From Candidatus Poribacteria bacterium (GTDB taxonomy: Bacteria; Poribacteria; WGA-4E; PCPOR2b): a stretch of DNA of 64,000 bases. Positions 1-64,000 of the stretch are shown in pieces (position 1 is the stretch's first letter; every line of letters begins with the position of its first letter). The stretch lies in contig OZ242351.1 of assembly GCA_965208675.1 (NCBI GenBank), forward strand, positions 2,784,001-2,848,000, written 5' to 3'. The notes below the pieces were generated by a model. It saw only the letters and a list, made by a program, of their open reading frames with translations. It did not search any database and was not told the origin of the DNA. The position numbers were made by a program, and so were the translations under genes.

Positions 1-2
1 AC

Positions 3-293
3 AGCTTTCTTCGGTCAGACCCTGGCAGAACCAAACAACTTCAAGAGTTATATGAAGAATACAATAAAAGAGCAAGCAATCCGCCGACCGAAGACAAGCT
101 CCGGAATTCGCTGTTAGCTATTCCCGAACTCAGTCATTCGGTGAATAGCGCCATCGCTGCCGCTAAAATAATACGCGGCCACCACAGGCGCCTTGATATA
201 TCTATGGAAGATGCGATTTTCATGTACCTGACACAAGACTGTAATTGGGATGCGGAGAACGCACGGTCGATTCTAGAGCGAATCGAGTATTGA
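3..293 (+). CDS. 3' end of hypothetical protein (truncated by window edge)
   Basis: Frame +3 is open from the window edge to TGA at 291-293 (SFLRSDPGRTKQLQELYEEY...ARSILERIEY*). No family recognised. Confidence 0.55.
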   Translation, partial: SFLRSDPGRTKQLQELYEEYNKRASNPPTEDKLRNSLLAIPELSHSVNSAIAAAKIIRGHHRRLDISMEDAIFMYLTQDCNWDAENARSILERIEY

Positions 294-556
294 GCGCAAC
301 ACTGCAGAATTGCTTTCAAGAGCATCAAGCGGGTTCAATGATTGCTTTCTATAGTTGTGATATTCCACGCTTACGACGCAATAACGACGCAACCACATGA
401 TAACTCAGACGCTAGACTTATCATCCTACTTGTCACTCGATCATAAATCGTATCCAATGGTATAATTTCCGCCGACGGCGGCGCAGTTTGGTACGCCTTT
501 GACATTACAACAATGAACATTTGTATGCCGAAACCTACCTGAAAGGAAATTGAGCT

Positions 557-907
557 GTGAACGCCCCGACCACTGTTTATTGCATTACTGTGAAGTTGAC
601 CCCGGAACCAGAAGGCGGTTATACAGTAACATGTGAGGAATTGCCTGAGTTGATAACGGACGGGAATTCGGTAGATGAGGCGTTAAATAACGTCATAGAC
701 GCATTCATCGCAACACTCGAACTATATGAAGATTTAGGGCGTACATTGCCTGACAACATTATTCAAAAGTCCAAACAAGAACCTATAGTTCATCCGTTTC
801 AGACACTGACACCAAAATTAAACGGGGCTGATGGCTCGCCTGTACCATACGTCTTTCAAGCCACTCTAAATCGTGAGCGCCATGACATATCGAGAAATGT
901 CGCGTAA
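557..907 (+). CDS. hicB: HicB-family antitoxin
   Basis: PEPEGGYTVTCEELPELITDGNSVDEALNNVIDA matches the HicB N-terminal signature. AGGA RBS upstream, and it overlaps a hicA-like frame. Confidence 0.85.
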   Translation: MNAPTTVYCITVKLTPEPEGGYTVTCEELPELITDGNSVDEALNNVIDAFIATLELYEDLGRTLPDNIIQKSKQEPIVHPFQTLTPKLNGADGSPVPYVFQATLNRERHDISRNVA

Positions 908-1094
908 ACTCAAAAAACTCGGTTGTCGCGAAACGAAACACAGAACACGAGGCTCTCATCGAAAATGATTCAACCCCCTTACGGAAAGCGCGACAGTTAT
1001 TCCTGATCACGGAACTAACGATATGCCAATTGGAACACTTCGCGCAGGTATTAGGCAATTGGGGATAAATTGGACAGATTTCAAACGCACCTAG
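882..1094 (+). pseudogene. hicA: HicA-family mRNA interferase interrupted by in-frame TGA
   Basis: Translation MTYREMSRKLKKLGCRETKHRTRGSHRK*FNPLTESATVIPDHGTNDMPIGTLRAGIRQLGINWTDFKRT*. HicA motifs GSH, VIPDH and GTL are present, with TGA at 966-968 (codon 29). Confidence 0.85.
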
Positions 1095-1498
1095 TCCCTC
1101 CGCGAATCCAAACCTCCTAGCCCCTACGATTATTGGTTCGTCCTTAATTTTGAGCATCGCTAACAATCAAGGGTATCGGTATTCAGTCGCCATGCAATAC
1201 GACGAACCGAGTGAACGAATCATTCTAGGCAACGAATTGAACCCGCCGCGCTGCCGGGAAGGGCAATATCCCGAACAGAACGAAATCCTTGTGTTCCCAG
1301 CCGATGAAACAAACCCACCAGACGAACGCACTCCCCGAAAGCCGCCGTTCGCGTTGTTAAGACCTTCGTCCGATGAGTGACACCGCTTACAAAAAGGCGC
1401 CAGCGGTGCCATAGCTCACCACGCCATATTGAGGGTTTTGAAATTTCGTTCAAATTCGATTGTTACTTCTTCTTATTCTTATGGCAATGTGATTATTC

Positions 1499-2311
1499 TC
1501 ACGAATGACGGGTGTCGTGCGGATACACCAACGCATGCCGTTCGTGTAATTGAGCGAGGTGGCGCATACGCTGTGGACTCGCGGTATTGAGCATGAGTTC
1601 GGTGTACATGCCGCCAATCTTGAATCCGTGCGCGACGGGGCAGTGGCCGCGGACATATTCGTCAATACGCGCCATTTCGCTCTCGGTGGCTGCGTGCTTA
1701 TTCAAGTTCATTGTGAACATCCGCCGTTGGGTTGATCCGCCAAACGAAGCGTGGAGGATGTCGTGGTAAAAGACCACCAAATCTCCCGGATTCGTCGCCA
1801 ATGCGGCGGCACCAGGAATCTCGGATGGCGAAAATCCCCACAAATGCTGCGCATCTCTGGGATGGATTTCACCGGACCGCCATATGGAGTCGCGTCGGTG
1901 GCTGCCGGGAAGCACGCGAAGGCAGCCGGTGTCGCGTGTGAGCCGGTCTAGGTAGAAAACCATCTTGATCGCGAAGAGTTCAGGGTAGTTCCCGTCTGTG
2001 TGCCAATCCGTGTCGCCGCAATAATAGTTGCCGTCGCCCGAAGCATAGTTGAAGCCATCACCCAAAATGGCGGACGCGATACCCTCAATTCGGGCATCGT
2101 CGAGCAGCGTGCATAACCGTTCGCTGTGATCGATGGTCGGAACAATCATGGTCGGCTTCGATCCATCGTGCATCTTACCGCCGCCGCAGGTCTGCATAAC
2201 GTCCTCAAACTCATCGATAATCCAAGCGATCTCATCCGGACCAAAAAGTTCACGGAAAACCAGATAGCCGAAGGTGTGAAAGAAGTTGAGTTGATGTGTT
2301 GTGAGTTGCAT
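1499..2311 (-). CDS. Phytanoyl-CoA dioxygenase (PhyH) family Fe(II)/2OG dioxygenase
   Basis: LTTHQLNFFHTFGYLV N-terminus, H-x-D (WHTD), GCLRVLPGSH and a distal His (ILHAS). Start moved to ATG 2311 rather than the ORF-track 2578. Confidence 0.85.
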   Translation of the reverse strand: MQLTTHQLNFFHTFGYLVFRELFGPDEIAWIIDEFEDVMQTCGGGKMHDGSKPTMIVPTIDHSERLCTLLDDARIEGIASAILGDGFNYASGDGNYYCGDTDWHTDGNYPELFAIKMVFYLDRLTRDTGCLRVLPGSHRRDSIWRSGEIHPRDAQHLWGFSPSEIPGAAALATNPGDLVVFYHDILHASFGGSTQRRMFTMNLNKHAATESEMARIDEYVRGHCPVAHGFKIGGMYTELMLNTASPQRMRHLAQLHERHALVYPHDTRHS

Positions 2312-2630
2312 GGCAAAAACTCCGTGTATGTATTCAATACCCTTTAAAGTTTTGTCCTGTCCGAATCGAAACTGTGTTGCCGCGATGGTATGATTGAGTC
2401 GTCCTAAACTGTCATAATGATCCAATTCAGCGTGTGTGATTATATCACCTTTGTGGTGGATTTCCAAACCATACTTGACAGCGCTGATGAGGGATGCACG
2501 ACAAGTGCAATGTGATTTGGATGCGCGCTCTGACGAGGTAAAACAACTGTAGAAGTTTATGGTTGATGGAGATAGCATTCCTTTGGTAAAATTTCATGCA
2601 GTTTGAATGTCTATAAATTAAGAAAGCAAC

Positions 2631-4046
2631 ATGGCGAATAAATCTCTCAATCAACTCCTAACCGCGGTAACGGTCGTCATCGACTTCTGCCTCATCGGAA
2701 TTTCGATCCGCACCGCCTACTGGCTCAGGTTTGAGTCGGGCTGGTTGCAGGCAGTTGCCATCCACACGGGCGGAAATCCACCGCTCGCATTCTACTTTCA
2801 GCTCATCCCATTGAACGCGGCAATCTGGATATTGACACTTCGGGGATTAGGGCTTTATCGGGTCGAAAACGAGATTACGCTGGAAACTGGCCTAACGCTT
2901 CTGAAGGCTTCAGCCGTCGCGTTAATTTCCACACTTGGCGCCGTCTTTTTCTTCTATCACCACCACGAATTTTCTCGCTGGGTAATGCTTTTGGCGTGCG
3001 GGACGAGCGCGGTTTTTCTTTACTTGAATCGGCTCGCGGTGCAGCGGTTCAAGCAAACGCTGCAGCAGGCAGGTATTGGTGTAAGCCAAGTCGCCGTTGT
3101 CGGCTTTAACGCAACCACAAGGCAACTCATCCATTCTATCCGAGGAAAAGCCCGTAAAAGTTACCAATTACTCGGTGTTATAATCGGAAAGCAACTACCG
3201 CCTGAGCCAATTTCTCAGTATGTTCTTGGCGGCACAACCGAAGTGCGCAGCCTCGTCCAAAAGTATCAGATTAACGAACTGTTCATCACGTCACCGGCAA
3301 TTTCTCATGAAGAGATTTTACAGATTGTGCATGATTGCGAAGGGCTGCCCGTTCAGATTCGGGTTCTCCCGGACCTCTACGAAGTTATGATTGGGAAAAC
3401 GCATGTGGTGGATTTTGACGGGATTCCGGTTGTTCAGTTGAAAGAACTTCCACTACACGGCTGGTGCGGGCTGATTAAGCGGGGGTTGGACATCGCCTTA
3501 AGCACGTTTGCCTTGGTTATTTTGAGTCCGGTTATGGTTGCGATTGCGATTGCGGTGAAGTTAACATCTGCAGGTTCAGTCATTTTCCGCCAAGAACGGA
3601 TTAGCAGGGATGGGACAGCCTTTCGCATCTACAAATTCAGATCTATGCGCCAAGATGCGGAGGCGGGAATTGGACACACATGGGCTGCGCCGGACGATCC
3701 ACGGCAAACGCGGCTCGGGCGATTCTTGAGGCGTTGGGGTTTAGACGAACTTCCGCAACTTGTCAATGTAGTCAAGGGGGATATGAGTCTAGTGGGACCC
3801 CGGCCGGAGATGTCAGGGCTGATTGATGATTTTAGCAAATCTTTCCCTCACTACTTGGATCGGCATCGGGTGAAATGCGGTTTAACGGGTTGGGCGCAAG
3901 TCAATGGTCTGCGCGGAAACACCTCACTCGAAGAGCGGCTCCGTTACGATTTATTCTACATTGAAAACTGGTCGCTCGGCTTTGACATCAAAATCCTGCT
4001 CAAGACTTTGTGGGCGATCAAAAAGGGCGGTTCATTTCAGAAGTAA
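2631..4046 (+). CDS. Undecaprenyl-phosphate sugar phosphotransferase (WcaJ/WbaP family)
   Basis: N-terminal TM helices, KFRSM, DELPQL, GDMSLVGPRPE, GLTGWAQVNG and YIENWS motifs. Confidence 0.92.
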   Translation: MANKSLNQLLTAVTVVIDFCLIGISIRTAYWLRFESGWLQAVAIHTGGNPPLAFYFQLIPLNAAIWILTLRGLGLYRVENEITLETGLTLLKASAVALISTLGAVFFFYHHHEFSRWVMLLACGTSAVFLYLNRLAVQRFKQTLQQAGIGVSQVAVVGFNATTRQLIHSIRGKARKSYQLLGVIIGKQLPPEPISQYVLGGTTEVRSLVQKYQINELFITSPAISHEEILQIVHDCEGLPVQIRVLPDLYEVMIGKTHVVDFDGIPVVQLKELPLHGWCGLIKRGLDIALSTFALVILSPVMVAIAIAVKLTSAGSVIFRQERISRDGTAFRIYKFRSMRQDAEAGIGHTWAAPDDPRQTRLGRFLRRWGLDELPQLVNVVKGDMSLVGPRPEMSGLIDDFSKSFPHYLDRHRVKCGLTGWAQVNGLRGNTSLEERLRYDLFYIENWSLGFDIKILLKTLWAIKKGGSFQK

Positions 4047-4125
4047 GGGGGCCAGATTTGAAAGGATTTGGCAACCTGCCGAATTATAGCCATTTTGGAT
4101 TTTATTTACACAAGGGGTGATTGAT

Positions 4126-4152
4126 AATCGAGGCTAGGAAGCCTCGCCCACA
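4126..4152. repeat. Half REP-like element
   Basis: TAATCGAGGCTAGGAAGCCTCGCCCACA resembles the right halves of the 55-bp elements at 33472 and 39195. Confidence 0.5.
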
Positions 4153-4238
4153 AACCGATGGTAAATGGCCGCAATGGCTATAAGGTGTAGATATGCTATT
4201 TCTTACCATGAGACTAGATTGAGGGGAAAGATTCTCCC

Positions 4239-5885
4239 ATGCGTACGCTCCTCTCCAAAAAATGGCTTCTTCTCAGTTTGATTGGCGCGCTCCTCGTCCT
4301 GCTAGTCGCGCTAGTATTATTGTATCGGTCGATTTCCCTCCGGGAGCCGGATCGGAGTCTGCTCACCCTGCTTCCTGACGCACCAATCTGTTATCTAAGT
4401 GTAAAAGATCTCGGCGGATTTGTTGAAACCTTTGGGCGCAGCGAGTTTGGAAAACAGACAATGAAGATGCCGCTCCTTACAGAAATCCAACGAGAATCGT
4501 GGTGGCGCCAAATTGTGTATCAGAAACAACACTGGGAGTATGAAATGGGCGGGGAGTTAAATCTAAAGGCACTTAAAGGCTACTTTGGAGAAGAAGCGAT
4601 TTTGAGCCTTTACCATCGCGGAGACGAAATTTCTTTCCTGTTGATTAGTATTGTTGGCGCGAAAGAGAAATTAGAGATTGCGGCACTCACAGCCACAGAT
4701 TTTGTCAACCCAAAATACAAGCGGAAAAAGGAGAATTACAGGGGAATTGATATCAACACAATTACCGGCTATCCGCGAGATTTCAGCTACGCCTTTATCG
4801 GCAAGATAGGTCTGTTGGGACTCGACAAATCATTAATTCAGGAGACAATTGATATGCATTCAGATGCGAGGCAGGATTTCATCAGCCTCGATCCTACCCG
4901 GGAATACATGCGCCAACGGTATGACTCGGACAGTAACACAATGTATATCAATGTTTCCAGATTTACTCAAGCCTTCGCGTTGAACGGCGGCCTCAAGTCA
5001 TTATTGGCACCTGTCAACGCGTGGAGCGTCGGTAATCGCTATGAAAATGGTGTTATTCACTCTCGACATCGGTTAACATGGGACGCAACTCCGAAAATCA
5101 TGCCGAATGATTCGCGTCCAATCAATCAAAGCCTATTATCCATACTCCCGGCAACCACGGCATTTCTTTGCGCAAGCAGAGACGAAGATTTTTTAGCGTT
5201 GGGGACGCCGATGGAAAACGCCCAATTCATCCAATTTCAAGGGAACCGTATTGAACTCTTTCGCCATTTAAACTCGCAGTTTGCGTTTTTGCTGCTTGAT
5301 GCCCAAGGCACAAACCCGATGGCAATACCGCCAGCACTGCTCATTCTCACCATCCGCGATGACTCTAATTTTAGAGCGGATTTTGCGGAGCTGCGGAACG
5401 CAAAGGTCTCCATTTTCGGTAAACCGCTCCAATTTCTAAAACCTCAAGATTATCACGGAACAGAGATTTACCCCGTCCAACTTCGTTTCGGGTTCTTGTT
5501 CTCCGTAACAGGCGGCTGTGCAATTGTCGATAATTATTGGATTATCAGTTCTACGCTCGATGGATTGAAAACCGCCATTGATACTTCTGAGGGACGAATC
5601 GCGGCGTTGCCTGAAACAGGATTCTCAACTTCAACTCATCAATCCGCTGAAAGTCAAATCTTTATTCAACCCAACCGATTCTTTCCTCAACTAAAACGCC
5701 TCACCTCAATACTCGGGTTGATTGCATCCACTTCCGGTCAAGGCGATGGTTCAGCGTTGATGACTCGCATTACAAATAATCTCTTCCCATTGGAAGCGCT
5801 TGGCGCAATCAACGCTGAGATAGATTTTGACAGCGGAGCTGTTGATGCACAAATTCGGATTGTATTGGAGCCTACGGAAGGTTGA
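4239..5885 (+). CDS. Hypothetical membrane-anchored periplasmic protein (DUF3352-like architecture)
   Basis: 548-aa ORF with an N-terminal hydrophobic anchor and two LLP.. / Y.G..I-type halves. Family call is tentative. Confidence 0.65.
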   Translation: MRTLLSKKWLLLSLIGALLVLLVALVLLYRSISLREPDRSLLTLLPDAPICYLSVKDLGGFVETFGRSEFGKQTMKMPLLTEIQRESWWRQIVYQKQHWEYEMGGELNLKALKGYFGEEAILSLYHRGDEISFLLISIVGAKEKLEIAALTATDFVNPKYKRKKENYRGIDINTITGYPRDFSYAFIGKIGLLGLDKSLIQETIDMHSDARQDFISLDPTREYMRQRYDSDSNTMYINVSRFTQAFALNGGLKSLLAPVNAWSVGNRYENGVIHSRHRLTWDATPKIMPNDSRPINQSLLSILPATTAFLCASRDEDFLALGTPMENAQFIQFQGNRIELFRHLNSQFAFLLLDAQGTNPMAIPPALLILTIRDDSNFRADFAELRNAKVSIFGKPLQFLKPQDYHGTEIYPVQLRFGFLFSVTGGCAIVDNYWIISSTLDGLKTAIDTSEGRIAALPETGFSTSTHQSAESQIFIQPNRFFPQLKRLTSILGLIASTSGQGDGSALMTRITNNLFPLEALGAINAEIDFDSGAVDAQIRIVLEPTEG

Positions 5886-5930
5886 ACGCGGGGGGCGAAA
5901 ATTAAATTCGCCGCGCCACAAACATTTCAG

Positions 5931-5960
5931 TTGACAAGGGTAAGTCGGTTGGGTTATGAT
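5931..5960 (+). promoter_or_regulatory. sigma70-type promoter
   Basis: TTGACA-18bp-TATGAT about 40 bp before ATG 6000. Confidence 0.55.
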
Positions 5961-5999
5961 TTTGTGGTGAGCAGATATAAAACATTGGGTGATTGTCGA

Positions 6000-6464
6000 A
6001 TGAAAAAGTATAATTTTCAGATTAGGTTCTTTTTGGTCGTGGTTCTAGGCAGCACGGTTCTCGGCGGGTGCGATAGTTCTCCATCGGGCGGAAGTGGATC
6101 GTTGGATCTTCTCCAAGGTGAACCTGCGATTCTAGAGGCTGTCCTCGCGGTAGATCTCATTGACGATCGGCCGGTAGGAATCACCGATACCTTTTTCGGG
6201 TCAAGCGACCGCATCTACTTATGGATGTATTGGGCGGCCGTAGAAGGGCGGCATACCGCTGAAGTCAGCTGGTATTCACCAGCACAAGACGTGGACGATC
6301 CACCATTTCGAGATGACGCTGAATCCTTTACCTCATCAACCGGCGATCAGATTACATGGTTTTTTATCGACCGTCCCTCTGGCGGATTTACCGACGGCGA
6401 ATGGTCAGTTGACATCTTTTTAGACGGACTGTTCGAGCGGAGCATTTTTTTCGCCGTGGAGTGA
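6000..6464 (+). CDS. Hypothetical lipoprotein (Ig-like beta-rich domain)
   Basis: MKKYNF... signal with lipobox-like LGGC. The promoter position supports ATG 6000. Confidence 0.7.
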   Translation: MKKYNFQIRFFLVVVLGSTVLGGCDSSPSGGSGSLDLLQGEPAILEAVLAVDLIDDRPVGITDTFFGSSDRIYLWMYWAAVEGRHTAEVSWYSPAQDVDDPPFRDDAESFTSSTGDQITWFFIDRPSGGFTDGEWSVDIFLDGLFERSIFFAVE

Positions 6465-6527
6465 TGCAGTACATAGTTCCTGTTGTGCTTCGTCGCCTTC
6501 CCATCCACGTTTCCCGCAATTTTACCT

Positions 6528-7430
6528 TTACACCAAATCCTTTCCAACAATCATGCGGTACACGTCCAGATATTTTTCGCTGGTTTTCTCGACTACTTCT
6601 TCCGGCAGTTCAGGGACAGGCGGCTGTTTATTCCATCCAATCTCATTGAGATAGTCGCGCACGTACTGTTTATCGAAGCTGCGCTGCGACCTGCCCGGTT
6701 CATATTCGTCTTTTGGCCAAAACCGAGATGAATCCGGAGTAAAGACTTCGTCAATGAGGATAAGTTTCTCGCCGAGCAGACCAAACTCGAATTTCGTGTC
6801 ACAAAGTATCAGCCCGACTTCTTCTGCCCGCTCGCTTGCCGCTTCAAACAACGCAACGCTTGTCTGCATTACGCGCTCCGCCAAGTCCTTTCCAATGATA
6901 CCTTCCATCTGAGCAATTGAAATGTTCTCGTCGTGCTCCCCGTATTCAGCCTTTGTGGCGGGTGTAAAGATTAGTTCGGACAAGCGGTCAGATTCCTGCA
7001 ACCCTTCCGGAAGCCTTGCCCCGCACACAGTCCCATCTTTTTTGTATTCCGCCCAGGCAGAACCGGCGATATATCCGCGTACCACGCATTCGACATCTAT
7101 CCGATTCGCTTTATGGACAAGCATGGAACGGCCTTCGACAGAGTCAGCATTGTGCCGAACATTATCTGGGTACGCTGCCACATCCGTCGTAATAAGATGA
7201 TTTTCGACAATGGAACTTGTGAAATCAAACCAGAATTCGGAAAGCGCGGTTAAGACGCGTCCCTTGTATGGGATGCCGTTAGGCAGTACGTAATCAAACG
7301 CCGATATCCGGTCGGTAGAGATAATTAACAGCCGATCGTCCAGATCGTAGAGATCGCGAACCTTGCCCCTATGAAGCAGCTTTAGGTCTGCGAGATTTGT
7401 TTCTGCAACAACATTTTTAGACATAAGCAA
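6528..7430 (-). CDS. purC: SAICAR synthetase
   Basis: GKVRDLY, TDRISAFD, ECVVRGY, DTKFEFG, DEVFTPDSSRFW and SFDKQYVRD motifs. Confidence 0.97.
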   Translation of the reverse strand: MLMSKNVVAETNLADLKLLHRGKVRDLYDLDDRLLIISTDRISAFDYVLPNGIPYKGRVLTALSEFWFDFTSSIVENHLITTDVAAYPDNVRHNADSVEGRSMLVHKANRIDVECVVRGYIAGSAWAEYKKDGTVCGARLPEGLQESDRLSELIFTPATKAEYGEHDENISIAQMEGIIGKDLAERVMQTSVALFEAASERAEEVGLILCDTKFEFGLLGEKLILIDEVFTPDSSRFWPKDEYEPGRSQRSFDKQYVRDYLNEIGWNKQPPVPELPEEVVEKTSEKYLDVYRMIVGKDLV

Positions 7431-7521
7431 CTCCCAAATTCTATCTGTGATGGGTAGCAGTTCCGTTCGTGGAGGAGGTTTGGGTCATTTGAGGGAATTT
7501 GACTAGGAGACTAGCAGGAGG

Positions 7522-8589
7522 TTAGTTAAGAATCTCATAGAAAAAATTCCGCCGTTTTGGGGTGAATCCGAAGTCGGAAATTGTCCGCTCGATTTCTTCG
7601 ATTGGCATGCAGTAAACCGTTCCCGCTTTACTCACAACATTCTCCTCTATCATGGTGCCGCCCATGTCATTCGCGCCGAATCTGAGGGACAACTGACCAA
7701 TTTTTGGCCCCTGAGTTACCCATGAAGACTGGAAGTTGTCAAAATTGTCAAGCATCAGGCGGGATATTGCTAATGTTTTAAGATACTCAAAACTTCCAGC
7801 GGGCGGCATGTGTTCGAGGCGGGTGTTATTGGGTTGTAGCGACCAACAAATGAAAGCGGTGAATCCGCCGGTCTCGTCTTGCAACTCGCGCAAACGGAGG
7901 AGATGTTCTACGCGCTCCGCATAACTTTCGGCATGTCCGTACATCATCGTGGCGCTTGATTTAAGCCCTACATAGTGCCCTTGCCGCATCACTTCCAACC
8001 ACTCGTCCGCAGTGCATTTTTTCGGACTAATCTCGTTTCTGGCATGGTCGGTCAAAATCTCTGCGCCCCCGCCCGGAATTGAATCCAATCCAGCATCGCG
8101 CAATCGAATTAACGTCTCTTTCAGCGTAAGCCTGTTAATCTTAGCAAACCAGTCAATTTCCGGCGGTGAGAAACCGTGAATGTGGATGTCATAATTTGCC
8201 TTAATCCACTGGAGGTAATCTTCGTACCAGTCGAGCTTCAGTTTGGGGTGTAATCCGCCTTGCATCAGGATGAGAACGCCGCCGAGATCGATTGTCTCTT
8301 GAATCTTACTGCCTAACTCTGCTTTGGACATCACATATGCGTCAGGATCGCTTTTATGGCGATAGAAACCGCAAAATTCGCAGTCGACATAGCACCAGTT
8401 AGTGTAGTTGATATTGCGATCTACAATATAGGTGATACGTCCCTCCGGGTGATTCCGCTGGCGGATGGTGTCGGCTGCACTGCCAATCGACAACAAATCG
8501 AAACTCTTAAAAAGCGTTAAACCGTCGTCAAAATCCAATCGTTCCGCGGCTAATGCTTTTTCCAATATCGGCTGAATGGTCTCATCCAT
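7522..8589 (-). CDS. mqnC: Cyclic dehypoxanthine futalosine synthase (radical SAM)
   Basis: DRNINYTN-CxxxCxxC, QGGLHP, SIPGGGAEIL, SSWVTQG and GANDMGGTMIEENVV motifs. Start probably ATG 8589. Confidence 0.9.
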   Translation of the reverse strand: MDETIQPILEKALAAERLDFDDGLTLFKSFDLLSIGSAADTIRQRNHPEGRITYIVDRNINYTNWCYVDCEFCGFYRHKSDPDAYVMSKAELGSKIQETIDLGGVLILMQGGLHPKLKLDWYEDYLQWIKANYDIHIHGFSPPEIDWFAKINRLTLKETLIRLRDAGLDSIPGGGAEILTDHARNEISPKKCTADEWLEVMRQGHYVGLKSSATMMYGHAESYAERVEHLLRLRELQDETGGFTAFICWSLQPNNTRLEHMPPAGSFEYLKTLAISRLMLDNFDNFQSSWVTQGPKIGQLSLRFGANDMGGTMIEENVVSKAGTVYCMPIEEIERTISDFGFTPKRRNFFYEILN

Positions 8590-8791
8590 AAGGATTACTG
8601 GTTCCTTCGTTGCATTGATAGCATTTTGCATCCATAGGAATTTCACGGGCATTGATTAATGATTCGAAACCGCTTCGCTGCCAACCTGTGTTTCCAGCTT
8701 AGTATTGTATCACTTCTATCAAGCCTCGTCAACCCAAGTTATCAACGTAGTGATCCATTCGTGCTTCAACGACTGGAACATCCCATTTCTC

Positions 8792-9388
8792 TCAGAATTC
8801 CAGTAGACGTTCAATTGACAAGGCAGCCGTGTTTTGGGGGTCAACCTGAATGGCGGCTTCCACTGCCCCTTTCGCAAGCTCCTTCTCTCCCAGATAGAAA
8901 TAACATGCGCCTCTCAGCGCGTGTAAGTCTGCGATCGACTGATAATCGTGTCGAAAGAGAGTGGCGTGATCGGCTTTCAGCGCATTATCTATGGCGAGCA
9001 GCGCGGTTTGAAAGTCCGTGGGGTTTTCGCGCCGGAGAAAAAGCGTGTTTGCTAACCCGATCCACGCATCGGCATTTGACACGTCTAGACGTATAGCTTC
9101 CTCGAAAGCATCCTGTGCCTTTGCGACAATCTGAGGATTCACTGAAGAAGTCCGTGATGCGCTCAGGTGGCTCCAGCCCAAGCCGTTGCGCGCATCCGGC
9201 AGGGTCTCATCCAGATTGACTGCACGCTCAAAACTCAAAAGTGCAGCGGAAAAATCGCCGTCATTGTAGGCAGTCCAGCCGGCAACCTGGTTTTTTCGGG
9301 CTGCCTCCGTATCAATTTCCTGATCGTTAGAACAGCCCAACAGTACAACAAGTGAAAAACACAGGCTAACAGCGATGAAACGGTTCAT
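8792..9388 (-). CDS. TPR-repeat lipoprotein
   Basis: Lipobox LLGC followed by TPR-like helices (ARNGLGW, AWIGLA). Confidence 0.8.
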   Translation of the reverse strand: MNRFIAVSLCFSLVVLLGCSNDQEIDTEAARKNQVAGWTAYNDGDFSAALLSFERAVNLDETLPDARNGLGWSHLSASRTSSVNPQIVAKAQDAFEEAIRLDVSNADAWIGLANTLFLRRENPTDFQTALLAIDNALKADHATLFRHDYQSIADLHALRGACYFYLGEKELAKGAVEAAIQVDPQNTAALSIERLLEF

Positions 9389-9462
9389 TCGATGCAGACT
9401 CCTTTAGGACGCTTCTGCACTACCTCAATAACAAACCCTTATGTTTCCCGACAGTAGAGTTT

Positions 9463-10056
9463 TCAAGCAATCGCACGTTGATAAGAGAAATCGAGTAGAA
9501 GCCTAATCTCTTTGACTTGTGCGGCTCTTAGGAACTCCACCACGTTCTCATCGGACGTGCCCGCTGCATCCTGGCACCAATCGACAAACTGAAACGCGTC
9601 CCAGTCCGTCTTCTGCTGTATGGCTGACGCATAATCCGCGAGTCCAGACGCGTGGTTGGATCGCTCTTCTATCAACGCTAGCACCTGTTCTCGAAGCGCC
9701 GGAAAAATGGCGTGCGCGCCTGCACGGCGGAACCAGTATTTGGCGTTGCTATAGTCAGGCTCGCGGCGATGCATGATACCGTGCCAATAGCTGCCGGTTT
9801 GACCCTCGATTTTCTGAGAGATTTTGTGCGATACGTCCAAGGCATCGTTCCAAAGCAGCAACCCACTCTTCACTGAAGCGCCGAAAGTATCATCTTTAAC
9901 CGCTTGGCCGTCAAAGAGTATATCTACGGAGACTCCCTGAATTCGATTCGTTAGATCACTATTCCAATCGTTCTGTGGCACAAGCGGCGGGAGCGGACGA
10001 CGCGCGTCGAGCTCTTGGACAATCGCTGCAATTGTCGATGAATACTCTGAACCCAT
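9463..10056 (-). CDS. Conserved hypothetical protein
   Basis: SH.ISQ and YWHGIMHRREPDYSNAKYWF form a conserved-looking motif. GAAGGAG RBS upstream. Confidence 0.75.
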   Translation of the reverse strand: MGSEYSSTIAAIVQELDARRPLPPLVPQNDWNSDLTNRIQGVSVDILFDGQAVKDDTFGASVKSGLLLWNDALDVSHKISQKIEGQTGSYWHGIMHRREPDYSNAKYWFRRAGAHAIFPALREQVLALIEERSNHASGLADYASAIQQKTDWDAFQFVDWCQDAAGTSDENVVEFLRAAQVKEIRLLLDFSYQRAIA

Positions 10057-10384
10057 TGTGTTCTCCTTCAGTTATTCGAGCGTGGCATTTGTGTAAGACT
10101 TGAGATTTAGCTAAATTATAACCCGCGGCAACTAGCAGAGCAAGTCAAAGTCGTACAAGCCGCAAATGTTCGGGGTGGCTGTGAACCTCCCAATATTCAT
10201 AGACCGCCGTTTGTGCGGGCGCAGTATAAACCGCCCTCCATGCAAATCCGTCAAATTTGGTGCGGCGGCGACTGGGAAGGTTATATTTTGAGATTAATGC
10301 GTCACCTTAAAACACGCCAATTCGATCCGGAATCGTCTAAAATAATTTTGTATCGTTCATATCTGTAACGAGTTCTATCCTAAC

Positions 10385-11059
10385 ATGCGTGAGAAATTAC
10401 TTCAACTGTATGATAGTTTATATGCCGAATACGGTCCGCAGAATTGGTGGCCCGCTGAGACTCCATTCGAGGTGATAATTGGAGCGATTCTTGTACAATC
10501 GACCGCATGGAAGAATGTCGATCACGCAATTAAAAATCTAAAAACCGCCGAGCTGTTAACGCCCGAACGGTTGTGCGAATGCCCCCAAGACACGCTGGAA
10601 GCGCTCATCCGTCCATCTGGCTACTACCGTGTCAAGACGAAGAAGATTCAGGCGTTCATGGAGCATCTACGAATTAATTACCGGAATAGTTTAGACGCAT
10701 TATTGGCAATGGACCAGCCACCGCTTCGGGAAGAACTGCTTTCGATTTATGGAATTGGGGAAGAGACAGCGGACTCCATTCTGCTTTATGCAGCTCGCAA
10801 GCCCATCTTTGTGGTCGATGCATATACATACCGCTTACTCACACGGCTTGGCTGGACGGACGGAAAATACGACTACGGTAAATTTCAAAAAATCTTCATG
10901 GACGCTTTACCAAAGGATACCGACCTGTTTAACGAGTATCACGCCCTGATTGTACGTCATGGTAAAGCAACATGCGCCAAAACTCCGAAATGCTCAGTGT
11001 GTGCGCTGTCTCAGCAGTGCCCTTACCCCATCTCTTGTCAAAACAAGCTAACACGATAA
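10385..11059 (+). CDS. HhH-GPD endonuclease III-related DNA glycosylase
   Basis: WWPAETPFEVIIGAILVQ, HhH LLSIYGIGEETAD, VVDAY and a C-terminal 4-Cys Fe-S motif (CAKTPKCSVCALSQQC). Confidence 0.9.
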   Translation: MREKLLQLYDSLYAEYGPQNWWPAETPFEVIIGAILVQSTAWKNVDHAIKNLKTAELLTPERLCECPQDTLEALIRPSGYYRVKTKKIQAFMEHLRINYRNSLDALLAMDQPPLREELLSIYGIGEETADSILLYAARKPIFVVDAYTYRLLTRLGWTDGKYDYGKFQKIFMDALPKDTDLFNEYHALIVRHGKATCAKTPKCSVCALSQQCPYPISCQNKLTR

Positions 11060-11372
11060 CGGGCATTTCCATACAGCCAAAGCCCCAGAGCGGGATCAAG
11101 CGACCGAATAGGGAGCGCGATAGAAGTTCCAATGATTGTAACCACTCAATCGCTCAAGTATGGGTTTGGCGCTTAATTTTCAAACAAGCTCTAAGCGTTC
11201 ATCAGTCGCGGGTTTATCCATGACTTTTCACCCCGCTTGTGCTATAATGATCGCAGCGAATTCAGTGGAGACAACGGACGAACTCTCAAGATTAAATAAT
11301 CTGAAATAGTTAGTTCCATAGTACCTATCAATTTTGCACGCTTGACGTCCCAGCATTCAGAGGTTGTGATAC

Positions 11373-12494
11373 ATGGCATACGCCTATACCCCAGGTCTCA
11401 AAGTTACAACAGGTTCGAAGATTCGGAAAGAGCGCAGGTTGCCGCTTAAAGGAGACGTGCTTGTCCAGAGGGGCGATGCGGTGCGTTCGGAAGACGTCGT
11501 TGCAAGAACGAACCGGCCGGGGAACGTCCAACTAGTAAACGTTGCAAATCTCCTGAGTATTCCGCCCGAAGACGTCAAAGATTATATGCATAAAACAGAG
11601 GGAGAAGCTGTTGCAAAAGACGAAACACTCGCAATGACAAAGGGAATATTCGGGCTGTTTAGGTCACTGGCGCGTTCTCCGATTGATGGAACAATCGAGA
11701 CCATCTCTAAGGTTACCGGGCAAGTGATTTTGCGTGAACCGCCGTTGCCCGTTGAAATGAAGGCATTCATCAATGGAACGGTTGTAGAGGTTTTTCCCGA
11801 TAAAGGCGTCGTTGTAGAAGCATATGGGACGTACGTTCAGGGAATTTTCGGCGTTGGAGGTGAAGCCGTCGGTACCATGAACGTAGTTGTTGATTCGCCC
11901 AATGCGCCACTGACGCCGGACGCCATTCAGACTACACATCGCGGCAAAATCCTCGTAGGCGGCTCCATCGTTGGGTATGACGCGCTTCAGGAAGCCATAC
12001 GGTGCGGCGTAAAAGGAGTTGTCGCGGGTGGAATAAACGACACCGATCTCCGGAAGTTCTTGGGTTACGAACTCGGCGTCGCAATCACGGGTACAGAAGC
12101 ACTTGGGATTACGCTTATCATTACTGAAGGTTTTGGCAAAATTAGTATGGCAGGGCGTACATATAATTTGCTCAAAGATCAGGAAGGGATGCAAGCCTCA
12201 ATTAACGGTGCCACGCAAATTCGAGCCGGGGTCGTGCGCCCCGAAATTGTCATACCATTTGAAAATCGTGAACAATCCCCCCAAACCGCGCATGAAAGCG
12301 GCGTGCTTGAAGTCGATACTCCTATCCGCATTATCCGTGAACCCTATTTCGGGCAACTTGGACGTGTCACCGCCTTGCCGGTCGACCTTCAACAGCTTGA
12401 AACTGAAGCAAATGTGCGGGTACTGGAAGTTGAGCTAGATGACGGCGCACGCATCACACTGCCGCGCGCAAATGTGGAGATTATTGAGGCGTAA
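11373..12494 (+). CDS. Conserved hypothetical protein (MAxAYTPGL family; barrel-sandwich-like N-terminus, KOW-like C-terminus)
   Basis: 373-aa ORF with GAGG RBS. Motifs RRLPLKGDVLV, QGIFGVGGE, ITEGFG, GATQIRAGVVRPE and IRIIREPYFG. Confidence 0.8.
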   Translation: MAYAYTPGLKVTTGSKIRKERRLPLKGDVLVQRGDAVRSEDVVARTNRPGNVQLVNVANLLSIPPEDVKDYMHKTEGEAVAKDETLAMTKGIFGLFRSLARSPIDGTIETISKVTGQVILREPPLPVEMKAFINGTVVEVFPDKGVVVEAYGTYVQGIFGVGGEAVGTMNVVVDSPNAPLTPDAIQTTHRGKILVGGSIVGYDALQEAIRCGVKGVVAGGINDTDLRKFLGYELGVAITGTEALGITLIITEGFGKISMAGRTYNLLKDQEGMQASINGATQIRAGVVRPEIVIPFENREQSPQTAHESGVLEVDTPIRIIREPYFGQLGRVTALPVDLQQLETEANVRVLEVELDDGARITLPRANVEIIEA

Positions 12495-12588
12495 AGGACG
12501 GCGCTAAGCATTTCCAAAAATGAGAATGTTGTCGGGCGTTTCCAAGTAGACGCTTGAACCACACAATGCATTTCACCGGTAAATCGTT

Positions 12589-13149
12589 ATGAATAACAAC
12601 CGCAAAGACAATTCGAATCGTGCATTAACCGTGACTGGGGTTCAAATTGACAGCGGTATGCCTAGGGACAAGGCGATACAGCGCGGTCGAGAACATGTGC
12701 AGACTTATCGGGCAGCATCGGCACACTTGAACCGGGCGATAGACGCACTGAACTCAAAAGATTACCCGCGGGCAATCGGGGAATTTCAACAAGCGCTCCA
12801 ACACAATCGAGAATCCGCGGAAGGACATTTCTACCTCGGTTTGACATATTTTATGGTTGGAAATTACGGCGAGGCAGCAGCTTCCTACAAGCGAGCAATC
12901 GTCTGCGAACCAAGCGATCCAATGATACACCTCAATTTAGGAATTGTTTATCAACTGCAAGAACAATATGACGAAGCCATCGGAGCCTACCAACGATCGA
13001 TTGCCCTCTCACCCAACAACGCTGAAGCGTATTCTCGGCTAGGTTCCGTTTACACAGCGCAAGGCAAGCGCCAAGAGGCTGTAGCAGCCTACAAGAACGC
13101 TGTCCGAATCAAGCTCCTTGCGGACACAAAAAGCCAAACCGATTCTTAA
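12589..13149 (+). CDS. TPR-repeat protein
   Basis: Three to four TPR units (GHFYLGLTY, IHLNLGIVY, AYSRLGSVY). Confidence 0.85.
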   Translation: MNNNRKDNSNRALTVTGVQIDSGMPRDKAIQRGREHVQTYRAASAHLNRAIDALNSKDYPRAIGEFQQALQHNRESAEGHFYLGLTYFMVGNYGEAAASYKRAIVCEPSDPMIHLNLGIVYQLQEQYDEAIGAYQRSIALSPNNAEAYSRLGSVYTAQGKRQEAVAAYKNAVRIKLLADTKSQTDS

Positions 13150-13375
13150 TTCTCGATGTGTTCGTCATTGCCCCGGAATTTTGCACCCGCCCCTCACCAA
13201 AAATTGAGCTCTAAAAGGCAGGACTGTAGAGCTTAAGCCATTCTCATTCTGCAACAGATATGTATCATTTCTGACACCCCTCCAGCAATCTACTTCCACG
13301 GCAAAGACATCTCAAACTACACGCGTGGTTTGACACCATATGCTTACGGATCCCAAATTCGGAGCATATTGATGA

Positions 13376-13391
13376 TGGCACATGAATTGCT
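13376..13391 (+). promoter_or_regulatory. sigma54 (-24/-12) promoter
   Basis: TGGCACATGAATTGCT is an exact TGGCAC-N5-TTGCW match upstream of the TolB-like gene. Confidence 0.75.
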
Positions 13392-13550
13392 ATAATCAGT
13401 AACCGAGTTTTATATTTATGGTGTTGGGTTTCGATTCGCTTTCAACACCGATGCGCTCGTCGATATTGTGACAAGCGGTTTAGATAAAATTGAATATTTG
13501 GATCATTTAGATATTAGGCTACTGATTAGCATTGAATAGCATGAGGAGGC

Positions 13551-15455
13551 TTGGAGATAGTGATAATACGGAACTGTCATCAACCAACGAATGTGTCCGA
13601 TTCAAATTGTTACCTGTTTGCAAGAATTGAGGTCGTCACATATGTTCTTCTTTTGTTGCTCTTGATGACTCTTATTGTTTTTTCCGCAAATGCCCAAAGG
13701 CAACAAGAACAAATTGTGTTTGTGTCTGAAGGTGAAGAGCTCGACCAAATACAACTCTCAACTGGTGCAGCCGGTCAAGTTAAAAAGCTTACAATACAAC
13801 AACAGAGTTTCCTAGCTGCCACACCATCATTATCGTTTGATGGTGAACGGGTCGCATACGTCTGGCAGATGGCTCGAGGTAGACAATGGCACTATGACAT
13901 TTATATCATGGATATACGATCTGGTGAACAACATCAAGTGACATTTGAACCGAGTGCAGATCTTCATCCGTCTTGGGCACCGGACGGAAGTAGGATTGTG
14001 TTTTCTTCAGATAAAGATGGAGATTTCGATCTCTACACCGTGGATAAGAATGGGGAAAATCGTACTCACATGACCAATAGCTGGGGAGACGATGTCCAGC
14101 CTGATTGGTCACCGGACGGGAGAAAAATCGCGTTTGCTTCTGATCAGGAGAGTTTAGTTCATCAAATTTACTGGCTGGATGTCAAAACACGACACCAACA
14201 GAAACTGACTCAAAGCAACTATCATAGCCGTTACCCGAGATGGTCGCCTGATGGGACTCGTGTAGCGTACCGTTCCGCGGTTGTTGACGTAGTAATCCCA
14301 CGCGGCAACTGGCAGATTTTTCAAGTCAGAGCTGATGGATCAGACTTGAAAAACCTCATTATGGATGGGGACTACAATAGTACCCCTGTCTTTTCACCTG
14401 ATGGGAAGCAGATTGCTTTTTCATCTGAAAGAGACGATAACTCGGACATCTATACCTTCGACAGGATTTCCCTGCAAACTGTCCGTCTGACTCGCAACCC
14501 ATCTATTGATACGGAACCAAGTTGGTCACCGGATGGTAAACATCTTGCTTTTAGTTCTAAAAGAACTGGCAATTATGATATCCACACGATGAATGCGGAT
14601 GGCGGCGAGATTGTCAATTTAACCCAGAGTGGAACTGCCGAATTGATGCCAGCTTGGTCTCCTAGAGGGGATATGATAAGTTTCGTGCGAGTTGTAGATG
14701 GAGTACAGGAGATTCATGTGATGGACGACAATGGGAACCGTCAAATGCGGTTGGATAATAGTCCATTTTTGAATACATCGCCGACATGGTCACCACAAGG
14801 GGAGACGATTGCCTTTGTGAATAAACCCAGGCAGGATGCAAAGGTATGGCGCATTTATACGATTGATGCGGATGGTCAGAATAAGCGGTTGATATTTGAG
14901 ACAATAGATGGCGTAATTAAAAACATCAGTTGGTCTTCGGATGGCAATAAAATGTTGTTTGTCTATTGGATCGAATTGAACCAGGACCAAGGGGTTCTCG
15001 AACTCCGTACACTTGATATGAACACACGGGAGGTCAACTCAATTGATATTGATCCGGATTTTATACCACTTGCGCTTAACAACGCTGTTTGGGCTCCCAA
15101 TGGTCGGACGATTGTCTTTTCAGCGATTCAAATTAATCCGCAGCGCACCCTCCGCTATGGCATATTCTTGGTGAATGCTGATGGTAATAGTATCCCAGAA
15201 CACATAAGGGATACCTTCAATCCTCAAGAGATTGCATATGGAAAGGGACGTATTTCTTGGTCGCCGGATGGACAACGTATCCTGTTTAGCCGCGGGACTG
15301 GAAACCTTTACGTAACTGGATTGAACGGGGGAGGCGCCAAACTATTTCTCAGAAATGCACATTCGCCGGATTGGAAAACGCCTCGTGTCTGGCAGAGCGT
15401 AACTCCAAAGAACAAGCTGCAATCGACTTGGGGAAGGGCAAAAAAACAAAGGTAG
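13551..15455 (+). CDS. Secreted TolB-like/PD40 beta-propeller repeat protein
   Basis: More than 10 P.WSPDG repeats, a hydrophobic signal ending ANA|Q and the C-terminal tail SVTPKNKLQSTWGRAK. Confidence 0.88.
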   Translation: MEIVIIRNCHQPTNVSDSNCYLFARIEVVTYVLLLLLLMTLIVFSANAQRQQEQIVFVSEGEELDQIQLSTGAAGQVKKLTIQQQSFLAATPSLSFDGERVAYVWQMARGRQWHYDIYIMDIRSGEQHQVTFEPSADLHPSWAPDGSRIVFSSDKDGDFDLYTVDKNGENRTHMTNSWGDDVQPDWSPDGRKIAFASDQESLVHQIYWLDVKTRHQQKLTQSNYHSRYPRWSPDGTRVAYRSAVVDVVIPRGNWQIFQVRADGSDLKNLIMDGDYNSTPVFSPDGKQIAFSSERDDNSDIYTFDRISLQTVRLTRNPSIDTEPSWSPDGKHLAFSSKRTGNYDIHTMNADGGEIVNLTQSGTAELMPAWSPRGDMISFVRVVDGVQEIHVMDDNGNRQMRLDNSPFLNTSPTWSPQGETIAFVNKPRQDAKVWRIYTIDADGQNKRLIFETIDGVIKNISWSSDGNKMLFVYWIELNQDQGVLELRTLDMNTREVNSIDIDPDFIPLALNNAVWAPNGRTIVFSAIQINPQRTLRYGIFLVNADGNSIPEHIRDTFNPQEIAYGKGRISWSPDGQRILFSRGTGNLYVTGLNGGGAKLFLRNAHSPDWKTPRVWQSVTPKNKLQSTWGRAKKQR

Positions 15456-15545
15456 GTACGTCCCTATTTCAGATTTTACTCGCCAATAGTTACGATCTCA
15501 TTTCTTTTACGAATGAAGCACACATGAAATCTGCGTGGTCTCGGT

Positions 15546-16166
15546 CTACTCCTCCTGCCCAACTTCGTCCAGTGAATCTAATTCTAATTTGTCCTCAAGA
15601 TCGGTTCTGATTTCGTCCAGCAGGGGACCAACAACTGCCGCGTTTAGCGCAGCATCTGGATTCTTCTCGTTATTGTCGTTTGTCAAGACATTTTCCAAAC
15701 CGTAGTCGTCAATTCCAATCGCATATTCCGGAAATAGGTTTGTCACAGGATCTTCAGTCGCTGTTATGTCATGTAAGATTTGATATGCCTGGGAATCGGC
15801 TGGCTCACTTGCCGTGGGTTGGGCAGAATTACCAAAATCCCTTCGCAAGAAATCCATCATCGGTGTTTCACCCATGTCCATACCCATACCTGTATTGCGC
15901 CGCGGCAATGTCCGTTTAATTTGCAGCGAGCGCCGGTTCTTCGCGTCGTTCGCGTCTAAAAATTCACCTTGTTTACCTATCACAATGATTCGTTGTATTT
16001 CCGACGAATCCGGCCCGAATATCCAACCCACCATCCATTGAATTGAAGCAGCGATAGAACTGAGTACCGGATGCAAGTTGCCGATTGCATCAATCTGGAG
16101 CAATCCCAACGCTAGCAACATACCCAGAGCGATTATACTGATTAATTTTAGGTTTAACCGCTTCAT
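15546..16166 (-). CDS. Hypothetical exported protein with acidic C-terminus
   Basis: AGGAGG RBS before ATG 16166, with a signal-like N-terminus MKRLNLKLISIIALGMLLALG. Confidence 0.65.
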   Translation of the reverse strand: MKRLNLKLISIIALGMLLALGLLQIDAIGNLHPVLSSIAASIQWMVGWIFGPDSSEIQRIIVIGKQGEFLDANDAKNRRSLQIKRTLPRRNTGMGMDMGETPMMDFLRRDFGNSAQPTASEPADSQAYQILHDITATEDPVTNLFPEYAIGIDDYGLENVLTNDNNEKNPDAALNAAVVGPLLDEIRTDLEDKLELDSLDEVGQEE

Positions 16167-16270
16167 ATCATGTACCTCCTTACAACACGGAAACCAAAAC
16201 ATTCCAACTCTTCGGGAAAGACTTAAGCGCCAGTTTGGAACGTTTTACCATTACCTCCAAAGACACGCAC

Positions 16271-17968
16271 TCAGAGAAGCGTAGGCTTTGAATTTTGAGG
16301 CATGCGAATTTCCTCGACAAGTTCCTGAACCTCGCTCGGCGGCGCAGGCGTCGCGAAAGAGACGATACCCGCAACCAAGAAATTCAGCACCATGCCGAGC
16401 GCTCCGATCCCCTCGGGCGAAATGCCCAACCACCAGTGTTCCGCAGTGTTGTGTTCAGGTTGAATGAACTTAAAGTAAATTATGTATGTTGCGGTAAAGG
16501 TGATGCCAACAATCATTCCGCTGACAGCACCGTATTTGTTCATACGCTTTGAGAATATCCCCATGGTGATAGCTGGGAAGAATGACGCCGCAGCCAACCC
16601 AAATGCGAAAGCAACCACCTGTGCGACGAAACCCGGCGGATTCATACCGAAGAACCCGGCAATACACACCGCGACTCCTGCGGCAATGCGCGCCGCAATC
16701 AACTCCCCTTTCTCGCTGATGGTTGGAATGAGTTCTTTTCTCAATAGGTCGTGCGCGATTGCTGTAGAGATTACGAGTAACAGCCCTGCCGCTGTCGAGA
16801 GTGCAGCCGCCAGTCCGCCCGCTGCAACAAGGCCGACAATCCAGTTCGGTAGCTTGGCAATTTCGGGATTCGCAAGCACCATGATGTCTCGGTCAATTGT
16901 AAGTTCGTTTGCGACATCCGATTTTGGGCCGCGGTATTGAATGATTCCGTCGCCGTCCTTGTCAACGAATTGGATTAGTCCAGTCTTTTCCCATTTTTTA
17001 AACCAGTCCGGCGTGTCTTCATAGTTTGTATCGGACATCGTAGTAAGCAGATTAGTTCGGGCAAATGCTGCTACAGCAGGAGCGGTCGTATAAAGTACCG
17101 CAATGAACAACAACGCCCATCCAGCCGAGCTGCGTGCGGCGGCAACGCGCGGCACCGTATAAAAACGTACGATAACATGCGGCAAGCCCGCGGTGCCAAT
17201 CATTAGTGCGGCGGTGATAAAGAAGACATCAATTTTAGCCTTTCGTCCATCAGTATATGTGTCGAAGCCAAGTTCACGGCTCAATCCATTCAGTTTGTCC
17301 AGTAGGTATTCACCGGAACCGTCTGCCAGTGTCCCGCCGAATCCGAATTGAGGGACAATATTTCCTGTCATCAGAAGGGAAATAAAAATCGCCGGTACGA
17401 GGTAAGCGAAAATCAACACACAGTATTGCGCGACCTGCGTGTAGGTAATACCCTTCATGCCGCCCATCACTGCGTAAAAGAAGACGATTCCCATGCCCAC
17501 AAGCACGCCCACGTTGACATCGACGTTCAGAAACCGTGAAAAGACAATGCCGACGCCGCGCATCTGTCCCGCGACATATGTAAACGACACGAATATCGCA
17601 CAGATAATGGCAACAAATCGCGCAGTTTGCGAGTAATAACGATCGCCAACAAAGTCCGGAACGGTGAACTTGCCAAACTTCCGCAAATAGGGCGCCAAGA
17701 GCAGCGCGAGCAAGACATACCCGCCAGTCCATCCCATCAGGTAAACTGCGCCGTCACGTCCCATGAACGAGATTAGCCCGGCCATTGAAATGAACGATGC
17801 GGCGCTCATCCAATCCGCCGCGGTTGCCATACCGTTAAGGACCGGCCGCACATTGCTGCCTGCGACGTAAAATTCGCCGGTCGAACTCGCTTTCGACCAG
17901 ATCGCCACACCGATGTAGAGCGCAAACGAAAGACCGACCATCACAAACGTCCAAGCCTGCACGTTCAT
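16271..17968 (-). CDS. actP: Cation/acetate symporter, sodium:solute symporter family
   Basis: NGMATAADWMSAASF, GGMKGITYTQVAQY, GTAGLPHV and AAALSTAAGLLL motifs. It follows its usual small partner gene. Confidence 0.9.
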   Translation of the reverse strand: MNVQAWTFVMVGLSFALYIGVAIWSKASSTGEFYVAGSNVRPVLNGMATAADWMSAASFISMAGLISFMGRDGAVYLMGWTGGYVLLALLLAPYLRKFGKFTVPDFVGDRYYSQTARFVAIICAIFVSFTYVAGQMRGVGIVFSRFLNVDVNVGVLVGMGIVFFYAVMGGMKGITYTQVAQYCVLIFAYLVPAIFISLLMTGNIVPQFGFGGTLADGSGEYLLDKLNGLSRELGFDTYTDGRKAKIDVFFITAALMIGTAGLPHVIVRFYTVPRVAAARSSAGWALLFIAVLYTTAPAVAAFARTNLLTTMSDTNYEDTPDWFKKWEKTGLIQFVDKDGDGIIQYRGPKSDVANELTIDRDIMVLANPEIAKLPNWIVGLVAAGGLAAALSTAAGLLLVISTAIAHDLLRKELIPTISEKGELIAARIAAGVAVCIAGFFGMNPPGFVAQVVAFAFGLAAASFFPAITMGIFSKRMNKYGAVSGMIVGITFTATYIIYFKFIQPEHNTAEHWWLGISPEGIGALGMVLNFLVAGIVSFATPAPPSEVQELVEEIRMPQNSKPTLL

Positions 17969-17970
17969 AC

Positions 17971-18240
17971 TTACTCCCGATTGCTTTCGTCCACACCGTG
18001 CTTTTTATCGAGGCGATTCATCAGATAAACATAGATGAAAATCAATACCACAAATACATAAATTGACCCCTGTTGAGCCACCCAAAATCCGAGGCGAAAA
18101 CCACCTATCTTGATTCTATCCAGAAAGTCTACAAATAGTATCGAGCAGCCGAAGGACACAATGAACCACGTAGAAAGCAATATACTCAAGTATTGTAGGT
18201 TTTTCCGCCAATATGAACGTCTCTTGTCATGGATCGCCAT
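17971..18240 (-). CDS. Small membrane partner of SSS transporter (DUF4212/DUF485-like)
   Basis: YWRKNL and GFWVAQQGSIYVFV motifs, two TM segments, directly upstream of actP. Confidence 0.88.
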   Translation of the reverse strand: MAIHDKRRSYWRKNLQYLSILLSTWFIVSFGCSILFVDFLDRIKIGGFRLGFWVAQQGSIYVFVVLIFIYVYLMNRLDKKHGVDESNRE

Positions 18241-18349
18241 GGCATTCCTTTATGATATTCGATATGCAGCGACCTGAAGGAGATAAAAAGAAATAACACA
18301 CATTGTATCACGTCATGGACAGGTTATCAACCGTGAAAAAATTGTGTAA

Positions 18350-18535
18350 CAGGGGAAACGCACCTGATTATTCAGAATAGAGTTTCTAAAATAGTAGTCA
18401 AATAAGTGTTGTCCCATGCGGCTTTGAGAGGAAATAGGGGGATTAGACAGGGGGGTTGCACCTTTGGAAGATTTTACACAAGCATGTCCTGAATTCCTCT
18501 CATGTCAAACCCAAAATTAAGATGCGTTTCCCCTG
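18350..18535. mobile_element. MITE-like element with CAGGG-terminated inverted repeats (ISAs1-like ends)
   Basis: Left end CAGGGGAAACGCACCTGATT; right end AATTAAGATGCGTTTCCCCTG. 186 bp, non-coding, no clear target-site duplication. Confidence 0.65.
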
Positions 18536-18554
18536 CCGCTGATTTTAAGGAGGA

Positions 18555-18583
18555 TTGACATCTTTTGAGAAGCGTGTTATGCT
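18555..18583 (+). promoter_or_regulatory. sigma70-type promoter of the two-component operon
   Basis: TTGACA-17bp-TATGCT with an extended -10 TG. Confidence 0.6.
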
Positions 18584-18618
18584 ATGAATAACCTGCCTTG
18601 CAAGCACGGAGGTGTGAA

Positions 18619-20229
18619 ATGAAAGACGAGGATAAGACGCAAGCACAACCAAAAAGTGAATCACTACGCGTACGTCAGAATTCGGCGGTGTTTGAACGCG
18701 AACGCGTTCAGTTCAATCGGTTTGTGGAGGCAGACCCATATTTCAATTCCTCCGACATGCTTGCTTCAACGGATGGCGATACAGAGAAGATTCGCCACTG
18801 CAATGAAGCACTTTGCAAGAAACTGGGTTACGTTGAAGCGGAGATTGTCGGCCACCCTATTTCGAAGATTTATCATCCTGTCTGCCTCGAAGATGCAAAG
18901 GCGGGGTTCACCAGCCTTGTAAGTGACGGTGAAATACATGATGTGGAGCTAGTATTGCGGAAGAAAGATGGAGGTTCGGTGGATGTGAACTTGAGTGCCT
19001 CAACCATCCGTGATACAAGCGGAGGGTTACTTTATTGCCGGTACATATGGCGCGACATCACGCGGCATAAGGAGACTGAACGGAAACTTCGAGCGAGCGA
19101 AGCGCTCTTTCACCAGTTAGCGAACAGTATCCGCGAAGGTTTTTGGCTGATGTCGCTTGACGGGGGTGAGGTCTTGTACATAAGTCCCGGATACGAATCG
19201 ATGTGGGGAAGATCTCGCTCGGAACTATACGCAGACCCGATGTCGTGGACGAAGCACATTCATCCGGATGACCTAGAGGACATTTTGGCCACTTTCGAAA
19301 AACAGAAACACGGCGAGTGTGTAGAGTACGAGGGCCGTATCGTCAAACCCGATGGCGAAATCCGCTGGCTTCATGCGCGCGCCTTCCCAGTCAACGATGA
19401 GAACGGAAATCCCTACGTCGTTGCGGGCTTGACCCTGGATATCACCGAACGCAAGCGTGCCGAGCAACAGTTAATTCAAGCGAGCAAGATGGCTTCATTA
19501 GGAAGTCTGACGGCGGGCGTGGCGCACGAGATTAACAACCCGAACAATTTTATCTTGCTAAACGGAGAATCTCTTCAGAAATCTTGGGCAAGCGTAAAAC
19601 CGTTTCTGGATAAATATTGCGAAGAGCACGGGGATTTCATGTGCGCCGGCATGCCCTATTCGCAATTGCGAGGCGGTATCAACGAAATGGCGACCAGAAT
19701 CATTAACGGCGCGAATCGAATTAAAAAGATTGTAAAAGCGCTCGGCAATTTCGCACCTCAGGGTGACCTGGACCTAAGCCAACCGGTCAATTGTAATAAG
19801 GTGATTGACTCCGCAGTCCTAATTTTGGGGAATCTGATAAAAAAATCTACGAAAAACTTCTCGACTCAATTTGAGGACAATCTGCCTGATGTTCTCGGCA
19901 ACGCGCAACAGTTCGAACAGGTATGTATTAACTTAATCTCGAACGCTTGCCAAGCCCTGACCGACCATACAAAAAGCATCGTAGTTTCAACCCGCAAGCT
20001 TTCAAAGCAGGTGTTGATAGAAGTTCGTGATGAGGGTGAAGGGATTCCCTGCGAAAGTCTGCAGTCCATCACAGACGCCTTTTTCACCACCAAGCGAGAT
20101 GCCGGCGGCGTCGGACTAGGGCTTTCCATTTCTTACAATATCGTGGAGAATCATGGCGGGGAATTAACCCTCGCCTCCGAACTTGGAAAGGGAACGACAG
20201 CGTCAGTCAAGCTGCCCGCCGCCCCCTAA
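18619..20229 (+). CDS. Cytoplasmic PAS-PAS sensor histidine kinase (NtrB-like)
   Basis: Two PAS/PAC domains, H-box AGVAHEINNP, N-box NLISNA, G1 DEGEG, F-box and G2 GVGLGL. No TM segment seen. GGAGG RBS before ATG 18619. Confidence 0.92.
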   Translation: MKDEDKTQAQPKSESLRVRQNSAVFERERVQFNRFVEADPYFNSSDMLASTDGDTEKIRHCNEALCKKLGYVEAEIVGHPISKIYHPVCLEDAKAGFTSLVSDGEIHDVELVLRKKDGGSVDVNLSASTIRDTSGGLLYCRYIWRDITRHKETERKLRASEALFHQLANSIREGFWLMSLDGGEVLYISPGYESMWGRSRSELYADPMSWTKHIHPDDLEDILATFEKQKHGECVEYEGRIVKPDGEIRWLHARAFPVNDENGNPYVVAGLTLDITERKRAEQQLIQASKMASLGSLTAGVAHEINNPNNFILLNGESLQKSWASVKPFLDKYCEEHGDFMCAGMPYSQLRGGINEMATRIINGANRIKKIVKALGNFAPQGDLDLSQPVNCNKVIDSAVLILGNLIKKSTKNFSTQFEDNLPDVLGNAQQFEQVCINLISNACQALTDHTKSIVVSTRKLSKQVLIEVRDEGEGIPCESLQSITDAFFTTKRDAGGVGLGLSISYNIVENHGGELTLASELGKGTTASVKLPAAP

Positions 20230-20239
20230 AACTAACCGT

Positions 20240-21685
20240 ATGAATCCAATTCAGTTTCCTACCCATCCCATTCTACTGGTTGACGATGAAGCAGATTTCT
20301 TAGTCAGTGCAGATTATGCTCTCAAGTTAGCGGGCATTAATAATATCGTCCAATGCGGTGACAGCAGCGAAGTAATTCCGACGCTGTCGAAAAGAGACTT
20401 TTCGGTTGTCGTGCTGGACTTGCTGATGCCCGGCTTATCCGGTCTGGACATACTACCGTTGATTCTTGCGGACTTTCCAGAACTTCCCGTAGCGGTTTTC
20501 ACCGCAGTAAACAATGTGGAAACGGCGGTTGATTGTTTGAAAACTGGGGTGTACGACTACGTCCTGAAACCGATCGATAGCGCCAGGCTTGTGGCAACGG
20601 TTAGACATGGGGTAGAACTCAGCGAACTGCGGTGCCAATGTCGTCTGCTTAAGGAGCGTGTGCTGACGGACGCCTTGGAACATCCTGAAGCGTTCTCTGA
20701 CATTATTACTCAAGACAGCGGCATGCACGCCATTTTTCAATATGCCGAGGCAATCGCCCAAACCGACCTGCCAGTATTGATTACGGGCGAAACCGGTGTT
20801 GGCAAGGAACTGATTGCAGCGGCAATCCACAAGTTGAGCGGACGAGAGGGTGACTTCGTTTCAGTCAATATAGCGGGCCTCGACGACCACCTATTCTCGG
20901 ACACGCTTTTCGGCCACATAAAAGGGGCGTACACTGGGGCGGATAAGCCTCGCAAGGGATTGATTGAACAAGCGTCAAACGGCACGCTCTTCCTAGATGA
21001 AATCGGAGACCTGCACCTGGAGTCGCAGGTCAAACTGCTGCGTCTTCTGCAGGAAAGAACTTACTACCCGCTTGGCGACGATTTCCCGCGAACAAATAAC
21101 GCAAGAATAGTTGTTGCTACGAATCGAGATATACAATTCCTGAGAGAGTCCGAAACTTTTCGCAACGACCTCTACTTCCGCTTGCAAACTCATCATATTC
21201 ACCTGCCGCCGCTTCGTGACAGAGCGGGCGATATCCCGCTACTAGTTGCCCATTTCCTCAAAATCGCGGCTGAAAAACTAGGAAAGCAAATTCCCACGGC
21301 TTCACCAGAGGTCTTTACTTTGCTTAAAACGTATAATTTCCAGGGGAACGTCCGCGAACTTGAAGGCATGGTACTAGACGCTGTCAGTCGACACAAAGAG
21401 GGCGTACTCGACACACATACTTTCCGACAAGCGATTAACGAGCAGTCAACAGTTTCCGGAGAGGACATGACGCTGCAAGCAAGCGGGTTTGCGCATGTAT
21501 TGTCGGCGTTCCCCGCACTTCCGGATTTGAAGGAAACTTTGAAAGAAGCGGAACAACTGATAATTTCTGAAGCCCTTAAGCGCGCCGACAGCAACCAGAC
21601 CGTTGCCGCAAGACTCTTGGGCATATCGAAAAATGCGCTGCACAAGCGTTTAAGCCGCGCACGAACATCATCGGACGATGCGTAA
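20240..21685 (+). CDS. sigma54-dependent response regulator (NtrC/AtoC family)
   Basis: REC domain (LVDD, LDLLMP), Walker A GETGVGKE, GAYTGA, LFLDEIG, FRNDLYFRL, GNVRELE and a C-terminal Fis-type HTH. Confidence 0.93.
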   Translation: MNPIQFPTHPILLVDDEADFLVSADYALKLAGINNIVQCGDSSEVIPTLSKRDFSVVVLDLLMPGLSGLDILPLILADFPELPVAVFTAVNNVETAVDCLKTGVYDYVLKPIDSARLVATVRHGVELSELRCQCRLLKERVLTDALEHPEAFSDIITQDSGMHAIFQYAEAIAQTDLPVLITGETGVGKELIAAAIHKLSGREGDFVSVNIAGLDDHLFSDTLFGHIKGAYTGADKPRKGLIEQASNGTLFLDEIGDLHLESQVKLLRLLQERTYYPLGDDFPRTNNARIVVATNRDIQFLRESETFRNDLYFRLQTHHIHLPPLRDRAGDIPLLVAHFLKIAAEKLGKQIPTASPEVFTLLKTYNFQGNVRELEGMVLDAVSRHKEGVLDTHTFRQAINEQSTVSGEDMTLQASGFAHVLSAFPALPDLKETLKEAEQLIISEALKRADSNQTVAARLLGISKNALHKRLSRARTSSDDA

Positions 21686-21766
21686 AACGGCGTTGGCTTT
21701 TCCCACCCGCCCTCTCTAATCTGTATCAACCTGTCCTTCCACCCGCGATCACGCCTTCTAAAGGCG

Positions 21767-21785
21767 ACGCCTTTTCGGCGTTTTT
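21767..21785 (+). terminator. Possible intrinsic terminator after the response regulator
   Basis: ACGCC-TTTTC-GGCGT followed by a T-run. The stem is short. Confidence 0.35.
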
Positions 21786-21804
21786 GTAGCCATTGTGGCT
21801 ACAA
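21784..21804. promoter_or_regulatory. Candidate enhancer (UAS) for a sigma54 activator
   Basis: Perfect inverted repeat TTGTAGCCA-TTG-TGGCTACAA about 220 bp upstream of the -24/-12 box. A half-site GTAGCCA recurs near 21867. Confidence 0.5.
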
Positions 21805-22022
21805 CCCCCAAAACCCTAGTCTAGCAAGGCCTTACGTGCTTCTTAACCCCAATTTTCCCGAATCGCGTAGCCAAATTGTCGTTCCGCTCTTCATTTCTCG
21901 TCAGGACGATGGCGCGCCAGGGCGCGCCAGTCTGAAAAACATTTAAATGCCCGTATCCCTTGATACATCAGGGTTTCCGAGTCAAAACCGAGTTCAAATT
22001 CAAGCGGGATTGATTTTAGACT

Positions 22023-22038
22023 TGGCATAGAAATTGCG
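22023..22038 (+). promoter_or_regulatory. sigma54 (-24/-12) promoter
   Basis: TGGCATAGAAATTGCG with GG-N10-GC spacing, downstream of the bEBP gene and upstream of the exported-protein cluster. Confidence 0.7.
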
Positions 22039-22441
22039 CATTACGAGCCCAATCAGTAGAGCCTCCATGATCTAGAAATACTCCAAAGAAAGGAGAGGCG
22101 GAAAAATTTCTAAACTGGATTTTCGGTATCGCATATCGGTTCATTGTAGATATGCGCCGGATAAAGCAAAAACATATTGAGTGTACCTCACTCTCTCGCA
22201 ATTTCCCATTAGGCTCATTAGGCTAATGAACTTGAGGTCACAGCAGGTATTGAGTATTCGGGCAGTTCAGCAACATGCAGAGAATTGTGATTTAGAGGAC
22301 AAGTTCCTCACCTTGTAGCGTAATTCCGGCGAATTTCACTTCACAGTTTTTTTTGAATAACCGCAGGAATTTTGGCACGCTAACAAGCTTTTTTTTACCA
22401 GAAGGCAATTGCTTCTCCAAAACAGAAAGGAATAGTTTATC

Positions 22442-22663
22442 ATGACGAGAAAAGCGTTAACTCTAGGAATCGCTTTCATTTTAGTGATAGGCATGTTGTC
22501 TATTTCACTAATTACGAATTTTACCCAAGATGCAGACGCTCACCCTGCAAATTGCGTCACGATCATAATTTGCAAGAAAGATTCCGATGGCAATTTATAT
22601 GATTGTATACAGGCCACTATATGCGTACATTATCCAAACCACCCTAATTCAACTTCATCTTAG
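22442..22663 (+). CDS. Small secreted 4-Cys peptide (73 aa precursor)
   Basis: GAAAGGAA RBS, Sec-type signal ending ADA, and a 40-aa mature part with C-x5-C-x10-C-x5-C. Confidence 0.75.
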   Translation: MTRKALTLGIAFILVIGMLSISLITNFTQDADAHPANCVTIIICKKDSDGNLYDCIQATICVHYPNHPNSTSS

Positions 22664-23026
22664 AGGTCTCAGTAGTAGAAGATTGTTTGATAAAGTAGGT
22701 GACTTAGCCATTTTTGGGTGATTCGAAGGTCAAAGTCATTGGGTTTTCTAAGGTAATTACCCTAAAAAATTGATGGTACTCCCTTTTTTTTTGACCGATC
22801 AAACGTATGATGGTCTCTATCAGAAGCGGGATCCGTCTTCGAGAGCGGCAATTTAGGGATAAATGTCACGGAAACCTGATGATTTTGCCTCTCGAATAAC
22901 CCATAATGGTTTTTCACCCGCTTTTCAAATAAGTTCTAGGGAGTCGTCTTCTGTGGTTTCACTAAAAATAAGTGAAGATTAGGAAGCAGCGAGTTGGAGT
23001 GAAAAAAAAGTTATCACAAAAGTGAG

Positions 23027-23959
23027 GTGACAATGCGATTTGTAATTTATGGTATACTATGTTTAGCTTTGTTGAATTTCAGATCCGTTTTTCCAATTGA
23101 GTCTCATGGGCATGGAAAAGCACATGAATTGGAAAATGTATTGCCTATGCCGGAGAATCACACAGAATCGCACGATACTCCTGAAATTACGCAAGCGTTT
23201 AATCAAGTTACTACGAAAAAAATGTTCACTGCATTTAGGTCACCGCTTGAGAAGATTGCTCCAGAGGCAACACGCACCGAAATTTCGGCTATTGCTAAAA
23301 CTTTGTTCGGAATACATCCGCTAGCTGACGAGTGGGTATCGCGCTGTTACCGCTTGAGGCGTGATGGAAAAGGATCGTTTTCGGAACTGAAACGTTTTGC
23401 TGAATTGCAAATTCAAATGCTGTCAGACCTTGACACCACAAAACATGCCGAAGAGATTGAAGCGTATCAAGTTGCTCTGAAAGAGTTAGACCAAGTCGTC
23501 AAAATTTACAAACAGGCAAAAACAGTAAGCCTCCCGCTACGTACTTCTGAAGAGCTAGCTGGAGAAGCCTACGGTTGGGATTCGAAAGCATTAGAGCATC
23601 TTGTTAAGTTTGAGTCACTTCTTAAGGAAACAAACCTAGTAACTGCACGCGCCGAACTCTTGGAAATTGCCAAAATCCGGTTCGGAACTCATGCCCTTGC
23701 TGACGAGTGGATACCCCTTTATTTTCGCCTGAGTCATGAGGGAAAGGGGCTGATTTCAGATGTGACACGTATTTCTGAGTTGGAAATTCGAATGTTCACT
23801 GCTATTTCTGCCGAGAAGCATACTGAACCGATACAACAGCATCGAAAAGCAATGGCACAATACGGCGAAGTTGCCAAAACACTCAAAGCACAAGGTAAAA
23901 ATCTTGAAACTGTTGAAGTGGATTTCAAATCTCCCCTTGACCTTATAGGAGTATACTGA
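23027..23959 (+). CDS. Secreted hypothetical protein with tandemly duplicated ~125-aa helical domain
   Basis: Signal peptide and His-rich N-terminus. IAK..FG.H.LADEW occurs twice, 375 nt apart. Confidence 0.75.
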   Translation: MTMRFVIYGILCLALLNFRSVFPIESHGHGKAHELENVLPMPENHTESHDTPEITQAFNQVTTKKMFTAFRSPLEKIAPEATRTEISAIAKTLFGIHPLADEWVSRCYRLRRDGKGSFSELKRFAELQIQMLSDLDTTKHAEEIEAYQVALKELDQVVKIYKQAKTVSLPLRTSEELAGEAYGWDSKALEHLVKFESLLKETNLVTARAELLEIAKIRFGTHALADEWIPLYFRLSHEGKGLISDVTRISELEIRMFTAISAEKHTEPIQQHRKAMAQYGEVAKTLKAQGKNLETVEVDFKSPLDLIGVY

Positions 23960-24693
23960 TGAACATATGGTTATTGTTAGGAACGCCAAAAAAAATTATT
24001 TGTGGTCTTCTCATTCTAACCATCCTAATATGTACAGGAATTTTTTTCTACACCCAGTGGGATTTGAAACGTTTTAAAGAATCACTTAAGGAACAACCCG
24101 AAGTTTCACCGGTGACCGTCTCCCCGAGAGAAAAACTAACAGTCACGCAGGTTGAGGAAGCAGTATTGCCTGCTGAAACAGTGATACCAAAACTCTTAAT
24201 ACAGCGACCCGATGAATTTGAAATTGAAACAGAACCACCATCGCTGGAGACGTTTGATTCTGTCGTGAACAAACCCGTTCATTCTGAAGTAGAACCTTTG
24301 AACGAAGAAACTACCATTTTGCAACCAGAGGAACTTGAGGAAGAGGAAGCTACATGGGAAGGCCAGTTTCAACAAGACATAGACGGTGGGAGCGGTTTCG
24401 CAAGTCTTATTTCCATCCTGGAGTCTGATAACGTTGATATGTCTGGTGACTCAGAAGACCTTGCTACAGTCGTTCAAATGCTCAAGCGTTCGGCAGAGGG
24501 ACCAATGACCGCTGACGATTTAATTTTCATGACAAAGGCGTGGTTAAGAATTCAGCCTGATACACGGCATGTACAATCAGAGATAAATGAGACTCGCGAT
24601 TCGCTTAGGAATATACTCGAAAATCTCCAGGATGACAAGAAGAAGTCTTTGCGAAGTGGCGAAGAGACAAAGTATATGATTGATATATATTAG
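23959..24693 (+). CDS. Membrane-anchored hypothetical protein with acidic Pro/Thr/Glu-rich linker
   Basis: AGGAG RBS and TGATG coupling to the upstream gene. One N-terminal TM helix. Its stop TAG coincides with an IS5-type end. Confidence 0.7.
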   Translation: MNIWLLLGTPKKIICGLLILTILICTGIFFYTQWDLKRFKESLKEQPEVSPVTVSPREKLTVTQVEEAVLPAETVIPKLLIQRPDEFEIETEPPSLETFDSVVNKPVHSEVEPLNEETTILQPEELEEEEATWEGQFQQDIDGGSGFASLISILESDNVDMSGDSEDLATVVQMLKRSAEGPMTADDLIFMTKAWLRIQPDTRHVQSEINETRDSLRNILENLQDDKKKSLRSGEETKYMIDIY

Positions 24694-24880
24694 GTTCAGT
24701 TGGCATTTCAACGGAGCCAAATAAATAAGCGTGGAGACAAACCTTCAGAAATCCAAAATAACGGGCAGCCAACTTCTCGAACCGCGAGAAGATACGACGA
24801 TACCATTTTAGCTTGTTGGTGAAACATTCAACCAGATGTCTCTCTTTGTATGTATAAATGCGGTTCTTATGTTCTTTGAG
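24691..24880 (-). mobile_element. IS5-family transposase 3' remnant with terminal inverted repeat
   Basis: YKERHLVECFTNKLKWYRRIFSRFEKLAARYFGFL followed by a frameshifted FVSTLI..WLR*. The end reads TAGGTTCAGTTGGCATT. Confidence 0.8.
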
Positions 24881-25030
24881 CACCACAATTACGTCGAGGC
24901 GGAATCGCCGCCATGACTCCATTTGTCTGAGGTATAATAGTGCTTAGGGTAATTGCGAAAGTTTTCGCTAATTTCTTCTGAAGTGAAAGAATCTACATGG
25001 CTAACTCTTTAGTCTGAAAGGAGCAAAAAA

Positions 25031-25804
25031 ATGTCGTTCATAAGGAAACGTAGCAGGTATGTTCTTGGAGCCTCGTTGATTTCTGTTACGTTGTTTTTCG
25101 TATTCATAACGTACTACGTTGCCTATAAACCACAACCCGAATCCCAAATCGTCTATGTCCTTCCTGAGCGTGACCCGTCACGTGTAGACAACTTTACCGG
25201 TGATTCGCCATCCACAGTTGCCCACGTTTCTCCTCGCGCTCCACAATCCACAAATAGCACAACACAAAAGGCACCGGCAGTGTACTCTAACAACAACGAC
25301 ACCGAAGACACCGAAACCCTCGAAGATGGTAGCTATGAAGAAACAACTTTCTTGCCGCAAGCCACTAACGCGAACAGCGGTCGAAGTATGGCGCCCGAAC
25401 AGTTTCAAGCACTTCAAGAACGTGACAAGCGCTTGGTCGCATGGAAACGCGATTTCACAGAATACTTGGCGAAAGATCGAGCGTATACTGACGCCGACGT
25501 TGCCCGAGGGGTTTTGGCTATACGCACTATGAAAGCATTCACAGGATCGGTCTTGGGTACTCTATCACCCGAGAAACGCCAGACACTTCGTGACGCTATT
25601 GATGAAAACCTCTCCGATAACCTCTCAGTTGAAGAAGTGCAAGAGTTTTGGGAAGAAGTGCCAGGCAACCCGACAGAATCGCCCAATCAGCTTCTGTCCA
25701 ATCTCCGGGAATTACTACGCCCTGATGAAAAATCCAAAAAGGAATGGTATGAACTGAAACGTGAATCTGATCGGCTTCTAGCCGATTTAAATTCCCAACT
25801 ATGA
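25031..25804 (+). CDS. Membrane-anchored hypothetical protein with Ser/Thr/Pro-rich linker
   Basis: GAAAGGAG RBS, N-terminal TM helix, low-complexity linker and helical C-terminal region. Confidence 0.72.
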   Translation: MSFIRKRSRYVLGASLISVTLFFVFITYYVAYKPQPESQIVYVLPERDPSRVDNFTGDSPSTVAHVSPRAPQSTNSTTQKAPAVYSNNNDTEDTETLEDGSYEETTFLPQATNANSGRSMAPEQFQALQERDKRLVAWKRDFTEYLAKDRAYTDADVARGVLAIRTMKAFTGSVLGTLSPEKRQTLRDAIDENLSDNLSVEEVQEFWEEVPGNPTESPNQLLSNLRELLRPDEKSKKEWYELKRESDRLLADLNSQL

Positions 25805-25819
25805 AAGGAGTATACCACC

Positions 25820-26260
25820 ATGAGAAAACAGTTAGTATCCGTCACAAGTTTGATTGTTTTATGTTTGCATATTTTCACGTTCTACTGTCACAGCCACGAC
25901 GATAACAACTGCCAGTCTTATCGTGATGCGTACGAGGCGGCAAAGAAAGCACGTGAAGAGGCGTGGAAAGATAAGGAAGCAGCTGGCAGAACAGTTTTTT
26001 GGTCCGGGCTCGGGGGGGCTGGTGGCGGTGCCTTTTCAGGAGGGCCAATTGGCATGGCTATTGGTGTGGGCATTTCCCTTGCCGCAACGTACCCAGGATA
26101 CATGCGTGCTATGGAAAAATACACAGACGCGGTAATCGCTTTAAGGGCAGCTACAGATGCATTGCAAGACTGTCTTGATAATCTTGGGCAAGATAATAAT
26201 AGTAATATTCAAGATGGGGGAAACGACGAAGCAAGAAGAGATGAAGAATCAAGCAGTTGA
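25820..26260 (+). CDS. Secreted glycine-zipper/hydrophobic-hairpin protein
   Basis: GAAAGGAG RBS and signal peptide. Helix - GLGGAGGGAFSGGPIGMAIGVGISLAA - helix, flanked by two Cys. Confidence 0.75.
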   Translation: MRKQLVSVTSLIVLCLHIFTFYCHSHDDNNCQSYRDAYEAAKKAREEAWKDKEAAGRTVFWSGLGGAGGGAFSGGPIGMAIGVGISLAATYPGYMRAMEKYTDAVIALRAATDALQDCLDNLGQDNNSNIQDGGNDEARRDEESSS

Positions 26261-26281
26261 TAACCAAGGCAAAATAGATTA

Positions 26282-26388
26282 GGGTCTGTTTGAAAAGTAG
26301 GTGGAAACCCGATTGTTGGGACATGTGAGTGTTAAAACCACTGGATTTCCAAGGCGTTTACCCCAAATTAGACTTTTCAAACAGTCTC
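26282..26388. mobile_element. MITE-like element (107 bp)
   Basis: 17-bp terminal inverted repeats GGGTCTGTTTGAAAAGT / ACTTTTCAAACAGTCTC (15/17 match). Confidence 0.65.
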
Positions 26389-26393
26389 AGAAT

Positions 26394-26411
26394 CTAGGTT
26401 CTGTTGACATT
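26394..26411. mobile_element. Isolated IS5-type end
   Basis: CTAGGTTCTGTTGACATT is nearly identical to the IS end at 24691 and in the same orientation. Confidence 0.5.
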
Positions 26412-26460
26412 ACATTGAAGAAGAGAAGAGGAAATCAGTATTCTCAAAACCACCCACCCA

Positions 26461-28143
26461 ATGAAACGCTTCTCTCTCATTTTGGTATTATGCTTGTTTG
26501 CGATTGCTTCAGTACCGCGACTCTTTTCTTTAGGTGCCCACTGGTCAAGTGATGAAGCACTGTGGTTACGTCGCAGTACGGATTTCATGTTGGCCGTTAA
26601 GGAGCGCAATTTCTCAAAAACCCTCGTATCTTACCACCCCGGCGTCATGACGATGTGGATTGCCGGACTCCGCACGTTTTTTTTTGAACCAAAGGTAAAT
26701 GTTCGAAACCTTGCATTTGGCCGGTGGTTTATCGGCGTAGTGGTGTTGATAGGGCTTGTTGCCGCGTTTTTCTTGCTGTATCGACTGTTCGGGCTTTGGG
26801 TTTCAGTCATCAGTTTCACGTTTTTAGTCTGCTCTCCGCTGTTTTTAGCTCAATCTCGCCGCGTCCACACCGATGCGTTAGCAGCGGTTTTCTGCTTGTT
26901 GGCGGTATTAGCTTTCCTACTGTATTGCCAAACTCCGAAGAAACAGCGCTATCTGATTGGTTCCGGGGTTGCCTTTGGGTTGGCGTGCCTTGCCAAAAGC
27001 TATTCGCTCATCCTGCTATTGTGGGTGCCGCTCTGTTTAGGGTTATTCCGGAATGAATCGGTGATTTGGCGACAGTTCCTTTTTAACTCTCTTGGAGTGG
27101 CGATTTGTTTTCTGAGTTGCGCGTTGCTAACTGCATTTGTGCTGTGGCCCGTTTTCTGGACGTTCCCCTTTTTTATCTTTGGGTTGTGTCTGTTAGGTAT
27201 TATCGCCTTTACGCATCGGTGGTCGCAAAAAGAGACACATCAGCTACTCCTGCCGTATTTATCGTCATTTCTGGTGTTAGGTGTGGTTTGCGTCTGTGTG
27301 ATGCGGACGGTTTGGCTTGTCTTAGATAGAGTTGGCTGGGCGGTGACCACACCGCATGAGGTAGAACATTTCTTTTTAGGGCAGGTGGTCCATGATCCCG
27401 GCTGGTTCTTCTACCCGTTAGTGCTTTGTATAAAGAGTACACCGTTAACGCCTTCCCTTGCACTCGGCGGGTGTCTCTTTCTTTGGTGGCGGCGGGGGCA
27501 GGAAGAATGCGCACGGCAGTTTCGGATAGCGCTCGGATTGATGGCTGTTGTTTTACTGTTTACTGTCTGTCTCTCGCTGACGAGTAAAAAGTTCAGTCGG
27601 TATCTGTTACCTGCGTTCCCGATTTTGGAGATACTCGCAGCAGTTGGGTTTGTTGCGTTCCTCAAGTGGAGCTATTCCTACATCAACACCCGCTTCAGCA
27701 CCGAAGCAACCCTTCCTAAAGTTTTCTTTTGCGTCGTTGCAATCCTCTGCTTCTTTATGATTCAGGTGATTCCGGTATTACGGCTGCATCCCTACTACGG
27801 CACGTACTACAATCTCTGCTTCAAGTTGACCGATATAACAAAAATCATCACGGTAGGAGAAGCGTCGGGTTTGGATATTGCCGCAAAATATCTCAATCAG
27901 AAGCCGAACGCCCACAAAATTAACGTTCAAGTATCACCGTTGGCAACAGAATTTGTGCGTCGGTATTTTATAGGAAACGCGTATCGGGCAGACAGAGAAA
28001 CGAGGCTGAAACCGGCGTATGAGGTAGTCTATATTCGCGACTTACAAATTGGGCGTGTGCCACAATCAGGGACGTTGCATGGAACGTTGGAGTGTATAAT
28101 AACACTCAACGGGATTGACCATGTTTGGATTTATCGGGTATAA
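26461..28143 (+). CDS. GT-C fold glycosyltransferase (ArnT/PMT_2-like, GT39/GT83-type)
   Basis: DE motif after TM1 (SSDEALW), HPG, HTDA, AKSY and RYLLP motifs, many TM helices and a C-terminal soluble domain. Confidence 0.82.
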   Translation: MKRFSLILVLCLFAIASVPRLFSLGAHWSSDEALWLRRSTDFMLAVKERNFSKTLVSYHPGVMTMWIAGLRTFFFEPKVNVRNLAFGRWFIGVVVLIGLVAAFFLLYRLFGLWVSVISFTFLVCSPLFLAQSRRVHTDALAAVFCLLAVLAFLLYCQTPKKQRYLIGSGVAFGLACLAKSYSLILLLWVPLCLGLFRNESVIWRQFLFNSLGVAICFLSCALLTAFVLWPVFWTFPFFIFGLCLLGIIAFTHRWSQKETHQLLLPYLSSFLVLGVVCVCVMRTVWLVLDRVGWAVTTPHEVEHFFLGQVVHDPGWFFYPLVLCIKSTPLTPSLALGGCLFLWWRRGQEECARQFRIALGLMAVVLLFTVCLSLTSKKFSRYLLPAFPILEILAAVGFVAFLKWSYSYINTRFSTEATLPKVFFCVVAILCFFMIQVIPVLRLHPYYGTYYNLCFKLTDITKIITVGEASGLDIAAKYLNQKPNAHKINVQVSPLATEFVRRYFIGNAYRADRETRLKPAYEVVYIRDLQIGRVPQSGTLHGTLECIITLNGIDHVWIYRV

Positions 28144-28420
28144 AGAGGTCCGTGCAGGGGAACTGAATCCCGTTTCGATTCCGCGTTCCATAGTTCTGCT
28201 CTCGGAGCATTAATACTCAAAAATTAGCTCGCCGAAATTGCTATGATGATTTTGTGTAAAGATACCTGAGACTAACTGATTTGAAATCAACGCAGTGCAT
28301 CGGGTAACTACAAGTGAAAACAGCTCTGAAAATTTCGACTCGACTGTTGCATACGCTTCAGCGAATTCGCAATTCTTAAACCGATTAACCATCGGATTCA
28401 AGGTATGATGGGGATAATTA

Positions 28421-28655
28421 GGGCGTCGGATACACCGATTCTTCAAACCGCCGAGAATCTGAGAAAACTACTGTTGGAAATGCGACACAGACGACCACCC
28501 AAGTCATCGTCATTCAGTTTCTATGCAATATGAGCAAGGCGTCGTCTTTGGCAAACGGGCGTTTTCGCGTGCAGGGAAAGAGGTGTTCATGAAGATTGAC
28601 GCCGATTTGCAAGACGGTCCTAACGAAATTCGAGACATGATAGCGAAATTGAGGA
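28421..28655 (+). pseudogene. Decayed fragment of a GT2 gene paralogous to 29480-30517
   Basis: Aligns by eye with 29681-29915 (AAGTCATCGTCATTCAGTTT..GATTGACGCCGATTTGCAAGACG vs AAGTCATCGTCATCCAGTTT..GATTGATGCCGATCTGCAAGACG) and contains indels. Confidence 0.75.
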
Positions 28656-28796
28656 GAAATACCGTGTTGTTCCCTTGCATAGAAAGAAAAAGAAGGTAAT
28701 TGCACAGTCCCCCAAAATGTTGAAGTAGCGTATCCGCAGCGTTAGCTATCAGACTTGCAATTCGCTGATGGATCTAGTGGAAAATTGGAGGCGGAG

Positions 28797-29249
28797 ATGC
28801 GGAATGAAACAATGGGAGCAGTAAAACATCACATTGGAATTGCTGTAGTATTGTTCGTAAGTCTTTTTGTGAGTTCGCCTTTCCTCATAATTGAGAGCAA
28901 CCAGACTCGTGCGCATGAAGACTTATTGCAACGTGGCCGGACAAATCAAGCGAGAGGAAATCCGACTTTTGACCGGAATCGTGATTTCTATCGTGTAATC
29001 GTTGAAAATAACCTTTTTCGTCCATTGGGCTGGAGGCCACCCAAACGTGAACCTGAGTACGCACTGGTTGCAACTTGGATTGAATCTGGCGGTGAAACTG
29101 CCAAAGCTCTTCTGGTAGAACGCCGATCTAAAAAAACCTATTACGCGGCTATAGGCGAAAGGGTAGGGAATGCAACAATTGAAAACATCGAATCCAAACG
29201 GGTCGACCTGAAAATTTCGGGCAAGAGAGTCACCCTTAATCTCCCTTGA
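28797..29249 (+). CDS. Hypothetical protein with GspC/PilP-like HR domain
   Basis: Signal/TM segment, NNLFRP, then ALVAT..AKALL..TYY..IGERVGNATIENIESKRVDL..G..VTLNL, resembling the T2SS C-protein homology region. GGAGG RBS before ATG 28797. Confidence 0.6.
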   Translation: MRNETMGAVKHHIGIAVVLFVSLFVSSPFLIIESNQTRAHEDLLQRGRTNQARGNPTFDRNRDFYRVIVENNLFRPLGWRPPKREPEYALVATWIESGGETAKALLVERRSKKTYYAAIGERVGNATIENIESKRVDLKISGKRVTLNLP

Positions 29250-29479
29250 GAGCATTTCATTGATTTGAGAAGATTCACTGATTAAGCGATGGTCTAGGCG
29301 ATCCAATCATGGCGCCGAGACGTCCCGAAGTAATCCGGTATAGATAAACTGAAATCTAGGGTAAACACCGGTAAAATCGTAGGGAAGTGGTCTCAGTTCG
29401 CGAGAAGAATGTCGTAATGATACACCAGAAAGTCGCCAGCAGCTTATTTCATTTCGTAAGTTGCAGTAATGACAACGAT

Positions 29480-30517
29480 ATGAAAACACCAAATCAAATC
29501 TCCATTATCACACCCGTATTCAACGAATCTGTAACCCTTAAAATCCTCTATCATCAGTTTCGAGATGTGATGCGGGAAAATGGGGCGCCGTATGAAATAA
29601 TTTTCGTGGACGATGGCAGCACAGATGGTTCTTTTGACATCATGGAGGAGATTTATAACTACCATCTAGAAGGGGCGTCAAGGGTGTCGGATACCGCATG
29701 CCCTTCAAGTCCAGAATATGAGGAACCTCTCGTTAGAGATTCGACAAAGATGCCATCTGAAGTCATCGTCATCCAGTTTCGGCGCAATATGGGCAAGGCG
29801 ACCGCTTTGGCAGCGGGGTTTACGCGTGCAAGGGGAGATGTTGTCATCACGATTGATGCCGATCTGCAAGACGACCCGAGCGAAATTCCAACCTTGTTGG
29901 CGAAAATCGAGGATGGTTACGATGTCGTATCCGGTTGGAAAATCAACCGACGGGATTCGTGGTCCAAAGTGCTGCTCTCACGAATCTTCAATCGGGTGGT
30001 CTGTTGGTGTACACATCTGAACCTCCACGACGTCAACTGTGGGTTCAAAGCCTATAGACGCCAAGTGATTGAGGAACTCTTGGTTTACGGCGATCGACAT
30101 CGTTATTTGCCGATTTTAGCTCACCAAAACGGCTTTCGGGTCGCGGAAGTGCCGGTGAAGCATCATCCACGGCATTATGGCAAATCGAAATACGGCCTTG
30201 GACGTATTCCCCGCGGCTTTATGGATTTGTTGACCATTCTTTTTCTCAATCGATACTTGAAACGGCCTCTCCACTTCTTTGGGGTACTGGGGTTCCTATG
30301 CCTATTCACCGGCACAGGTATAAATACTTACCTTGCGATACTATGGTTGATTCAAAAGGGCATCGGATTTCGTCCCCTGCTTATGCTGGGTATTCTGTTA
30401 ATGATCGTGGGGTTGCAATTTTTCTCCATCGGCTTTTTGGGTGAGATGTTCACCAACGCCTTTGAGCGTTTAGATCGCCGCTACCCTATCAAAAGAGTGT
30501 TAGAAGGACAAAAATAG
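29480..30517 (+). CDS. Polyprenol-phosphate glycosyltransferase (GT2, ArnC/GtrB/DPM1-like)
   Basis: PVFNE, VDDGSTD, IDADLQDDP, NCGFKAYR, HRYLP and G.SKY motifs with two C-terminal TM helices. Carries a ~30-aa insertion. Confidence 0.9.
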   Translation: MKTPNQISIITPVFNESVTLKILYHQFRDVMRENGAPYEIIFVDDGSTDGSFDIMEEIYNYHLEGASRVSDTACPSSPEYEEPLVRDSTKMPSEVIVIQFRRNMGKATALAAGFTRARGDVVITIDADLQDDPSEIPTLLAKIEDGYDVVSGWKINRRDSWSKVLLSRIFNRVVCWCTHLNLHDVNCGFKAYRRQVIEELLVYGDRHRYLPILAHQNGFRVAEVPVKHHPRHYGKSKYGLGRIPRGFMDLLTILFLNRYLKRPLHFFGVLGFLCLFTGTGINTYLAILWLIQKGIGFRPLLMLGILLMIVGLQFFSIGFLGEMFTNAFERLDRRYPIKRVLEGQK

Positions 30518-30526
30518 GGTGAAAAT

Positions 30527-31501
30527 GTGATATCCATCATTATTCCGACCTACAATCGAAAAGATGAGCTAGAAGACTTACTCCCCTCGCTCAGACAGCA
30601 GGAGTGTTCTTGTTCCTTTGAAATTATCGTTGTCGATGATGGCTCAACGGATGGGACATGCGAACTACTAAAAAACCTAGCCGAAGACTGGAAAGGGAGG
30701 TTGCGGTTTCTTAAGCAAAATCGTGCTGGTCCGGGAGCTGCGAGGAATTTGGGAATAAAACACGCTCACGGCGATATCTTAGTCTTTGTCGATTCAGATT
30801 GCATTGCGCCTTTCGGCTGGCTGGACAATCTGACCTCGGTTTTCGACAAACCGCAAGTTGGAGCGGTTGGCGGCTCTGAGTTGGCACCAATTGATGATTG
30901 TTTACTTCGAAGGTGCCAGAGTTACGTAATGACTGCTTTCCTCACCACCGGCGGGCTGCGAGGGAAAAAGGGAAAGAAACTTGGCGTCTATTATCCGCGT
31001 GGTTTTAATATGGCTGTCAGAAAGTGCGCCGTCGACGCCGTCGGAGGAGTTCCCAATCGATTCCATGGGGAAGATATTCTCCTAAGTTTAAAGGTGAAGC
31101 AGATAGGTTACACCCTCGAATATGTACCGGATGCAGCAATTTATCATCACAGGCGTGCAACGGTGAGCCAATATTTTAGGCAACTGTACCGGATGGGAAA
31201 GGCGAGAGTCGAAATGATCCATCTGCACAAATCCTTATTGGAACCCGTATACACGTTGCCGGCAATTGCGTTACTGCTTGCCATTCTACTAGTCTGTGGA
31301 GCGATATTCTCTGAAACGCTTTTTAAGGTTGTTGGGGGAGGTATGATAATAACGACACTGTTTCTTACTGCTGTCGGCATTGATAGTGCAACCCGTCTGA
31401 AAACCGTGAAGGCTTTTGCGATTGTGCCCTTTCTGTTTATGATACAACAGACAGCATATGGGTTAGGAACAATCGTCGCTGCATTTAGGAGACAAGCATG
31501 A
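30527..31501 (+). CDS. GT2 family glycosyltransferase
   Basis: IIIPTYNR, VDDGSTD, GPGAARN, FVDSD and GED motifs with C-terminal TM segments. Confidence 0.9.
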   Translation: MISIIIPTYNRKDELEDLLPSLRQQECSCSFEIIVVDDGSTDGTCELLKNLAEDWKGRLRFLKQNRAGPGAARNLGIKHAHGDILVFVDSDCIAPFGWLDNLTSVFDKPQVGAVGGSELAPIDDCLLRRCQSYVMTAFLTTGGLRGKKGKKLGVYYPRGFNMAVRKCAVDAVGGVPNRFHGEDILLSLKVKQIGYTLEYVPDAAIYHHRRATVSQYFRQLYRMGKARVEMIHLHKSLLEPVYTLPAIALLLAILLVCGAIFSETLFKVVGGGMIITTLFLTAVGIDSATRLKTVKAFAIVPFLFMIQQTAYGLGTIVAAFRRQA

Positions 31502-32415
31502 AGGACTACTCTTTACCAGCGGGAAATTTGAAAACCACTAATCGGTTGGAGGGCGGAACTCGCCTTGGGGGCAATTTCGACAGAGAGTTGAACGATGATA
31601 ATCCGCTTGTGAGCATTATTACGATTTGCCTTAATTCAGAGAAAACCCTTGCGCAAACCATCCAATCGGTAATTAACCAGACCTACAATCCCATTGAATA
31701 TCTTATTATCGATGGCGGCTCAACGGATAGCACCTTGGATATCATAAGAAAATACGATGACCAAATTGATTATTGGCTGAGTGAACCTGACGATGGGACC
31801 TCCCATGCGATAAACAAGGGACTACAGTTGAGCCGCGGCGAGCTGATTGGCATTTTGTGTGCCGATGACTTCTATGAACAAGATGCGGTGCAAACTATAA
31901 TCGGAAATTATTCAGCCGATACACCGAAAATCTATCACGGCAATATGACGCGAATTGATGTCCAAACAGGGGAGAAAACATTCATCGTAAAGCCGCCCGA
32001 TGACCTAGAAAGGTTGTTCCAAGGCTGCGTGGTTAATACAGCCACCGCTTTTGTAGATCGCCGAGTTTTCGAAAAACATAGTTTGTTTGACCATCGCTAT
32101 AAATTAGCAAATGACCACGAGTTTCTGCTACGGGTATTTTTGGCAGGCGTGGAATTCGAATACATCCCAAGAAATATAACCTTCATGCGTGATGGCGGGA
32201 TGAGCCAGAAGAATTATATTCGGGCTAGTCGCGAACGCTTTAACTTGTCCGTCTATTACGGTTACGCGGTTCCAAAAGCCCTTTTTGTATTTCTAGCTAC
32301 GTTCCTTAAAAAGGCAGTTGAACGTCGAATTGCGAAGTGGTGTCCCTTCTTGCTAAAACCGTACTGTAGTTTTAAGTTCTTGTCACTAAAGAGTAGCATG
32401 TGGCACGGCAATTGA
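31498..32415 (+). CDS. GT2 family glycosyltransferase (WcaE/WfgS-like)
   Basis: IIDGGSTD, SEPDDG..AINKG, LCADD and GGMS motifs. Confidence 0.88.
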   Translation: MKDYSLPAGNLKTTNRLEGGTRLGGNFDRELNDDNPLVSIITICLNSEKTLAQTIQSVINQTYNPIEYLIIDGGSTDSTLDIIRKYDDQIDYWLSEPDDGTSHAINKGLQLSRGELIGILCADDFYEQDAVQTIIGNYSADTPKIYHGNMTRIDVQTGEKTFIVKPPDDLERLFQGCVVNTATAFVDRRVFEKHSLFDHRYKLANDHEFLLRVFLAGVEFEYIPRNITFMRDGGMSQKNYIRASRERFNLSVYYGYAVPKALFVFLATFLKKAVERRIAKWCPFLLKPYCSFKFLSLKSSMWHGN

Positions 32416-32468
32416 GAACTAAAACTATTTTGTAAAGTTTCAATCCCCACTGAAAAGGGCGCCGATTA

Positions 32469-33404
32469 ATGACGCACGTTTTGGTAACTGGAGGCGCCGG
32501 TTACATTGGTACCATTCTTTGCGAACACCTTCTAGCTGAAGGTTACCGCGTGAGCGTCCTCGACAACCTGATGTACCGTCATGGTAGCCTCTTCCACCTC
32601 TGTGTCCATAAAGCCTTCGATTTCGTTAAGGGAGATGTACGAGATGAAGAGTTCATGCGCCGTCTTATGAAGGACGCCGATGTGCTCATCCCACTTGCAG
32701 CGGTTGTCGGGGCGCCCACCTGCGACCGCGATCCATGGTTGGCACAGTCAGTGAATCTGGAGGCGGTGCGGACGCTTAATCGACTCAGATCTTCCCAGCA
32801 GTTGGTTATCTTTCCTACGACGAACAGCGGCTACGGGACGCAGTCCGGCGAGACATATTGTACAGAAGACACACCGCTGCAGCCGATTTCGCTCTACGGT
32901 CAGACAAAGGTGCAGGCGGAGATGGAGATACTCGACAGCCCCAACAGTATTACATTGCGTCTTGCAACGGTGTTCGGTATGTCGTCCCGTATGCGTCTGG
33001 ACTTGCTGGTGAACCATTTCGTCTATGCAGCGGTCACGGACGGCTATATCGTCATCTTTGAAAAGGATTTCAAGCGCAACTATCTCCACGTCCGTGACGC
33101 GGCGGATTGTTTTATTCACTGCATTAAGAATGCGGAGTTGATAGTGGGACGCCCATACAACGTGGGATTAGATAATGCCAATCTATCGAAGATGGAACTG
33201 GCGTTGAAGATTAAGGAACACGTACCGAAATTCTATCTTCACTTCTCGGAAATTGGCAGCGACCCGGACAAACGAAACTACATCGTTTCCAACCAGCGGT
33301 TGCGTGATGCCGGATTTGAGGCGCGGCGCTCACTGGACGATGGGATAGAAGAGTTGCTGAAAGGGTATCGCATGTTGGGGCGGGCGCCTTTCAAAAATGT
33401 CTAA
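32469..33404 (+). CDS. NAD-dependent epimerase/dehydratase (extended SDR)
   Basis: VTGGAGYIG, YxxxK (YGQTK), RLATVFG and RLDLLVN motifs. Confidence 0.9.
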   Translation: MTHVLVTGGAGYIGTILCEHLLAEGYRVSVLDNLMYRHGSLFHLCVHKAFDFVKGDVRDEEFMRRLMKDADVLIPLAAVVGAPTCDRDPWLAQSVNLEAVRTLNRLRSSQQLVIFPTTNSGYGTQSGETYCTEDTPLQPISLYGQTKVQAEMEILDSPNSITLRLATVFGMSSRMRLDLLVNHFVYAAVTDGYIVIFEKDFKRNYLHVRDAADCFIHCIKNAELIVGRPYNVGLDNANLSKMELALKIKEHVPKFYLHFSEIGSDPDKRNYIVSNQRLRDAGFEARRSLDDGIEELLKGYRMLGRAPFKNV

Positions 33405-33471
33405 AAGGGAGAGATTCCCCTCTGACAAGCTTACGATTACCCACACGTCCAGAAATTCGCACGGAGCCACG

Positions 33472-33526
33472 CTGTGGGAGGGAAATCCTTCTCCCGATTA
33501 TCGAGGCAGGGATGCCTCTCCCACAG
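33472..33526. repeat. 55-bp REP/REPIN-like palindromic element, copy 1
   Basis: CTGTGGGAGGG...CTCTCCCACAG. A related 55-bp copy lies at 39195-39249. Confidence 0.7.
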
Positions 33527-33631
33527 TAAGGACGCCTTGTCGGTTCTATCATAATCATTCCCCTCCTTACCAAGGAGGATCAACTGACCGAATAGGGAAG
33601 GCGATAGTTTTTATAGTTATTCCTAGTTCGT

Positions 33632-33667
33632 GTAGGTTGGGTTGAGCAGGCGAGCGTAACCCAACCT
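33632..33667. repeat. GTAG-type REP hairpin
   Basis: GTAGGTTGGGTT-loop-AACCCAACCT. Confidence 0.6.
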
Positions 33668-33721
33668 TCGCGGATTCTTAAGAATATCTAAAAGAAACGA
33701 GAATTAAGGGACAGACAGCCG

Positions 33722-34774
33722 ATGATTATCAGCAGAACCCCGTTTCGAATCTCTTTTTTCGGCGGCGGGACGGACTATCCGGCGTGGTATCTCCAACACG
33801 GCGGTGCGGTGCTCGCCACCACAATTGACAAATACTGCTATCTCACATGTCGATACCTCCCCCCGTTCTTCGAGCATCGTATCCGAATTGTCTACTCCCA
33901 AATCGAAAATTGCCAGAACGTGGACGAGATTCGCCACCCCGCCGTCCGCGAAGGCTTACGGCATGTGAACCTCGATTGTGGGGTAGAGATTCACCATGAT
34001 GGAGATTTGCCTGCACGAAGCGGGATGGGGTCGAGTTCCGCGTTCACGGTCGGGCTTCTGCATGCGCTGTACGCCCTCAAAGGGCAGATGCTTGGCAAGT
34101 ACCAACTGGCGAAAGAAAGTATCTACATTGAGCAGGAACAACTCAATGAAGCAGTTGGGTGTCAGGATCAGCTGCTCGCCGCTTATGGTGGGTTAAACCA
34201 TATCTCTTTTTTTCAAAATGGAAAATTCTCTATCGTGCCAATCACCGTTCGTCCAGAGCGTATACAGGATCTAAATTCCCATCTCATGCTGTTCTACACC
34301 GGCGTCAAGCGAACGGCTTCGGATATCGCCCGCAGTTACGATTTAGAGGGTAAACAACAGCAGTTGTGCATCATGAGGGATTTGGTGGAAGAGGGAATTC
34401 TAATTCTGAACAGTGAATCGGACATTACTGCATTTGGAGAATTGTTGCACGAAGCTTGGCAGGTCAAGCGCACATTGAGTCCAAAGGTCTCCAATTCACG
34501 TGTGGATGAACTTTACAATCGTGCACGTTCAGTGGGTGCTATCGGCGGCAAGCTGACGGGTGCTGGCGGCGGCGGATTCATGCTGCTTTTTGTGCCCCCC
34601 GACGGACAAGAAAAGGTAAAGGAGGCGTTTAGCAAACTAATCCATGTGCCGTTTCGATTTGAATCGTCAGGCAGCCAGATTATCTTTTTTAATCCCGAAG
34701 AGAATTATGCCGCTGAAGCGCAAGCGCGCGCCACTCAGCCGATTCAACCTTTTCAAGAGTTAGCTCACCTTTAG
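33722..34774 (+). CDS. hddA: GHMP sugar kinase, D-glycero-D-manno-heptose-7-phosphate kinase-like
   Basis: MIISRTPFRISFFGGGTD, PARSGMGSSS, G.QDQ..AAYGG and GAGGGGF motifs. Confidence 0.85.
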   Translation: MIISRTPFRISFFGGGTDYPAWYLQHGGAVLATTIDKYCYLTCRYLPPFFEHRIRIVYSQIENCQNVDEIRHPAVREGLRHVNLDCGVEIHHDGDLPARSGMGSSSAFTVGLLHALYALKGQMLGKYQLAKESIYIEQEQLNEAVGCQDQLLAAYGGLNHISFFQNGKFSIVPITVRPERIQDLNSHLMLFYTGVKRTASDIARSYDLEGKQQQLCIMRDLVEEGILILNSESDITAFGELLHEAWQVKRTLSPKVSNSRVDELYNRARSVGAIGGKLTGAGGGGFMLLFVPPDGQEKVKEAFSKLIHVPFRFESSGSQIIFFNPEENYAAEAQARATQPIQPFQELAHL

Positions 34775-34846
34775 AAGGAGGGGACGGATGGCGGTGTAAA
34801 CATCCCGCAGTCTTCCACACATTGTAGGTGGTAAAGGAGAGATTTC

Positions 34847-35854
34847 ATGGGTCAAGTTCGGACCGTTCGCCGTGTCCTGATTACCGGAGTTAGAGGTTCT
34901 GGCGGCAGCTACTTGGCGGAGTATATTGCCGCCAATCACGCAGATATTGAAGTCCACGGCATCTCCCGTTGGCACAGCACCACAACCGATCACCTCTCAG
35001 CCATTAGTGACCGCGTGACCCTCCATGAAGCCGACCTGTTGGATTTCAGTTCGGTTCTGGCGGTGCTGCAGGATTCTCAAGCGGATGCCATCTTTCACCT
35101 AGCGGCGCACGCTAATGTCCGCGCCTCATTTATCACACCAAACACCGTATTGAGCAACAATGTACTGGGCACCAGCAATCTTTTGGAAGCGGTGAGGATG
35201 GCGCGGCTCGATCCTATTATTCAGTTGTGCAGTAGTTCAGAGGTATACGGTGTAGTGGATTCTACGGCCGTGCCAATCACGGAAGATGCGCCGTTGCGGC
35301 CGGCGAGTCCTTATGCGGTTTCGAAGGTGGCTCAAGATCTGCTGGGCTGGACCTATTTTACCAGTTACGACATGCGCATCATACGCACGCGTATGTTTAC
35401 CTATCTGAATCCGAGGCGCACCGACTTGTTTGCGACTGCTTTTGCAAAACAGGTCGCGTGGATTGAACGCGGACTACAGAAGGAACTGGTGCATGGCAAC
35501 CTGAATTCGGTCCGCACCATCGTTGATGTGCGGGATGCCATGCGGGCATATTGGGAATCAATTCTGCACTGCAAACCCGGCGAAGTCTACAACATTGGGG
35601 GCGCCACTTCTATGACAGTTGGCGAGTTTCTGGAACGTCTAGTTGTTTTGAGTGACGTGCCGATTCCAAGACGCTGCGCAGCGCACCTACTTCGACCGGC
35701 AGATGTGACGCTTCAAATCCCCTGCGTTGATAAATTCGTGGAGGCGACCGGTTGGCAGCCGGTACACACTTTTGAGGAAAGCCTTGCGGGTTTGCTTGCG
35801 TATTGGCGGCGGGAAGCGGACAAGGTTGTGCACCAAGCTTCAGTAATGGGATAA
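34847..35854 (+). CDS. GDP-sugar 4,6-dehydratase-like SDR (Gmd/WcbK/DmhA group)
   Basis: ITGVRGSGGSYL, FHLAA, SSSEVYG, SPYAVSK, GNL.S.R...DVRD and LRPADV motifs. Confidence 0.82.
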   Translation: MGQVRTVRRVLITGVRGSGGSYLAEYIAANHADIEVHGISRWHSTTTDHLSAISDRVTLHEADLLDFSSVLAVLQDSQADAIFHLAAHANVRASFITPNTVLSNNVLGTSNLLEAVRMARLDPIIQLCSSSEVYGVVDSTAVPITEDAPLRPASPYAVSKVAQDLLGWTYFTSYDMRIIRTRMFTYLNPRRTDLFATAFAKQVAWIERGLQKELVHGNLNSVRTIVDVRDAMRAYWESILHCKPGEVYNIGGATSMTVGEFLERLVVLSDVPIPRRCAAHLLRPADVTLQIPCVDKFVEATGWQPVHTFEESLAGLLAYWRREADKVVHQASVMG

Positions 35855-35897
35855 CGGTAGGTATATCAACAATCAGGAAGCGGACGAAGAAAAGACC

Positions 35898-36839
35898 ATG
35901 GTTGAGAATTTTTATCGTGCGTTATATCGGATTCGACGGGTAGAGGAAGAGATCGCTAGAATCTACCCTATCGACAAAATCAAAAGTCCCATACACCTAT
36001 CAATTGGTCAAGAGGCGGTATCTGTCGGGGTTTGCGAGGCGCTGCAACCGAGCGACGTTGTTTTCGGCACTTACAGAAGCCATGCGCTCTACTTGGCGAA
36101 GGGCGGGGATTTGAAGAAAATGATTGCCGAATTGTACGGCAAGGTTACGGGCTGTGCAAGAGGAAAAGGGGGTTCGATGCACCTAATTCACACCGCCGCT
36201 GGGTTCATGGGCACTTCCGCCGTTGTGGGAACAACTATCCCGCTGGCGGTCGGGTATGCCTATGCTTTGAAACTAGATGGTAAAGACAGCATCGTAGCTA
36301 GTTTTTTCGGGGATGGCGCGGTTGAAGAAGGGGTTTTCCATGAGAGTCTGAACTTTGCAGGACTCAAGAGCGTCCCTGTCCTCTTCATCTGCGAAAACAA
36401 CGGCTATGCTATCAATTCGCATCAGTCCAAGCGCCAGCCGATGGACAACATCTGCGATCGTGCGCGCGTATATGGGATGCCCGCGGAACGAATTGAGGAT
36501 AGTGATGTTTTCGAGATTTACGAACGGGTGAAGCGCGCGAGCGACGAGATTCGGAATGGAAGGCAAGGCCCCAGATTCTTCGAGTGTATGACATATCGGT
36601 GGAGGGAACACGTGGGACCTAATGAAGACTTCGATGCAGGCTACCGCTCCAGAAGCGAGGCGGAACCCTGGTTCGAGAGTGACCCGCTCAAAACCATCGG
36701 CGCGGGCTTGGATCCCGGCACGCGCGGACAAATTGAAGCGGATGTGCTAGCGGAAATCAATGAAGCATTTAAGTTTGCTGAACACAGTCCATTTCCCGAT
36801 GACGGCGAACTTTACGCCGATGTGTTCGCGGAGGCTTAG
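35898..36839 (+). CDS. TPP-dependent dehydrogenase E1 alpha-like subunit
   Basis: HLSIGQEA, GKGGSMH, GDGA..EG...E..N TPP motif and YRWREHVG. Confidence 0.9.
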   Translation: MVENFYRALYRIRRVEEEIARIYPIDKIKSPIHLSIGQEAVSVGVCEALQPSDVVFGTYRSHALYLAKGGDLKKMIAELYGKVTGCARGKGGSMHLIHTAAGFMGTSAVVGTTIPLAVGYAYALKLDGKDSIVASFFGDGAVEEGVFHESLNFAGLKSVPVLFICENNGYAINSHQSKRQPMDNICDRARVYGMPAERIEDSDVFEIYERVKRASDEIRNGRQGPRFFECMTYRWREHVGPNEDFDAGYRSRSEAEPWFESDPLKTIGAGLDPGTRGQIEADVLAEINEAFKFAEHSPFPDDGELYADVFAEA

Positions 36840-36840
36840 T

Positions 36841-37908
36841 ATGGAGCGTGTGTTGACTTACGCCGAAGCGATTCGCGAGGCGACTGAAAACGAAATGGCG
36901 CGAGATTCGTCGGTCATGGTGTTTGGCATCGGCGTCGACGATTTCAAGGGGATTTACGGTACCACAACGGGGCTGGTTGAAAAATTCGGAACTGACCGTG
37001 TTGTAGATACGCCGATTTCCGAGGACGCTATGACGGGGGTTGCCATCGGCGCCGCGCTCGCCGGATTGCGTCCGATTCACGTTCATATCCGCATGGACTT
37101 TCTCCTTTTAGCCATGAATCAACTGGTGAACATCGCCGCCAAAAGCCGATATATGTACGGCGGTGCGGTCTGTGTGCCCATCGTTGTTCGTGCCATTATT
37201 GGAAGAAGTTGGGGGCAAGGGGCACAGCACTCTCAAGGACTTCACTCATTCTTTATGCACGTTCCGGGCATTAAAGTAGTAGCGCCCAGCACACCCTACG
37301 ACGCGAAAGGTTGCTTGATTCAAAGTATCCGGGACGATAATCCGGTGGTGTTTGTGGAGCACCGCCTGATTTACTATCAGAAGGGACACGTACCAGAGGT
37401 GGACTACACTATTCCCTTCGGTCAAGCGCGGGTGCTGGCGGAAGGGCGTGACATTACACTCGTCGGTATTTCGCATATGGCTGTGGAGTGCATAGGTGCT
37501 GAGCGATACCTCCATGACATGGGCCTCTGCGCTGAAGTCATTGACCCGGTGTCATTAAGCCCCCTGGACATAGATACGATTATCGCCTCTGTTGAAAAAA
37601 CCGGGAAACTCCTCGTTGTTGACACTGCCTGGACAACCTGCGGTGCCAGCGCGGAAATTATAGTGCAGGTCACAGAACAGCTAGGCAATGCGAAAACGGA
37701 ATGCCGCCGGATGGGGTTTGCGCCTGTGACTTGTCCAACCACAAAAAATCTGGAGAATCACTTTTACCCGGACGCAAAGAAGATAGCAACTGCGGCGTAC
37801 CGTTTGGTTAACGGCAATGGCGCATCTCGGGTTTTCGATAGAGCGACCGATATTTCAAGTCCAAGTGAGACTTCGGCAGAATCCTTCGAATTCAGGGGAC
37901 CATTCTAA
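36841..37908 (+). CDS. TPP-dependent dehydrogenase E1 beta-like subunit
   Basis: DTPISE, GAQHSQ, PSTPYDAKG and DNPVVFVEH motifs. ATG 36841 directly follows the alpha subunit. Confidence 0.9.
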   Translation: MERVLTYAEAIREATENEMARDSSVMVFGIGVDDFKGIYGTTTGLVEKFGTDRVVDTPISEDAMTGVAIGAALAGLRPIHVHIRMDFLLLAMNQLVNIAAKSRYMYGGAVCVPIVVRAIIGRSWGQGAQHSQGLHSFFMHVPGIKVVAPSTPYDAKGCLIQSIRDDNPVVFVEHRLIYYQKGHVPEVDYTIPFGQARVLAEGRDITLVGISHMAVECIGAERYLHDMGLCAEVIDPVSLSPLDIDTIIASVEKTGKLLVVDTAWTTCGASAEIIVQVTEQLGNAKTECRRMGFAPVTCPTTKNLENHFYPDAKKIATAAYRLVNGNGASRVFDRATDISSPSETSAESFEFRGPF

Positions 37909-39083
37909 TGGGAAGACAATACAAGCTTGCCGAGCAGACAATCGACGAGGAAGACCTCCTGGACCTTATCGCGTGGTTAAAGACTAACCCTTGGTTGACT
38001 CAGGGTGAACTGGTACGCGCATTCGAGCGTCAATGGGCTGAATGGCTTAGTGCCAGATACGCAACCTTTGTCAATTCCGGTTCTTCAGCCAATCTTCTGA
38101 TGTACGATTCCCTCTTGCTGTCAGAGAAGTTGCGCAACAAAAAGATTGTTCTCCCCGCCGTCAGTTGGTCAACCTCCGTTGCGCCAGCCATTCAACTCGG
38201 CTTTGAGCCGATTTTATGCGAAGCGGACGAAAATACCTTTGGGCTGGATTTGGACTGTCTAGAAAGATTATTGAAATCGCATGAACCGGGGGCGGTCCTC
38301 ATTGTTCACACACTCGGTGTGCCGAACGACATGGAACCGCTTCTCGCGCTCAAAGATCGGTACGGGTTTATCCTGATGGAGGATGCTTGCGCAGCCATTG
38401 GATCGTGTTATGACAATCAACCTGTTGGAACCTTTGGGGAGATTAGCACCTTCTCTTTCTATTACGGTCACCACCTGTCTACAATAGAAGGCGGGATGAT
38501 TTGCACAAACGATGAAACACTCCACGACATTTTGGTTCAGATTCGGAGCCACGGTTGGGCGAAGGATCTTCCCTTTAAGAAAGCGGAAGACAAAGCAAGT
38601 GAGAACAATATTATTGCATTCAATCGCCCCTTCACCTTCTACTATCCGGGTTTCAACCTGCGGTCAACGGATTTGAACGCGCGAATCGGTTTGTCGCAAA
38701 TGAAGAAGATAGATTACGTTGTGAAGCGGCGAATCGAGAATCACAACATCTACCAGTCGCGGTTTCAAGACGCTACAGATTTTCATTGCCAGCGAAATGA
38801 CCGTGCGTCCATCTGCAGTATTGCCTTCGTGGCTCTGGCTCAATCGCAAGGGCAACGGGAAAGAATTGCCCAACTCCTTAGAGAAAACCAAATTGAGACG
38901 CGGCCGCTGGGTGGAGGCAACATGTCACGCCAGCCCTTTTGGGCGAATAGGTATGGAAGCACCGCTTTTCCGGTCGCCGACCGAATACACGAGACTGCTT
39001 TTCAACTGCCAAATCATCCACAGTTAAGCCCAGAAGATATCCATTTCATATGCGACACCGTGCTTTCGGTTACAACGGCATAA
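37908..39083 (+). CDS. PLP-dependent NDP-4-keto-6-deoxysugar 3-dehydratase (ColD/RfbH-like, DegT superfamily)
   Basis: VNSGSSANL, EDAC and SFYYGHHLSTIEGG (His in place of the Schiff-base Lys), plus RSHGW and GFNLR. Confidence 0.8.
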   Translation: MGRQYKLAEQTIDEEDLLDLIAWLKTNPWLTQGELVRAFERQWAEWLSARYATFVNSGSSANLLMYDSLLLSEKLRNKKIVLPAVSWSTSVAPAIQLGFEPILCEADENTFGLDLDCLERLLKSHEPGAVLIVHTLGVPNDMEPLLALKDRYGFILMEDACAAIGSCYDNQPVGTFGEISTFSFYYGHHLSTIEGGMICTNDETLHDILVQIRSHGWAKDLPFKKAEDKASENNIIAFNRPFTFYYPGFNLRSTDLNARIGLSQMKKIDYVVKRRIENHNIYQSRFQDATDFHCQRNDRASICSIAFVALAQSQGQRERIAQLLRENQIETRPLGGGNMSRQPFWANRYGSTAFPVADRIHETAFQLPNHPQLSPEDIHFICDTVLSVTTA

Positions 39084-39194
39084 CACACTTACCACAGGAT
39101 ATGAGGTAGGTAAGAATATCACCAATTTTGCGATGATGCCCGTTCGACAGAATATTGCAGCATCAGAAAAGTTTAGAAATGTTATATTATTTCA

Positions 39195-39249
39195 CTGTGG
39201 GAGGGACATCCCTGTCCCGATAATCGGGGCTAGGAAACCCCTCCCACAG
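39195..39249. repeat. 55-bp REP/REPIN-like palindromic element, copy 2
   Basis: CTGTGGGAGGGACATCCCTGTCCCGATAATCGGGGCTAGGAAACCCCTCCCACAG. Confidence 0.7.
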
Positions 39250-39298
39250 ACATAATCGTTATTTATCTGACGGTGTATTATATAGCAAGGACAAAATA

Positions 39299-40822
39299 GT
39301 GAAGGATCGAACTATCACAAAGAAAAAGCAGATTGATTTAGTGCTGGTGAATCCGGGGAACCCACGAAAAATCTATCAATCCCTTTCGTCCACTTTATCT
39401 GCCGTTGAACCCCCAGTTTGGGCGGGGTTGTTGGCAACTTTCGTCCGCAACCGCGGGTTTTCCGTTGCCATCGTTGATGCCAACGCGGAAAACCTAACGC
39501 CTGAAGAGACCGCCGAACGAGTCGCCGAGATGCGTCCGGTGTTGACGGCAGTCGTTGTCTATGGACACCAACCTTCTGCCTCGACTCAGAACATGACCGC
39601 CGCGGGGGAGATATGCGCCGCAGTCAAACAGCGGTCGCCAGCACTCAAAGTGCTTCTGGTTGGCGGCCATGCTGCCGCCCTGCCCAAACACACCCTGCAA
39701 GAGGAAACCGTCGATTTTGTTTGCGGTGGGGATGGGCCCTTCACTGTCTTAGAACTCCTGCAAATACTCAAATCCACACGGAGGGACTATCACATAGTCC
39801 GAGGGATTTGGTATCGGGACAGTAAACGTACAATCAAATCAACACAAGCTGCGCCGTTGGTCAAAGACCTCGACCGTGAAATGCCGTCAATGGCGTGGGA
39901 CCTTCTACCTATGGAGAAATACCGCGCCCACAACTGGCACTGCTTTGGCGGATTGGACCGAAAACCGTATGCAGCCATCTATACAACATTGGGCTGTCCG
40001 TATCGTTGCAGTTTCTGCTGCATTCAAGCCCCGTTCAAGAGCGGAGAACAAGCGTTGGGATACAAATCCCGCGTAAACAGTTACCGGTTCTGGCACCCGG
40101 ATTCCGTCATCGCCCAGATTGACACACTTGTTAAAGATTACGGGGTACGGAACATCAAGATTGCCGATGAAATGTTCGTGCTCAACCCCAGGCATGTGAT
40201 GGCAATCTGCAACCGGATTATCGAACGCGGGTATGACCTGAACATTTGGGCATACGCCCGAGTGGATACGGTGAAGGCGGAGATGGTGGATATGTTGAAG
40301 CGTGCCGGTTTCAACTGGCTTGCGTTCGGTATAGAGGCTGCCAGCGAGCGCGTGCGGGATGAAGTGCAGAAAAGGTTTAATCAACAGGACATATACCAGA
40401 CCCTCGAAGCGGTTAGGGACGCAGGTATCAACGTCATCGGGAATTATATCTTTGGCTTGCCCGAAGACAATCTGGAATCGATGCAAGCAACTCTAGACCT
40501 CGCCCTCGAACTCAATTGCGAGTTCGCCAACTTTTACTGCGCCATGGCATATCCGGGATCCCAACTCTACAGTCAAGCTTTAGACGCGGGGTGGCAGTTG
40601 CCGGCAGAATGGAGCGGTTATTCTCAACACGCCCAAAATACCCTGCCGCTGCCGACGAAGTATCTGTCTGCGTCAGAGGTTTTGCGCTTCCGAGACCACG
40701 CTTTTCAAGCGTATTTCAACAGTTCAAGGTATCTGGAAATGATTGCCGAAAAGTTTGGTACAGAGACTACGAGTCACATTCAGGAGATGGCGAGTCATAA
40801 GCTAGTGCGGCAGTATGCGTAG
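39299..40822 (+). CDS. Cobalamin-dependent radical SAM enzyme (class B methyltransferase-like)
   Basis: N-terminal B12-binding region (EPP.W, VGGH), GCPYRCSFC, IADE, FGIE and YIFGLP motifs. Confidence 0.88.
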   Translation: MKDRTITKKKQIDLVLVNPGNPRKIYQSLSSTLSAVEPPVWAGLLATFVRNRGFSVAIVDANAENLTPEETAERVAEMRPVLTAVVVYGHQPSASTQNMTAAGEICAAVKQRSPALKVLLVGGHAAALPKHTLQEETVDFVCGGDGPFTVLELLQILKSTRRDYHIVRGIWYRDSKRTIKSTQAAPLVKDLDREMPSMAWDLLPMEKYRAHNWHCFGGLDRKPYAAIYTTLGCPYRCSFCCIQAPFKSGEQALGYKSRVNSYRFWHPDSVIAQIDTLVKDYGVRNIKIADEMFVLNPRHVMAICNRIIERGYDLNIWAYARVDTVKAEMVDMLKRAGFNWLAFGIEAASERVRDEVQKRFNQQDIYQTLEAVRDAGINVIGNYIFGLPEDNLESMQATLDLALELNCEFANFYCAMAYPGSQLYSQALDAGWQLPAEWSGYSQHAQNTLPLPTKYLSASEVLRFRDHAFQAYFNSSRYLEMIAEKFGTETTSHIQEMASHKLVRQYA

Positions 40823-40836
40823 ATACAGGTGCACGG

Positions 40837-42348
40837 ATGCCTCAAACACTCAAACTACATGGGCGCCTGTTGGTCAAAAATACGAGCCTAAACTTTGGGG
40901 CGAAGGTACTGCCCCTAGTTGTGATGGGGGTCACGATTCCGTATGTAGTTGAAGGTTTGGGTGCGGCGCGTTACGGGGTTTTTACGCTAATCTGGGCTGT
41001 CATAGGTTATTTCAGCGTCCTTGATTTGGGATTGGGGAAAGCAACCGCAAAGAAGGTAGCGGAAGCGCTGGGTAGAGGGGAAAGCGCCGCGATTCCCGCT
41101 ATCGCGTGGACGGCTGTTCTTCTTACACTGGGTTTAGGGTTAATTGCAAGCTTCACCCTTATGGCATTCACATCGCTTCTGGTGAACAATGTCTTTCAGG
41201 TGAATGCCAATTTTAGCGAAGAGACCCAACAGGTCTTCTACCTTGCTGCCGTCGGTCTGCTCATCGCACTGGTCAAATCTGCGCTTACCGGAGTGTTAGA
41301 GGCGCATCAGCGGTTCGATTTAATCAATCTGGTGGGCGTTCCTTCAAGCTTGCTTTCCGCGGTTATTCCTCCGTTTGTTCTTTATGCGGATGGTGGATTG
41401 CCCGCTATTGTTATTCTACTCGTCATCAAAAACGGTTTCGAGTTATTCGTCTTGTCCTTCCTCTGGTTGAAGGTGTTGCCGTCCGGAGACCGCTTCTTTG
41501 CGCTAGATATGAAAATGAGCCCCGCTCTTTTTTCGTTTGGCGGGTGGTTGACGCTGCACAACGTCGCGAGTTATATTTTACATTACGTTGAGCGATTCCT
41601 AATTGGCGCGCTCTTGACAGTAACAGCAGTCACCTACTACAGCGTTCCTTTCACCCTCATCAGTGCGTTGACAGTTCTTCCTTCGAGCCTGATGCCTGTC
41701 CTCTTTCCCGCTTTTAGCGCCCTTCACCATTCAGATGTCACGAAATTAGAGAATCTTTTCCGGCAGGCGCTGAAATATCTCGTCGTATTGATGGGGCTAG
41801 CGGCGTTGTTTCTGATGATATTTTCGGAGGAAATCTTGGTGTTGTGGATTGGCGAGGAGGGTATCAGAAGCGTCTATGTACTTCAGTTCCTCGCTGCGGG
41901 ATACGTGCTCTCGGTTGTTTCATGGTATTTCAGCACGTTCTTGCAAGGGACGGGTTATATTAAAGCGGTGACGGCAATTGCACTGGCACTCTTGGTTTTT
42001 CAGATTCCATTCTCATGGGCGTTAATCACAGGGTGGGGAATTGAGGGCGCGGCTTTGGCATTCACATTTAGTCGGGCGCTGGTGGTTTTGGTATTCTACT
42101 GTATCGCTCGAAGGTTAAATCTGATTCGTCCTTTGCAGGTTTCCATCGGCAAACTGGCAACGCTCACCTGCGGATTTCTAATCATCATTTCAGCGACATT
42201 GCTGCTCAAAAAAGTTGTAGGTATCCTCCCGTGGTCTATCATCTTGAGCGCCCCCGTGTTCATTGCGAGCACCCTCCTTTTCGGCTGGCGTGCCATTCTC
42301 ACCCATGAGGATAAGCGCATGGTGTTGCAGTCGGTAAAGCGAGTATGA
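40837..42348 (+). CDS. wzx: Wzx-type oligosaccharide flippase (MOP family)
   Basis: About 12-14 TM helices, GYFSVLDLGLG, FSFGGW and YYSVP motifs. Last gene of the glycan cluster. Confidence 0.85.
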   Translation: MPQTLKLHGRLLVKNTSLNFGAKVLPLVVMGVTIPYVVEGLGAARYGVFTLIWAVIGYFSVLDLGLGKATAKKVAEALGRGESAAIPAIAWTAVLLTLGLGLIASFTLMAFTSLLVNNVFQVNANFSEETQQVFYLAAVGLLIALVKSALTGVLEAHQRFDLINLVGVPSSLLSAVIPPFVLYADGGLPAIVILLVIKNGFELFVLSFLWLKVLPSGDRFFALDMKMSPALFSFGGWLTLHNVASYILHYVERFLIGALLTVTAVTYYSVPFTLISALTVLPSSLMPVLFPAFSALHHSDVTKLENLFRQALKYLVVLMGLAALFLMIFSEEILVLWIGEEGIRSVYVLQFLAAGYVLSVVSWYFSTFLQGTGYIKAVTAIALALLVFQIPFSWALITGWGIEGAALAFTFSRALVVLVFYCIARRLNLIRPLQVSIGKLATLTCGFLIIISATLLLKKVVGILPWSIILSAPVFIASTLLFGWRAILTHEDKRMVLQSVKRV

Positions 42349-42554
42349 CACATTTCAGTTCTGGCCGCGGAACTAGGACCTGAATTGGACGGGACGGAAC
42401 GATGGAAGGCATCCCACTTTTAGGCAGAAAAGCCCATTCGCCAGCTCGGAAAACGTCTTTTGCCTCGTAGAAGTACCAGCCAAGGACAAGGTGTATGGGA
42501 GGGAATACCAATTTATTTCAGGTATTCCCGCTTCATTTATCTTGATTTTTAACT

Positions 42555-43226
42555 TCATGCCGATGCGGCTTCCCGCAATCCATTTATCGCCTCTTTAACG
42601 TTATCGCTGCGGAAAATTGCCGTGCCTGCAACTAAAATTGTTGCCCCGCGGCTTCCCACCAAACGAGCAGTATCGAGCGTGATTCCTCCGTCAACCTCAA
42701 TCTCAATACTAGTGTTCCGTGCTCGAACAAGTTGCTGCAACCGATCCAGTTTTTCGAGGGTGTTCATCATGAACGATTGACCGCTAAAGCCAGGGTCAAC
42801 GCTCATGGGCAGAACAAGATCCAAATCGGCAAGGTACGGTTCAACCGAAGATATCGGTGTTGAAGGGCGTAGCGCGATGCCCGCCCGTATCCCACGTGTC
42901 TTAATCTGATCAATCACCTTCTGGATGGGAAAATCAATTTCGAGATGAAACGTGATGAACTCCGCGCCGGCGTCCGCGAATACATCAATGTAATCTTGAG
43001 GATGCGTAATCATCAAATGCACATCGAAAGGGAGATTGGTATAATGCCTAATGGATTTGATGAGTTGCGGTCCCATCGTCAAATTGGGAGTGAAATGGCC
43101 ATCCATAACATCAAGGTGGATAAGATCAGCGCCCGCCGCAACGATTTTGCTAACTTCCTCACCCATCCGGCTGAAATCCGCTGATAGCATCGACGGGGCA
43201 ATCTTGATTTTTTTTTCGGTCACCAC
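42555..43226 (-). CDS. rpe: Ribulose-phosphate 3-epimerase
   Basis: IAPSMLSADF, HLDVMDGHF, DVHLM, MSVDPGFSGQ and EVDGG motifs. Confidence 0.96.
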   Translation of the reverse strand: MVTEKKIKIAPSMLSADFSRMGEEVSKIVAAGADLIHLDVMDGHFTPNLTMGPQLIKSIRHYTNLPFDVHLMITHPQDYIDVFADAGAEFITFHLEIDFPIQKVIDQIKTRGIRAGIALRPSTPISSVEPYLADLDLVLPMSVDPGFSGQSFMMNTLEKLDRLQQLVRARNTSIEIEVDGGITLDTARLVGSRGATILVAGTAIFRSDNVKEAINGLREAASA

Positions 43227-44197
43227 AGTTCTTTCCTCACTACTTCATTATTATCTTCATAGACAATCATCGTCGCTTCGCCGAGGACTTTATACGGCTG
43301 AGAAATCTGAAACCCGGCTTGGTAGCGGTTATCAATCACTCTTTTTCTTCCGCGGTCGTCTACCACAAAAATGGTCACCTTTTTCGAAGCGGCAGTCGTC
43401 GAGGACACTTCGTGTTTAATGACGACGAATTCCCCTTTTTTTTCCGATCCTATCAGTGAGCCGCTAATCACGAGATCAACAACCTGACCCACTGGAATCA
43501 GCGTGCCCGCGTCCGGTTGATGGCTGATAATCAACCCTTGATTAATTTCTGCATGCAGCGCGTAATTTTCTACTCCAATTTTAAGGCTGTGCGATTCAAG
43601 TAAATTACGAACTTCATCAAGACCCATACGGCGTAAATCCGGCATACGCAAAATTTTTGGACGCGGCCCCGAACTTAACAGCAGATTCACTAGAGTTCCG
43701 CGCACATGCGCGGCGCCGGCTTGCGGCGTTTGCGCAATCACCGTATTGACTTCAGGATAGCGGTCCGAATGCACAACCGCAACGCGCCCACGGCGAAATC
43801 CGGCGTCTTTGAGGATTCTTTCCCCGTCCTCGAAGGATTGATTGACAACATCAGGCACCGAAATACTCTCGTTGCCTACACTCAAAGTCAGTCGAACCGG
43901 CTTCTTGCGTTTCACTTTGAAGTCGGCGAGGGGTTCTTGTGCGATTACATGGCCTTCCGGAATCACATCGCTCGGTTTCTGTTCAAGTTCTGGATCGAGT
44001 TGTAATCCTGCATTGTAAACCATCTGAATGGCTTGTTGATGGCTCTGACTTATCAGATTAGGAACTGCAACCTCGCCGCCCTGAACCAAACTAGGAATAA
44101 CGACGAACAACAAGACCAGTCCAACAATGCAAACAACTGTTAGGCTAAAAAAAGCAACTTTGATTATCGCAAAGAAAACGGCATTTAGGTTCATCAT
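43220..44197 (-). CDS. PASTA-domain protein (TM + 3 PASTA, no kinase domain)
   Basis: VPNL/VPDV/MPDL repeats, each followed by VIAQ.P or IISHQP. Confidence 0.85.
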   Translation of the reverse strand: MMNLNAVFFAIIKVAFFSLTVVCIVGLVLLFVVIPSLVQGGEVAVPNLISQSHQQAIQMVYNAGLQLDPELEQKPSDVIPEGHVIAQEPLADFKVKRKKPVRLTLSVGNESISVPDVVNQSFEDGERILKDAGFRRGRVAVVHSDRYPEVNTVIAQTPQAGAAHVRGTLVNLLLSSGPRPKILRMPDLRRMGLDEVRNLLESHSLKIGVENYALHAEINQGLIISHQPDAGTLIPVGQVVDLVISGSLIGSEKKGEFVVIKHEVSSTTAASKKVTIFVVDDRGRKRVIDNRYQAGFQISQPYKVLGEATMIVYEDNNEVVRKELW

Positions 44198-44257
44198 TTT
44201 AGTCCGTTTAAACGTCCGAAGGTAGAGTGGGAAAGTTTTAGATGCCTATCGCAGTTA

Positions 44258-44432
44258 CTATTCGTTCTTTTGAGGTTGTACCTGCTCGTCAGTTAGAACT
44301 ACTTACCTGGCTATTCGCTCGGTTGAGATTGTACCTGCCTATCGGTTAAAACTATCGCCCTCGCTATTCACTCGGTTGAAATTGTACCTGCTTATCGGTT
44401 AAAACTATCGCCCTCGCTATTCACTCGGTTGA
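44258..44432. repeat. 53-bp tandem repeat (3 units plus a partial) overlapping the fmt stop codon
   Basis: Units start at 44258, 44311, 44364 and 44417. Consensus CTATTCACTCGGTTGAAATTGTACCTGCTTATCGGTTAAAACTATCGCCCTCG. Confidence 0.9.
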
Positions 44433-45376
44433 TCCCTACGGAGCAATCGATCTCCAGTTTTCAATCGATGACCGTTAATAAAATCGCAACCACTTATTTT
44501 TCGTCTGTTTGCAGGTTGTACACGATCCAGCCGCACCGCTCGCTGTCCCGCAACCACAATGAGCTCCATTTCAGGCGTAATCTGGATTGTACCCGGCGGA
44601 TAATCTGAGGAATTCGTACAATCGACAGCAGCACAGTCGATTATCTTCAAGCGAAGGTTATCCCCCAGATAGGTGTATGCGCTGGGCCAAACAGCGGTAC
44701 CACGCACTAGATTGCAAATTTCGTCCGCGGATTTTTCCCAGTCAATCTGCCCAATCTCTTTTGTCAGTCGAGGCGCTTGCGTCGCTTCCGCGTGGTCCTG
44801 CGGCGAATGAGGCGGAGGAACATCTGATGCGTTTTTCAAGGCTTGAATTAACAAGGGAGCGGCTAAACGTGCCAAGCGGTTGGAGAGGGTCGCGGCTGTA
44901 TCTTGAGGGTCAATTTTCACCCGCTTTTGTAGAATAATGTCCCCGGTATCCGCCCCTTCATCAAGCAGCATTATAGTCACTCCTGTCTCCGTCTCCCCAT
45001 TGATTAGCGCCCATTGAATTGGCGCAGCGCCGCGGTATTTGGGAAGTAGAGACGGATGCAAGTTTATGCATCCACAAGGTGGGATAGCTAACACCGATTT
45101 GGGCAGCAATTGACCGAATGCGGCAACTACAATAGCCGTCGGTCTAAGTTTTTTCAAAACTCGAATGAACTCACGATTTCGCACTTTCACAGGTTGATAT
45201 ACCGGCAAATTGTGCGCAGCGGCAATAATCTTGACGGGCGGCGGCGTGAGCCGCTTGCCTCTGCCGCTGGGTTTATCCGGTTGGGTCACGACACCGACGA
45301 TATTGAAGTTTTCAGCGATTAGCTGTTCCAGGCTAGGAATAGCAAATTCGCTCGTCCCCATGAAAACGATTCTCAT
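44417..45376 (-). CDS. fmt: Methionyl-tRNA formyltransferase
   Basis: MRIVFMGT, VVTQPD and NLHPSLLPKYRGAAPI motifs. Confidence 0.97.
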   Translation of the reverse strand: MRIVFMGTSEFAIPSLEQLIAENFNIVGVVTQPDKPSGRGKRLTPPPVKIIAAAHNLPVYQPVKVRNREFIRVLKKLRPTAIVVAAFGQLLPKSVLAIPPCGCINLHPSLLPKYRGAAPIQWALINGETETGVTIMLLDEGADTGDIILQKRVKIDPQDTAATLSNRLARLAAPLLIQALKNASDVPPPHSPQDHAEATQAPRLTKEIGQIDWEKSADEICNLVRGTAVWPSAYTYLGDNLRLKIIDCAAVDCTNSSDYPPGTIQITPEMELIVVAGQRAVRLDRVQPANRRKISGCDFINGHRLKTGDRLLRRDQPSE

Positions 45377-45426
45377 TTTTCAATAGCGCTGTGCTTTCGC
45401 TCAGTCGTCCCTATTCGGTCGGCTGA

Positions 45427-45942
45427 TCATTCACTATTTGTTCGCTTAATCCTTTCAGGTTGAGTTTCGAGCAACTCCTGATCCTCAAGAATCAATCGGT
45501 CAATGAACAGAACCCCGTCAAGATGATCGATTTCATGCTGTAAGACTCGCGCCATTAACCCGCTCGCTTCAAATTCGACTTCATCCGTGTTCAGAAGCAG
45601 GCCCTTAACCGTTACATCCATGGCACGCCTCACAATGCCCCTGTAACCGGGCAAACTCAAGCACCCTTCCTCTCCCAGTTCCTCACCTTGCGCACGCGTA
45701 ATTACAGGATTAATCAGCGCAATTGGCGGAATTTCAGGGTGATAGTCATTGATGTCGATGGCAATAATCCTATTGGAAACACCTACCTGCGGCGCAGCCA
45801 AACCGATGCCTTGAGCTGACCGCATGGTCTCAAACATATCCTGAACCAGTTTAGAAATATTCGCGGAAATTTGTTCGACGGGCGAGGCCTTCTCACGTAA
45901 AATAGGTGTGTTCTCACCGACCTCAATATTCAAAACCGCCAT
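45427..45942 (-). CDS. def: Peptide deformylase
   Basis: GIGLAAPQVG, EGCLS and QHEIDHLDG motifs. Start probably ATG 45942. Confidence 0.96.
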   Translation of the reverse strand: MAVLNIEVGENTPILREKASPVEQISANISKLVQDMFETMRSAQGIGLAAPQVGVSNRIIAIDINDYHPEIPPIALINPVITRAQGEELGEEGCLSLPGYRGIVRRAMDVTVKGLLLNTDEVEFEASGLMARVLQHEIDHLDGVLFIDRLILEDQELLETQPERIKRTNSE

Positions 45943-46019
45943 AGCTTGTTTTGTAGCGTTTAAGCAGATAAGCCAATTCCAATTGATTATGGCACTATCG
46001 GTTATAATTGGCAAAACAG

Positions 46020-46517
46020 CTAAAATCGAATGTGGACCAACGGAACAAAAAGACCCTGCGAATCTTCCAATTCCCATTCGTTCTCACTGACTTTTTCCGG
46101 TGTCGGTACGGAGGGTGGTGACGTTGGAATGAGCTGCTCGGACAAGTTTTTATCGCGTGTATGAAGCCAATCCCAGAAACCAATGAAGAGTGCGAGTGAC
46201 GCGGCTGACGCACCCATAATTTTAAAGTCCAGGCTGTCAAGGTCAGGTGCAACTTTGTTTTGCCGAATCATTTCAACGCCGCGCACAGCAAGAAAACTAT
46301 GAATTGCTGTAAATGGTAGTGAAACGAGTGTCACAATCTCAAATCGCCGCAATGCGCTCTCTTGATAGACTTCTCTTTCCTGGGCTTTGCCCTGTCCTCT
46401 GCGCAGCGGCGTCCTTTCCCCCGACGAATTTTGAGATTGGCCATAGGAATTTCCCGACGCCAACGACGCAATTATTAGAACGGACAACAGTTTAACTTTC
46501 ACTTTGTTTGCGATCAT
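46020..46517 (-). CDS. Hypothetical membrane protein
   Basis: Lies in the operon between lspA and def, with ESALRRFEI..VSLPF and hydrophobic segments. Confidence 0.65.
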   Translation of the reverse strand: MIANKVKVKLLSVLIIASLASGNSYGQSQNSSGERTPLRRGQGKAQEREVYQESALRRFEIVTLVSLPFTAIHSFLAVRGVEMIRQNKVAPDLDSLDFKIMGASAASLALFIGFWDWLHTRDKNLSEQLIPTSPPSVPTPEKVSENEWELEDSQGLFVPLVHIRF

Positions 46518-47001
46518 CGTAATCTCCTCGATGACGAAGCAGGTGAATCATAAGCATTCCCGCCCCGACACAGACTGCCACATCGGCAAGGTTAAATGTT
46601 GGCCACCAAAAATTCGGCAGCAATCTAAACCGAAGGAAATCTGTGACCTCGCCGTGGCGAATTCGATCCAAAAAATTTCCGAGCGCCCCGCCTAGCAGGA
46701 CGCTGAGGGCAATTCTCATCCACAAACTGTGCAGGTATTGCTTGTAATAGACAAAAATAAAGCCGATAGCAACGATTGTTATTATCGTAAGAATCAAATT
46801 TTGCCCGCGCATCAGTCCGAAGGCAGCACCGGTGTTTGTGGTATAGCTAAGTTCAAATATCCCTTCAATGACAACAATAACCTGTGGATTGCGCGGTACA
46901 ATGATTTCTTGGACCAACCATTTGGTCAACTGATCTGCGGCGAGCACGAGAGAGGTAATCCCGAATAACGGAAGAAACAGCTTGATTTGGCCCCTAAACA
47001 T
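46492..47001 (-). CDS. lspA: Signal peptidase II
   Basis: DQLTK, NTGAAFG, GGALGNFLDR, VTDF and FNLAD motifs. Confidence 0.96.
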   Translation of the reverse strand: MFRGQIKLFLPLFGITSLVLAADQLTKWLVQEIIVPRNPQVIVVIEGIFELSYTTNTGAAFGLMRGQNLILTIITIVAIGFIFVYYKQYLHSLWMRIALSVLLGGALGNFLDRIRHGEVTDFLRFRLLPNFWWPTFNLADVAVCVGAGMLMIHLLRHRGDYDDRKQSES

Positions 47002-47072
47002 GGTTAACTTTCCCTAAGCACCAGATTGATGCGGTTTCAGTTGGTTGCGCATTAAACGCGCCGCGATTAAAA

Positions 47073-47375
47073 TTAACTGCCCCGCATTGCATGAATTGTA
47101 TCGAGAGTATATGCCTCATAGGGGGTCTCCAATAGATCTGCTAACTGATCGAATTCACTTGCATCTTCCGCCTGTTTGACCATTGCCTCGTGCGATTCAG
47201 CGGATTCCCATTCCTCAATCTCAAATATGTGATGTTGTTGTGCCTGATCTTGAAGCAGTGAAATTCGCTTACAACCTGCGTCAAGCAACATAGGTTGTAA
47301 ATCGGTCAAAAAATCCAATAGGGCATCGATTTTGTCCAGCTTAGCTTGGTAACGGACGATAACCGTAACGCTCAT
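47073..47375 (-). CDS. ABM (antibiotic biosynthesis monooxygenase) domain protein
   Basis: 100 aa with GC and E.WES.ESH motifs. Confidence 0.75.
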   Translation of the reverse strand: MSVTVIVRYQAKLDKIDALLDFLTDLQPMLLDAGCKRISLLQDQAQQHHIFEIEEWESAESHEAMVKQAEDASEFDQLADLLETPYEAYTLDTIHAMRGS

Positions 47376-47547
47376 CACGATTCTCCGAATGTGCTGTATA
47401 TCGGGCGATTGGCATTTCGGCCGACAAACCAATAACAAAATTCAATCGTGGTGTAACTTTATGTATCCAAGGCACCTGCGATTCTTCTAATTTTTTTCTT
47501 GGTTTAATGGGTCGCGCGAATCGATAAATCTGAATCAATTCCAAGTA

Positions 47548-47814
47548 TTAAAATGCCGCGTTCACGAAATTTTGTAGTACGGTCAACAGAAGAATTAGAA
47601 CGATTGGCGAGATGTCGAACGGAACATTGCCCATTAACGGTCTGAGTAACTGGCGGATTGGATCTAAAAGTGGACCTACCAACTGCTCTGTTGTCCAATA
47701 GAATCTCCGAATCGTCATATTCGGGTTGCCAATATGCACCAACCAAGACAAAATCACGTTGGCAACCACAATCAGTGTATAGATTCCAATCAATTTGCTC
47801 AATATCCAACCCAT
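47548..47814 (-). CDS. yggT: YggT family membrane protein
   Basis: ILSW, P.L.PIR and FDISPI motifs, downstream of proC/yggS. Confidence 0.88.
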   Translation of the reverse strand: MGWILSKLIGIYTLIVVANVILSWLVHIGNPNMTIRRFYWTTEQLVGPLLDPIRQLLRPLMGNVPFDISPIVLILLLTVLQNFVNAAF

Positions 47815-47839
47815 ATTCTCGGTTCCTTGTCGGTAGTTT

Positions 47840-48649
47840 TTATTTCGCTAGTGCCTCTGCACGCTTGGTCGCTGCAATAACCGCATCAGCAACTATCGCC
47901 CGCAGGCGTCCACGCTCCAGTTCGTACAGTCCCGCCGCCGTAGTTCCGCCCGGCGTAGTCACAAGGTTTTTCAGCACCGCAGGATGTTCTTCAGTCTTCT
48001 CCAACATCTTGCTCGCCCCAAGCACCGTTTGCACTGCAAGTTGAAATGCATCCGTTCGGGTTAATCCAACCTGCACACCAGCGTCCGCGAGCGCTTCAAT
48101 AAACAGGAAGACAAACGCAGGGCCGCTGCCGCTTAAACCGGTAACAGCGTTAAGATAGGTGTCGTCCCTGATAAACGACTTGCCTACAGTATCAAAAATA
48201 GCCTGTGTTAGCGTAAGATGGTTGTCAGTGGCGGCGCTGCCCCCGGCAATGACCGAGACTGCGGCGCCAACAGAAATCGTGATGTTTGGCATCACGCGAA
48301 CGATTGGTGCGGGAGGAGAAAAATAGGATTCCAATTTAACTGCAGGTACGCCTGCTGCGATCGAGATTAGCCATTGATGCGCACTAATTGAAGCTGCGAT
48401 TTCCGGAAAAATTTCTGGCACATTATTCGGCTTGGCTGCATACAAAATGCAGTCAACGTTCTCAACTAGTTGAGAGACATCCGCCGCGCGGTTAACGCCC
48501 AATTCTTCGCACAACTCATCTACGGGTGGTTTGTAAATATCCGTAATCCAAATCTGTGCCGCTGTTAATAAATCGCCCGCCACTCCTCTAACGATTGCAC
48601 TTCCCATGCTGCCGACACCTATGGCGCCCAATCGAAGTGTCCTATCCAA
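47840..48649 (-). CDS. proC: Pyrroline-5-carboxylate reductase
   Basis: GVGSMG, SIAAG, RVMPN, SGSGPAF and VTTPGGTT motifs. Confidence 0.96.
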   Translation of the reverse strand: MDRTLRLGAIGVGSMGSAIVRGVAGDLLTAAQIWITDIYKPPVDELCEELGVNRAADVSQLVENVDCILYAAKPNNVPEIFPEIAASISAHQWLISIAAGVPAVKLESYFSPPAPIVRVMPNITISVGAAVSVIAGGSAATDNHLTLTQAIFDTVGKSFIRDDTYLNAVTGLSGSGPAFVFLFIEALADAGVQVGLTRTDAFQLAVQTVLGASKMLEKTEEHPAVLKNLVTTPGGTTAAGLYELERGRLRAIVADAVIAATKRAEALAK

Positions 48650-48665
48650 AGTCTATACTCCTTTC

Positions 48666-49355
48666 CTACACCCGTTTGCCGAAAATAGCTGCGCCGATTC
48701 GGATAACATTCGCTCCTTCTTCGACAGCAACTTCAAAATCGTGCGACATACCCATCGAAAGGTACGCCATGTCAACCCCATCGAACTGCTGCGATTTAAC
48801 CTGTTCCTGAAGCCGCCTTAACAATGCGAACGAAGGACGTACCGCTTCCACATTCGGTGCAAACGGCCCGATTGTCATCAGTCCTTTGATCCGGACATGT
48901 CTATAATCTAGGGCGCTTTCGATGAAGCTGAGTACCTGTTCCGGCTGAACGCCGTATTTACTCGACTCGCCCGATGTGTTGACCTGAACCAACACGTCGG
49001 TCTGGCAATTCAACCCAGCGGATCGACGATTTATTTCATCAAGGAGACGCAGGCTATCCACCGAGTGAATCAAATCGAAAAACCGTAATGCCGCTTTGAC
49101 CTTGTTTCTTTGTAAATGCCCAACAAAATGCCACTTCACCGGCCGGTCAATCTGGCCATATTTGGCTTTGGCTTCTTGAAGTTGGTTTTCGCCAATCTCC
49201 GTAACGCCGGCGTCAATCGCTTCTAAAATGAGAGAAGCTGGTTTGGTTTTGGACACGGCGACAAGGCGTACCGCTTCGGGGTCGCGACCAGCGCGATCGG
49301 CTGCAGCAGCAACTCGGTCCCGGACTTGCTTTAAATTTTCATGAATGGAAGCCAA
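48666..49355 (-). CDS. yggS: PLP homeostasis protein YggS
   Basis: LVAVSKT, GEN, WHFVGHLQRNK, LSMGMS.D and RIG..IFG motifs. Confidence 0.95.
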   Translation of the reverse strand: MASIHENLKQVRDRVAAAADRAGRDPEAVRLVAVSKTKPASLILEAIDAGVTEIGENQLQEAKAKYGQIDRPVKWHFVGHLQRNKVKAALRFFDLIHSVDSLRLLDEINRRSAGLNCQTDVLVQVNTSGESSKYGVQPEQVLSFIESALDYRHVRIKGLMTIGPFAPNVEAVRPSFALLRRLQEQVKSQQFDGVDMAYLSMGMSHDFEVAVEEGANVIRIGAAIFGKRV

Positions 49356-49541
49356 ACGATCACTACCCCTCCGCCCTGCAACACCTTAATGTTGGCAGTT
49401 GAACTTATTCCCACTGCGATGTTATACCTTTTGATTAAGGGGTAAATCAATCGAACAAATAGTGAATGATCGACCAAATGGAGGAGAACGACAGTCTGCC
49501 CTGCGCGCTCAATCGTGTTGTTCCGTATTTTTCGAACGGGG

Positions 49542-50288
49542 TCAATCAGAGGACGCCTCATCAGGTAGGGAAGGTGGAACATAGAGAATACGTTGACAAC
49601 TTCCACATCGGATTATCTGTTCGTTCTTACGAGCCTGCTGTAACGTCTGAGGCGGAACTCTGAGATGGCAACTGCCGCACGCATTGTCTACAACCAACGA
49701 AATCAGCCCTGTGCCTTGACGTTTGAACCATTCCTGATAACGGTTTATTAAATCGGGATGGATTTTCGGCTGAAAATTAAGACGCTTTTCTTGATAGTCT
49801 GCAATTTGTGATTTGAGGTCATCCGTTTCTTTTTCATATTCGGCTTTCTGCTCATTATTTTTCGCTTGCTCCCCGTCGAATGCCTTTTGTTGTTGATTCA
49901 GCTCTTCTTTGAGTTGGTCTATCAGTAGCATGATTTCTAAAATTTCATCTTCAATCTCCGCTTCTTTTCCCATGAGAAAACTAATCTCTTGATCCACCGC
50001 CTGATACTCTTTGTTGGTCTTAACCTCCCGTAATCGTGCCTGAGATTTTCGGCGTTGTTCTTGCTGCATCTCAAGCGCACCCGCTTTTGATCGTTGCTCC
50101 TTTTCCGCGTCCGCTAACTGTTTCTGCTTTTCTTCCAATTTCTGCTGGTATACGTGAATACTCTCCTCCAACCTTTTTATCTTGTTTGGAACCGACTTCA
50201 ATTTATCTTGAACCGCCAGAATTTCGGTGTCGGTCTGCTGCAGTTCAAATAAGAGCGGCAACTGTTCTTGTAAGTTAAAATTAAGCAT
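49542..50288 (-). CDS. Coiled-coil protein with C4 zinc ribbon (CT398/DUF164-like)
   Basis: Long coiled coil, TNKEY.A, CGSC...CGSCQRILY. Confidence 0.88.
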   Translation of the reverse strand: MLNFNLQEQLPLLFELQQTDTEILAVQDKLKSVPNKIKRLEESIHVYQQKLEEKQKQLADAEKEQRSKAGALEMQQEQRRKSQARLREVKTNKEYQAVDQEISFLMGKEAEIEDEILEIMLLIDQLKEELNQQQKAFDGEQAKNNEQKAEYEKETDDLKSQIADYQEKRLNFQPKIHPDLINRYQEWFKRQGTGLISLVVDNACGSCHLRVPPQTLQQARKNEQIIRCGSCQRILYVPPSLPDEASSD

Positions 50289-51111
50289 AGCTTTCCGGCT
50301 CGCTTTCTACGAGAAAAGCGAGAAAAATTCCCAACTGATATAGTCCAATGAGTGGAATCGCCATCAGTAGCATTGATGCCGGATCCGCCGGGGTCAACAT
50401 AGCCGACAATATAAAGATACCGAGGAACGCATAGTGGCGTCGTTCTCGAAACCCCTGAGAATTAATCACCCCAATCCATGACAGAAACGCCATAACAATC
50501 GGAAGTTCAAACGCGATGCCGAACCCGATTAACAAACGCGTCAGGAAATTCACATATCTGTCCAACTCCCACAAATTAGCATAGTCTTTTAAGAGCTTTG
50601 CGGAAAATTCAATTACGACTGGCGCCACGATAAAATAGGCAAAGATCGCGCCAACTACGAAGAAAAACACGATGACAAAAAACAAGGGAAGTGCATACCT
50701 CTTCTCCCGATGTGTCAATGCGGGGAAGATAAACGACCAGATCTGGTAAAGCACCACCGGCGAAGCCATCAGGAAGCCAAAGGTAAAGCTGATTTTGATG
50801 TAAGCCATAATGCCTTCGACGACGCCGCCCTTGATGATTTCCGCGTCAACGGTTGAACCGCTAGCCCTAAGAACAATTGAGAGAAACCCAAAGAATGACG
50901 CTTCCGGCGCACCAACCCAATCTATCAATGTTGCCAACGATTTGTTGATCGGCATATTCAACGGCAACGTCAAAATTTTGGCGTAAAAATTATGAAACGT
51001 CAGACTAGCTGCCACGGAAATACCAACCGCAATAGCAGATATGATTATCCGCCGCCGGAGCTCCTCAAGATGCTCCCAGAAGGTCATCGACCTACCGTCG
51101 TCAGATGCCAT
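50281..51111 (-). CDS. tatC: Twin-arginine translocase subunit TatC
   Basis: HLEELRRR, YQIWSFIFPAL, FELP and LTPADP motifs. Confidence 0.95.
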   Translation of the reverse strand: MASDDGRSMTFWEHLEELRRRIIISAIAVGISVAASLTFHNFYAKILTLPLNMPINKSLATLIDWVGAPEASFFGFLSIVLRASGSTVDAEIIKGGVVEGIMAYIKISFTFGFLMASPVVLYQIWSFIFPALTHREKRYALPLFFVIVFFFVVGAIFAYFIVAPVVIEFSAKLLKDYANLWELDRYVNFLTRLLIGFGIAFELPIVMAFLSWIGVINSQGFRERRHYAFLGIFILSAMLTPADPASMLLMAIPLIGLYQLGIFLAFLVESEPESYA

Positions 51112-51123
51112 ACCTCTTCACCG

Positions 51124-51336
51124 CTAGACTCCTTTATCCGTCCGTTTGGACGAATTTGTATCCTCTTCGTCCATTGATTTAGCCAAATCGTTTTGAATAT
51201 CTTTTCCAGCACTCTTGAATTCCCGTATTGCCTTCCCAAGTGAACGTCCCATCTCCGGCAATCGCTTTGGCCCAAAGATGACAAGGATAGCCAAAAGAAT
51301 CAAGAGAATTTCCCATCCACCTAAAGACCCAGGCAT
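51124..51336 (-). CDS. tatA: Twin-arginine translocase subunit TatA/E
   Basis: GGWEILLIL..LVIFGPKRLPEMGRSLGKAIREFK with a GGAGG RBS. Confidence 0.95.
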   Translation of the reverse strand: MPGSLGGWEILLILLAILVIFGPKRLPEMGRSLGKAIREFKSAGKDIQNDLAKSMDEEDTNSSKRTDKGV

Positions 51337-51625
51337 CTGTGATTTCCTCCCAAATAGAGATTTTATAGCAGATTGTTCAAGCAAAATGCAGGAATATTAT
51401 ACTTTAAAATTTGAGGAAATTCAATCGCTATGTCAAAGTTTACCAGAACTGATTTCTTGAAATCCCATTATCAATCCTAAACACATTCCTCAATTCATCC
51501 AACTCGCCGGTTACTGATCGTGGGCATTGACGCCGCTAAAAAACACCTCTTATCGCGATTCCCGCACTTGATTTCTGTGGAAAAATTACAGGAATTTCTT
51601 CAATGGTGATGTAAACGAGGTTTTT

Positions 51626-52297
51626 TCAGTCTGTGTCTGGTCCGGACAATTCCACGAATACATTACGCGCTACTTCACGGCCCACATGGTGCTCACATCC
51701 CTGAATCTTCAGACATAAAGGTCCATTAAAGGGCGCCTTGGCCACAATTTGGACACGGGCACCCGGAACTAGCCCCAATCCAGCAAGGTAACGCAGCATC
51801 TCAGGGATACCATCATTAACCTGTCGAACCGTGACACAACTCCCTGCATCGATCTCCGCCAGAATTTCATAGGATGTTTCCTTGAGATTACCCTCTTTTG
51901 TTGGAATAGTGTGCCCGTGCGGATCTATCGTTGGATGGCCCAACGCTTCAGCCATCTTCTCCTCAAACTCCTCAGAGATGACATGTTCCAACTTATCCGC
52001 CTCATGGTGCACCTTATCCCAGGTGAACCCCATGATTTCAACCAGATAAAGTTCAAGCAATCGGTGGTGGCGGACAACCTCTTGAGCGATTTTCTCGCCG
52101 CCCTCGGTCAACTTAACGCCGTGGTAAGAGTTGTGATTGAGCAGTTCCATCGACGCCAACTTTCTAATCATACCAGTCACAGATGCGGCTGAGACGTGCA
52201 TATGCTGCGCAATGACAGAGGTAGGCACTTTCTCCTCTTTTCCCTTTTGTAGGAGATAGATTGCCTTTAGATAATCTTCCATCGCATGAGTTATCAT
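51626..52297 (-). CDS. DtxR/MntR-family metal-dependent regulator with FeoA-like C-terminal domain
   Basis: EDYLKAIY, RHHRLLE, EADKLEH and DPHG..IP motifs. Confidence 0.92.
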   Translation of the reverse strand: MITHAMEDYLKAIYLLQKGKEEKVPTSVIAQHMHVSAASVTGMIRKLASMELLNHNSYHGVKLTEGGEKIAQEVVRHHRLLELYLVEIMGFTWDKVHHEADKLEHVISEEFEEKMAEALGHPTIDPHGHTIPTKEGNLKETSYEILAEIDAGSCVTVRQVNDGIPEMLRYLAGLGLVPGARVQIVAKAPFNGPLCLKIQGCEHHVGREVARNVFVELSGPDTD

Positions 52298-52328
52298 TCT
52301 AAACCATCCAACAGTTCCAACTGGTCAT

Positions 52329-52346
52329 ATTTAGGCATGCCTAAAT
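52329..52346. promoter_or_regulatory. Perfect 18-bp palindrome, candidate DtxR/MntR operator
   Basis: ATTTAGGCATGCCTAAAT lies between the regulator start codon and a minus-strand TTGACA-18bp-TACCAT promoter (52388-52359). Confidence 0.75.
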
Positions 52347-52424
52347 TTTAACTGGAATATGGTAATATGTACGAATAAACGCTGTCAAGCCAATTTTTGT
52401 CTTTATCGTCAAGAAGGTGTTTTG

Positions 52425-54503
52425 TCAGTTGACATCATCGGCTGCCGCCGCTTGGTCCTGGTAATTGTCGCGTAGGATGCGCCGCATGACCTTGTTGGAA
52501 GCCGTGCGAGGCAGGTCGTCAACGATGACGACATCATGAATCCTGAAGAGGGGATTGAGATGCTGCCGTATCGCCATACGCAGTGCTGCCTTCAGCGGTT
52601 CCCTTTCCATGTCGACGTTTTCCAGAAGGACGGCGTAAATCACTAGTTGACTAGGCCCCCCGCCTGGAGGCGATACCGCAATGGCTGCGGTTTCCCGTAT
52701 ACCCGCCTCTAAATTGAGGGTCTGTTCAATTTCCGTCGAACTCACTTTAATCCCCCCAAGATTCATTGTGTCGTCCACTCTGCCGTGAATGCGATAATAG
52801 TTCCCCTTCAATCGCTCAATTTGATCTCCGTGGCGCCGCAGCGGTATATCGCCTTTTTTGGGCGGCATTTTAGGGGTGCCTTCAAAATATACTTGGTGAT
52901 GGTCTCGGTTTAACAATGACGTGGAAAGCCCGACTGACGGCGATATTAGATAGACTTCCCCGTTATTGCAGGGTTGACCGCGCTGGTCAAGAATTAAAAA
53001 ATCTAATCCCAATGTAGGTGTCGTAAACGTCGATGGTGCGGCTGGCTGCACCATGGTCCCAGTGATGTAGCCGCCGCCAATCTCCGTGCCGCCGCAATAC
53101 TCGATGACCGGGCGGTATCCTGCGAGCGACATCAAAAACAACATGTCTTCAGGGTTTGAACACTCGCCAGTTGAACTGTATGATTTGATGGCTGTCCAGT
53201 CAAGCCCTTTCATGCAGCCGCTATTTTTCCATGTCCTCACAATACTAGGAACCACGCCGAGCACTTTGACGCCGGCATGCTGAACAAACTCACCAAATCC
53301 TCTACCCGTTGGGACGCCATAATACAGCCCAATAGTCGCTCGATTGATTAAACTAGCAAAGATTAACCACGGCCCCATCATCCACCCAATAGACGTTGGC
53401 CAAGCTACAACGTCGTTTGATTGAATGTCCTGATGCAAATGGCCGTCTGCGGCGCATTTGATTGGGGTAGTGTGCGTCCAAGGAATCGCTTTGGGCACGC
53501 CAGTTGTACCCGAGGAGAATAAAATGTTGGCATGATCGGAGGGTTGACAGGACACAGCATCGAACTCACTATTCTCGCAGAGGAATTCGCCCCAAGTCAA
53601 ATCGCCGTCCCGCAATTGAATCGCACAGGATGGCTGCTTGCTCTCACCGGTAAGCACGATTGCTTTTGGAGCATTTGCGGAAACGACTTTGGCATATATT
53701 GGCAACTGTTTTTGTGCACGGACAATATAATCCTGAGTGAAAACGGCTTTGGCATTTCCGAGTTGCAGGCGGATGGCAATCTCCTCCGGTGCAAAGCTGT
53801 CGGCGATGGAGACCACGGCACACCCGGCTGCGACAATGCCGAGGTAAATTGCCACTGATTCCACCGTCATTGGCATGTTAACTGCAATAGCGTCGCCCGG
53901 ACAGAATCCGTCGCGCACCAGTCCATTGGCGACGCGGTTCGTCAATGAACGAAGCTCCAAATAGGTTACGGTTGAAAGCGCCCCGTCTTCACGTTGGAAG
54001 ACAATTGCAGGCGCATCGTCCGGCGCATTGAAACAACTCTCGGTAATATTCAACTGCGCATCTAGAAGCCAATTCGGCGACGTTACACCATCGGACAAAC
54101 CAACAACTCGGGAGAACTTGCGTTTGAATCGAATCCCCAGTCTTTGAATCATGAGTTCCCAGAATTCAGCGCGGTGTTTTACCGACCAATCATGGAGATG
54201 TTCATAGGAATTCAGATTCAATTCACGCATGGCATGGGCGATATTCGTGGATTCAATCTGGTTTTTTGAAGGGAACCAGGCTGGCGGGGGACCTTGCGCT
54301 GCATCCCAATCGGCAAAGATTGTTTCGTGCAAAAGTCTGTGTAGGGCAAACGGCAGATCCGGGGTGAGTAGTTTCTGCGTAATTTCGGTCCAACAAGCTG
54401 GACCGGAAAGTGTAGATTTTAACTGATTCACTCGCAGCAGTATATCGGCAGCCGCATTTTCTTCCAGTCCGGTTGCGATTAACTGTTGAAGGGAGAGATC
54501 CAT
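52425..54503 (-). CDS. AMP-binding acyl-CoA synthetase (ACS/AACS-like, AAE17/18-type)
   Basis: ILFSSGTTGVPKA, EYCGGTEIGG, GRVDD and LPRTASNKVMRR motifs. Confidence 0.9.
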   Translation of the reverse strand: MDLSLQQLIATGLEENAAADILLRVNQLKSTLSGPACWTEITQKLLTPDLPFALHRLLHETIFADWDAAQGPPPAWFPSKNQIESTNIAHAMRELNLNSYEHLHDWSVKHRAEFWELMIQRLGIRFKRKFSRVVGLSDGVTSPNWLLDAQLNITESCFNAPDDAPAIVFQREDGALSTVTYLELRSLTNRVANGLVRDGFCPGDAIAVNMPMTVESVAIYLGIVAAGCAVVSIADSFAPEEIAIRLQLGNAKAVFTQDYIVRAQKQLPIYAKVVSANAPKAIVLTGESKQPSCAIQLRDGDLTWGEFLCENSEFDAVSCQPSDHANILFSSGTTGVPKAIPWTHTTPIKCAADGHLHQDIQSNDVVAWPTSIGWMMGPWLIFASLINRATIGLYYGVPTGRGFGEFVQHAGVKVLGVVPSIVRTWKNSGCMKGLDWTAIKSYSSTGECSNPEDMLFLMSLAGYRPVIEYCGGTEIGGGYITGTMVQPAAPSTFTTPTLGLDFLILDQRGQPCNNGEVYLISPSVGLSTSLLNRDHHQVYFEGTPKMPPKKGDIPLRRHGDQIERLKGNYYRIHGRVDDTMNLGGIKVSSTEIEQTLNLEAGIRETAAIAVSPPGGGPSQLVIYAVLLENVDMEREPLKAALRMAIRQHLNPLFRIHDVVIVDDLPRTASNKVMRRILRDNYQDQAAAADDVN

Positions 54504-54562
54504 ATCGAATAACTCGGCTTTAATTAGCCGGAGATGTACCTGACACCGATATCAATACGTCT

Positions 54563-55573
54563 TCAAGGATTGAACTTGATGATTTCGCGGCACCGTGCGG
54601 ATTTATGCAACGCATCGCAGATGCGCATGGTATCGACGGCGTCGGTTAGCAAGTCGCGATTAGGCTGCCCCAACTGAACCCACTCCGAAAACCGTTCGAT
54701 CATCCGCACCTCCTGAATGCACGACTTAAACTTGTGTTCTGCGGCTTTGCCCTGAACGTCGTGCACCCAAAATCGGGACGATTCCTCTTTCCAAGGGTCT
54801 ACAAAATCGTCGCATATCAAGGAGGCTCGGGTCCCCGCAATCTCAAACCACATGCGGCTCCCTACGTCGAAACCGCAATCAAACGAAGCCATCCGTTCGT
54901 CTCGAAACCAGAGGGTACCCGACACATTGAAATCCGTACCCCGGTAATAGCGCGCAGTAGCGAAGACCTGATCAGGGAGATCGCCAAAAGCCCAGAGAAT
55001 CGCGCGAATACAGTAATAACCTAAATCGCCAAGACAGCCGCAGGCAAACTCCTTTTTCAACCGTATGTTATCTTCGGGAATCTTTTCCCAATTGAAAGTG
55101 AACGCCGCTGTCACCCGGCGCATCCGGCCTAAAACACCACTGGATATGATTTGCTTCATCGCAAAGGTACGTTCGTGGTGAACCCACATGACGCCATCCA
55201 TCAAATGCACATTGTGCGTGCGGCACGCAGCCGCCATAGCAGACGCTTCTTCTGCATTTGCGGTAAACGGTTTTTCGCACAGCACGTGTTTGCCGCCTTC
55301 AGCCGCTTTGATGGTCCATTCAGCGTGCATTGACGGCGGCAGGGGAATGTAGACCGCATCTATTTCCGGGTCCTCTAGTAGAGCATCGTAGTTTCCGTAG
55401 GCGCGGTCAACTCCATGCTCTAATGCCCATCCGCGAGCACGTTCTTCCGTCCGGCTAGCGATCGCCGCTAATTCAGCGTTTTCTGCCAAGCGTATCGCAC
55501 GACTCACCTTATCCGCAATTCTTGCGGTGCTCAAAATCCCCCAGCGTACCTTCTGCTTCGGTGTAACAGTCAT
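54563..55573 (-). CDS. Gfo/Idh/MocA family oxidoreductase
   Basis: RWGILSTARIA, DAVYIPLP, HVLCEKP and G.LGDLG.Y motifs. Confidence 0.92.
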   Translation of the reverse strand: MTVTPKQKVRWGILSTARIADKVSRAIRLAENAELAAIASRTEERARGWALEHGVDRAYGNYDALLEDPEIDAVYIPLPPSMHAEWTIKAAEGGKHVLCEKPFTANAEEASAMAAACRTHNVHLMDGVMWVHHERTFAMKQIISSGVLGRMRRVTAAFTFNWEKIPEDNIRLKKEFACGCLGDLGYYCIRAILWAFGDLPDQVFATARYYRGTDFNVSGTLWFRDERMASFDCGFDVGSRMWFEIAGTRASLICDDFVDPWKEESSRFWVHDVQGKAAEHKFKSCIQEVRMIERFSEWVQLGQPNRDLLTDAVDTMRICDALHKSARCREIIKFNP

Positions 55574-55954
55574 TATTTTACCGTTCTCTGTCTTATTTTA
55601 ACCCTACCTGCTTGTCCACGGGCGCAAAACGCCCTAGAGGATACCATAGCACCCTCAACTAAGAAATTCAAGCAAATACAAGTCGAAAAATGCCTCGTCT
55701 TCCGATCTTGAGGTGAACCACTTGTCACATACTTTTTTGCTAAAATTGTTTGAATCGCGCCGATGATAAACGCTGACTGCTATTTCTCGCCTGGTCTGAA
55801 TCTGTGGATTCACCCAGAGTCATTCCAACCCAACTTACCATCAACTCGGCAATAAAATTAAGTTTTCGGCCGGGCGATTCCTCGCTCCTTTCCACACGCA
55901 CAACAATTGTGGTACTCTAAACACCGAATCATCCGCTGAGTACGGTCAAACACG

Positions 55955-57586
55955 TTAACTCACCTTTCCCCTAGCCTCCAACACCTTTGAAACCACGGTT
56001 TCTACATCTACTTCATCGACAAACGGGGATAGGATGAATGATTTTAGTGCCACGATTGGTTCGCCGTATTCGCTTCGCCGATAGCAGTCGGTAGTGGAAA
56101 TGACAACGCCCCGCCCTTCCATCGCCTCCGAATGTACGTATTCAAAAATCTTCCGGTTGTAGTCGTTGTGAGACAGCAAGCTGTCGCGATAATTTGCGTC
56201 CTCAAATTCCTGCCGCTTGATTAAAAACGTATCGACGCCAATCGGATAGGTGCGGAAGAGCGTAACCGTGCCGAAGTTATCTCGATTCAGCACGGTTGTG
56301 CCTTCATGTCCTTCCAGATGTTCCCGCAGGAGTTGCGTCATTTCAACGATGTGTCCGAGGATGACGCGCAATCCTTGCTCGCCAAACAATCGAAAATTGG
56401 CGAGGGCAGCGAGAACCCCTGTCCCGGATCGGGAAGTCTCAAGGGTGAACATCCCGGGGCGATGGTCGCCAAAGTGGTAGAGATACGGCATCTGTTCCGG
56501 GTGGCGTGTCACCAATTCCAAATCTGCTTGATTCTTGACGAGGACGAGACTAGAAATGTAAGGCGCAAAACCGGTTTTGTGAAAGTCGATTCCGACGGAA
56601 TCCGCCGTGGACAAATGCCGTATTCGCCGGCATGCCCCCGCCAATGCGCGGACGGTACGTGGACGGAACCCGAGGGGGTTCTTCTCAACGTCATAGTCAT
56701 TGAACACCGACCATGCCCACCCAATAACTGCATCTGCGTGAATGTGCGGCTTGTAATCAAGTTTGAACTCTTTGACAAGCGCGTCGCGTAACGCCGCAAT
56801 GCTCTGCAAATCGTCCAACCCAAACGAATCGGTGGTACCCAATGTCGCAATAATCGCCGCAATTCGATTCCCGTTTTCTAGTACCGTTCGTGCTTGCTGC
56901 TCAAGTTGCACGAGATCGATTTCGTTTTCGACATTGGTCGGGATTGTAATCAGATTGTTCGTTCCTATTCCGAGCCAGCCGACGACGTTAGCGGCACAAT
57001 AGTGGCCCGCGTCGGAAACAAACACAACAGCGTTCTCGGGTACGCCCTTATCTATCGTCTCCGGGCAAGCCTTTTCCAAGCCTAGCTTCACGCCATAGAG
57101 TGTCGTTCCGGTGCCGCCAAAGGTAAACATGCCGCTCGACTCTTTAGGGTCATATCCTATCAATTTTGAGGTCATAGCGACCACCTCAACTTCAGCCAAT
57201 GCAACGAGGCGGCTATATTCATCCCAAGCAATATTCGGATTGTACAGGGAAGCGAGGAGCACGCCAATCAGACTGGGAATCGTCGGCGGAGGAATAACGT
57301 TTTGCTGCGTACGGGGATGCCCAAAGATTGTCATGCCTTGCAAGTAATTCACGAGTTCGGTCGTGACATCCTCAACGGAGGATACTCCATCCGGCAGCCT
57401 TGCCTCCTTTGCACGCTCGAAATTTCCGGGAACGACGTTGCCGAGCATCGGCAGTTGCGTTTTCAGTGCATCAACCTGATCTAAGGCGCGCATGATTGAA
57501 TGTACGAAATACGAATCATGGATGGGGTGCGATACCGGCTGAGGAAAAGCGAGCCGGATTTTTTCCAAGATGTCGCGGTATGCCAT
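55955..57586 (-). CDS. Group II PLP-dependent decarboxylase
   Basis: FTFGGT, ATLGTT, HADA and DSVGIDFHK (PLP lysine) motifs. Confidence 0.88.
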   Translation of the reverse strand: MAYRDILEKIRLAFPQPVSHPIHDSYFVHSIMRALDQVDALKTQLPMLGNVVPGNFERAKEARLPDGVSSVEDVTTELVNYLQGMTIFGHPRTQQNVIPPPTIPSLIGVLLASLYNPNIAWDEYSRLVALAEVEVVAMTSKLIGYDPKESSGMFTFGGTGTTLYGVKLGLEKACPETIDKGVPENAVVFVSDAGHYCAANVVGWLGIGTNNLITIPTNVENEIDLVQLEQQARTVLENGNRIAAIIATLGTTDSFGLDDLQSIAALRDALVKEFKLDYKPHIHADAVIGWAWSVFNDYDVEKNPLGFRPRTVRALAGACRRIRHLSTADSVGIDFHKTGFAPYISSLVLVKNQADLELVTRHPEQMPYLYHFGDHRPGMFTLETSRSGTGVLAALANFRLFGEQGLRVILGHIVEMTQLLREHLEGHEGTTVLNRDNFGTVTLFRTYPIGVDTFLIKRQEFEDANYRDSLLSHNDYNRKIFEYVHSEAMEGRGVVISTTDCYRRSEYGEPIVALKSFILSPFVDEVDVETVVSKVLEARGKVS

Positions 57587-58132
57587 GTAAATTCTCCGTC
57601 TCTATTGCGGACACTGTTACTTTTGGTCAAGAGGCGCTATCTCGAAGTTGACAGCCACTTAGCTACTAGATTTTCGCGTGGACATAATAGCACATTCGCC
57701 ACCCGTCTTCAACAGATATTACGACGGACAGCACAACTACGCGGGCACTCCCAGTGCGGACACTTTACCATTTCGATCTTCTCCACGTCACCGAATGAGA
57801 AATGCATATTGGAATCGGTTGATAATTGTTTTGCCTCTTGTTATTTTGATTTTACCAAAAACGCTAGAATATGTTTGATATACCAAAGGTTTTATGATAT
57901 ACGTAAATGCACCAATCTCGATTCACTGGGTAATGAGCGTCCACAAGTATCACAGCAATGGCTGAGAGGTAAACGTCCAGTATGAGCAGCCTTTTGGTGG
58001 TTAACTGGCACCGAGTCGCTGTTTTGGTTTGCGGGTGCTTTTTTGGGAGTGTGTGGGAGATTGTCATTTACTGTGCAAGGATATAGTTCCCAATAGGAAC
58101 ACACAGCGAGTCCTAAACCAAAGGGAAGTGTA

Positions 58133-59209
58133 ATGAAAATACGAATAAAACTTTCAATCATGCTATCGGTGATATTCTCGCTGACGAACATCTACGCTAC
58201 ACCGGTTCACGGAAATGGCGAACACATTGACTCAATAACCGTATCAACTAGACCCGACAGCCACGCTCCTTTAGGGGTAATGGGTGACCATACTCATGCG
58301 AAAAGCGAGTGGATGTTGTCATACCGCTTTATGCCGATGCGGATGGACGGGCTCCGGGACGGTACAAGCCTGATTTCAACGGAAGACACCCTCCGCAAAT
58401 ATGCGGTGGCTCCCGTCCGCATGAGGATGCAGATGCACATGATTGGGGCGATGTTTGCGCCGCATAAACACTTCACGCTGATGGCAATGACGAGTTACGG
58501 AGACAAGTTTATGGAAATGCAAGGCGACGCGACACACGAACACTCTCATGGTAGTCACGACCATCCTGTGGGAGCTCATGAAATGGAAAGCAGCGGGTTA
58601 GGCGACACCAAACTTTCCGCACTAATCCCACTTCTCCGATCACATAACGCCATTGTGCTATTGAACGCGGGGTTGTCAATTCCAACGGGCTCAATTGCGG
58701 AAAAGGGTAAAAACGGCATTCTGCCGTACCCCATGCAGTTGGGTTCGGGCTCTTTTGAATTGATGCCAGGTATGACGGTCGCAGCAACACGGGACAATTG
58801 GTCTTTTGGCGGTCAAATGCGCGTCACCCTCCCATTGAACGAAAACAGTCGAGCCTACCGCCGGGGTCCAATGACAGCGTCCACACTCTGGAGCGCGCGC
58901 CGTCTAAACGACTGGGTCAGCATTTCTGTACGTGCACTTTTTGAAAGTTGGGGAAATATCTCGGGCAACGACGAAGCACTCAACCCGGAAATGGCACCAA
59001 CAATGGATCCCCGCCTTCAAGGTGGAGCACGCGGAAGCCTTCTCGCCGGAGCCAATCTCAATTTTCCCGACCGACTCGGTGGACTGCTAGCAGGACAACG
59101 TTTCGCAGTTGAATTGCAACTACCGCTGTATCAACACCTAGACGGACCTCAAATGGAGCTAGACTGGGGGCTCTTTGCTGGTTGGCAGTACGCCTTTACG
59201 CTGTGGTAA
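58133..59209 (+). CDS. His/Met-rich exported protein, probable outer-membrane beta-barrel
   Basis: Signal peptide, RPDSHAPLGVMGDHTH, MRMQMHM, HEHSHGSHDH, LPYPMQLGSGS and an aromatic C-terminus. Confidence 0.75.
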   Translation: MKIRIKLSIMLSVIFSLTNIYATPVHGNGEHIDSITVSTRPDSHAPLGVMGDHTHAKSEWMLSYRFMPMRMDGLRDGTSLISTEDTLRKYAVAPVRMRMQMHMIGAMFAPHKHFTLMAMTSYGDKFMEMQGDATHEHSHGSHDHPVGAHEMESSGLGDTKLSALIPLLRSHNAIVLLNAGLSIPTGSIAEKGKNGILPYPMQLGSGSFELMPGMTVAATRDNWSFGGQMRVTLPLNENSRAYRRGPMTASTLWSARRLNDWVSISVRALFESWGNISGNDEALNPEMAPTMDPRLQGGARGSLLAGANLNFPDRLGGLLAGQRFAVELQLPLYQHLDGPQMELDWGLFAGWQYAFTLW

Positions 59210-59247
59210 CAACCGACGGTTTGGGTTGGAATTTCTAGTCGCAACGG

Positions 59248-60438
59248 CTAGAATTTCGCTTTAATCTGCACTCGGGTCTTGTGCTGATTAGGATTTGATC
59301 CGGATGCAATAATCTTCTTAGCTATGAAATATAGCACTTCCACGCCGATATTCTTCTCGATTGGCAAGGCAAATTTCAGTTCATGCCCATGTGTATTCGG
59401 GTTAAATATATCGGCATTGTTATAGTTAGATATCATTGATGCCTGTTCCACCCTAACATAATGGTAGAGCGCACGCAAGTTGTTTAAGCGAAGTATAGGC
59501 CCGACTCCGACCTCAAACCAATACGCCGTGTCATCCAAATCCGCCAATCGATTCTGCGCATAAGACGCGAGAAGCCACGCCGGCACAGTTTCGATTTCTA
59601 GTTCATACTTCGCAAGCCCCTCAATAATTCGGAATCCAAACGGATAGACTGAGGTGCCTGTACCTGTGCCTACCCGCGGATTCGTATCCCCGCCGCCCAA
59701 CATGCCATCTTCAACCGCTTGGGCGATGTTGTCCTCATTTCGATATTCATAAAGCATTGCGCCGAACGACAATCCTTTGAGTTGAAATCCCTTGAAAAAC
59801 AGTTGCCCCGCAAAAAGGTTCGTATCCGGTCCGCCCTTTGTCTCCGCCAAAATGAATTGCGCCAGATTTGCCTGCACCTGCGAAATAAATCCTGCGTCGT
59901 CAATGCGGAACTGTTGGGCTGCCCCTTCCAACTGCACGTCGTTGTGAAAAACCAGCTCAACACGTTTAAACGGGTTGGCAAATTTGCCTATGGTAACCGT
60001 AAGGGACGAGTGCGGCGAATACCGGAGAAAAAGCCTATCAAGATTGAACCCTTTCTTCGAGAAATAGTCGTCTAGGTCAACATTGCCCGTGGTTGGGTCA
60101 TCCGTCGCACCTGTGACCATTCTGAAACCCAGCTTCACGCGTGGATGAACTGGAAAGTTGCCGCCCATACGAAAACGTATACGGTATCGATAGCGGCTCG
60201 GAGAACCGTCCTGAAAAATGCTCTCTTGGCGGAATCTTGCATCGGCAAAGAAAAACTCCTGCCAAAGCGGCTTAGCTAGCTGAGACACCTCTTTAACCGC
60301 CGGTGCTCTATTTCCGAGAACAGCCGATTCCTGCGCTTTTTGAATCTCGGATTCCCAAATCGCATCAGCAGAGGAGATTTGAAGCAACATGACGTTAATA
60401 AGTACGATAATGAGGGCGTAAACGCCGAGTTTTTCCAT
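59248..60438 (-). CDS. Putative outer-membrane porin
   Basis: Signal peptide, R.RYRIRFR, DPT..N, LDR, GKF.NPF and C-terminal ..IKAKF. Confidence 0.75.
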   Translation of the reverse strand: MEKLGVYALIIVLINVMLLQISSADAIWESEIQKAQESAVLGNRAPAVKEVSQLAKPLWQEFFFADARFRQESIFQDGSPSRYRYRIRFRMGGNFPVHPRVKLGFRMVTGATDDPTTGNVDLDDYFSKKGFNLDRLFLRYSPHSSLTVTIGKFANPFKRVELVFHNDVQLEGAAQQFRIDDAGFISQVQANLAQFILAETKGGPDTNLFAGQLFFKGFQLKGLSFGAMLYEYRNEDNIAQAVEDGMLGGGDTNPRVGTGTGTSVYPFGFRIIEGLAKYELEIETVPAWLLASYAQNRLADLDDTAYWFEVGVGPILRLNNLRALYHYVRVEQASMISNYNNADIFNPNTHGHELKFALPIEKNIGVEVLYFIAKKIIASGSNPNQHKTRVQIKAKF

Positions 60439-60572
60439 AGTTGGCTGCTCTGCGAGTTTTGGTGTTCAATGATTTAACGGTACTGTCCAGAATTTGGACA
60501 GTAAAAAGCGCTCTACACAACAAAATCGGTAGGAACTCTCCGTGTAGAAGTGTTTTCCGTTCTAAATCCCAT

Positions 60573-60588
60573 TGGCACGAGGATTGCT
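60573..60588 (+). promoter_or_regulatory. sigma54 (-24/-12) promoter
   Basis: TGGCACGAGGATTGCT is an exact consensus about 70 bp upstream of the TonB receptor ATG. Confidence 0.75.
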
Positions 60589-60655
60589 TATGCATAATAA
60601 CAGCGATGTCAAAATCTTGCAATCCAAAAAAAGGTGTTGGGAAGGAGTATTACCG

Positions 60656-62968
60656 ATGGCAATTAGACGAAAACAACTATGGATAGGATTGAGTTTTTTT
60701 CTTATCAGTATCCATCTCACGCATTCTAGAATGGCCGTGGCGGAAGCACACCCCATTGAGTTGGAGGAAATCACCGTCATAACCCGCGTCCCAAAAGACA
60801 GTTTCCGAACACCGAACTCGATTTCCGTCATTGACCGCGCGCAAATTGAACGCATCAACGCCGACATCACACCCCGAATTCTACGCGAAACCGTTGGAAT
60901 CTGGGCGCAGCAAACGACTGCCGGGCAAGGTTCGCCAATGCTGCGTGGACTCACCGGTTATCAAGCTTTTCTTTCTATAGATGGCGTCCGACTCAACAAC
61001 TCTACCTTTCGCTCCGGTCCAAATCAGTATTTGGGGACAATAAGTCCGGCTAGCCTTGACAGAATTGAAGTGTTGCGGGGCGCTGGCTCAATGCTATACG
61101 GTAGCGGCGCCATGGGGGGCGTCATTAGCATGTTCACCAAAGATGTAATCATGGAAAATGCCACGGAAAAATGGAACATCCAGTCCCGCACCTTCGGTCG
61201 ATTCGCTTCTGGAACTTCAGAACGGCTCGGACGCTTTGAGGTAATGGGAAACCGCAAGCGGCTCGGGTTTTCGTTCGGTGCGTCCGCCCGCCGGTTCGGT
61301 GACATCAATCCGGGCAGCGGTTACGACCTGCACTACAAGAACCGTAAATTTGAGATTGTCAGCGAAAACCCGTCAGGCGTAGAAGTCTTTGAAGCTCCGC
61401 CGAAAGATGTGCCGGAGCGTTGGCTGATTGACTCTGAAGCACCGCTGGATTGGAGCGCATACGACGCCGACGCCAAACTCGCTTACCAACTCACCGATAC
61501 CAGTGCGGTAAACCTCGCCTACCAACTCTGGCGTCAGCCGAAAACTCCGCGCTACGACAAGATTGCACCGCGCGAGTACGACGAGTTCTTTTTTGAACCC
61601 CAGCACCGAGATCTTCTCTATGCGACTTATTTGGCTGAACCAACCAACTCCGCGATTGACCAGTTTCGATTCACCGCCTCATTTCATCGGCAGAAAGAAG
61701 GACGGAACGAACTCTTGCGGGATGCCACGGAAAGGCGAGAGCGGTTTGATACCGTCAACACGTTTGGTCTGAGTGCACAGGCAACCAATTCATCGCTACC
61801 AAGGCAGCGAGTTGTCACAGGCGGCGAATTCTACTTCGATACCCTTTTCAGCCAAACCGTCAAGACCGACATCACGACCGGCGCCGAGAAGGTGGACAAC
61901 ACGAAAGGCAGGTTTATTGACGGCTCGCAATTTTGGGACGCGAATCTCTACGTCCAGAATGAAATCGAACTGCACCACCGCCTCGAATTCACACTCGGCG
62001 GGCGATTTGCGCGCTATAACACGCAAGCCGACCTTTCGGTGCGTTCCGATCAGTTTACCGATTTTAACGAATCTGGGAACGCGCTCACTGGCAGTGCAGG
62101 CATCGTCGTAGGAGTCACTGACGGACTGAACCTCGTCGGCAATATTGCCACATCGTTCCGTGCACCTTCGCTGAATGATACCACCGCCGTTGAAGTCACA
62201 AACGAAGGTATTGACTCGCCTTCGCCCGACCTCGAATCAGAGACAGGGTGGACAGCAGAGGGCGGTCTTAAAGCTCGCTATCAGAAGTTTATCGGTTCGC
62301 TCACGCTTTTTCACAGTCGCATCAACGATTTGGTCACCCGTGTTGCAGTCGAAGACGCTTACACTGGAAAGGCGCTGCCAAGCCTGATTACGGAAATCCA
62401 GCGAAACAATCCGGGCATTGATGTCTATGTGTTCGACAATGTTGATGAGGTGCAGATTCAAGGCATCGAGTTTGCTGGAATGCTCCCTATTCAAAACAGT
62501 TGGTCAATCTACGGAAACGCGGCTTACACGCGCGGGAAGGTGTTGGCGCTTAACGGTGCAGAACCTAATCCCAATAACCCGTGGGAAGAACGGATTCGCC
62601 GCGAACCGCCGCTCAACGGAATGTTCGGTATCCGCTGGCACCCGTCAGCTAGGCGGTACTGGGGAGAATTTTTCGTTCGCGGCGCAACCGAGCAGCGGCG
62701 ATTGAATCGCAGTGACATTCGAGACCCGCGAATCCCCGGCACTACCCGCGATACAGGTGAGGTCGAGTTTGATTCAAACGGTGCAGCGATTGGTCAAGGT
62801 TCGGCAGGTTGGGTCACGCTTAATCTGCGCGGCGGTTATCAACTGACAGATTACAATCGACTCACGTTTGCACTAGAAAACCTGTTGGATGAGCGGTATC
62901 GCGAGCACGGTTCCGGCATCAACGCACCGGGTTTGAATGTGATTGTCAGCCTAGACAATCAATACTAA
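60656..62968 (+). CDS. TonB-dependent receptor
   Basis: TonB box-like EITVIT, plug motifs (SPMLRG, IDGVRLN, RIEVLRG), FRAPSL and ENLLDERY. GAAGGAG RBS before ATG 60656. Confidence 0.92.
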   Translation: MAIRRKQLWIGLSFFLISIHLTHSRMAVAEAHPIELEEITVITRVPKDSFRTPNSISVIDRAQIERINADITPRILRETVGIWAQQTTAGQGSPMLRGLTGYQAFLSIDGVRLNNSTFRSGPNQYLGTISPASLDRIEVLRGAGSMLYGSGAMGGVISMFTKDVIMENATEKWNIQSRTFGRFASGTSERLGRFEVMGNRKRLGFSFGASARRFGDINPGSGYDLHYKNRKFEIVSENPSGVEVFEAPPKDVPERWLIDSEAPLDWSAYDADAKLAYQLTDTSAVNLAYQLWRQPKTPRYDKIAPREYDEFFFEPQHRDLLYATYLAEPTNSAIDQFRFTASFHRQKEGRNELLRDATERRERFDTVNTFGLSAQATNSSLPRQRVVTGGEFYFDTLFSQTVKTDITTGAEKVDNTKGRFIDGSQFWDANLYVQNEIELHHRLEFTLGGRFARYNTQADLSVRSDQFTDFNESGNALTGSAGIVVGVTDGLNLVGNIATSFRAPSLNDTTAVEVTNEGIDSPSPDLESETGWTAEGGLKARYQKFIGSLTLFHSRINDLVTRVAVEDAYTGKALPSLITEIQRNNPGIDVYVFDNVDEVQIQGIEFAGMLPIQNSWSIYGNAAYTRGKVLALNGAEPNPNNPWEERIRREPPLNGMFGIRWHPSARRYWGEFFVRGATEQRRLNRSDIRDPRIPGTTRDTGEVEFDSNGAAIGQGSAGWVTLNLRGGYQLTDYNRLTFALENLLDERYREHGSGINAPGLNVIVSLDNQY

Positions 62969-63152
62969 TCGAAGGGAATTTGCCGGAGGTCCAAATGAAC
63001 CGGAGGCCTCGGGAGATGCACCAAACAGAGCAAAGGTACATCTGAATTGCACCGATTTGTGCAAGGGCGGACTCACGAAAATAAATTCCAAAATGTTGGT
63101 ACGGCTGGAAATAACGGGCATACCGAGCCGAAAAACGAAGTGGTGAATCCGT

Positions 63153-63168
63153 TGGCACGTATTTTGCC
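63153..63168 (+). promoter_or_regulatory. sigma54 (-24/-12) promoter
   Basis: TGGCACGTATTTTGCC with GG-N10-GC spacing about 95 bp upstream of the WD40 gene. Confidence 0.68.
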
Positions 63169-63263
63169 CGCCCATTTAATCACCTCGAAGACACTGATTG
63201 AGTTTCGAAAACTAGAATTCTCGGAAGTGAGTATCTACGTGATGATTAAAGAGGAGCGAGACA

Positions 63264-64000
63264 ATGCAAGCAGACAAGAATAACCAATTCATTAAAACGG
63301 CACTATCCGTAAGATTCATACTACTCGTATTTGTAACGGTTGTATGTGTATCAAACAGCTCCGCCCAAGATTCTCCGCAATGGGGTCTGCCCGATGGCGC
63401 TAAGGCCCGCCTCGGTAAAGGTGTGATAAATGAATTGCAATATTCGCCCGACGGCACCCGCCTTGCAGTGGCTAGCGGTATCGGTATTTGGCTCTACGAT
63501 ACGGCAACCCACCAAGAGATCGCCCTAATCGCTGGGAATATGTCTGCCGAAAGCGCTGCCTTCAGTCCCGATGGCCGCACCATAGCAAGTGTAAGTGGTG
63601 AAACTATCCGATTTTGGGACGCCGATACGGGCGAACCCCTGCGAACTGTTACCGTATCGGATTCGGTCGAAAGCGTTGTGTTCAGACCCGATGGTCGTGC
63701 CATCACAAGTAGCACGATCTGGGATATTGTTGGCGACGGGGATGTTGTATATACCATCCGTCTATGGGACGCTGATACGGGCGAACTTCTACACACGCTC
63801 ACCGGGCATTCTAGTATTGTTGAAATCGTTGCGTTTAGTCCAGATGGACACACTGTCGCCAGCGGGGGTTGGGATGCTACCGTCCGGATGTGGAACGCTG
63901 ACACGGGCGAAATCCTTCAAACCCTCACCGGGCATTTTGGTAGTGTCGATAGCATTGCATTCAGTCCAGATGGCACAATGCTTGCCAGCGCGGACTTTTT
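63264..64000 (+). CDS. Secreted WD40-repeat protein (runs off window end)
   Basis: GAGGAG RBS; MQADKN..SSA|QDSPQWGLPDGAKARLGKG, then repeats FSPDG..IAS....IRFWD and LTGH. Not in the supplied ORF track. Confidence 0.9.
   Translation, partial: MQADKNNQFIKTALSVRFILLVFVTVVCVSNSSAQDSPQWGLPDGAKARLGKGVINELQYSPDGTRLAVASGIGIWLYDTATHQEIALIAGNMSAESAAFSPDGRTIASVSGETIRFWDADTGEPLRTVTVSDSVESVVFRPDGRAITSSTIWDIVGDGDVVYTIRLWDADTGELLHTLTGHSSIVEIVAFSPDGHTVASGGWDATVRMWNADTGEILQTLTGHFGSVDSIAFSPDGTMLASADF

Follow-up and report, generated by a model that had tools for sequence, protein, structure and literature searches.

A mosaic sigma-54 locus with a peptide and GT-C glycosyltransferase module in a Candidatus Poribacteria bacterium

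In the genome of a Candidatus Poribacteria bacterium (GCA_965208675.1, contig OZ242351.1), seven co-oriented genes for exported or membrane proteins follow a two-component system and a sigma-54-type promoter, which raises the question of whether they form one regulated system and what that system would do. The original prediction, made from the window (the whole stretch of 64,000 nucleotides analysed here, whose numbering we use), saw a single cassette that exports, and possibly glycosylates, toxin-like effectors. We hypothesize, at about even chances, that in the periplasm the GT-C enzyme glycosylates peptides and/or linker proteins that are induced through sigma-54 and exported by Sec, and that this module sits in a mosaic locus.

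The regulatory chassis and its paralogues

18598-20229, plus strand: soluble PAS-PAS histidine kinase, two PAS domains and HisKA (Pfam PAS_3/PAS_9/HATPase_c)
20183-21685, plus strand: NtrC-type sigma-54 activator (Pfam Response_reg, Sigma54_activat at E 7.6e-57, HTH_8)
21784-21804, no strand: perfect 9-3-9 palindrome in the sequence, TTGTAGCCA-TTG-TGGCTACAA
21932-22052, plus strand: conserved promoter element containing the -24/-12 box, from comparison with paralogous loci
22023-22037, plus strand: -24/-12 box TGGCATAGAAATTGC with GG-N10-GC spacing
22053-22441, plus strand: promoter-to-A73 stretch of 389 nt, unique in the genome

The Pfam domains place the kinase and the activator where they had been predicted. 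A scan for hydrophobic segments found none in the kinase, which has three more full-length paralogues in the same genome (59-71% identity). The activator has the domain order receiver, AAA+ and Fis-type HTH, its translation shows the GAYTGA loop, and it scores 325 bits against NCBIfam ntrC, under the equivalog cutoff; its true start is likely the ATG near 20240 (MNPIQF). The palindrome, which precedes the -24/-12 box by about 230 bp, and the box itself were borne out by the sequence and by shuffling, TGGCAY-N5-TTGC matching five times in the window against 0.38 expected, a count reached in 0 of 100 shuffles. Going by its sequence, the palindrome is a candidate binding site of the activator, and different dyads occupy the matching alignment position in the paralogous loci.

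The predicted arrangement, an activator and a sigma-54 promoter ahead of exported proteins, does exist, and paralogous loci repeat it. The exact 15-mer box has four sites in the genome, three of them upstream of a GT-C gene, and three loci with identical boxes share the build of PAS-kinase, NtrC-type activator, upstream dyads, -24/-12 box, exported cargo, GT-C and ArnC-like GT2. The intergenic regions of these loci are conserved, the cargo behind each copy of the box differs, and the syntenic locus of the sister species carries other cargo. Homology to the paralogous loci stops at 22052, and the gap between promoter and first gene is 389 nt here versus about 60-65 nt there. This stretch gave no Rfam match and no unusual fold, and over its final ~50 nt it shares conserved sequence with the 5' regions of peptide genes in the sister genus.

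The peptide and GT-C core

22442-22663, plus strand: A73, hypervariable secreted peptide precursor with a 33-aa leader ending in ADA and a 40-aa core
23959-24693, plus strand: C244, anchor with a WDLKRF motif, linker and C-terminal domain (sequence, predicted structure)
26461-28143, plus strand: F560, PMT_2-like GT-C glycosyltransferase (PMT_2 35.3 bits, cutoff 26.1)
29387-30517, plus strand: GT2a, ArnC/GtrB/PgfS-like GT2 with two C-terminal hydrophobic segments (Pfam, NCBIfam)
30527-33404, plus strand: GT2b, GT2c and an NAD-dependent epimerase, opening a glycan biosynthesis cluster that extends to about 42348

A73 is a member of a family of precursors, 64-75 aa long and found in Poribacteria only, in which a near-invariant 33-aa leader ends at a canonical A-x-A site directly before a hypervariable, His/Cys/Trp-rich core. 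There were 41 A-like matches in 14 of the 29 family genomes, with similarity limited to residues 1-35/40, and a search with the family profile gave 27 matches at E <= 1e-3 among 1.84 billion representatives. Ten of the 11 invariant positions of the alignment lie in the leader and one is a Cys in the otherwise variable core; at the DNA level, conservation around the peptide ATG runs from about -80 to +100 and then collapses. The cores are acidic, with 10% His and 7% Cys; among the 34 unique members, 23 begin the core with His and eight with Asp, and 30 have a Thr within the last five residues against an expected 0.236 (binomial, relatedness of sequences ignored). A73 itself bears the predicted four Cys in its mature part together with three His, ends in NSTSS, and lacks Trp and the family's typical H-T-G ending.

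F560 is a GT-C enzyme as proposed, with 13 overlapping hydrophobic windows that we read as about 11 membrane segments. It shares 63-66% identity with the peptide-linked GT-Cs of the sister genus versus 34-37% with the two GT-C paralogues of its own genome. Across 13 sequences, D31-E32 of the first loop and R133/H136/D138 never vary. A GT-C start lies downstream of the peptide within 1 kb for 24 of the 41 A-like matches and within 6 kb for 31. Comparison shows, as far as sequences can tell, that a lineage-specific peptide + GT-C module is the conserved core of the locus.

GT2a, the neighbouring gene, is ArnC/GtrB-like as predicted (ArnC E 2.3e-57, under the equivalog cutoff; PgfS E 1.5e-35) and is presumed, on this similarity, to be a polyprenyl-phosphate sugar synthase feeding the GT-C donor. 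F560 and GT2a could instead perform ordinary three-component periplasmic glycan modification (of O-antigen, lipid A or exopolysaccharide), with the small exported proteins as unrelated neighbours. Such systems are widespread according to PMC11127046, a GT-C gene is directly followed by an ArnC-like GT2 in four cases in other Poribacteria (L025, L026, L029, L030), with an LPG_synthase_TM protein next in L029 and L030, and the window runs on into the large glycan cluster, which includes a Wzx/MATE-like flippase, an aminotransferase and dehydratases and whose part at 30527-33404 is also conserved in the sister species and at locus 3. We nevertheless consider this reading unlikely. In the sister genus, 30 of 36 F560-type GT-C loci have an A-like peptide gene on the same strand no more than 6 kb upstream, which upholds the proposed tie between small peptide and GT-C, three 13-kb loci of that genus contain no GT2 or glycan genes, and up to 10 F560-type matches per genome would be odd for a glycan side-branch enzyme.

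From the gene orders compared, a C244-like anchored protein is a frequent third member of the module: C-like genes lie between peptide and GT-C or follow a B-like gene (the family of B310, below), and B-like and C-like genes adjoin in seven genomes. The predicted structure of C244 comprises a helix (11-44), a low-confidence stretch (46-143) and a helical domain of four helices (143-233), and its linker of ~100 aa is acidic, Pro/Thr-rich and disordered, with 21% Glu and 14% Ser+Thr. Complex prediction weakly suggests that C244 pairs with A73 (0.49 against 0.01 for the best control; three runs sharing at least 61% of contacts, partner pLDDT at least 60); in calibration the mark was reached by 116 of 157 solved complexes and 2 of 215 mismatched pairs, with 18 of the 157 and both of these mismatched pairs at 0.60 or below.

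This predicted pairing with a membrane protein would also suit A-type peptides that are not substrates at all, being periplasmic or surface metal binders or small anchored partners of the GT-C whose N-terminal segment is a functional membrane helix. Their His/Cys-rich cores, frequent initial His and often His-rich tails, and a leader conserved far beyond the needs of a signal peptide, point the same way. The A-x-A site before the core speaks against it, and so does the exposed part, which varies more than is usual in a structural subunit or metal site; we hold this reading to be quite improbable. Under the preferred reading the A-type peptide is a candidate acceptor of the GT-C, the adjacency of the genes being by itself no demonstration of this.

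Add-ons, scars and mosaic history

23027-23959, plus strand: B310, exported protein with two copies of a ~110-aa helical domain (half-to-half comparison)
24605-24922, minus strand: C-terminal fragment of an IS5-family transposase (NCBIfam transpos_IS5_3, E 6.9e-9)
25031-25804, plus strand: D257, orphan ORF; anchor at the N-terminus, linker rich in Ser/Thr (24%), C-terminal part helical
25820-26260, plus strand: E146, orphan ORF; N-terminus signal-like, glycine-rich stretch GLGGAGGGAFSGGPIGMAIGVG
26279-26378, no strand: short dispersed repeat in the gap between E146 and the GT-C gene, with copies in this and sister genomes
28268-28699, plus strand: degenerate ArnC-like GT2 remnant (Pfam Glycos_transf_2 at E 0.0053 on 28523-28699; blastn to GT2a copies)
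28755-29249, plus strand: G164, membrane-anchored GspC/PilP HR-domain paralogue, C-terminally truncated (profile and fold comparison)

All seven co-oriented ORFs have the predicted export or membrane features, A73, B310, C244, D257, E146 and G164 with one N-terminal hydrophobic segment each and F560 with many. B310 is duplicated as proposed, its halves sharing 37% identity (E 4e-21); it had no match in Pfam, NCBIfam or the Atlas, and its family is restricted to Poribacteria relatives, where it elsewhere adjoins ECF-sigma fusion genes. D257 and E146 had no homologue in 40 relatives or among near-length proteins of a 5.8-billion-cluster database, and they may not be genes. A second study contains near-identical pieces of D257 and the cassette, both differences falling on second codon positions in our reading of the frame. 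As to the glycine-zipper hairpin proposed for E146, its signal-like segment alone exceeded the threshold for hydrophobicity, and Pfam gave no match to a glycine-zipper family at E <= 0.01.

G164 is GspC-like as proposed, its C-terminal beta domain resembling the GspC/PilP HR domains of type II secretion and type IV pilus machines and superposing on the ETEC GspC-HR domain (3oss_C; E 8e-4, TM 0.79 on target), and its FYxVIxxNNLFRP motif also occurs in the GspC-like protein that the T2SS cluster of this genome encodes. G164 differs in having neither a PDZ domain nor the charged tail seen in its relatives, and it lies outside any secretion operon. By its modelled fold it is a spare, stand-alone copy of the secretin-binding HR domain; because the PDZ domain and a type II secretion context are missing, the suggested selection of T2SS substrates is unsupported.

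Nothing points to the toxin, chaperone and immunity functions once proposed, and Pfam and NCBIfam gave no toxin, bacteriocin or immunity family for any ORF. That A73 and E146 are bacteriocin- or toxin-like effectors, with C244 and D257 as immunity proteins or chaperones and the GT-C maturing the effector or protecting the producer, is improbable in our view. Peptide weapons that diversify show just such a conserved leader ahead of a hypervariable core, present in many copies, E146 has its glycine-rich stretch, and the paralogous sigma-54 loci encode Cys-rich peptides with a double-glycine-like motif together with Peptidase_C39 proteins; however, the A-family cores, acidic and rich in His, are neither cationic nor amphipathic, both E146 and D257 are orphans, and the locus lacks a dedicated exporter.

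The AT-richer stretch with IS scars was likewise found: G+C is 0.40-0.43 over 22000-24999 versus 0.50-0.515 over 20000-21999, the IS5 fragment lies within a repeated element (24682-24928) with copies in this and sister genomes, and the GT2 remnant marks a recombination junction. These scars, the repeats, the low G+C, the orphan ORFs, the long gap behind the promoter and the truncation of G164 would fit a recombination hotspot of decaying or spurious ORFs whose promoter no longer drives anything. We regard this as very improbable, as A73, B310, C244 and F560 are all intact, as are relatives of each, the catalytic-loop residues of the GT-C are invariant, and near-identical cassette pieces recur in the second study.

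Judged by sequence comparison, the locus is a mosaic of three layers, a regulatory chassis, a conserved core and add-ons. Alignment with the paralogous loci shows, at this level, that a copy of the peptide + GT-C module took the place of the cargo in one of three sigma-54 loci, and that it came in with B310 and the two orphan ORFs bounded by IS scars. The sister genus has an A/B-C-GT-C block without the two-component system, and pattern scans of such blocks found no -24/-12 box. The module there also stands without a nearby ArnC-like GT2, so the window combines these genes in a one-off way. The seven genes do not form a conserved cassette: two of them are orphans, the B310 family occurs elsewhere, and the sister genus has the block just described.

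A proposed route and its known counterparts

In the route that we favour, the kinase would phosphorylate the activator, which would act from the palindrome to open the sigma-54 promoter. The peptide would be exported by Sec, cleaved after A-x-A and disulfide-bonded, while GT2a would load a sugar onto polyprenyl phosphate at the cytoplasmic face. The lipid-linked sugar would then be flipped and transferred by the GT-C in the periplasm, either to the conserved C-terminal Thr of the peptide or to the Ser/Thr/Pro-rich linkers of C244 and D257, or to both.

Several known systems resemble parts of this route. Glycocins are small, disulfide-bonded, S- or O-glycosylated RiPPs with a leader and a dedicated glycosyltransferase; their transferases are cytoplasmic GT2 enzymes using nucleotide sugars and export runs via a C39-ABC transporter, whereas here a membrane GT-C and a Sec-type leader are found. 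In Pseudomonas aeruginosa the gene of TfpW lies beside that of the pilin which it glycosylates. This pilin, modified by the GT-C TfpW according to bioRxiv 10.1101/2020.04.19.049825, is like A73 a small exported protein whose N-terminus is hydrophobic and conserved and whose C-terminal part varies and bears a disulfide. A73, however, has an A-x-A site instead of a prepilin motif (no Glu at +5 after Gly), is half the size and has no adjacent pilus genes.

In streptococci, as PMC12041528 describes, GtrB and a GT-C glucosylate Ser/Thr-rich extracytoplasmic disordered regions of membrane proteins. The streptococcal GtrB + PgtC2 and Pgf systems share with our locus a GT2 polyprenyl-phosphate sugar synthase, an extracytoplasmic GT-C and anchored proteins with long disordered linkers, here C244 and D257. 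Our locus differs in belonging to a Gram-negative-type sponge symbiont, in pairing the GT-C with a small hypervariable peptide, and in the mostly acidic linker of C244. The GtrA/GtrB/Gtr, ArnC/ArnT and GT136 systems (PMC11127046) likewise set an ArnC/GtrB-like membrane GT2 beside a GT-C, and the glycan cluster with a MATE/Wzx-like flippase, downstream here, is a further likeness. In contrast to them, the pair in the window has no small flippase alongside (no flippase gene was recognised inside 18555-33404), and the sister-genus GT-C type is tied to peptide rather than glycan genes. A regulated promoter ahead of a highly variable peptide and a GT-C, two genes that almost always accompany each other in related genomes, hints at an undescribed sort of sugar-decorated peptide.

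The kinase-activator chassis and its genomic copies

The original prediction had united the seven co-oriented genes of the locus in one secreted-effector system. Its interpretation is supported in part, but the seven genes do not hold together as one system; the locus consists of a regulatory chassis (kinase, NtrC-type activator, dyads and -24/-12 box), a conserved core made up of a small peptide precursor (A73), a membrane-anchored linker protein (C244) and a GT-C enzyme (F560), and add-on genes. This core is more interesting than that prediction could have seen. The elements on which it was built, i.e., the kinase, activator, palindrome, box, seven open reading frames, low G+C content and insertion sequence scars, were all found where it had placed them, and the anatomy of the locus and its chassis are established.

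Features of the locus (window coordinates)
18598-20229, kinase with two PAS domains plus HisKA and HATPase_c, free of hydrophobic segments
20183-21685, activator with receiver, sigma-54 AAA+ and Fis-type HTH domains
21784-21804, perfect palindrome TTGTAGCCA-TTG-TGGCTACAA
22023-22037, -24/-12 box TGGCATAGAAATTGC with GG-N10-GC spacing
24605-24922, minus strand, IS5 transposase fragment
24682-24928 and 26279-26378, dispersed repeats
28268-28699, GT2 gene remnant

The activator is an NtrC-type bacterial enhancer-binding protein by its Pfam matches (Response_reg 1.4e-21, Sigma54_activat 7.6e-57, HTH_8 3.8e-7), and its translation contains the GAYTGA loop in the GAFTGA-type form. The box follows TGGCAC-N5-TTGC and lies upstream of a gene and downstream of candidate activator sites, which fits the definition of a sigma-54 promoter and makes it a predicted one; it is kept in paralogous loci. 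The pattern TGGCAY-N5-TTGC occurs five times in the window against 0.38 expected, and none of 100 shuffles gave as many as five; the other four matches lie on the plus strand at 13376, 60573, 63153 and 63971, and the genome holds 80 with both strands counted. Upstream on the opposite strand are genes for a DUF4212 protein and a sodium:solute symporter (SSF). That the activator serves these divergent transporter genes was set aside because the strict pattern gives no minus-strand box there, and it is further disfavoured because other copies of the activator-promoter unit come without the transporter. The stretch 22049-22441 showed no Rfam match at E <= 1 and folded unremarkably (z = -1.04). A simple terminator scan counted 14 against 12.9 in shuffles and a sigma-70 scan 14 against 15.0, i.e., at shuffle level.

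Kinase-activator pairs of this type occur in full four times in the genome, together with one fragment of an activator, and the exact 15-base box has four genomic copies, three of them upstream of a GT-C gene.

Paralogous loci (genome coordinates)
3318589-3335379 (locus 3), kinase (71%), activator (77%), box, 678-aa glutaredoxin-like membrane protein, further exported products, among them an FGE-sulfatase protein and two proteins with membrane anchors, GT-C (34% to F560), and at the end GT2a (77%), GT2b, GT2c and epimerase
3949969 to 3936515, minus strand (locus 2), activator fragment, box, 678-aa protein, 150-aa Cys-rich exported protein, Peptidase_C39 and DUF1573 protein, membrane-anchored protein, IS3 element, FGE-sulfatase protein, GT-C (37%), G164-like gene, GT2a fragment

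The intergenic region from activator to box can be aligned across the paralogous loci and the sister species. In this alignment (window 21686-22060; L054-L057, L062 and L063), all paralogues have almost the same box and the same preceding block, which contains the inverted repeat CCCTTGATACATCAGGG, and the upstream dyads vary from one paralogue to the next, as if each activator owned a separate site. The distance from the box to the first gene is about 60-65 nt in the paralogous loci versus 405 nt in the window. At the syntenic place in the sister species G002 (L054 3749-5173), the activator is present and the kinase gene is absent between the DUF4212 gene and the activator.

The paralogous sigma-54 loci also encode Cys-rich exported proteins of 141-168 aa (L062, genome 3946182-3946634, minus strand; L055 8928-9425; L029 5122-5628; L054 10007-10432). 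Two of them bear an LxxxxMxxIVGG-like motif behind the N-terminal hydrophobic segment, which we take to resemble double-glycine leaders. Their genes adjoin those for exported Peptidase_C39 and DUF1573 proteins, the glutaredoxin-like 678-aa membrane protein and FGE-sulfatase proteins, a neighbourhood that looks like a periplasmic peptide-maturation set.

Replaced cargo and add-on genes

The window belongs to a complete 4.89-Mb genome. The nearest sister species matches it at 95% up to position 18346 and at 83% from 29481 on, and has between these points the activator (59% protein identity), the box and quite different cargo that includes the other type of GT-C. DNA homology with all the paralogous loci ends at 22052, just past the box. 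The closest relatives of F560 are GT-Cs from Candidatus Poribacteria, and it shares 63-66% identity with those of another genus in the same family versus 34-37% with the two GT-Cs of its own genome. Behind the stop codon of F560 lie decayed remains of the 5' part of an ArnC-like gene, followed by G164 and the intact GT2a (an ArnC-like GT2); the D257 and E146 frames are bordered by the IS5 fragment on one side and a short repeat on the other. Because of the break in the sister species, the end of homology at 22052, the identities of F560, the decayed GT2 and the IS5 and repeat flanks, we read the cargo as a foreign, sister-genus-like block set behind a resident promoter, to which later insertions were added. 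The G+C content is 0.40-0.43 across 22000-24999 versus about 0.50-0.515 just upstream. Parts of B310, D257 and F560 also appear on short, near-identical contigs of a second study, and the stretch is thus not an assembly artefact.

D257, E146 and G164 are among the add-ons. The putative genes for the membrane-anchored linker protein D257 and the neighbouring E146 had no homologues in 40 relatives or among near-length proteins of a 5.8-billion-cluster database. The linker of D257 is 24% Ser/Thr; a likeness of its N-terminus to a 224-aa sister-species protein (PEIQIVYVLPDE) was dropped when the search gave no confirmation. E146 has a glycine-rich stretch visible in its sequence, and Pfam at E <= 0.01 returned no glycine-zipper family, only a sub-threshold Uteroglobin match. 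B310 arose by internal duplication (37% identity, E 4e-21), and its family is present in 17 of 41 relatives; its only full-length orthologue and its own-genome paralogue adjoin ECF-sigma fusion genes, not GT-C genes, and ESM Atlas gave no usable match for it. The B310-family genes at 2768059-2771271 of the genome and at L011 8178-10909 lie downstream of proteins of 500-558 aa, whose N-terminus looks from its residues like an ECF sigma factor that is joined to a lengthy additional segment.

G164, which had been predicted to be GspC-like, has a C-terminal beta domain modelled at pLDDT 91-96 (10-residue blocks, 101-160). Its best Foldseek match is the secretin-binding homology region (HR) of ETEC GspC (3oss_C; E 8e-4, TM 0.79 on the target, rmsd 2.8 over 70 columns), followed by PilP, LspC and the PulC HR. 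The 164-aa protein has no Pfam domain at E <= 0.01 and no meaningful sequence match among solved structures, and its match to NCBIfam GspC_delta (E 1.3e-4) is far below cutoff. It has no PDZ or coiled-coil domain, lies outside a gsp operon with glycosyltransferases as neighbours, and does not have the charged tail seen in its closest relatives. Since the charged tail, the PDZ domain and a secretion operon are all missing, G164 is GspC-like in fold only; the predicted GspC likeness stands for the HR domain, and the selection of T2SS substrates is left unsupported. A 282-aa protein sharing the FYxVIxENNLFRP motif with G164 is encoded next to a secretin gene in a T2SS-like cluster of the same genome. 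This T2SS or type IV pilus-like cluster (L064, genome 1354325-1364694) comprises pseudopilin-like genes, the 282-aa GspC/PilP-like protein, which has no Pfam match, and a 1008-aa secretin-like gene, all named by motif and order. The HR family occurs in 101 of the 101 Poribacteria genomes searched, mostly in several copies. A G164-like gene stands between the GT-C and GT2 genes in locus 2 and others near GT-C genes or remnants (L029, L032, L058), so that the two form a loose recurrent association.

The peptide family, C244 and the GT-C enzyme

A73 matched 41 places in 14 of 29 family genomes; A73-like genes occur in 13 of the 20 sister-genus genomes, whereas the other three genomes of the genus to which A73 belongs have none. 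When 1.84 billion representatives were searched with a profile, 27 proteins matched at E <= 1e-3, including 21 at E <= 1e-10. The similarity is confined to the first 35-40 residues, and DNA conservation around the start codon extends from about -80 to +100 and then falls sharply. The translated A-like frames of 64-73 aa have a leader near MLRKALTLGMVFILALSLLAVSMITCFTYDAEA and cores that cannot be aligned beyond one or two Cys. The established family combines a conserved leader with a hypervariable core. RiPP precursors have a leader and a core together with a modifying enzyme that recognises the leader; here the leader is Sec-signal-like with an A-x-A site, and neither an RRE nor a cytoplasmic modifying enzyme is present at the locus. 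Across 34 unique A-like sequences, with truncated and aberrant ones kept in, the cores contain 10% His, 7% Cys, 6% Trp and 9% Asp and start with His (23/34) or Asp (8/34). The last five residues hold Thr in 30/34 and Thr or Ser in 33/34, whereas composition predicts 0.236 for Thr (binomial tail 2e-15 with the sequences treated as unrelated).

Prepilins are marked by the motif G/(F,M)xxxE or G/xxxxEY. A type IV or Flp pilin reading of A73 was rejected, as Gly9 is followed by MVFIL or IAFIL with no Glu at +5 and there is no Pfam match; a lipoprotein reading was rejected because the Cys is missing.

The linkage of the peptide genes to one GT-C clade is tight. Coordinates of peptide and GT-C matches were compared with split pieces merged, after removal of six GT-C rows below 60% identity (one from G010, two from G004, two from the window's own genome and one from G002). 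A GT-C gene starts downstream of the peptide match within 1 kb in 24, within 2.5 kb in 28 and within 6 kb in 31 of the 41 places, and in 30 of 36 F560-type GT-C loci a peptide gene on the same strand lies no more than 6 kb upstream. Of the six exceptions, two carry a B-like and C-like pair, and L020 of G007 additionally has another small signal-bearing frame. No -24/-12 box was found upstream of the sister-genus peptide genes by strict or relaxed patterns. In three sister-genus loci (L077, L078 and L079 of G011, G014 and G007, respectively), peptide-GT-C modules recur every 9-10 kb or so, flanked by a HTH and SBP_bac_5 protein, which we presume to be SgrR-like, a TylF-type O-methyltransferase and several exported PD40-repeat proteins.

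F560 is a GT-C enzyme by its PMT_2 score (35.3 bits versus a cutoff of 26.1) and has 13 overlapping hydrophobic windows, which we read as about 11 membrane segments; the other proteins (A, B, C, D, E and G, 6 of the 7 frames) have a single N-terminal hydrophobic segment each. Acidic residues in the first extracytoplasmic loop are a GT-C feature. Residues D31-E32, R133, H136 and D138 of F560 are invariant in 13 sequences and the catalytic-loop residues are intact; a sequence search for solved relatives gave none at E <= 1.

The search of near-length proteins in the 5.8-billion-cluster database gave only 19 relatives for C244, counting C244, and no Pfam domain in any of them. Its membrane helix is followed by a conserved WDLKRF motif, a linker of about 100 residues with pLDDT near 30 (21% Glu, 11% Pro, 9% Thr, 5% Ser) and a C-terminal four-helix domain modelled at pLDDT 75-94, for which the fold search gave generic helical bundles (best VIA Z 6.7), under the noise level of the tool for helical folds. 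C-like genes either separate the peptide gene from the GT-C or directly follow a B-like gene, and this adjacency of B-like and C-like genes is found in seven genomes. The predicted complex of C244 with A73 scored 0.49 versus 0.01 for the best control, with a calibration in which the mark is reached by 116 out of 157 solved complexes and by 2 out of 215 mismatches, but with a score of at most 0.60 by only 18 of the 157 and by both mismatches. Three runs agreed in at least 61% of contacts with a partner pLDDT of at least 60, and this modelling weakly backs a C244-A73 pairing.

Putative periplasmic glycosylation of the peptides

GT2a is an ArnC/GtrB/PgfS-like enzyme, with matches to the ArnC model (2.3e-57, 194 bits, below the equivalog cutoff of 529) and to PgfS (1.5e-35). 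Its two C-terminal hydrophobic segments fit a predicted polyprenyl-phosphate sugar synthase. No flippase for a lipid-linked sugar was recognised in 18555-33404; a Polysacc_synt/MatE protein is encoded at 40837-42348, and LPG_synthase_TM proteins come after the GT2 in L029 and L030. The window continues into a long glycan biosynthesis cluster with a GHMP kinase, dehydratases, a TPP enzyme, an aminotransferase, a B12-radical SAM enzyme and a Wzx/MATE-like flippase. The B12-binding radical SAM enzyme (39299-40822) lies inside this cluster and adjoins a DegT aminotransferase and the flippase. A short element, probably a MITE-like repeat, lies behind the epimerase gene (33412-33647); it has 123 blastn matches in the genome of the window and numerous others in sister genomes.

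We infer a route in which the kinase-activator pair would switch on the sigma-54 promoter, the peptide would be exported by Sec and cleaved at the A-x-A site, GT2a would make a polyprenyl-phosphate sugar, and the GT-C would transfer the sugar in the periplasm to the C-terminal Thr of the peptide and/or to the disordered linkers. No support was found for the roles in toxicity, immunity and T2SS selection in the original prediction. GT-C enzymes decorate lipids, glycans and a few proteins. We file the finding with extracytoplasmic GT-C glycosylation fed by a GtrB/ArnC-like enzyme. The nearest experimental precedent for the proposed transfer is in streptococci, where GtrB with the GT-C PgtC2, and also the Pgf system, glucosylate Ser/Thr-rich extracytoplasmic disordered regions (PMC12041528); the general three-component logic of such glycosylation is outlined in another source (PMC11127046). 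Glycocins follow a cytoplasmic route, whereas the route proposed for Poribacteria would be periplasmic with a lipid donor.

No account of the peptide-GT-C pairing was found in the main texts of the open papers reached on Poribacteria glycosyltransferases and sigma-54, on GT-C with precursor, leader peptide or RiPP, and on secreted or cysteine-rich peptides of Poribacteria; those found on the second topic do not use the term GT-C. A tentative wider reading, which we consider less likely than not but give a real chance, is that the peptides of Poribacteria define a novel class of glycopeptide: hypervariable, rich in His, Cys and Trp, encoded for ribosomal synthesis and exported by Sec. A dedicated GT-C and a lipid-linked sugar would glycosylate them in the periplasm at the conserved C-terminal Thr or, more boldly, at Trp. 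Their modules would have multiplied and diversified, to as many as about 10 GT-C matches in one genome, as a means of interacting with the sponge host, phages or competitors, with one module here placed under a two-component/sigma-54 switch.

The locus shows a kinase/activator/sigma-54 chassis able to capture differing exported cargos. It also offers a compact set for heterologous tests, comprising a single peptide, a single GT-C and a single ArnC-like GT2. If the peptides are glycosylated, they would represent a periplasmic, lipid-donor route to glycopeptides in uncultivated sponge symbionts, which are known for natural products.
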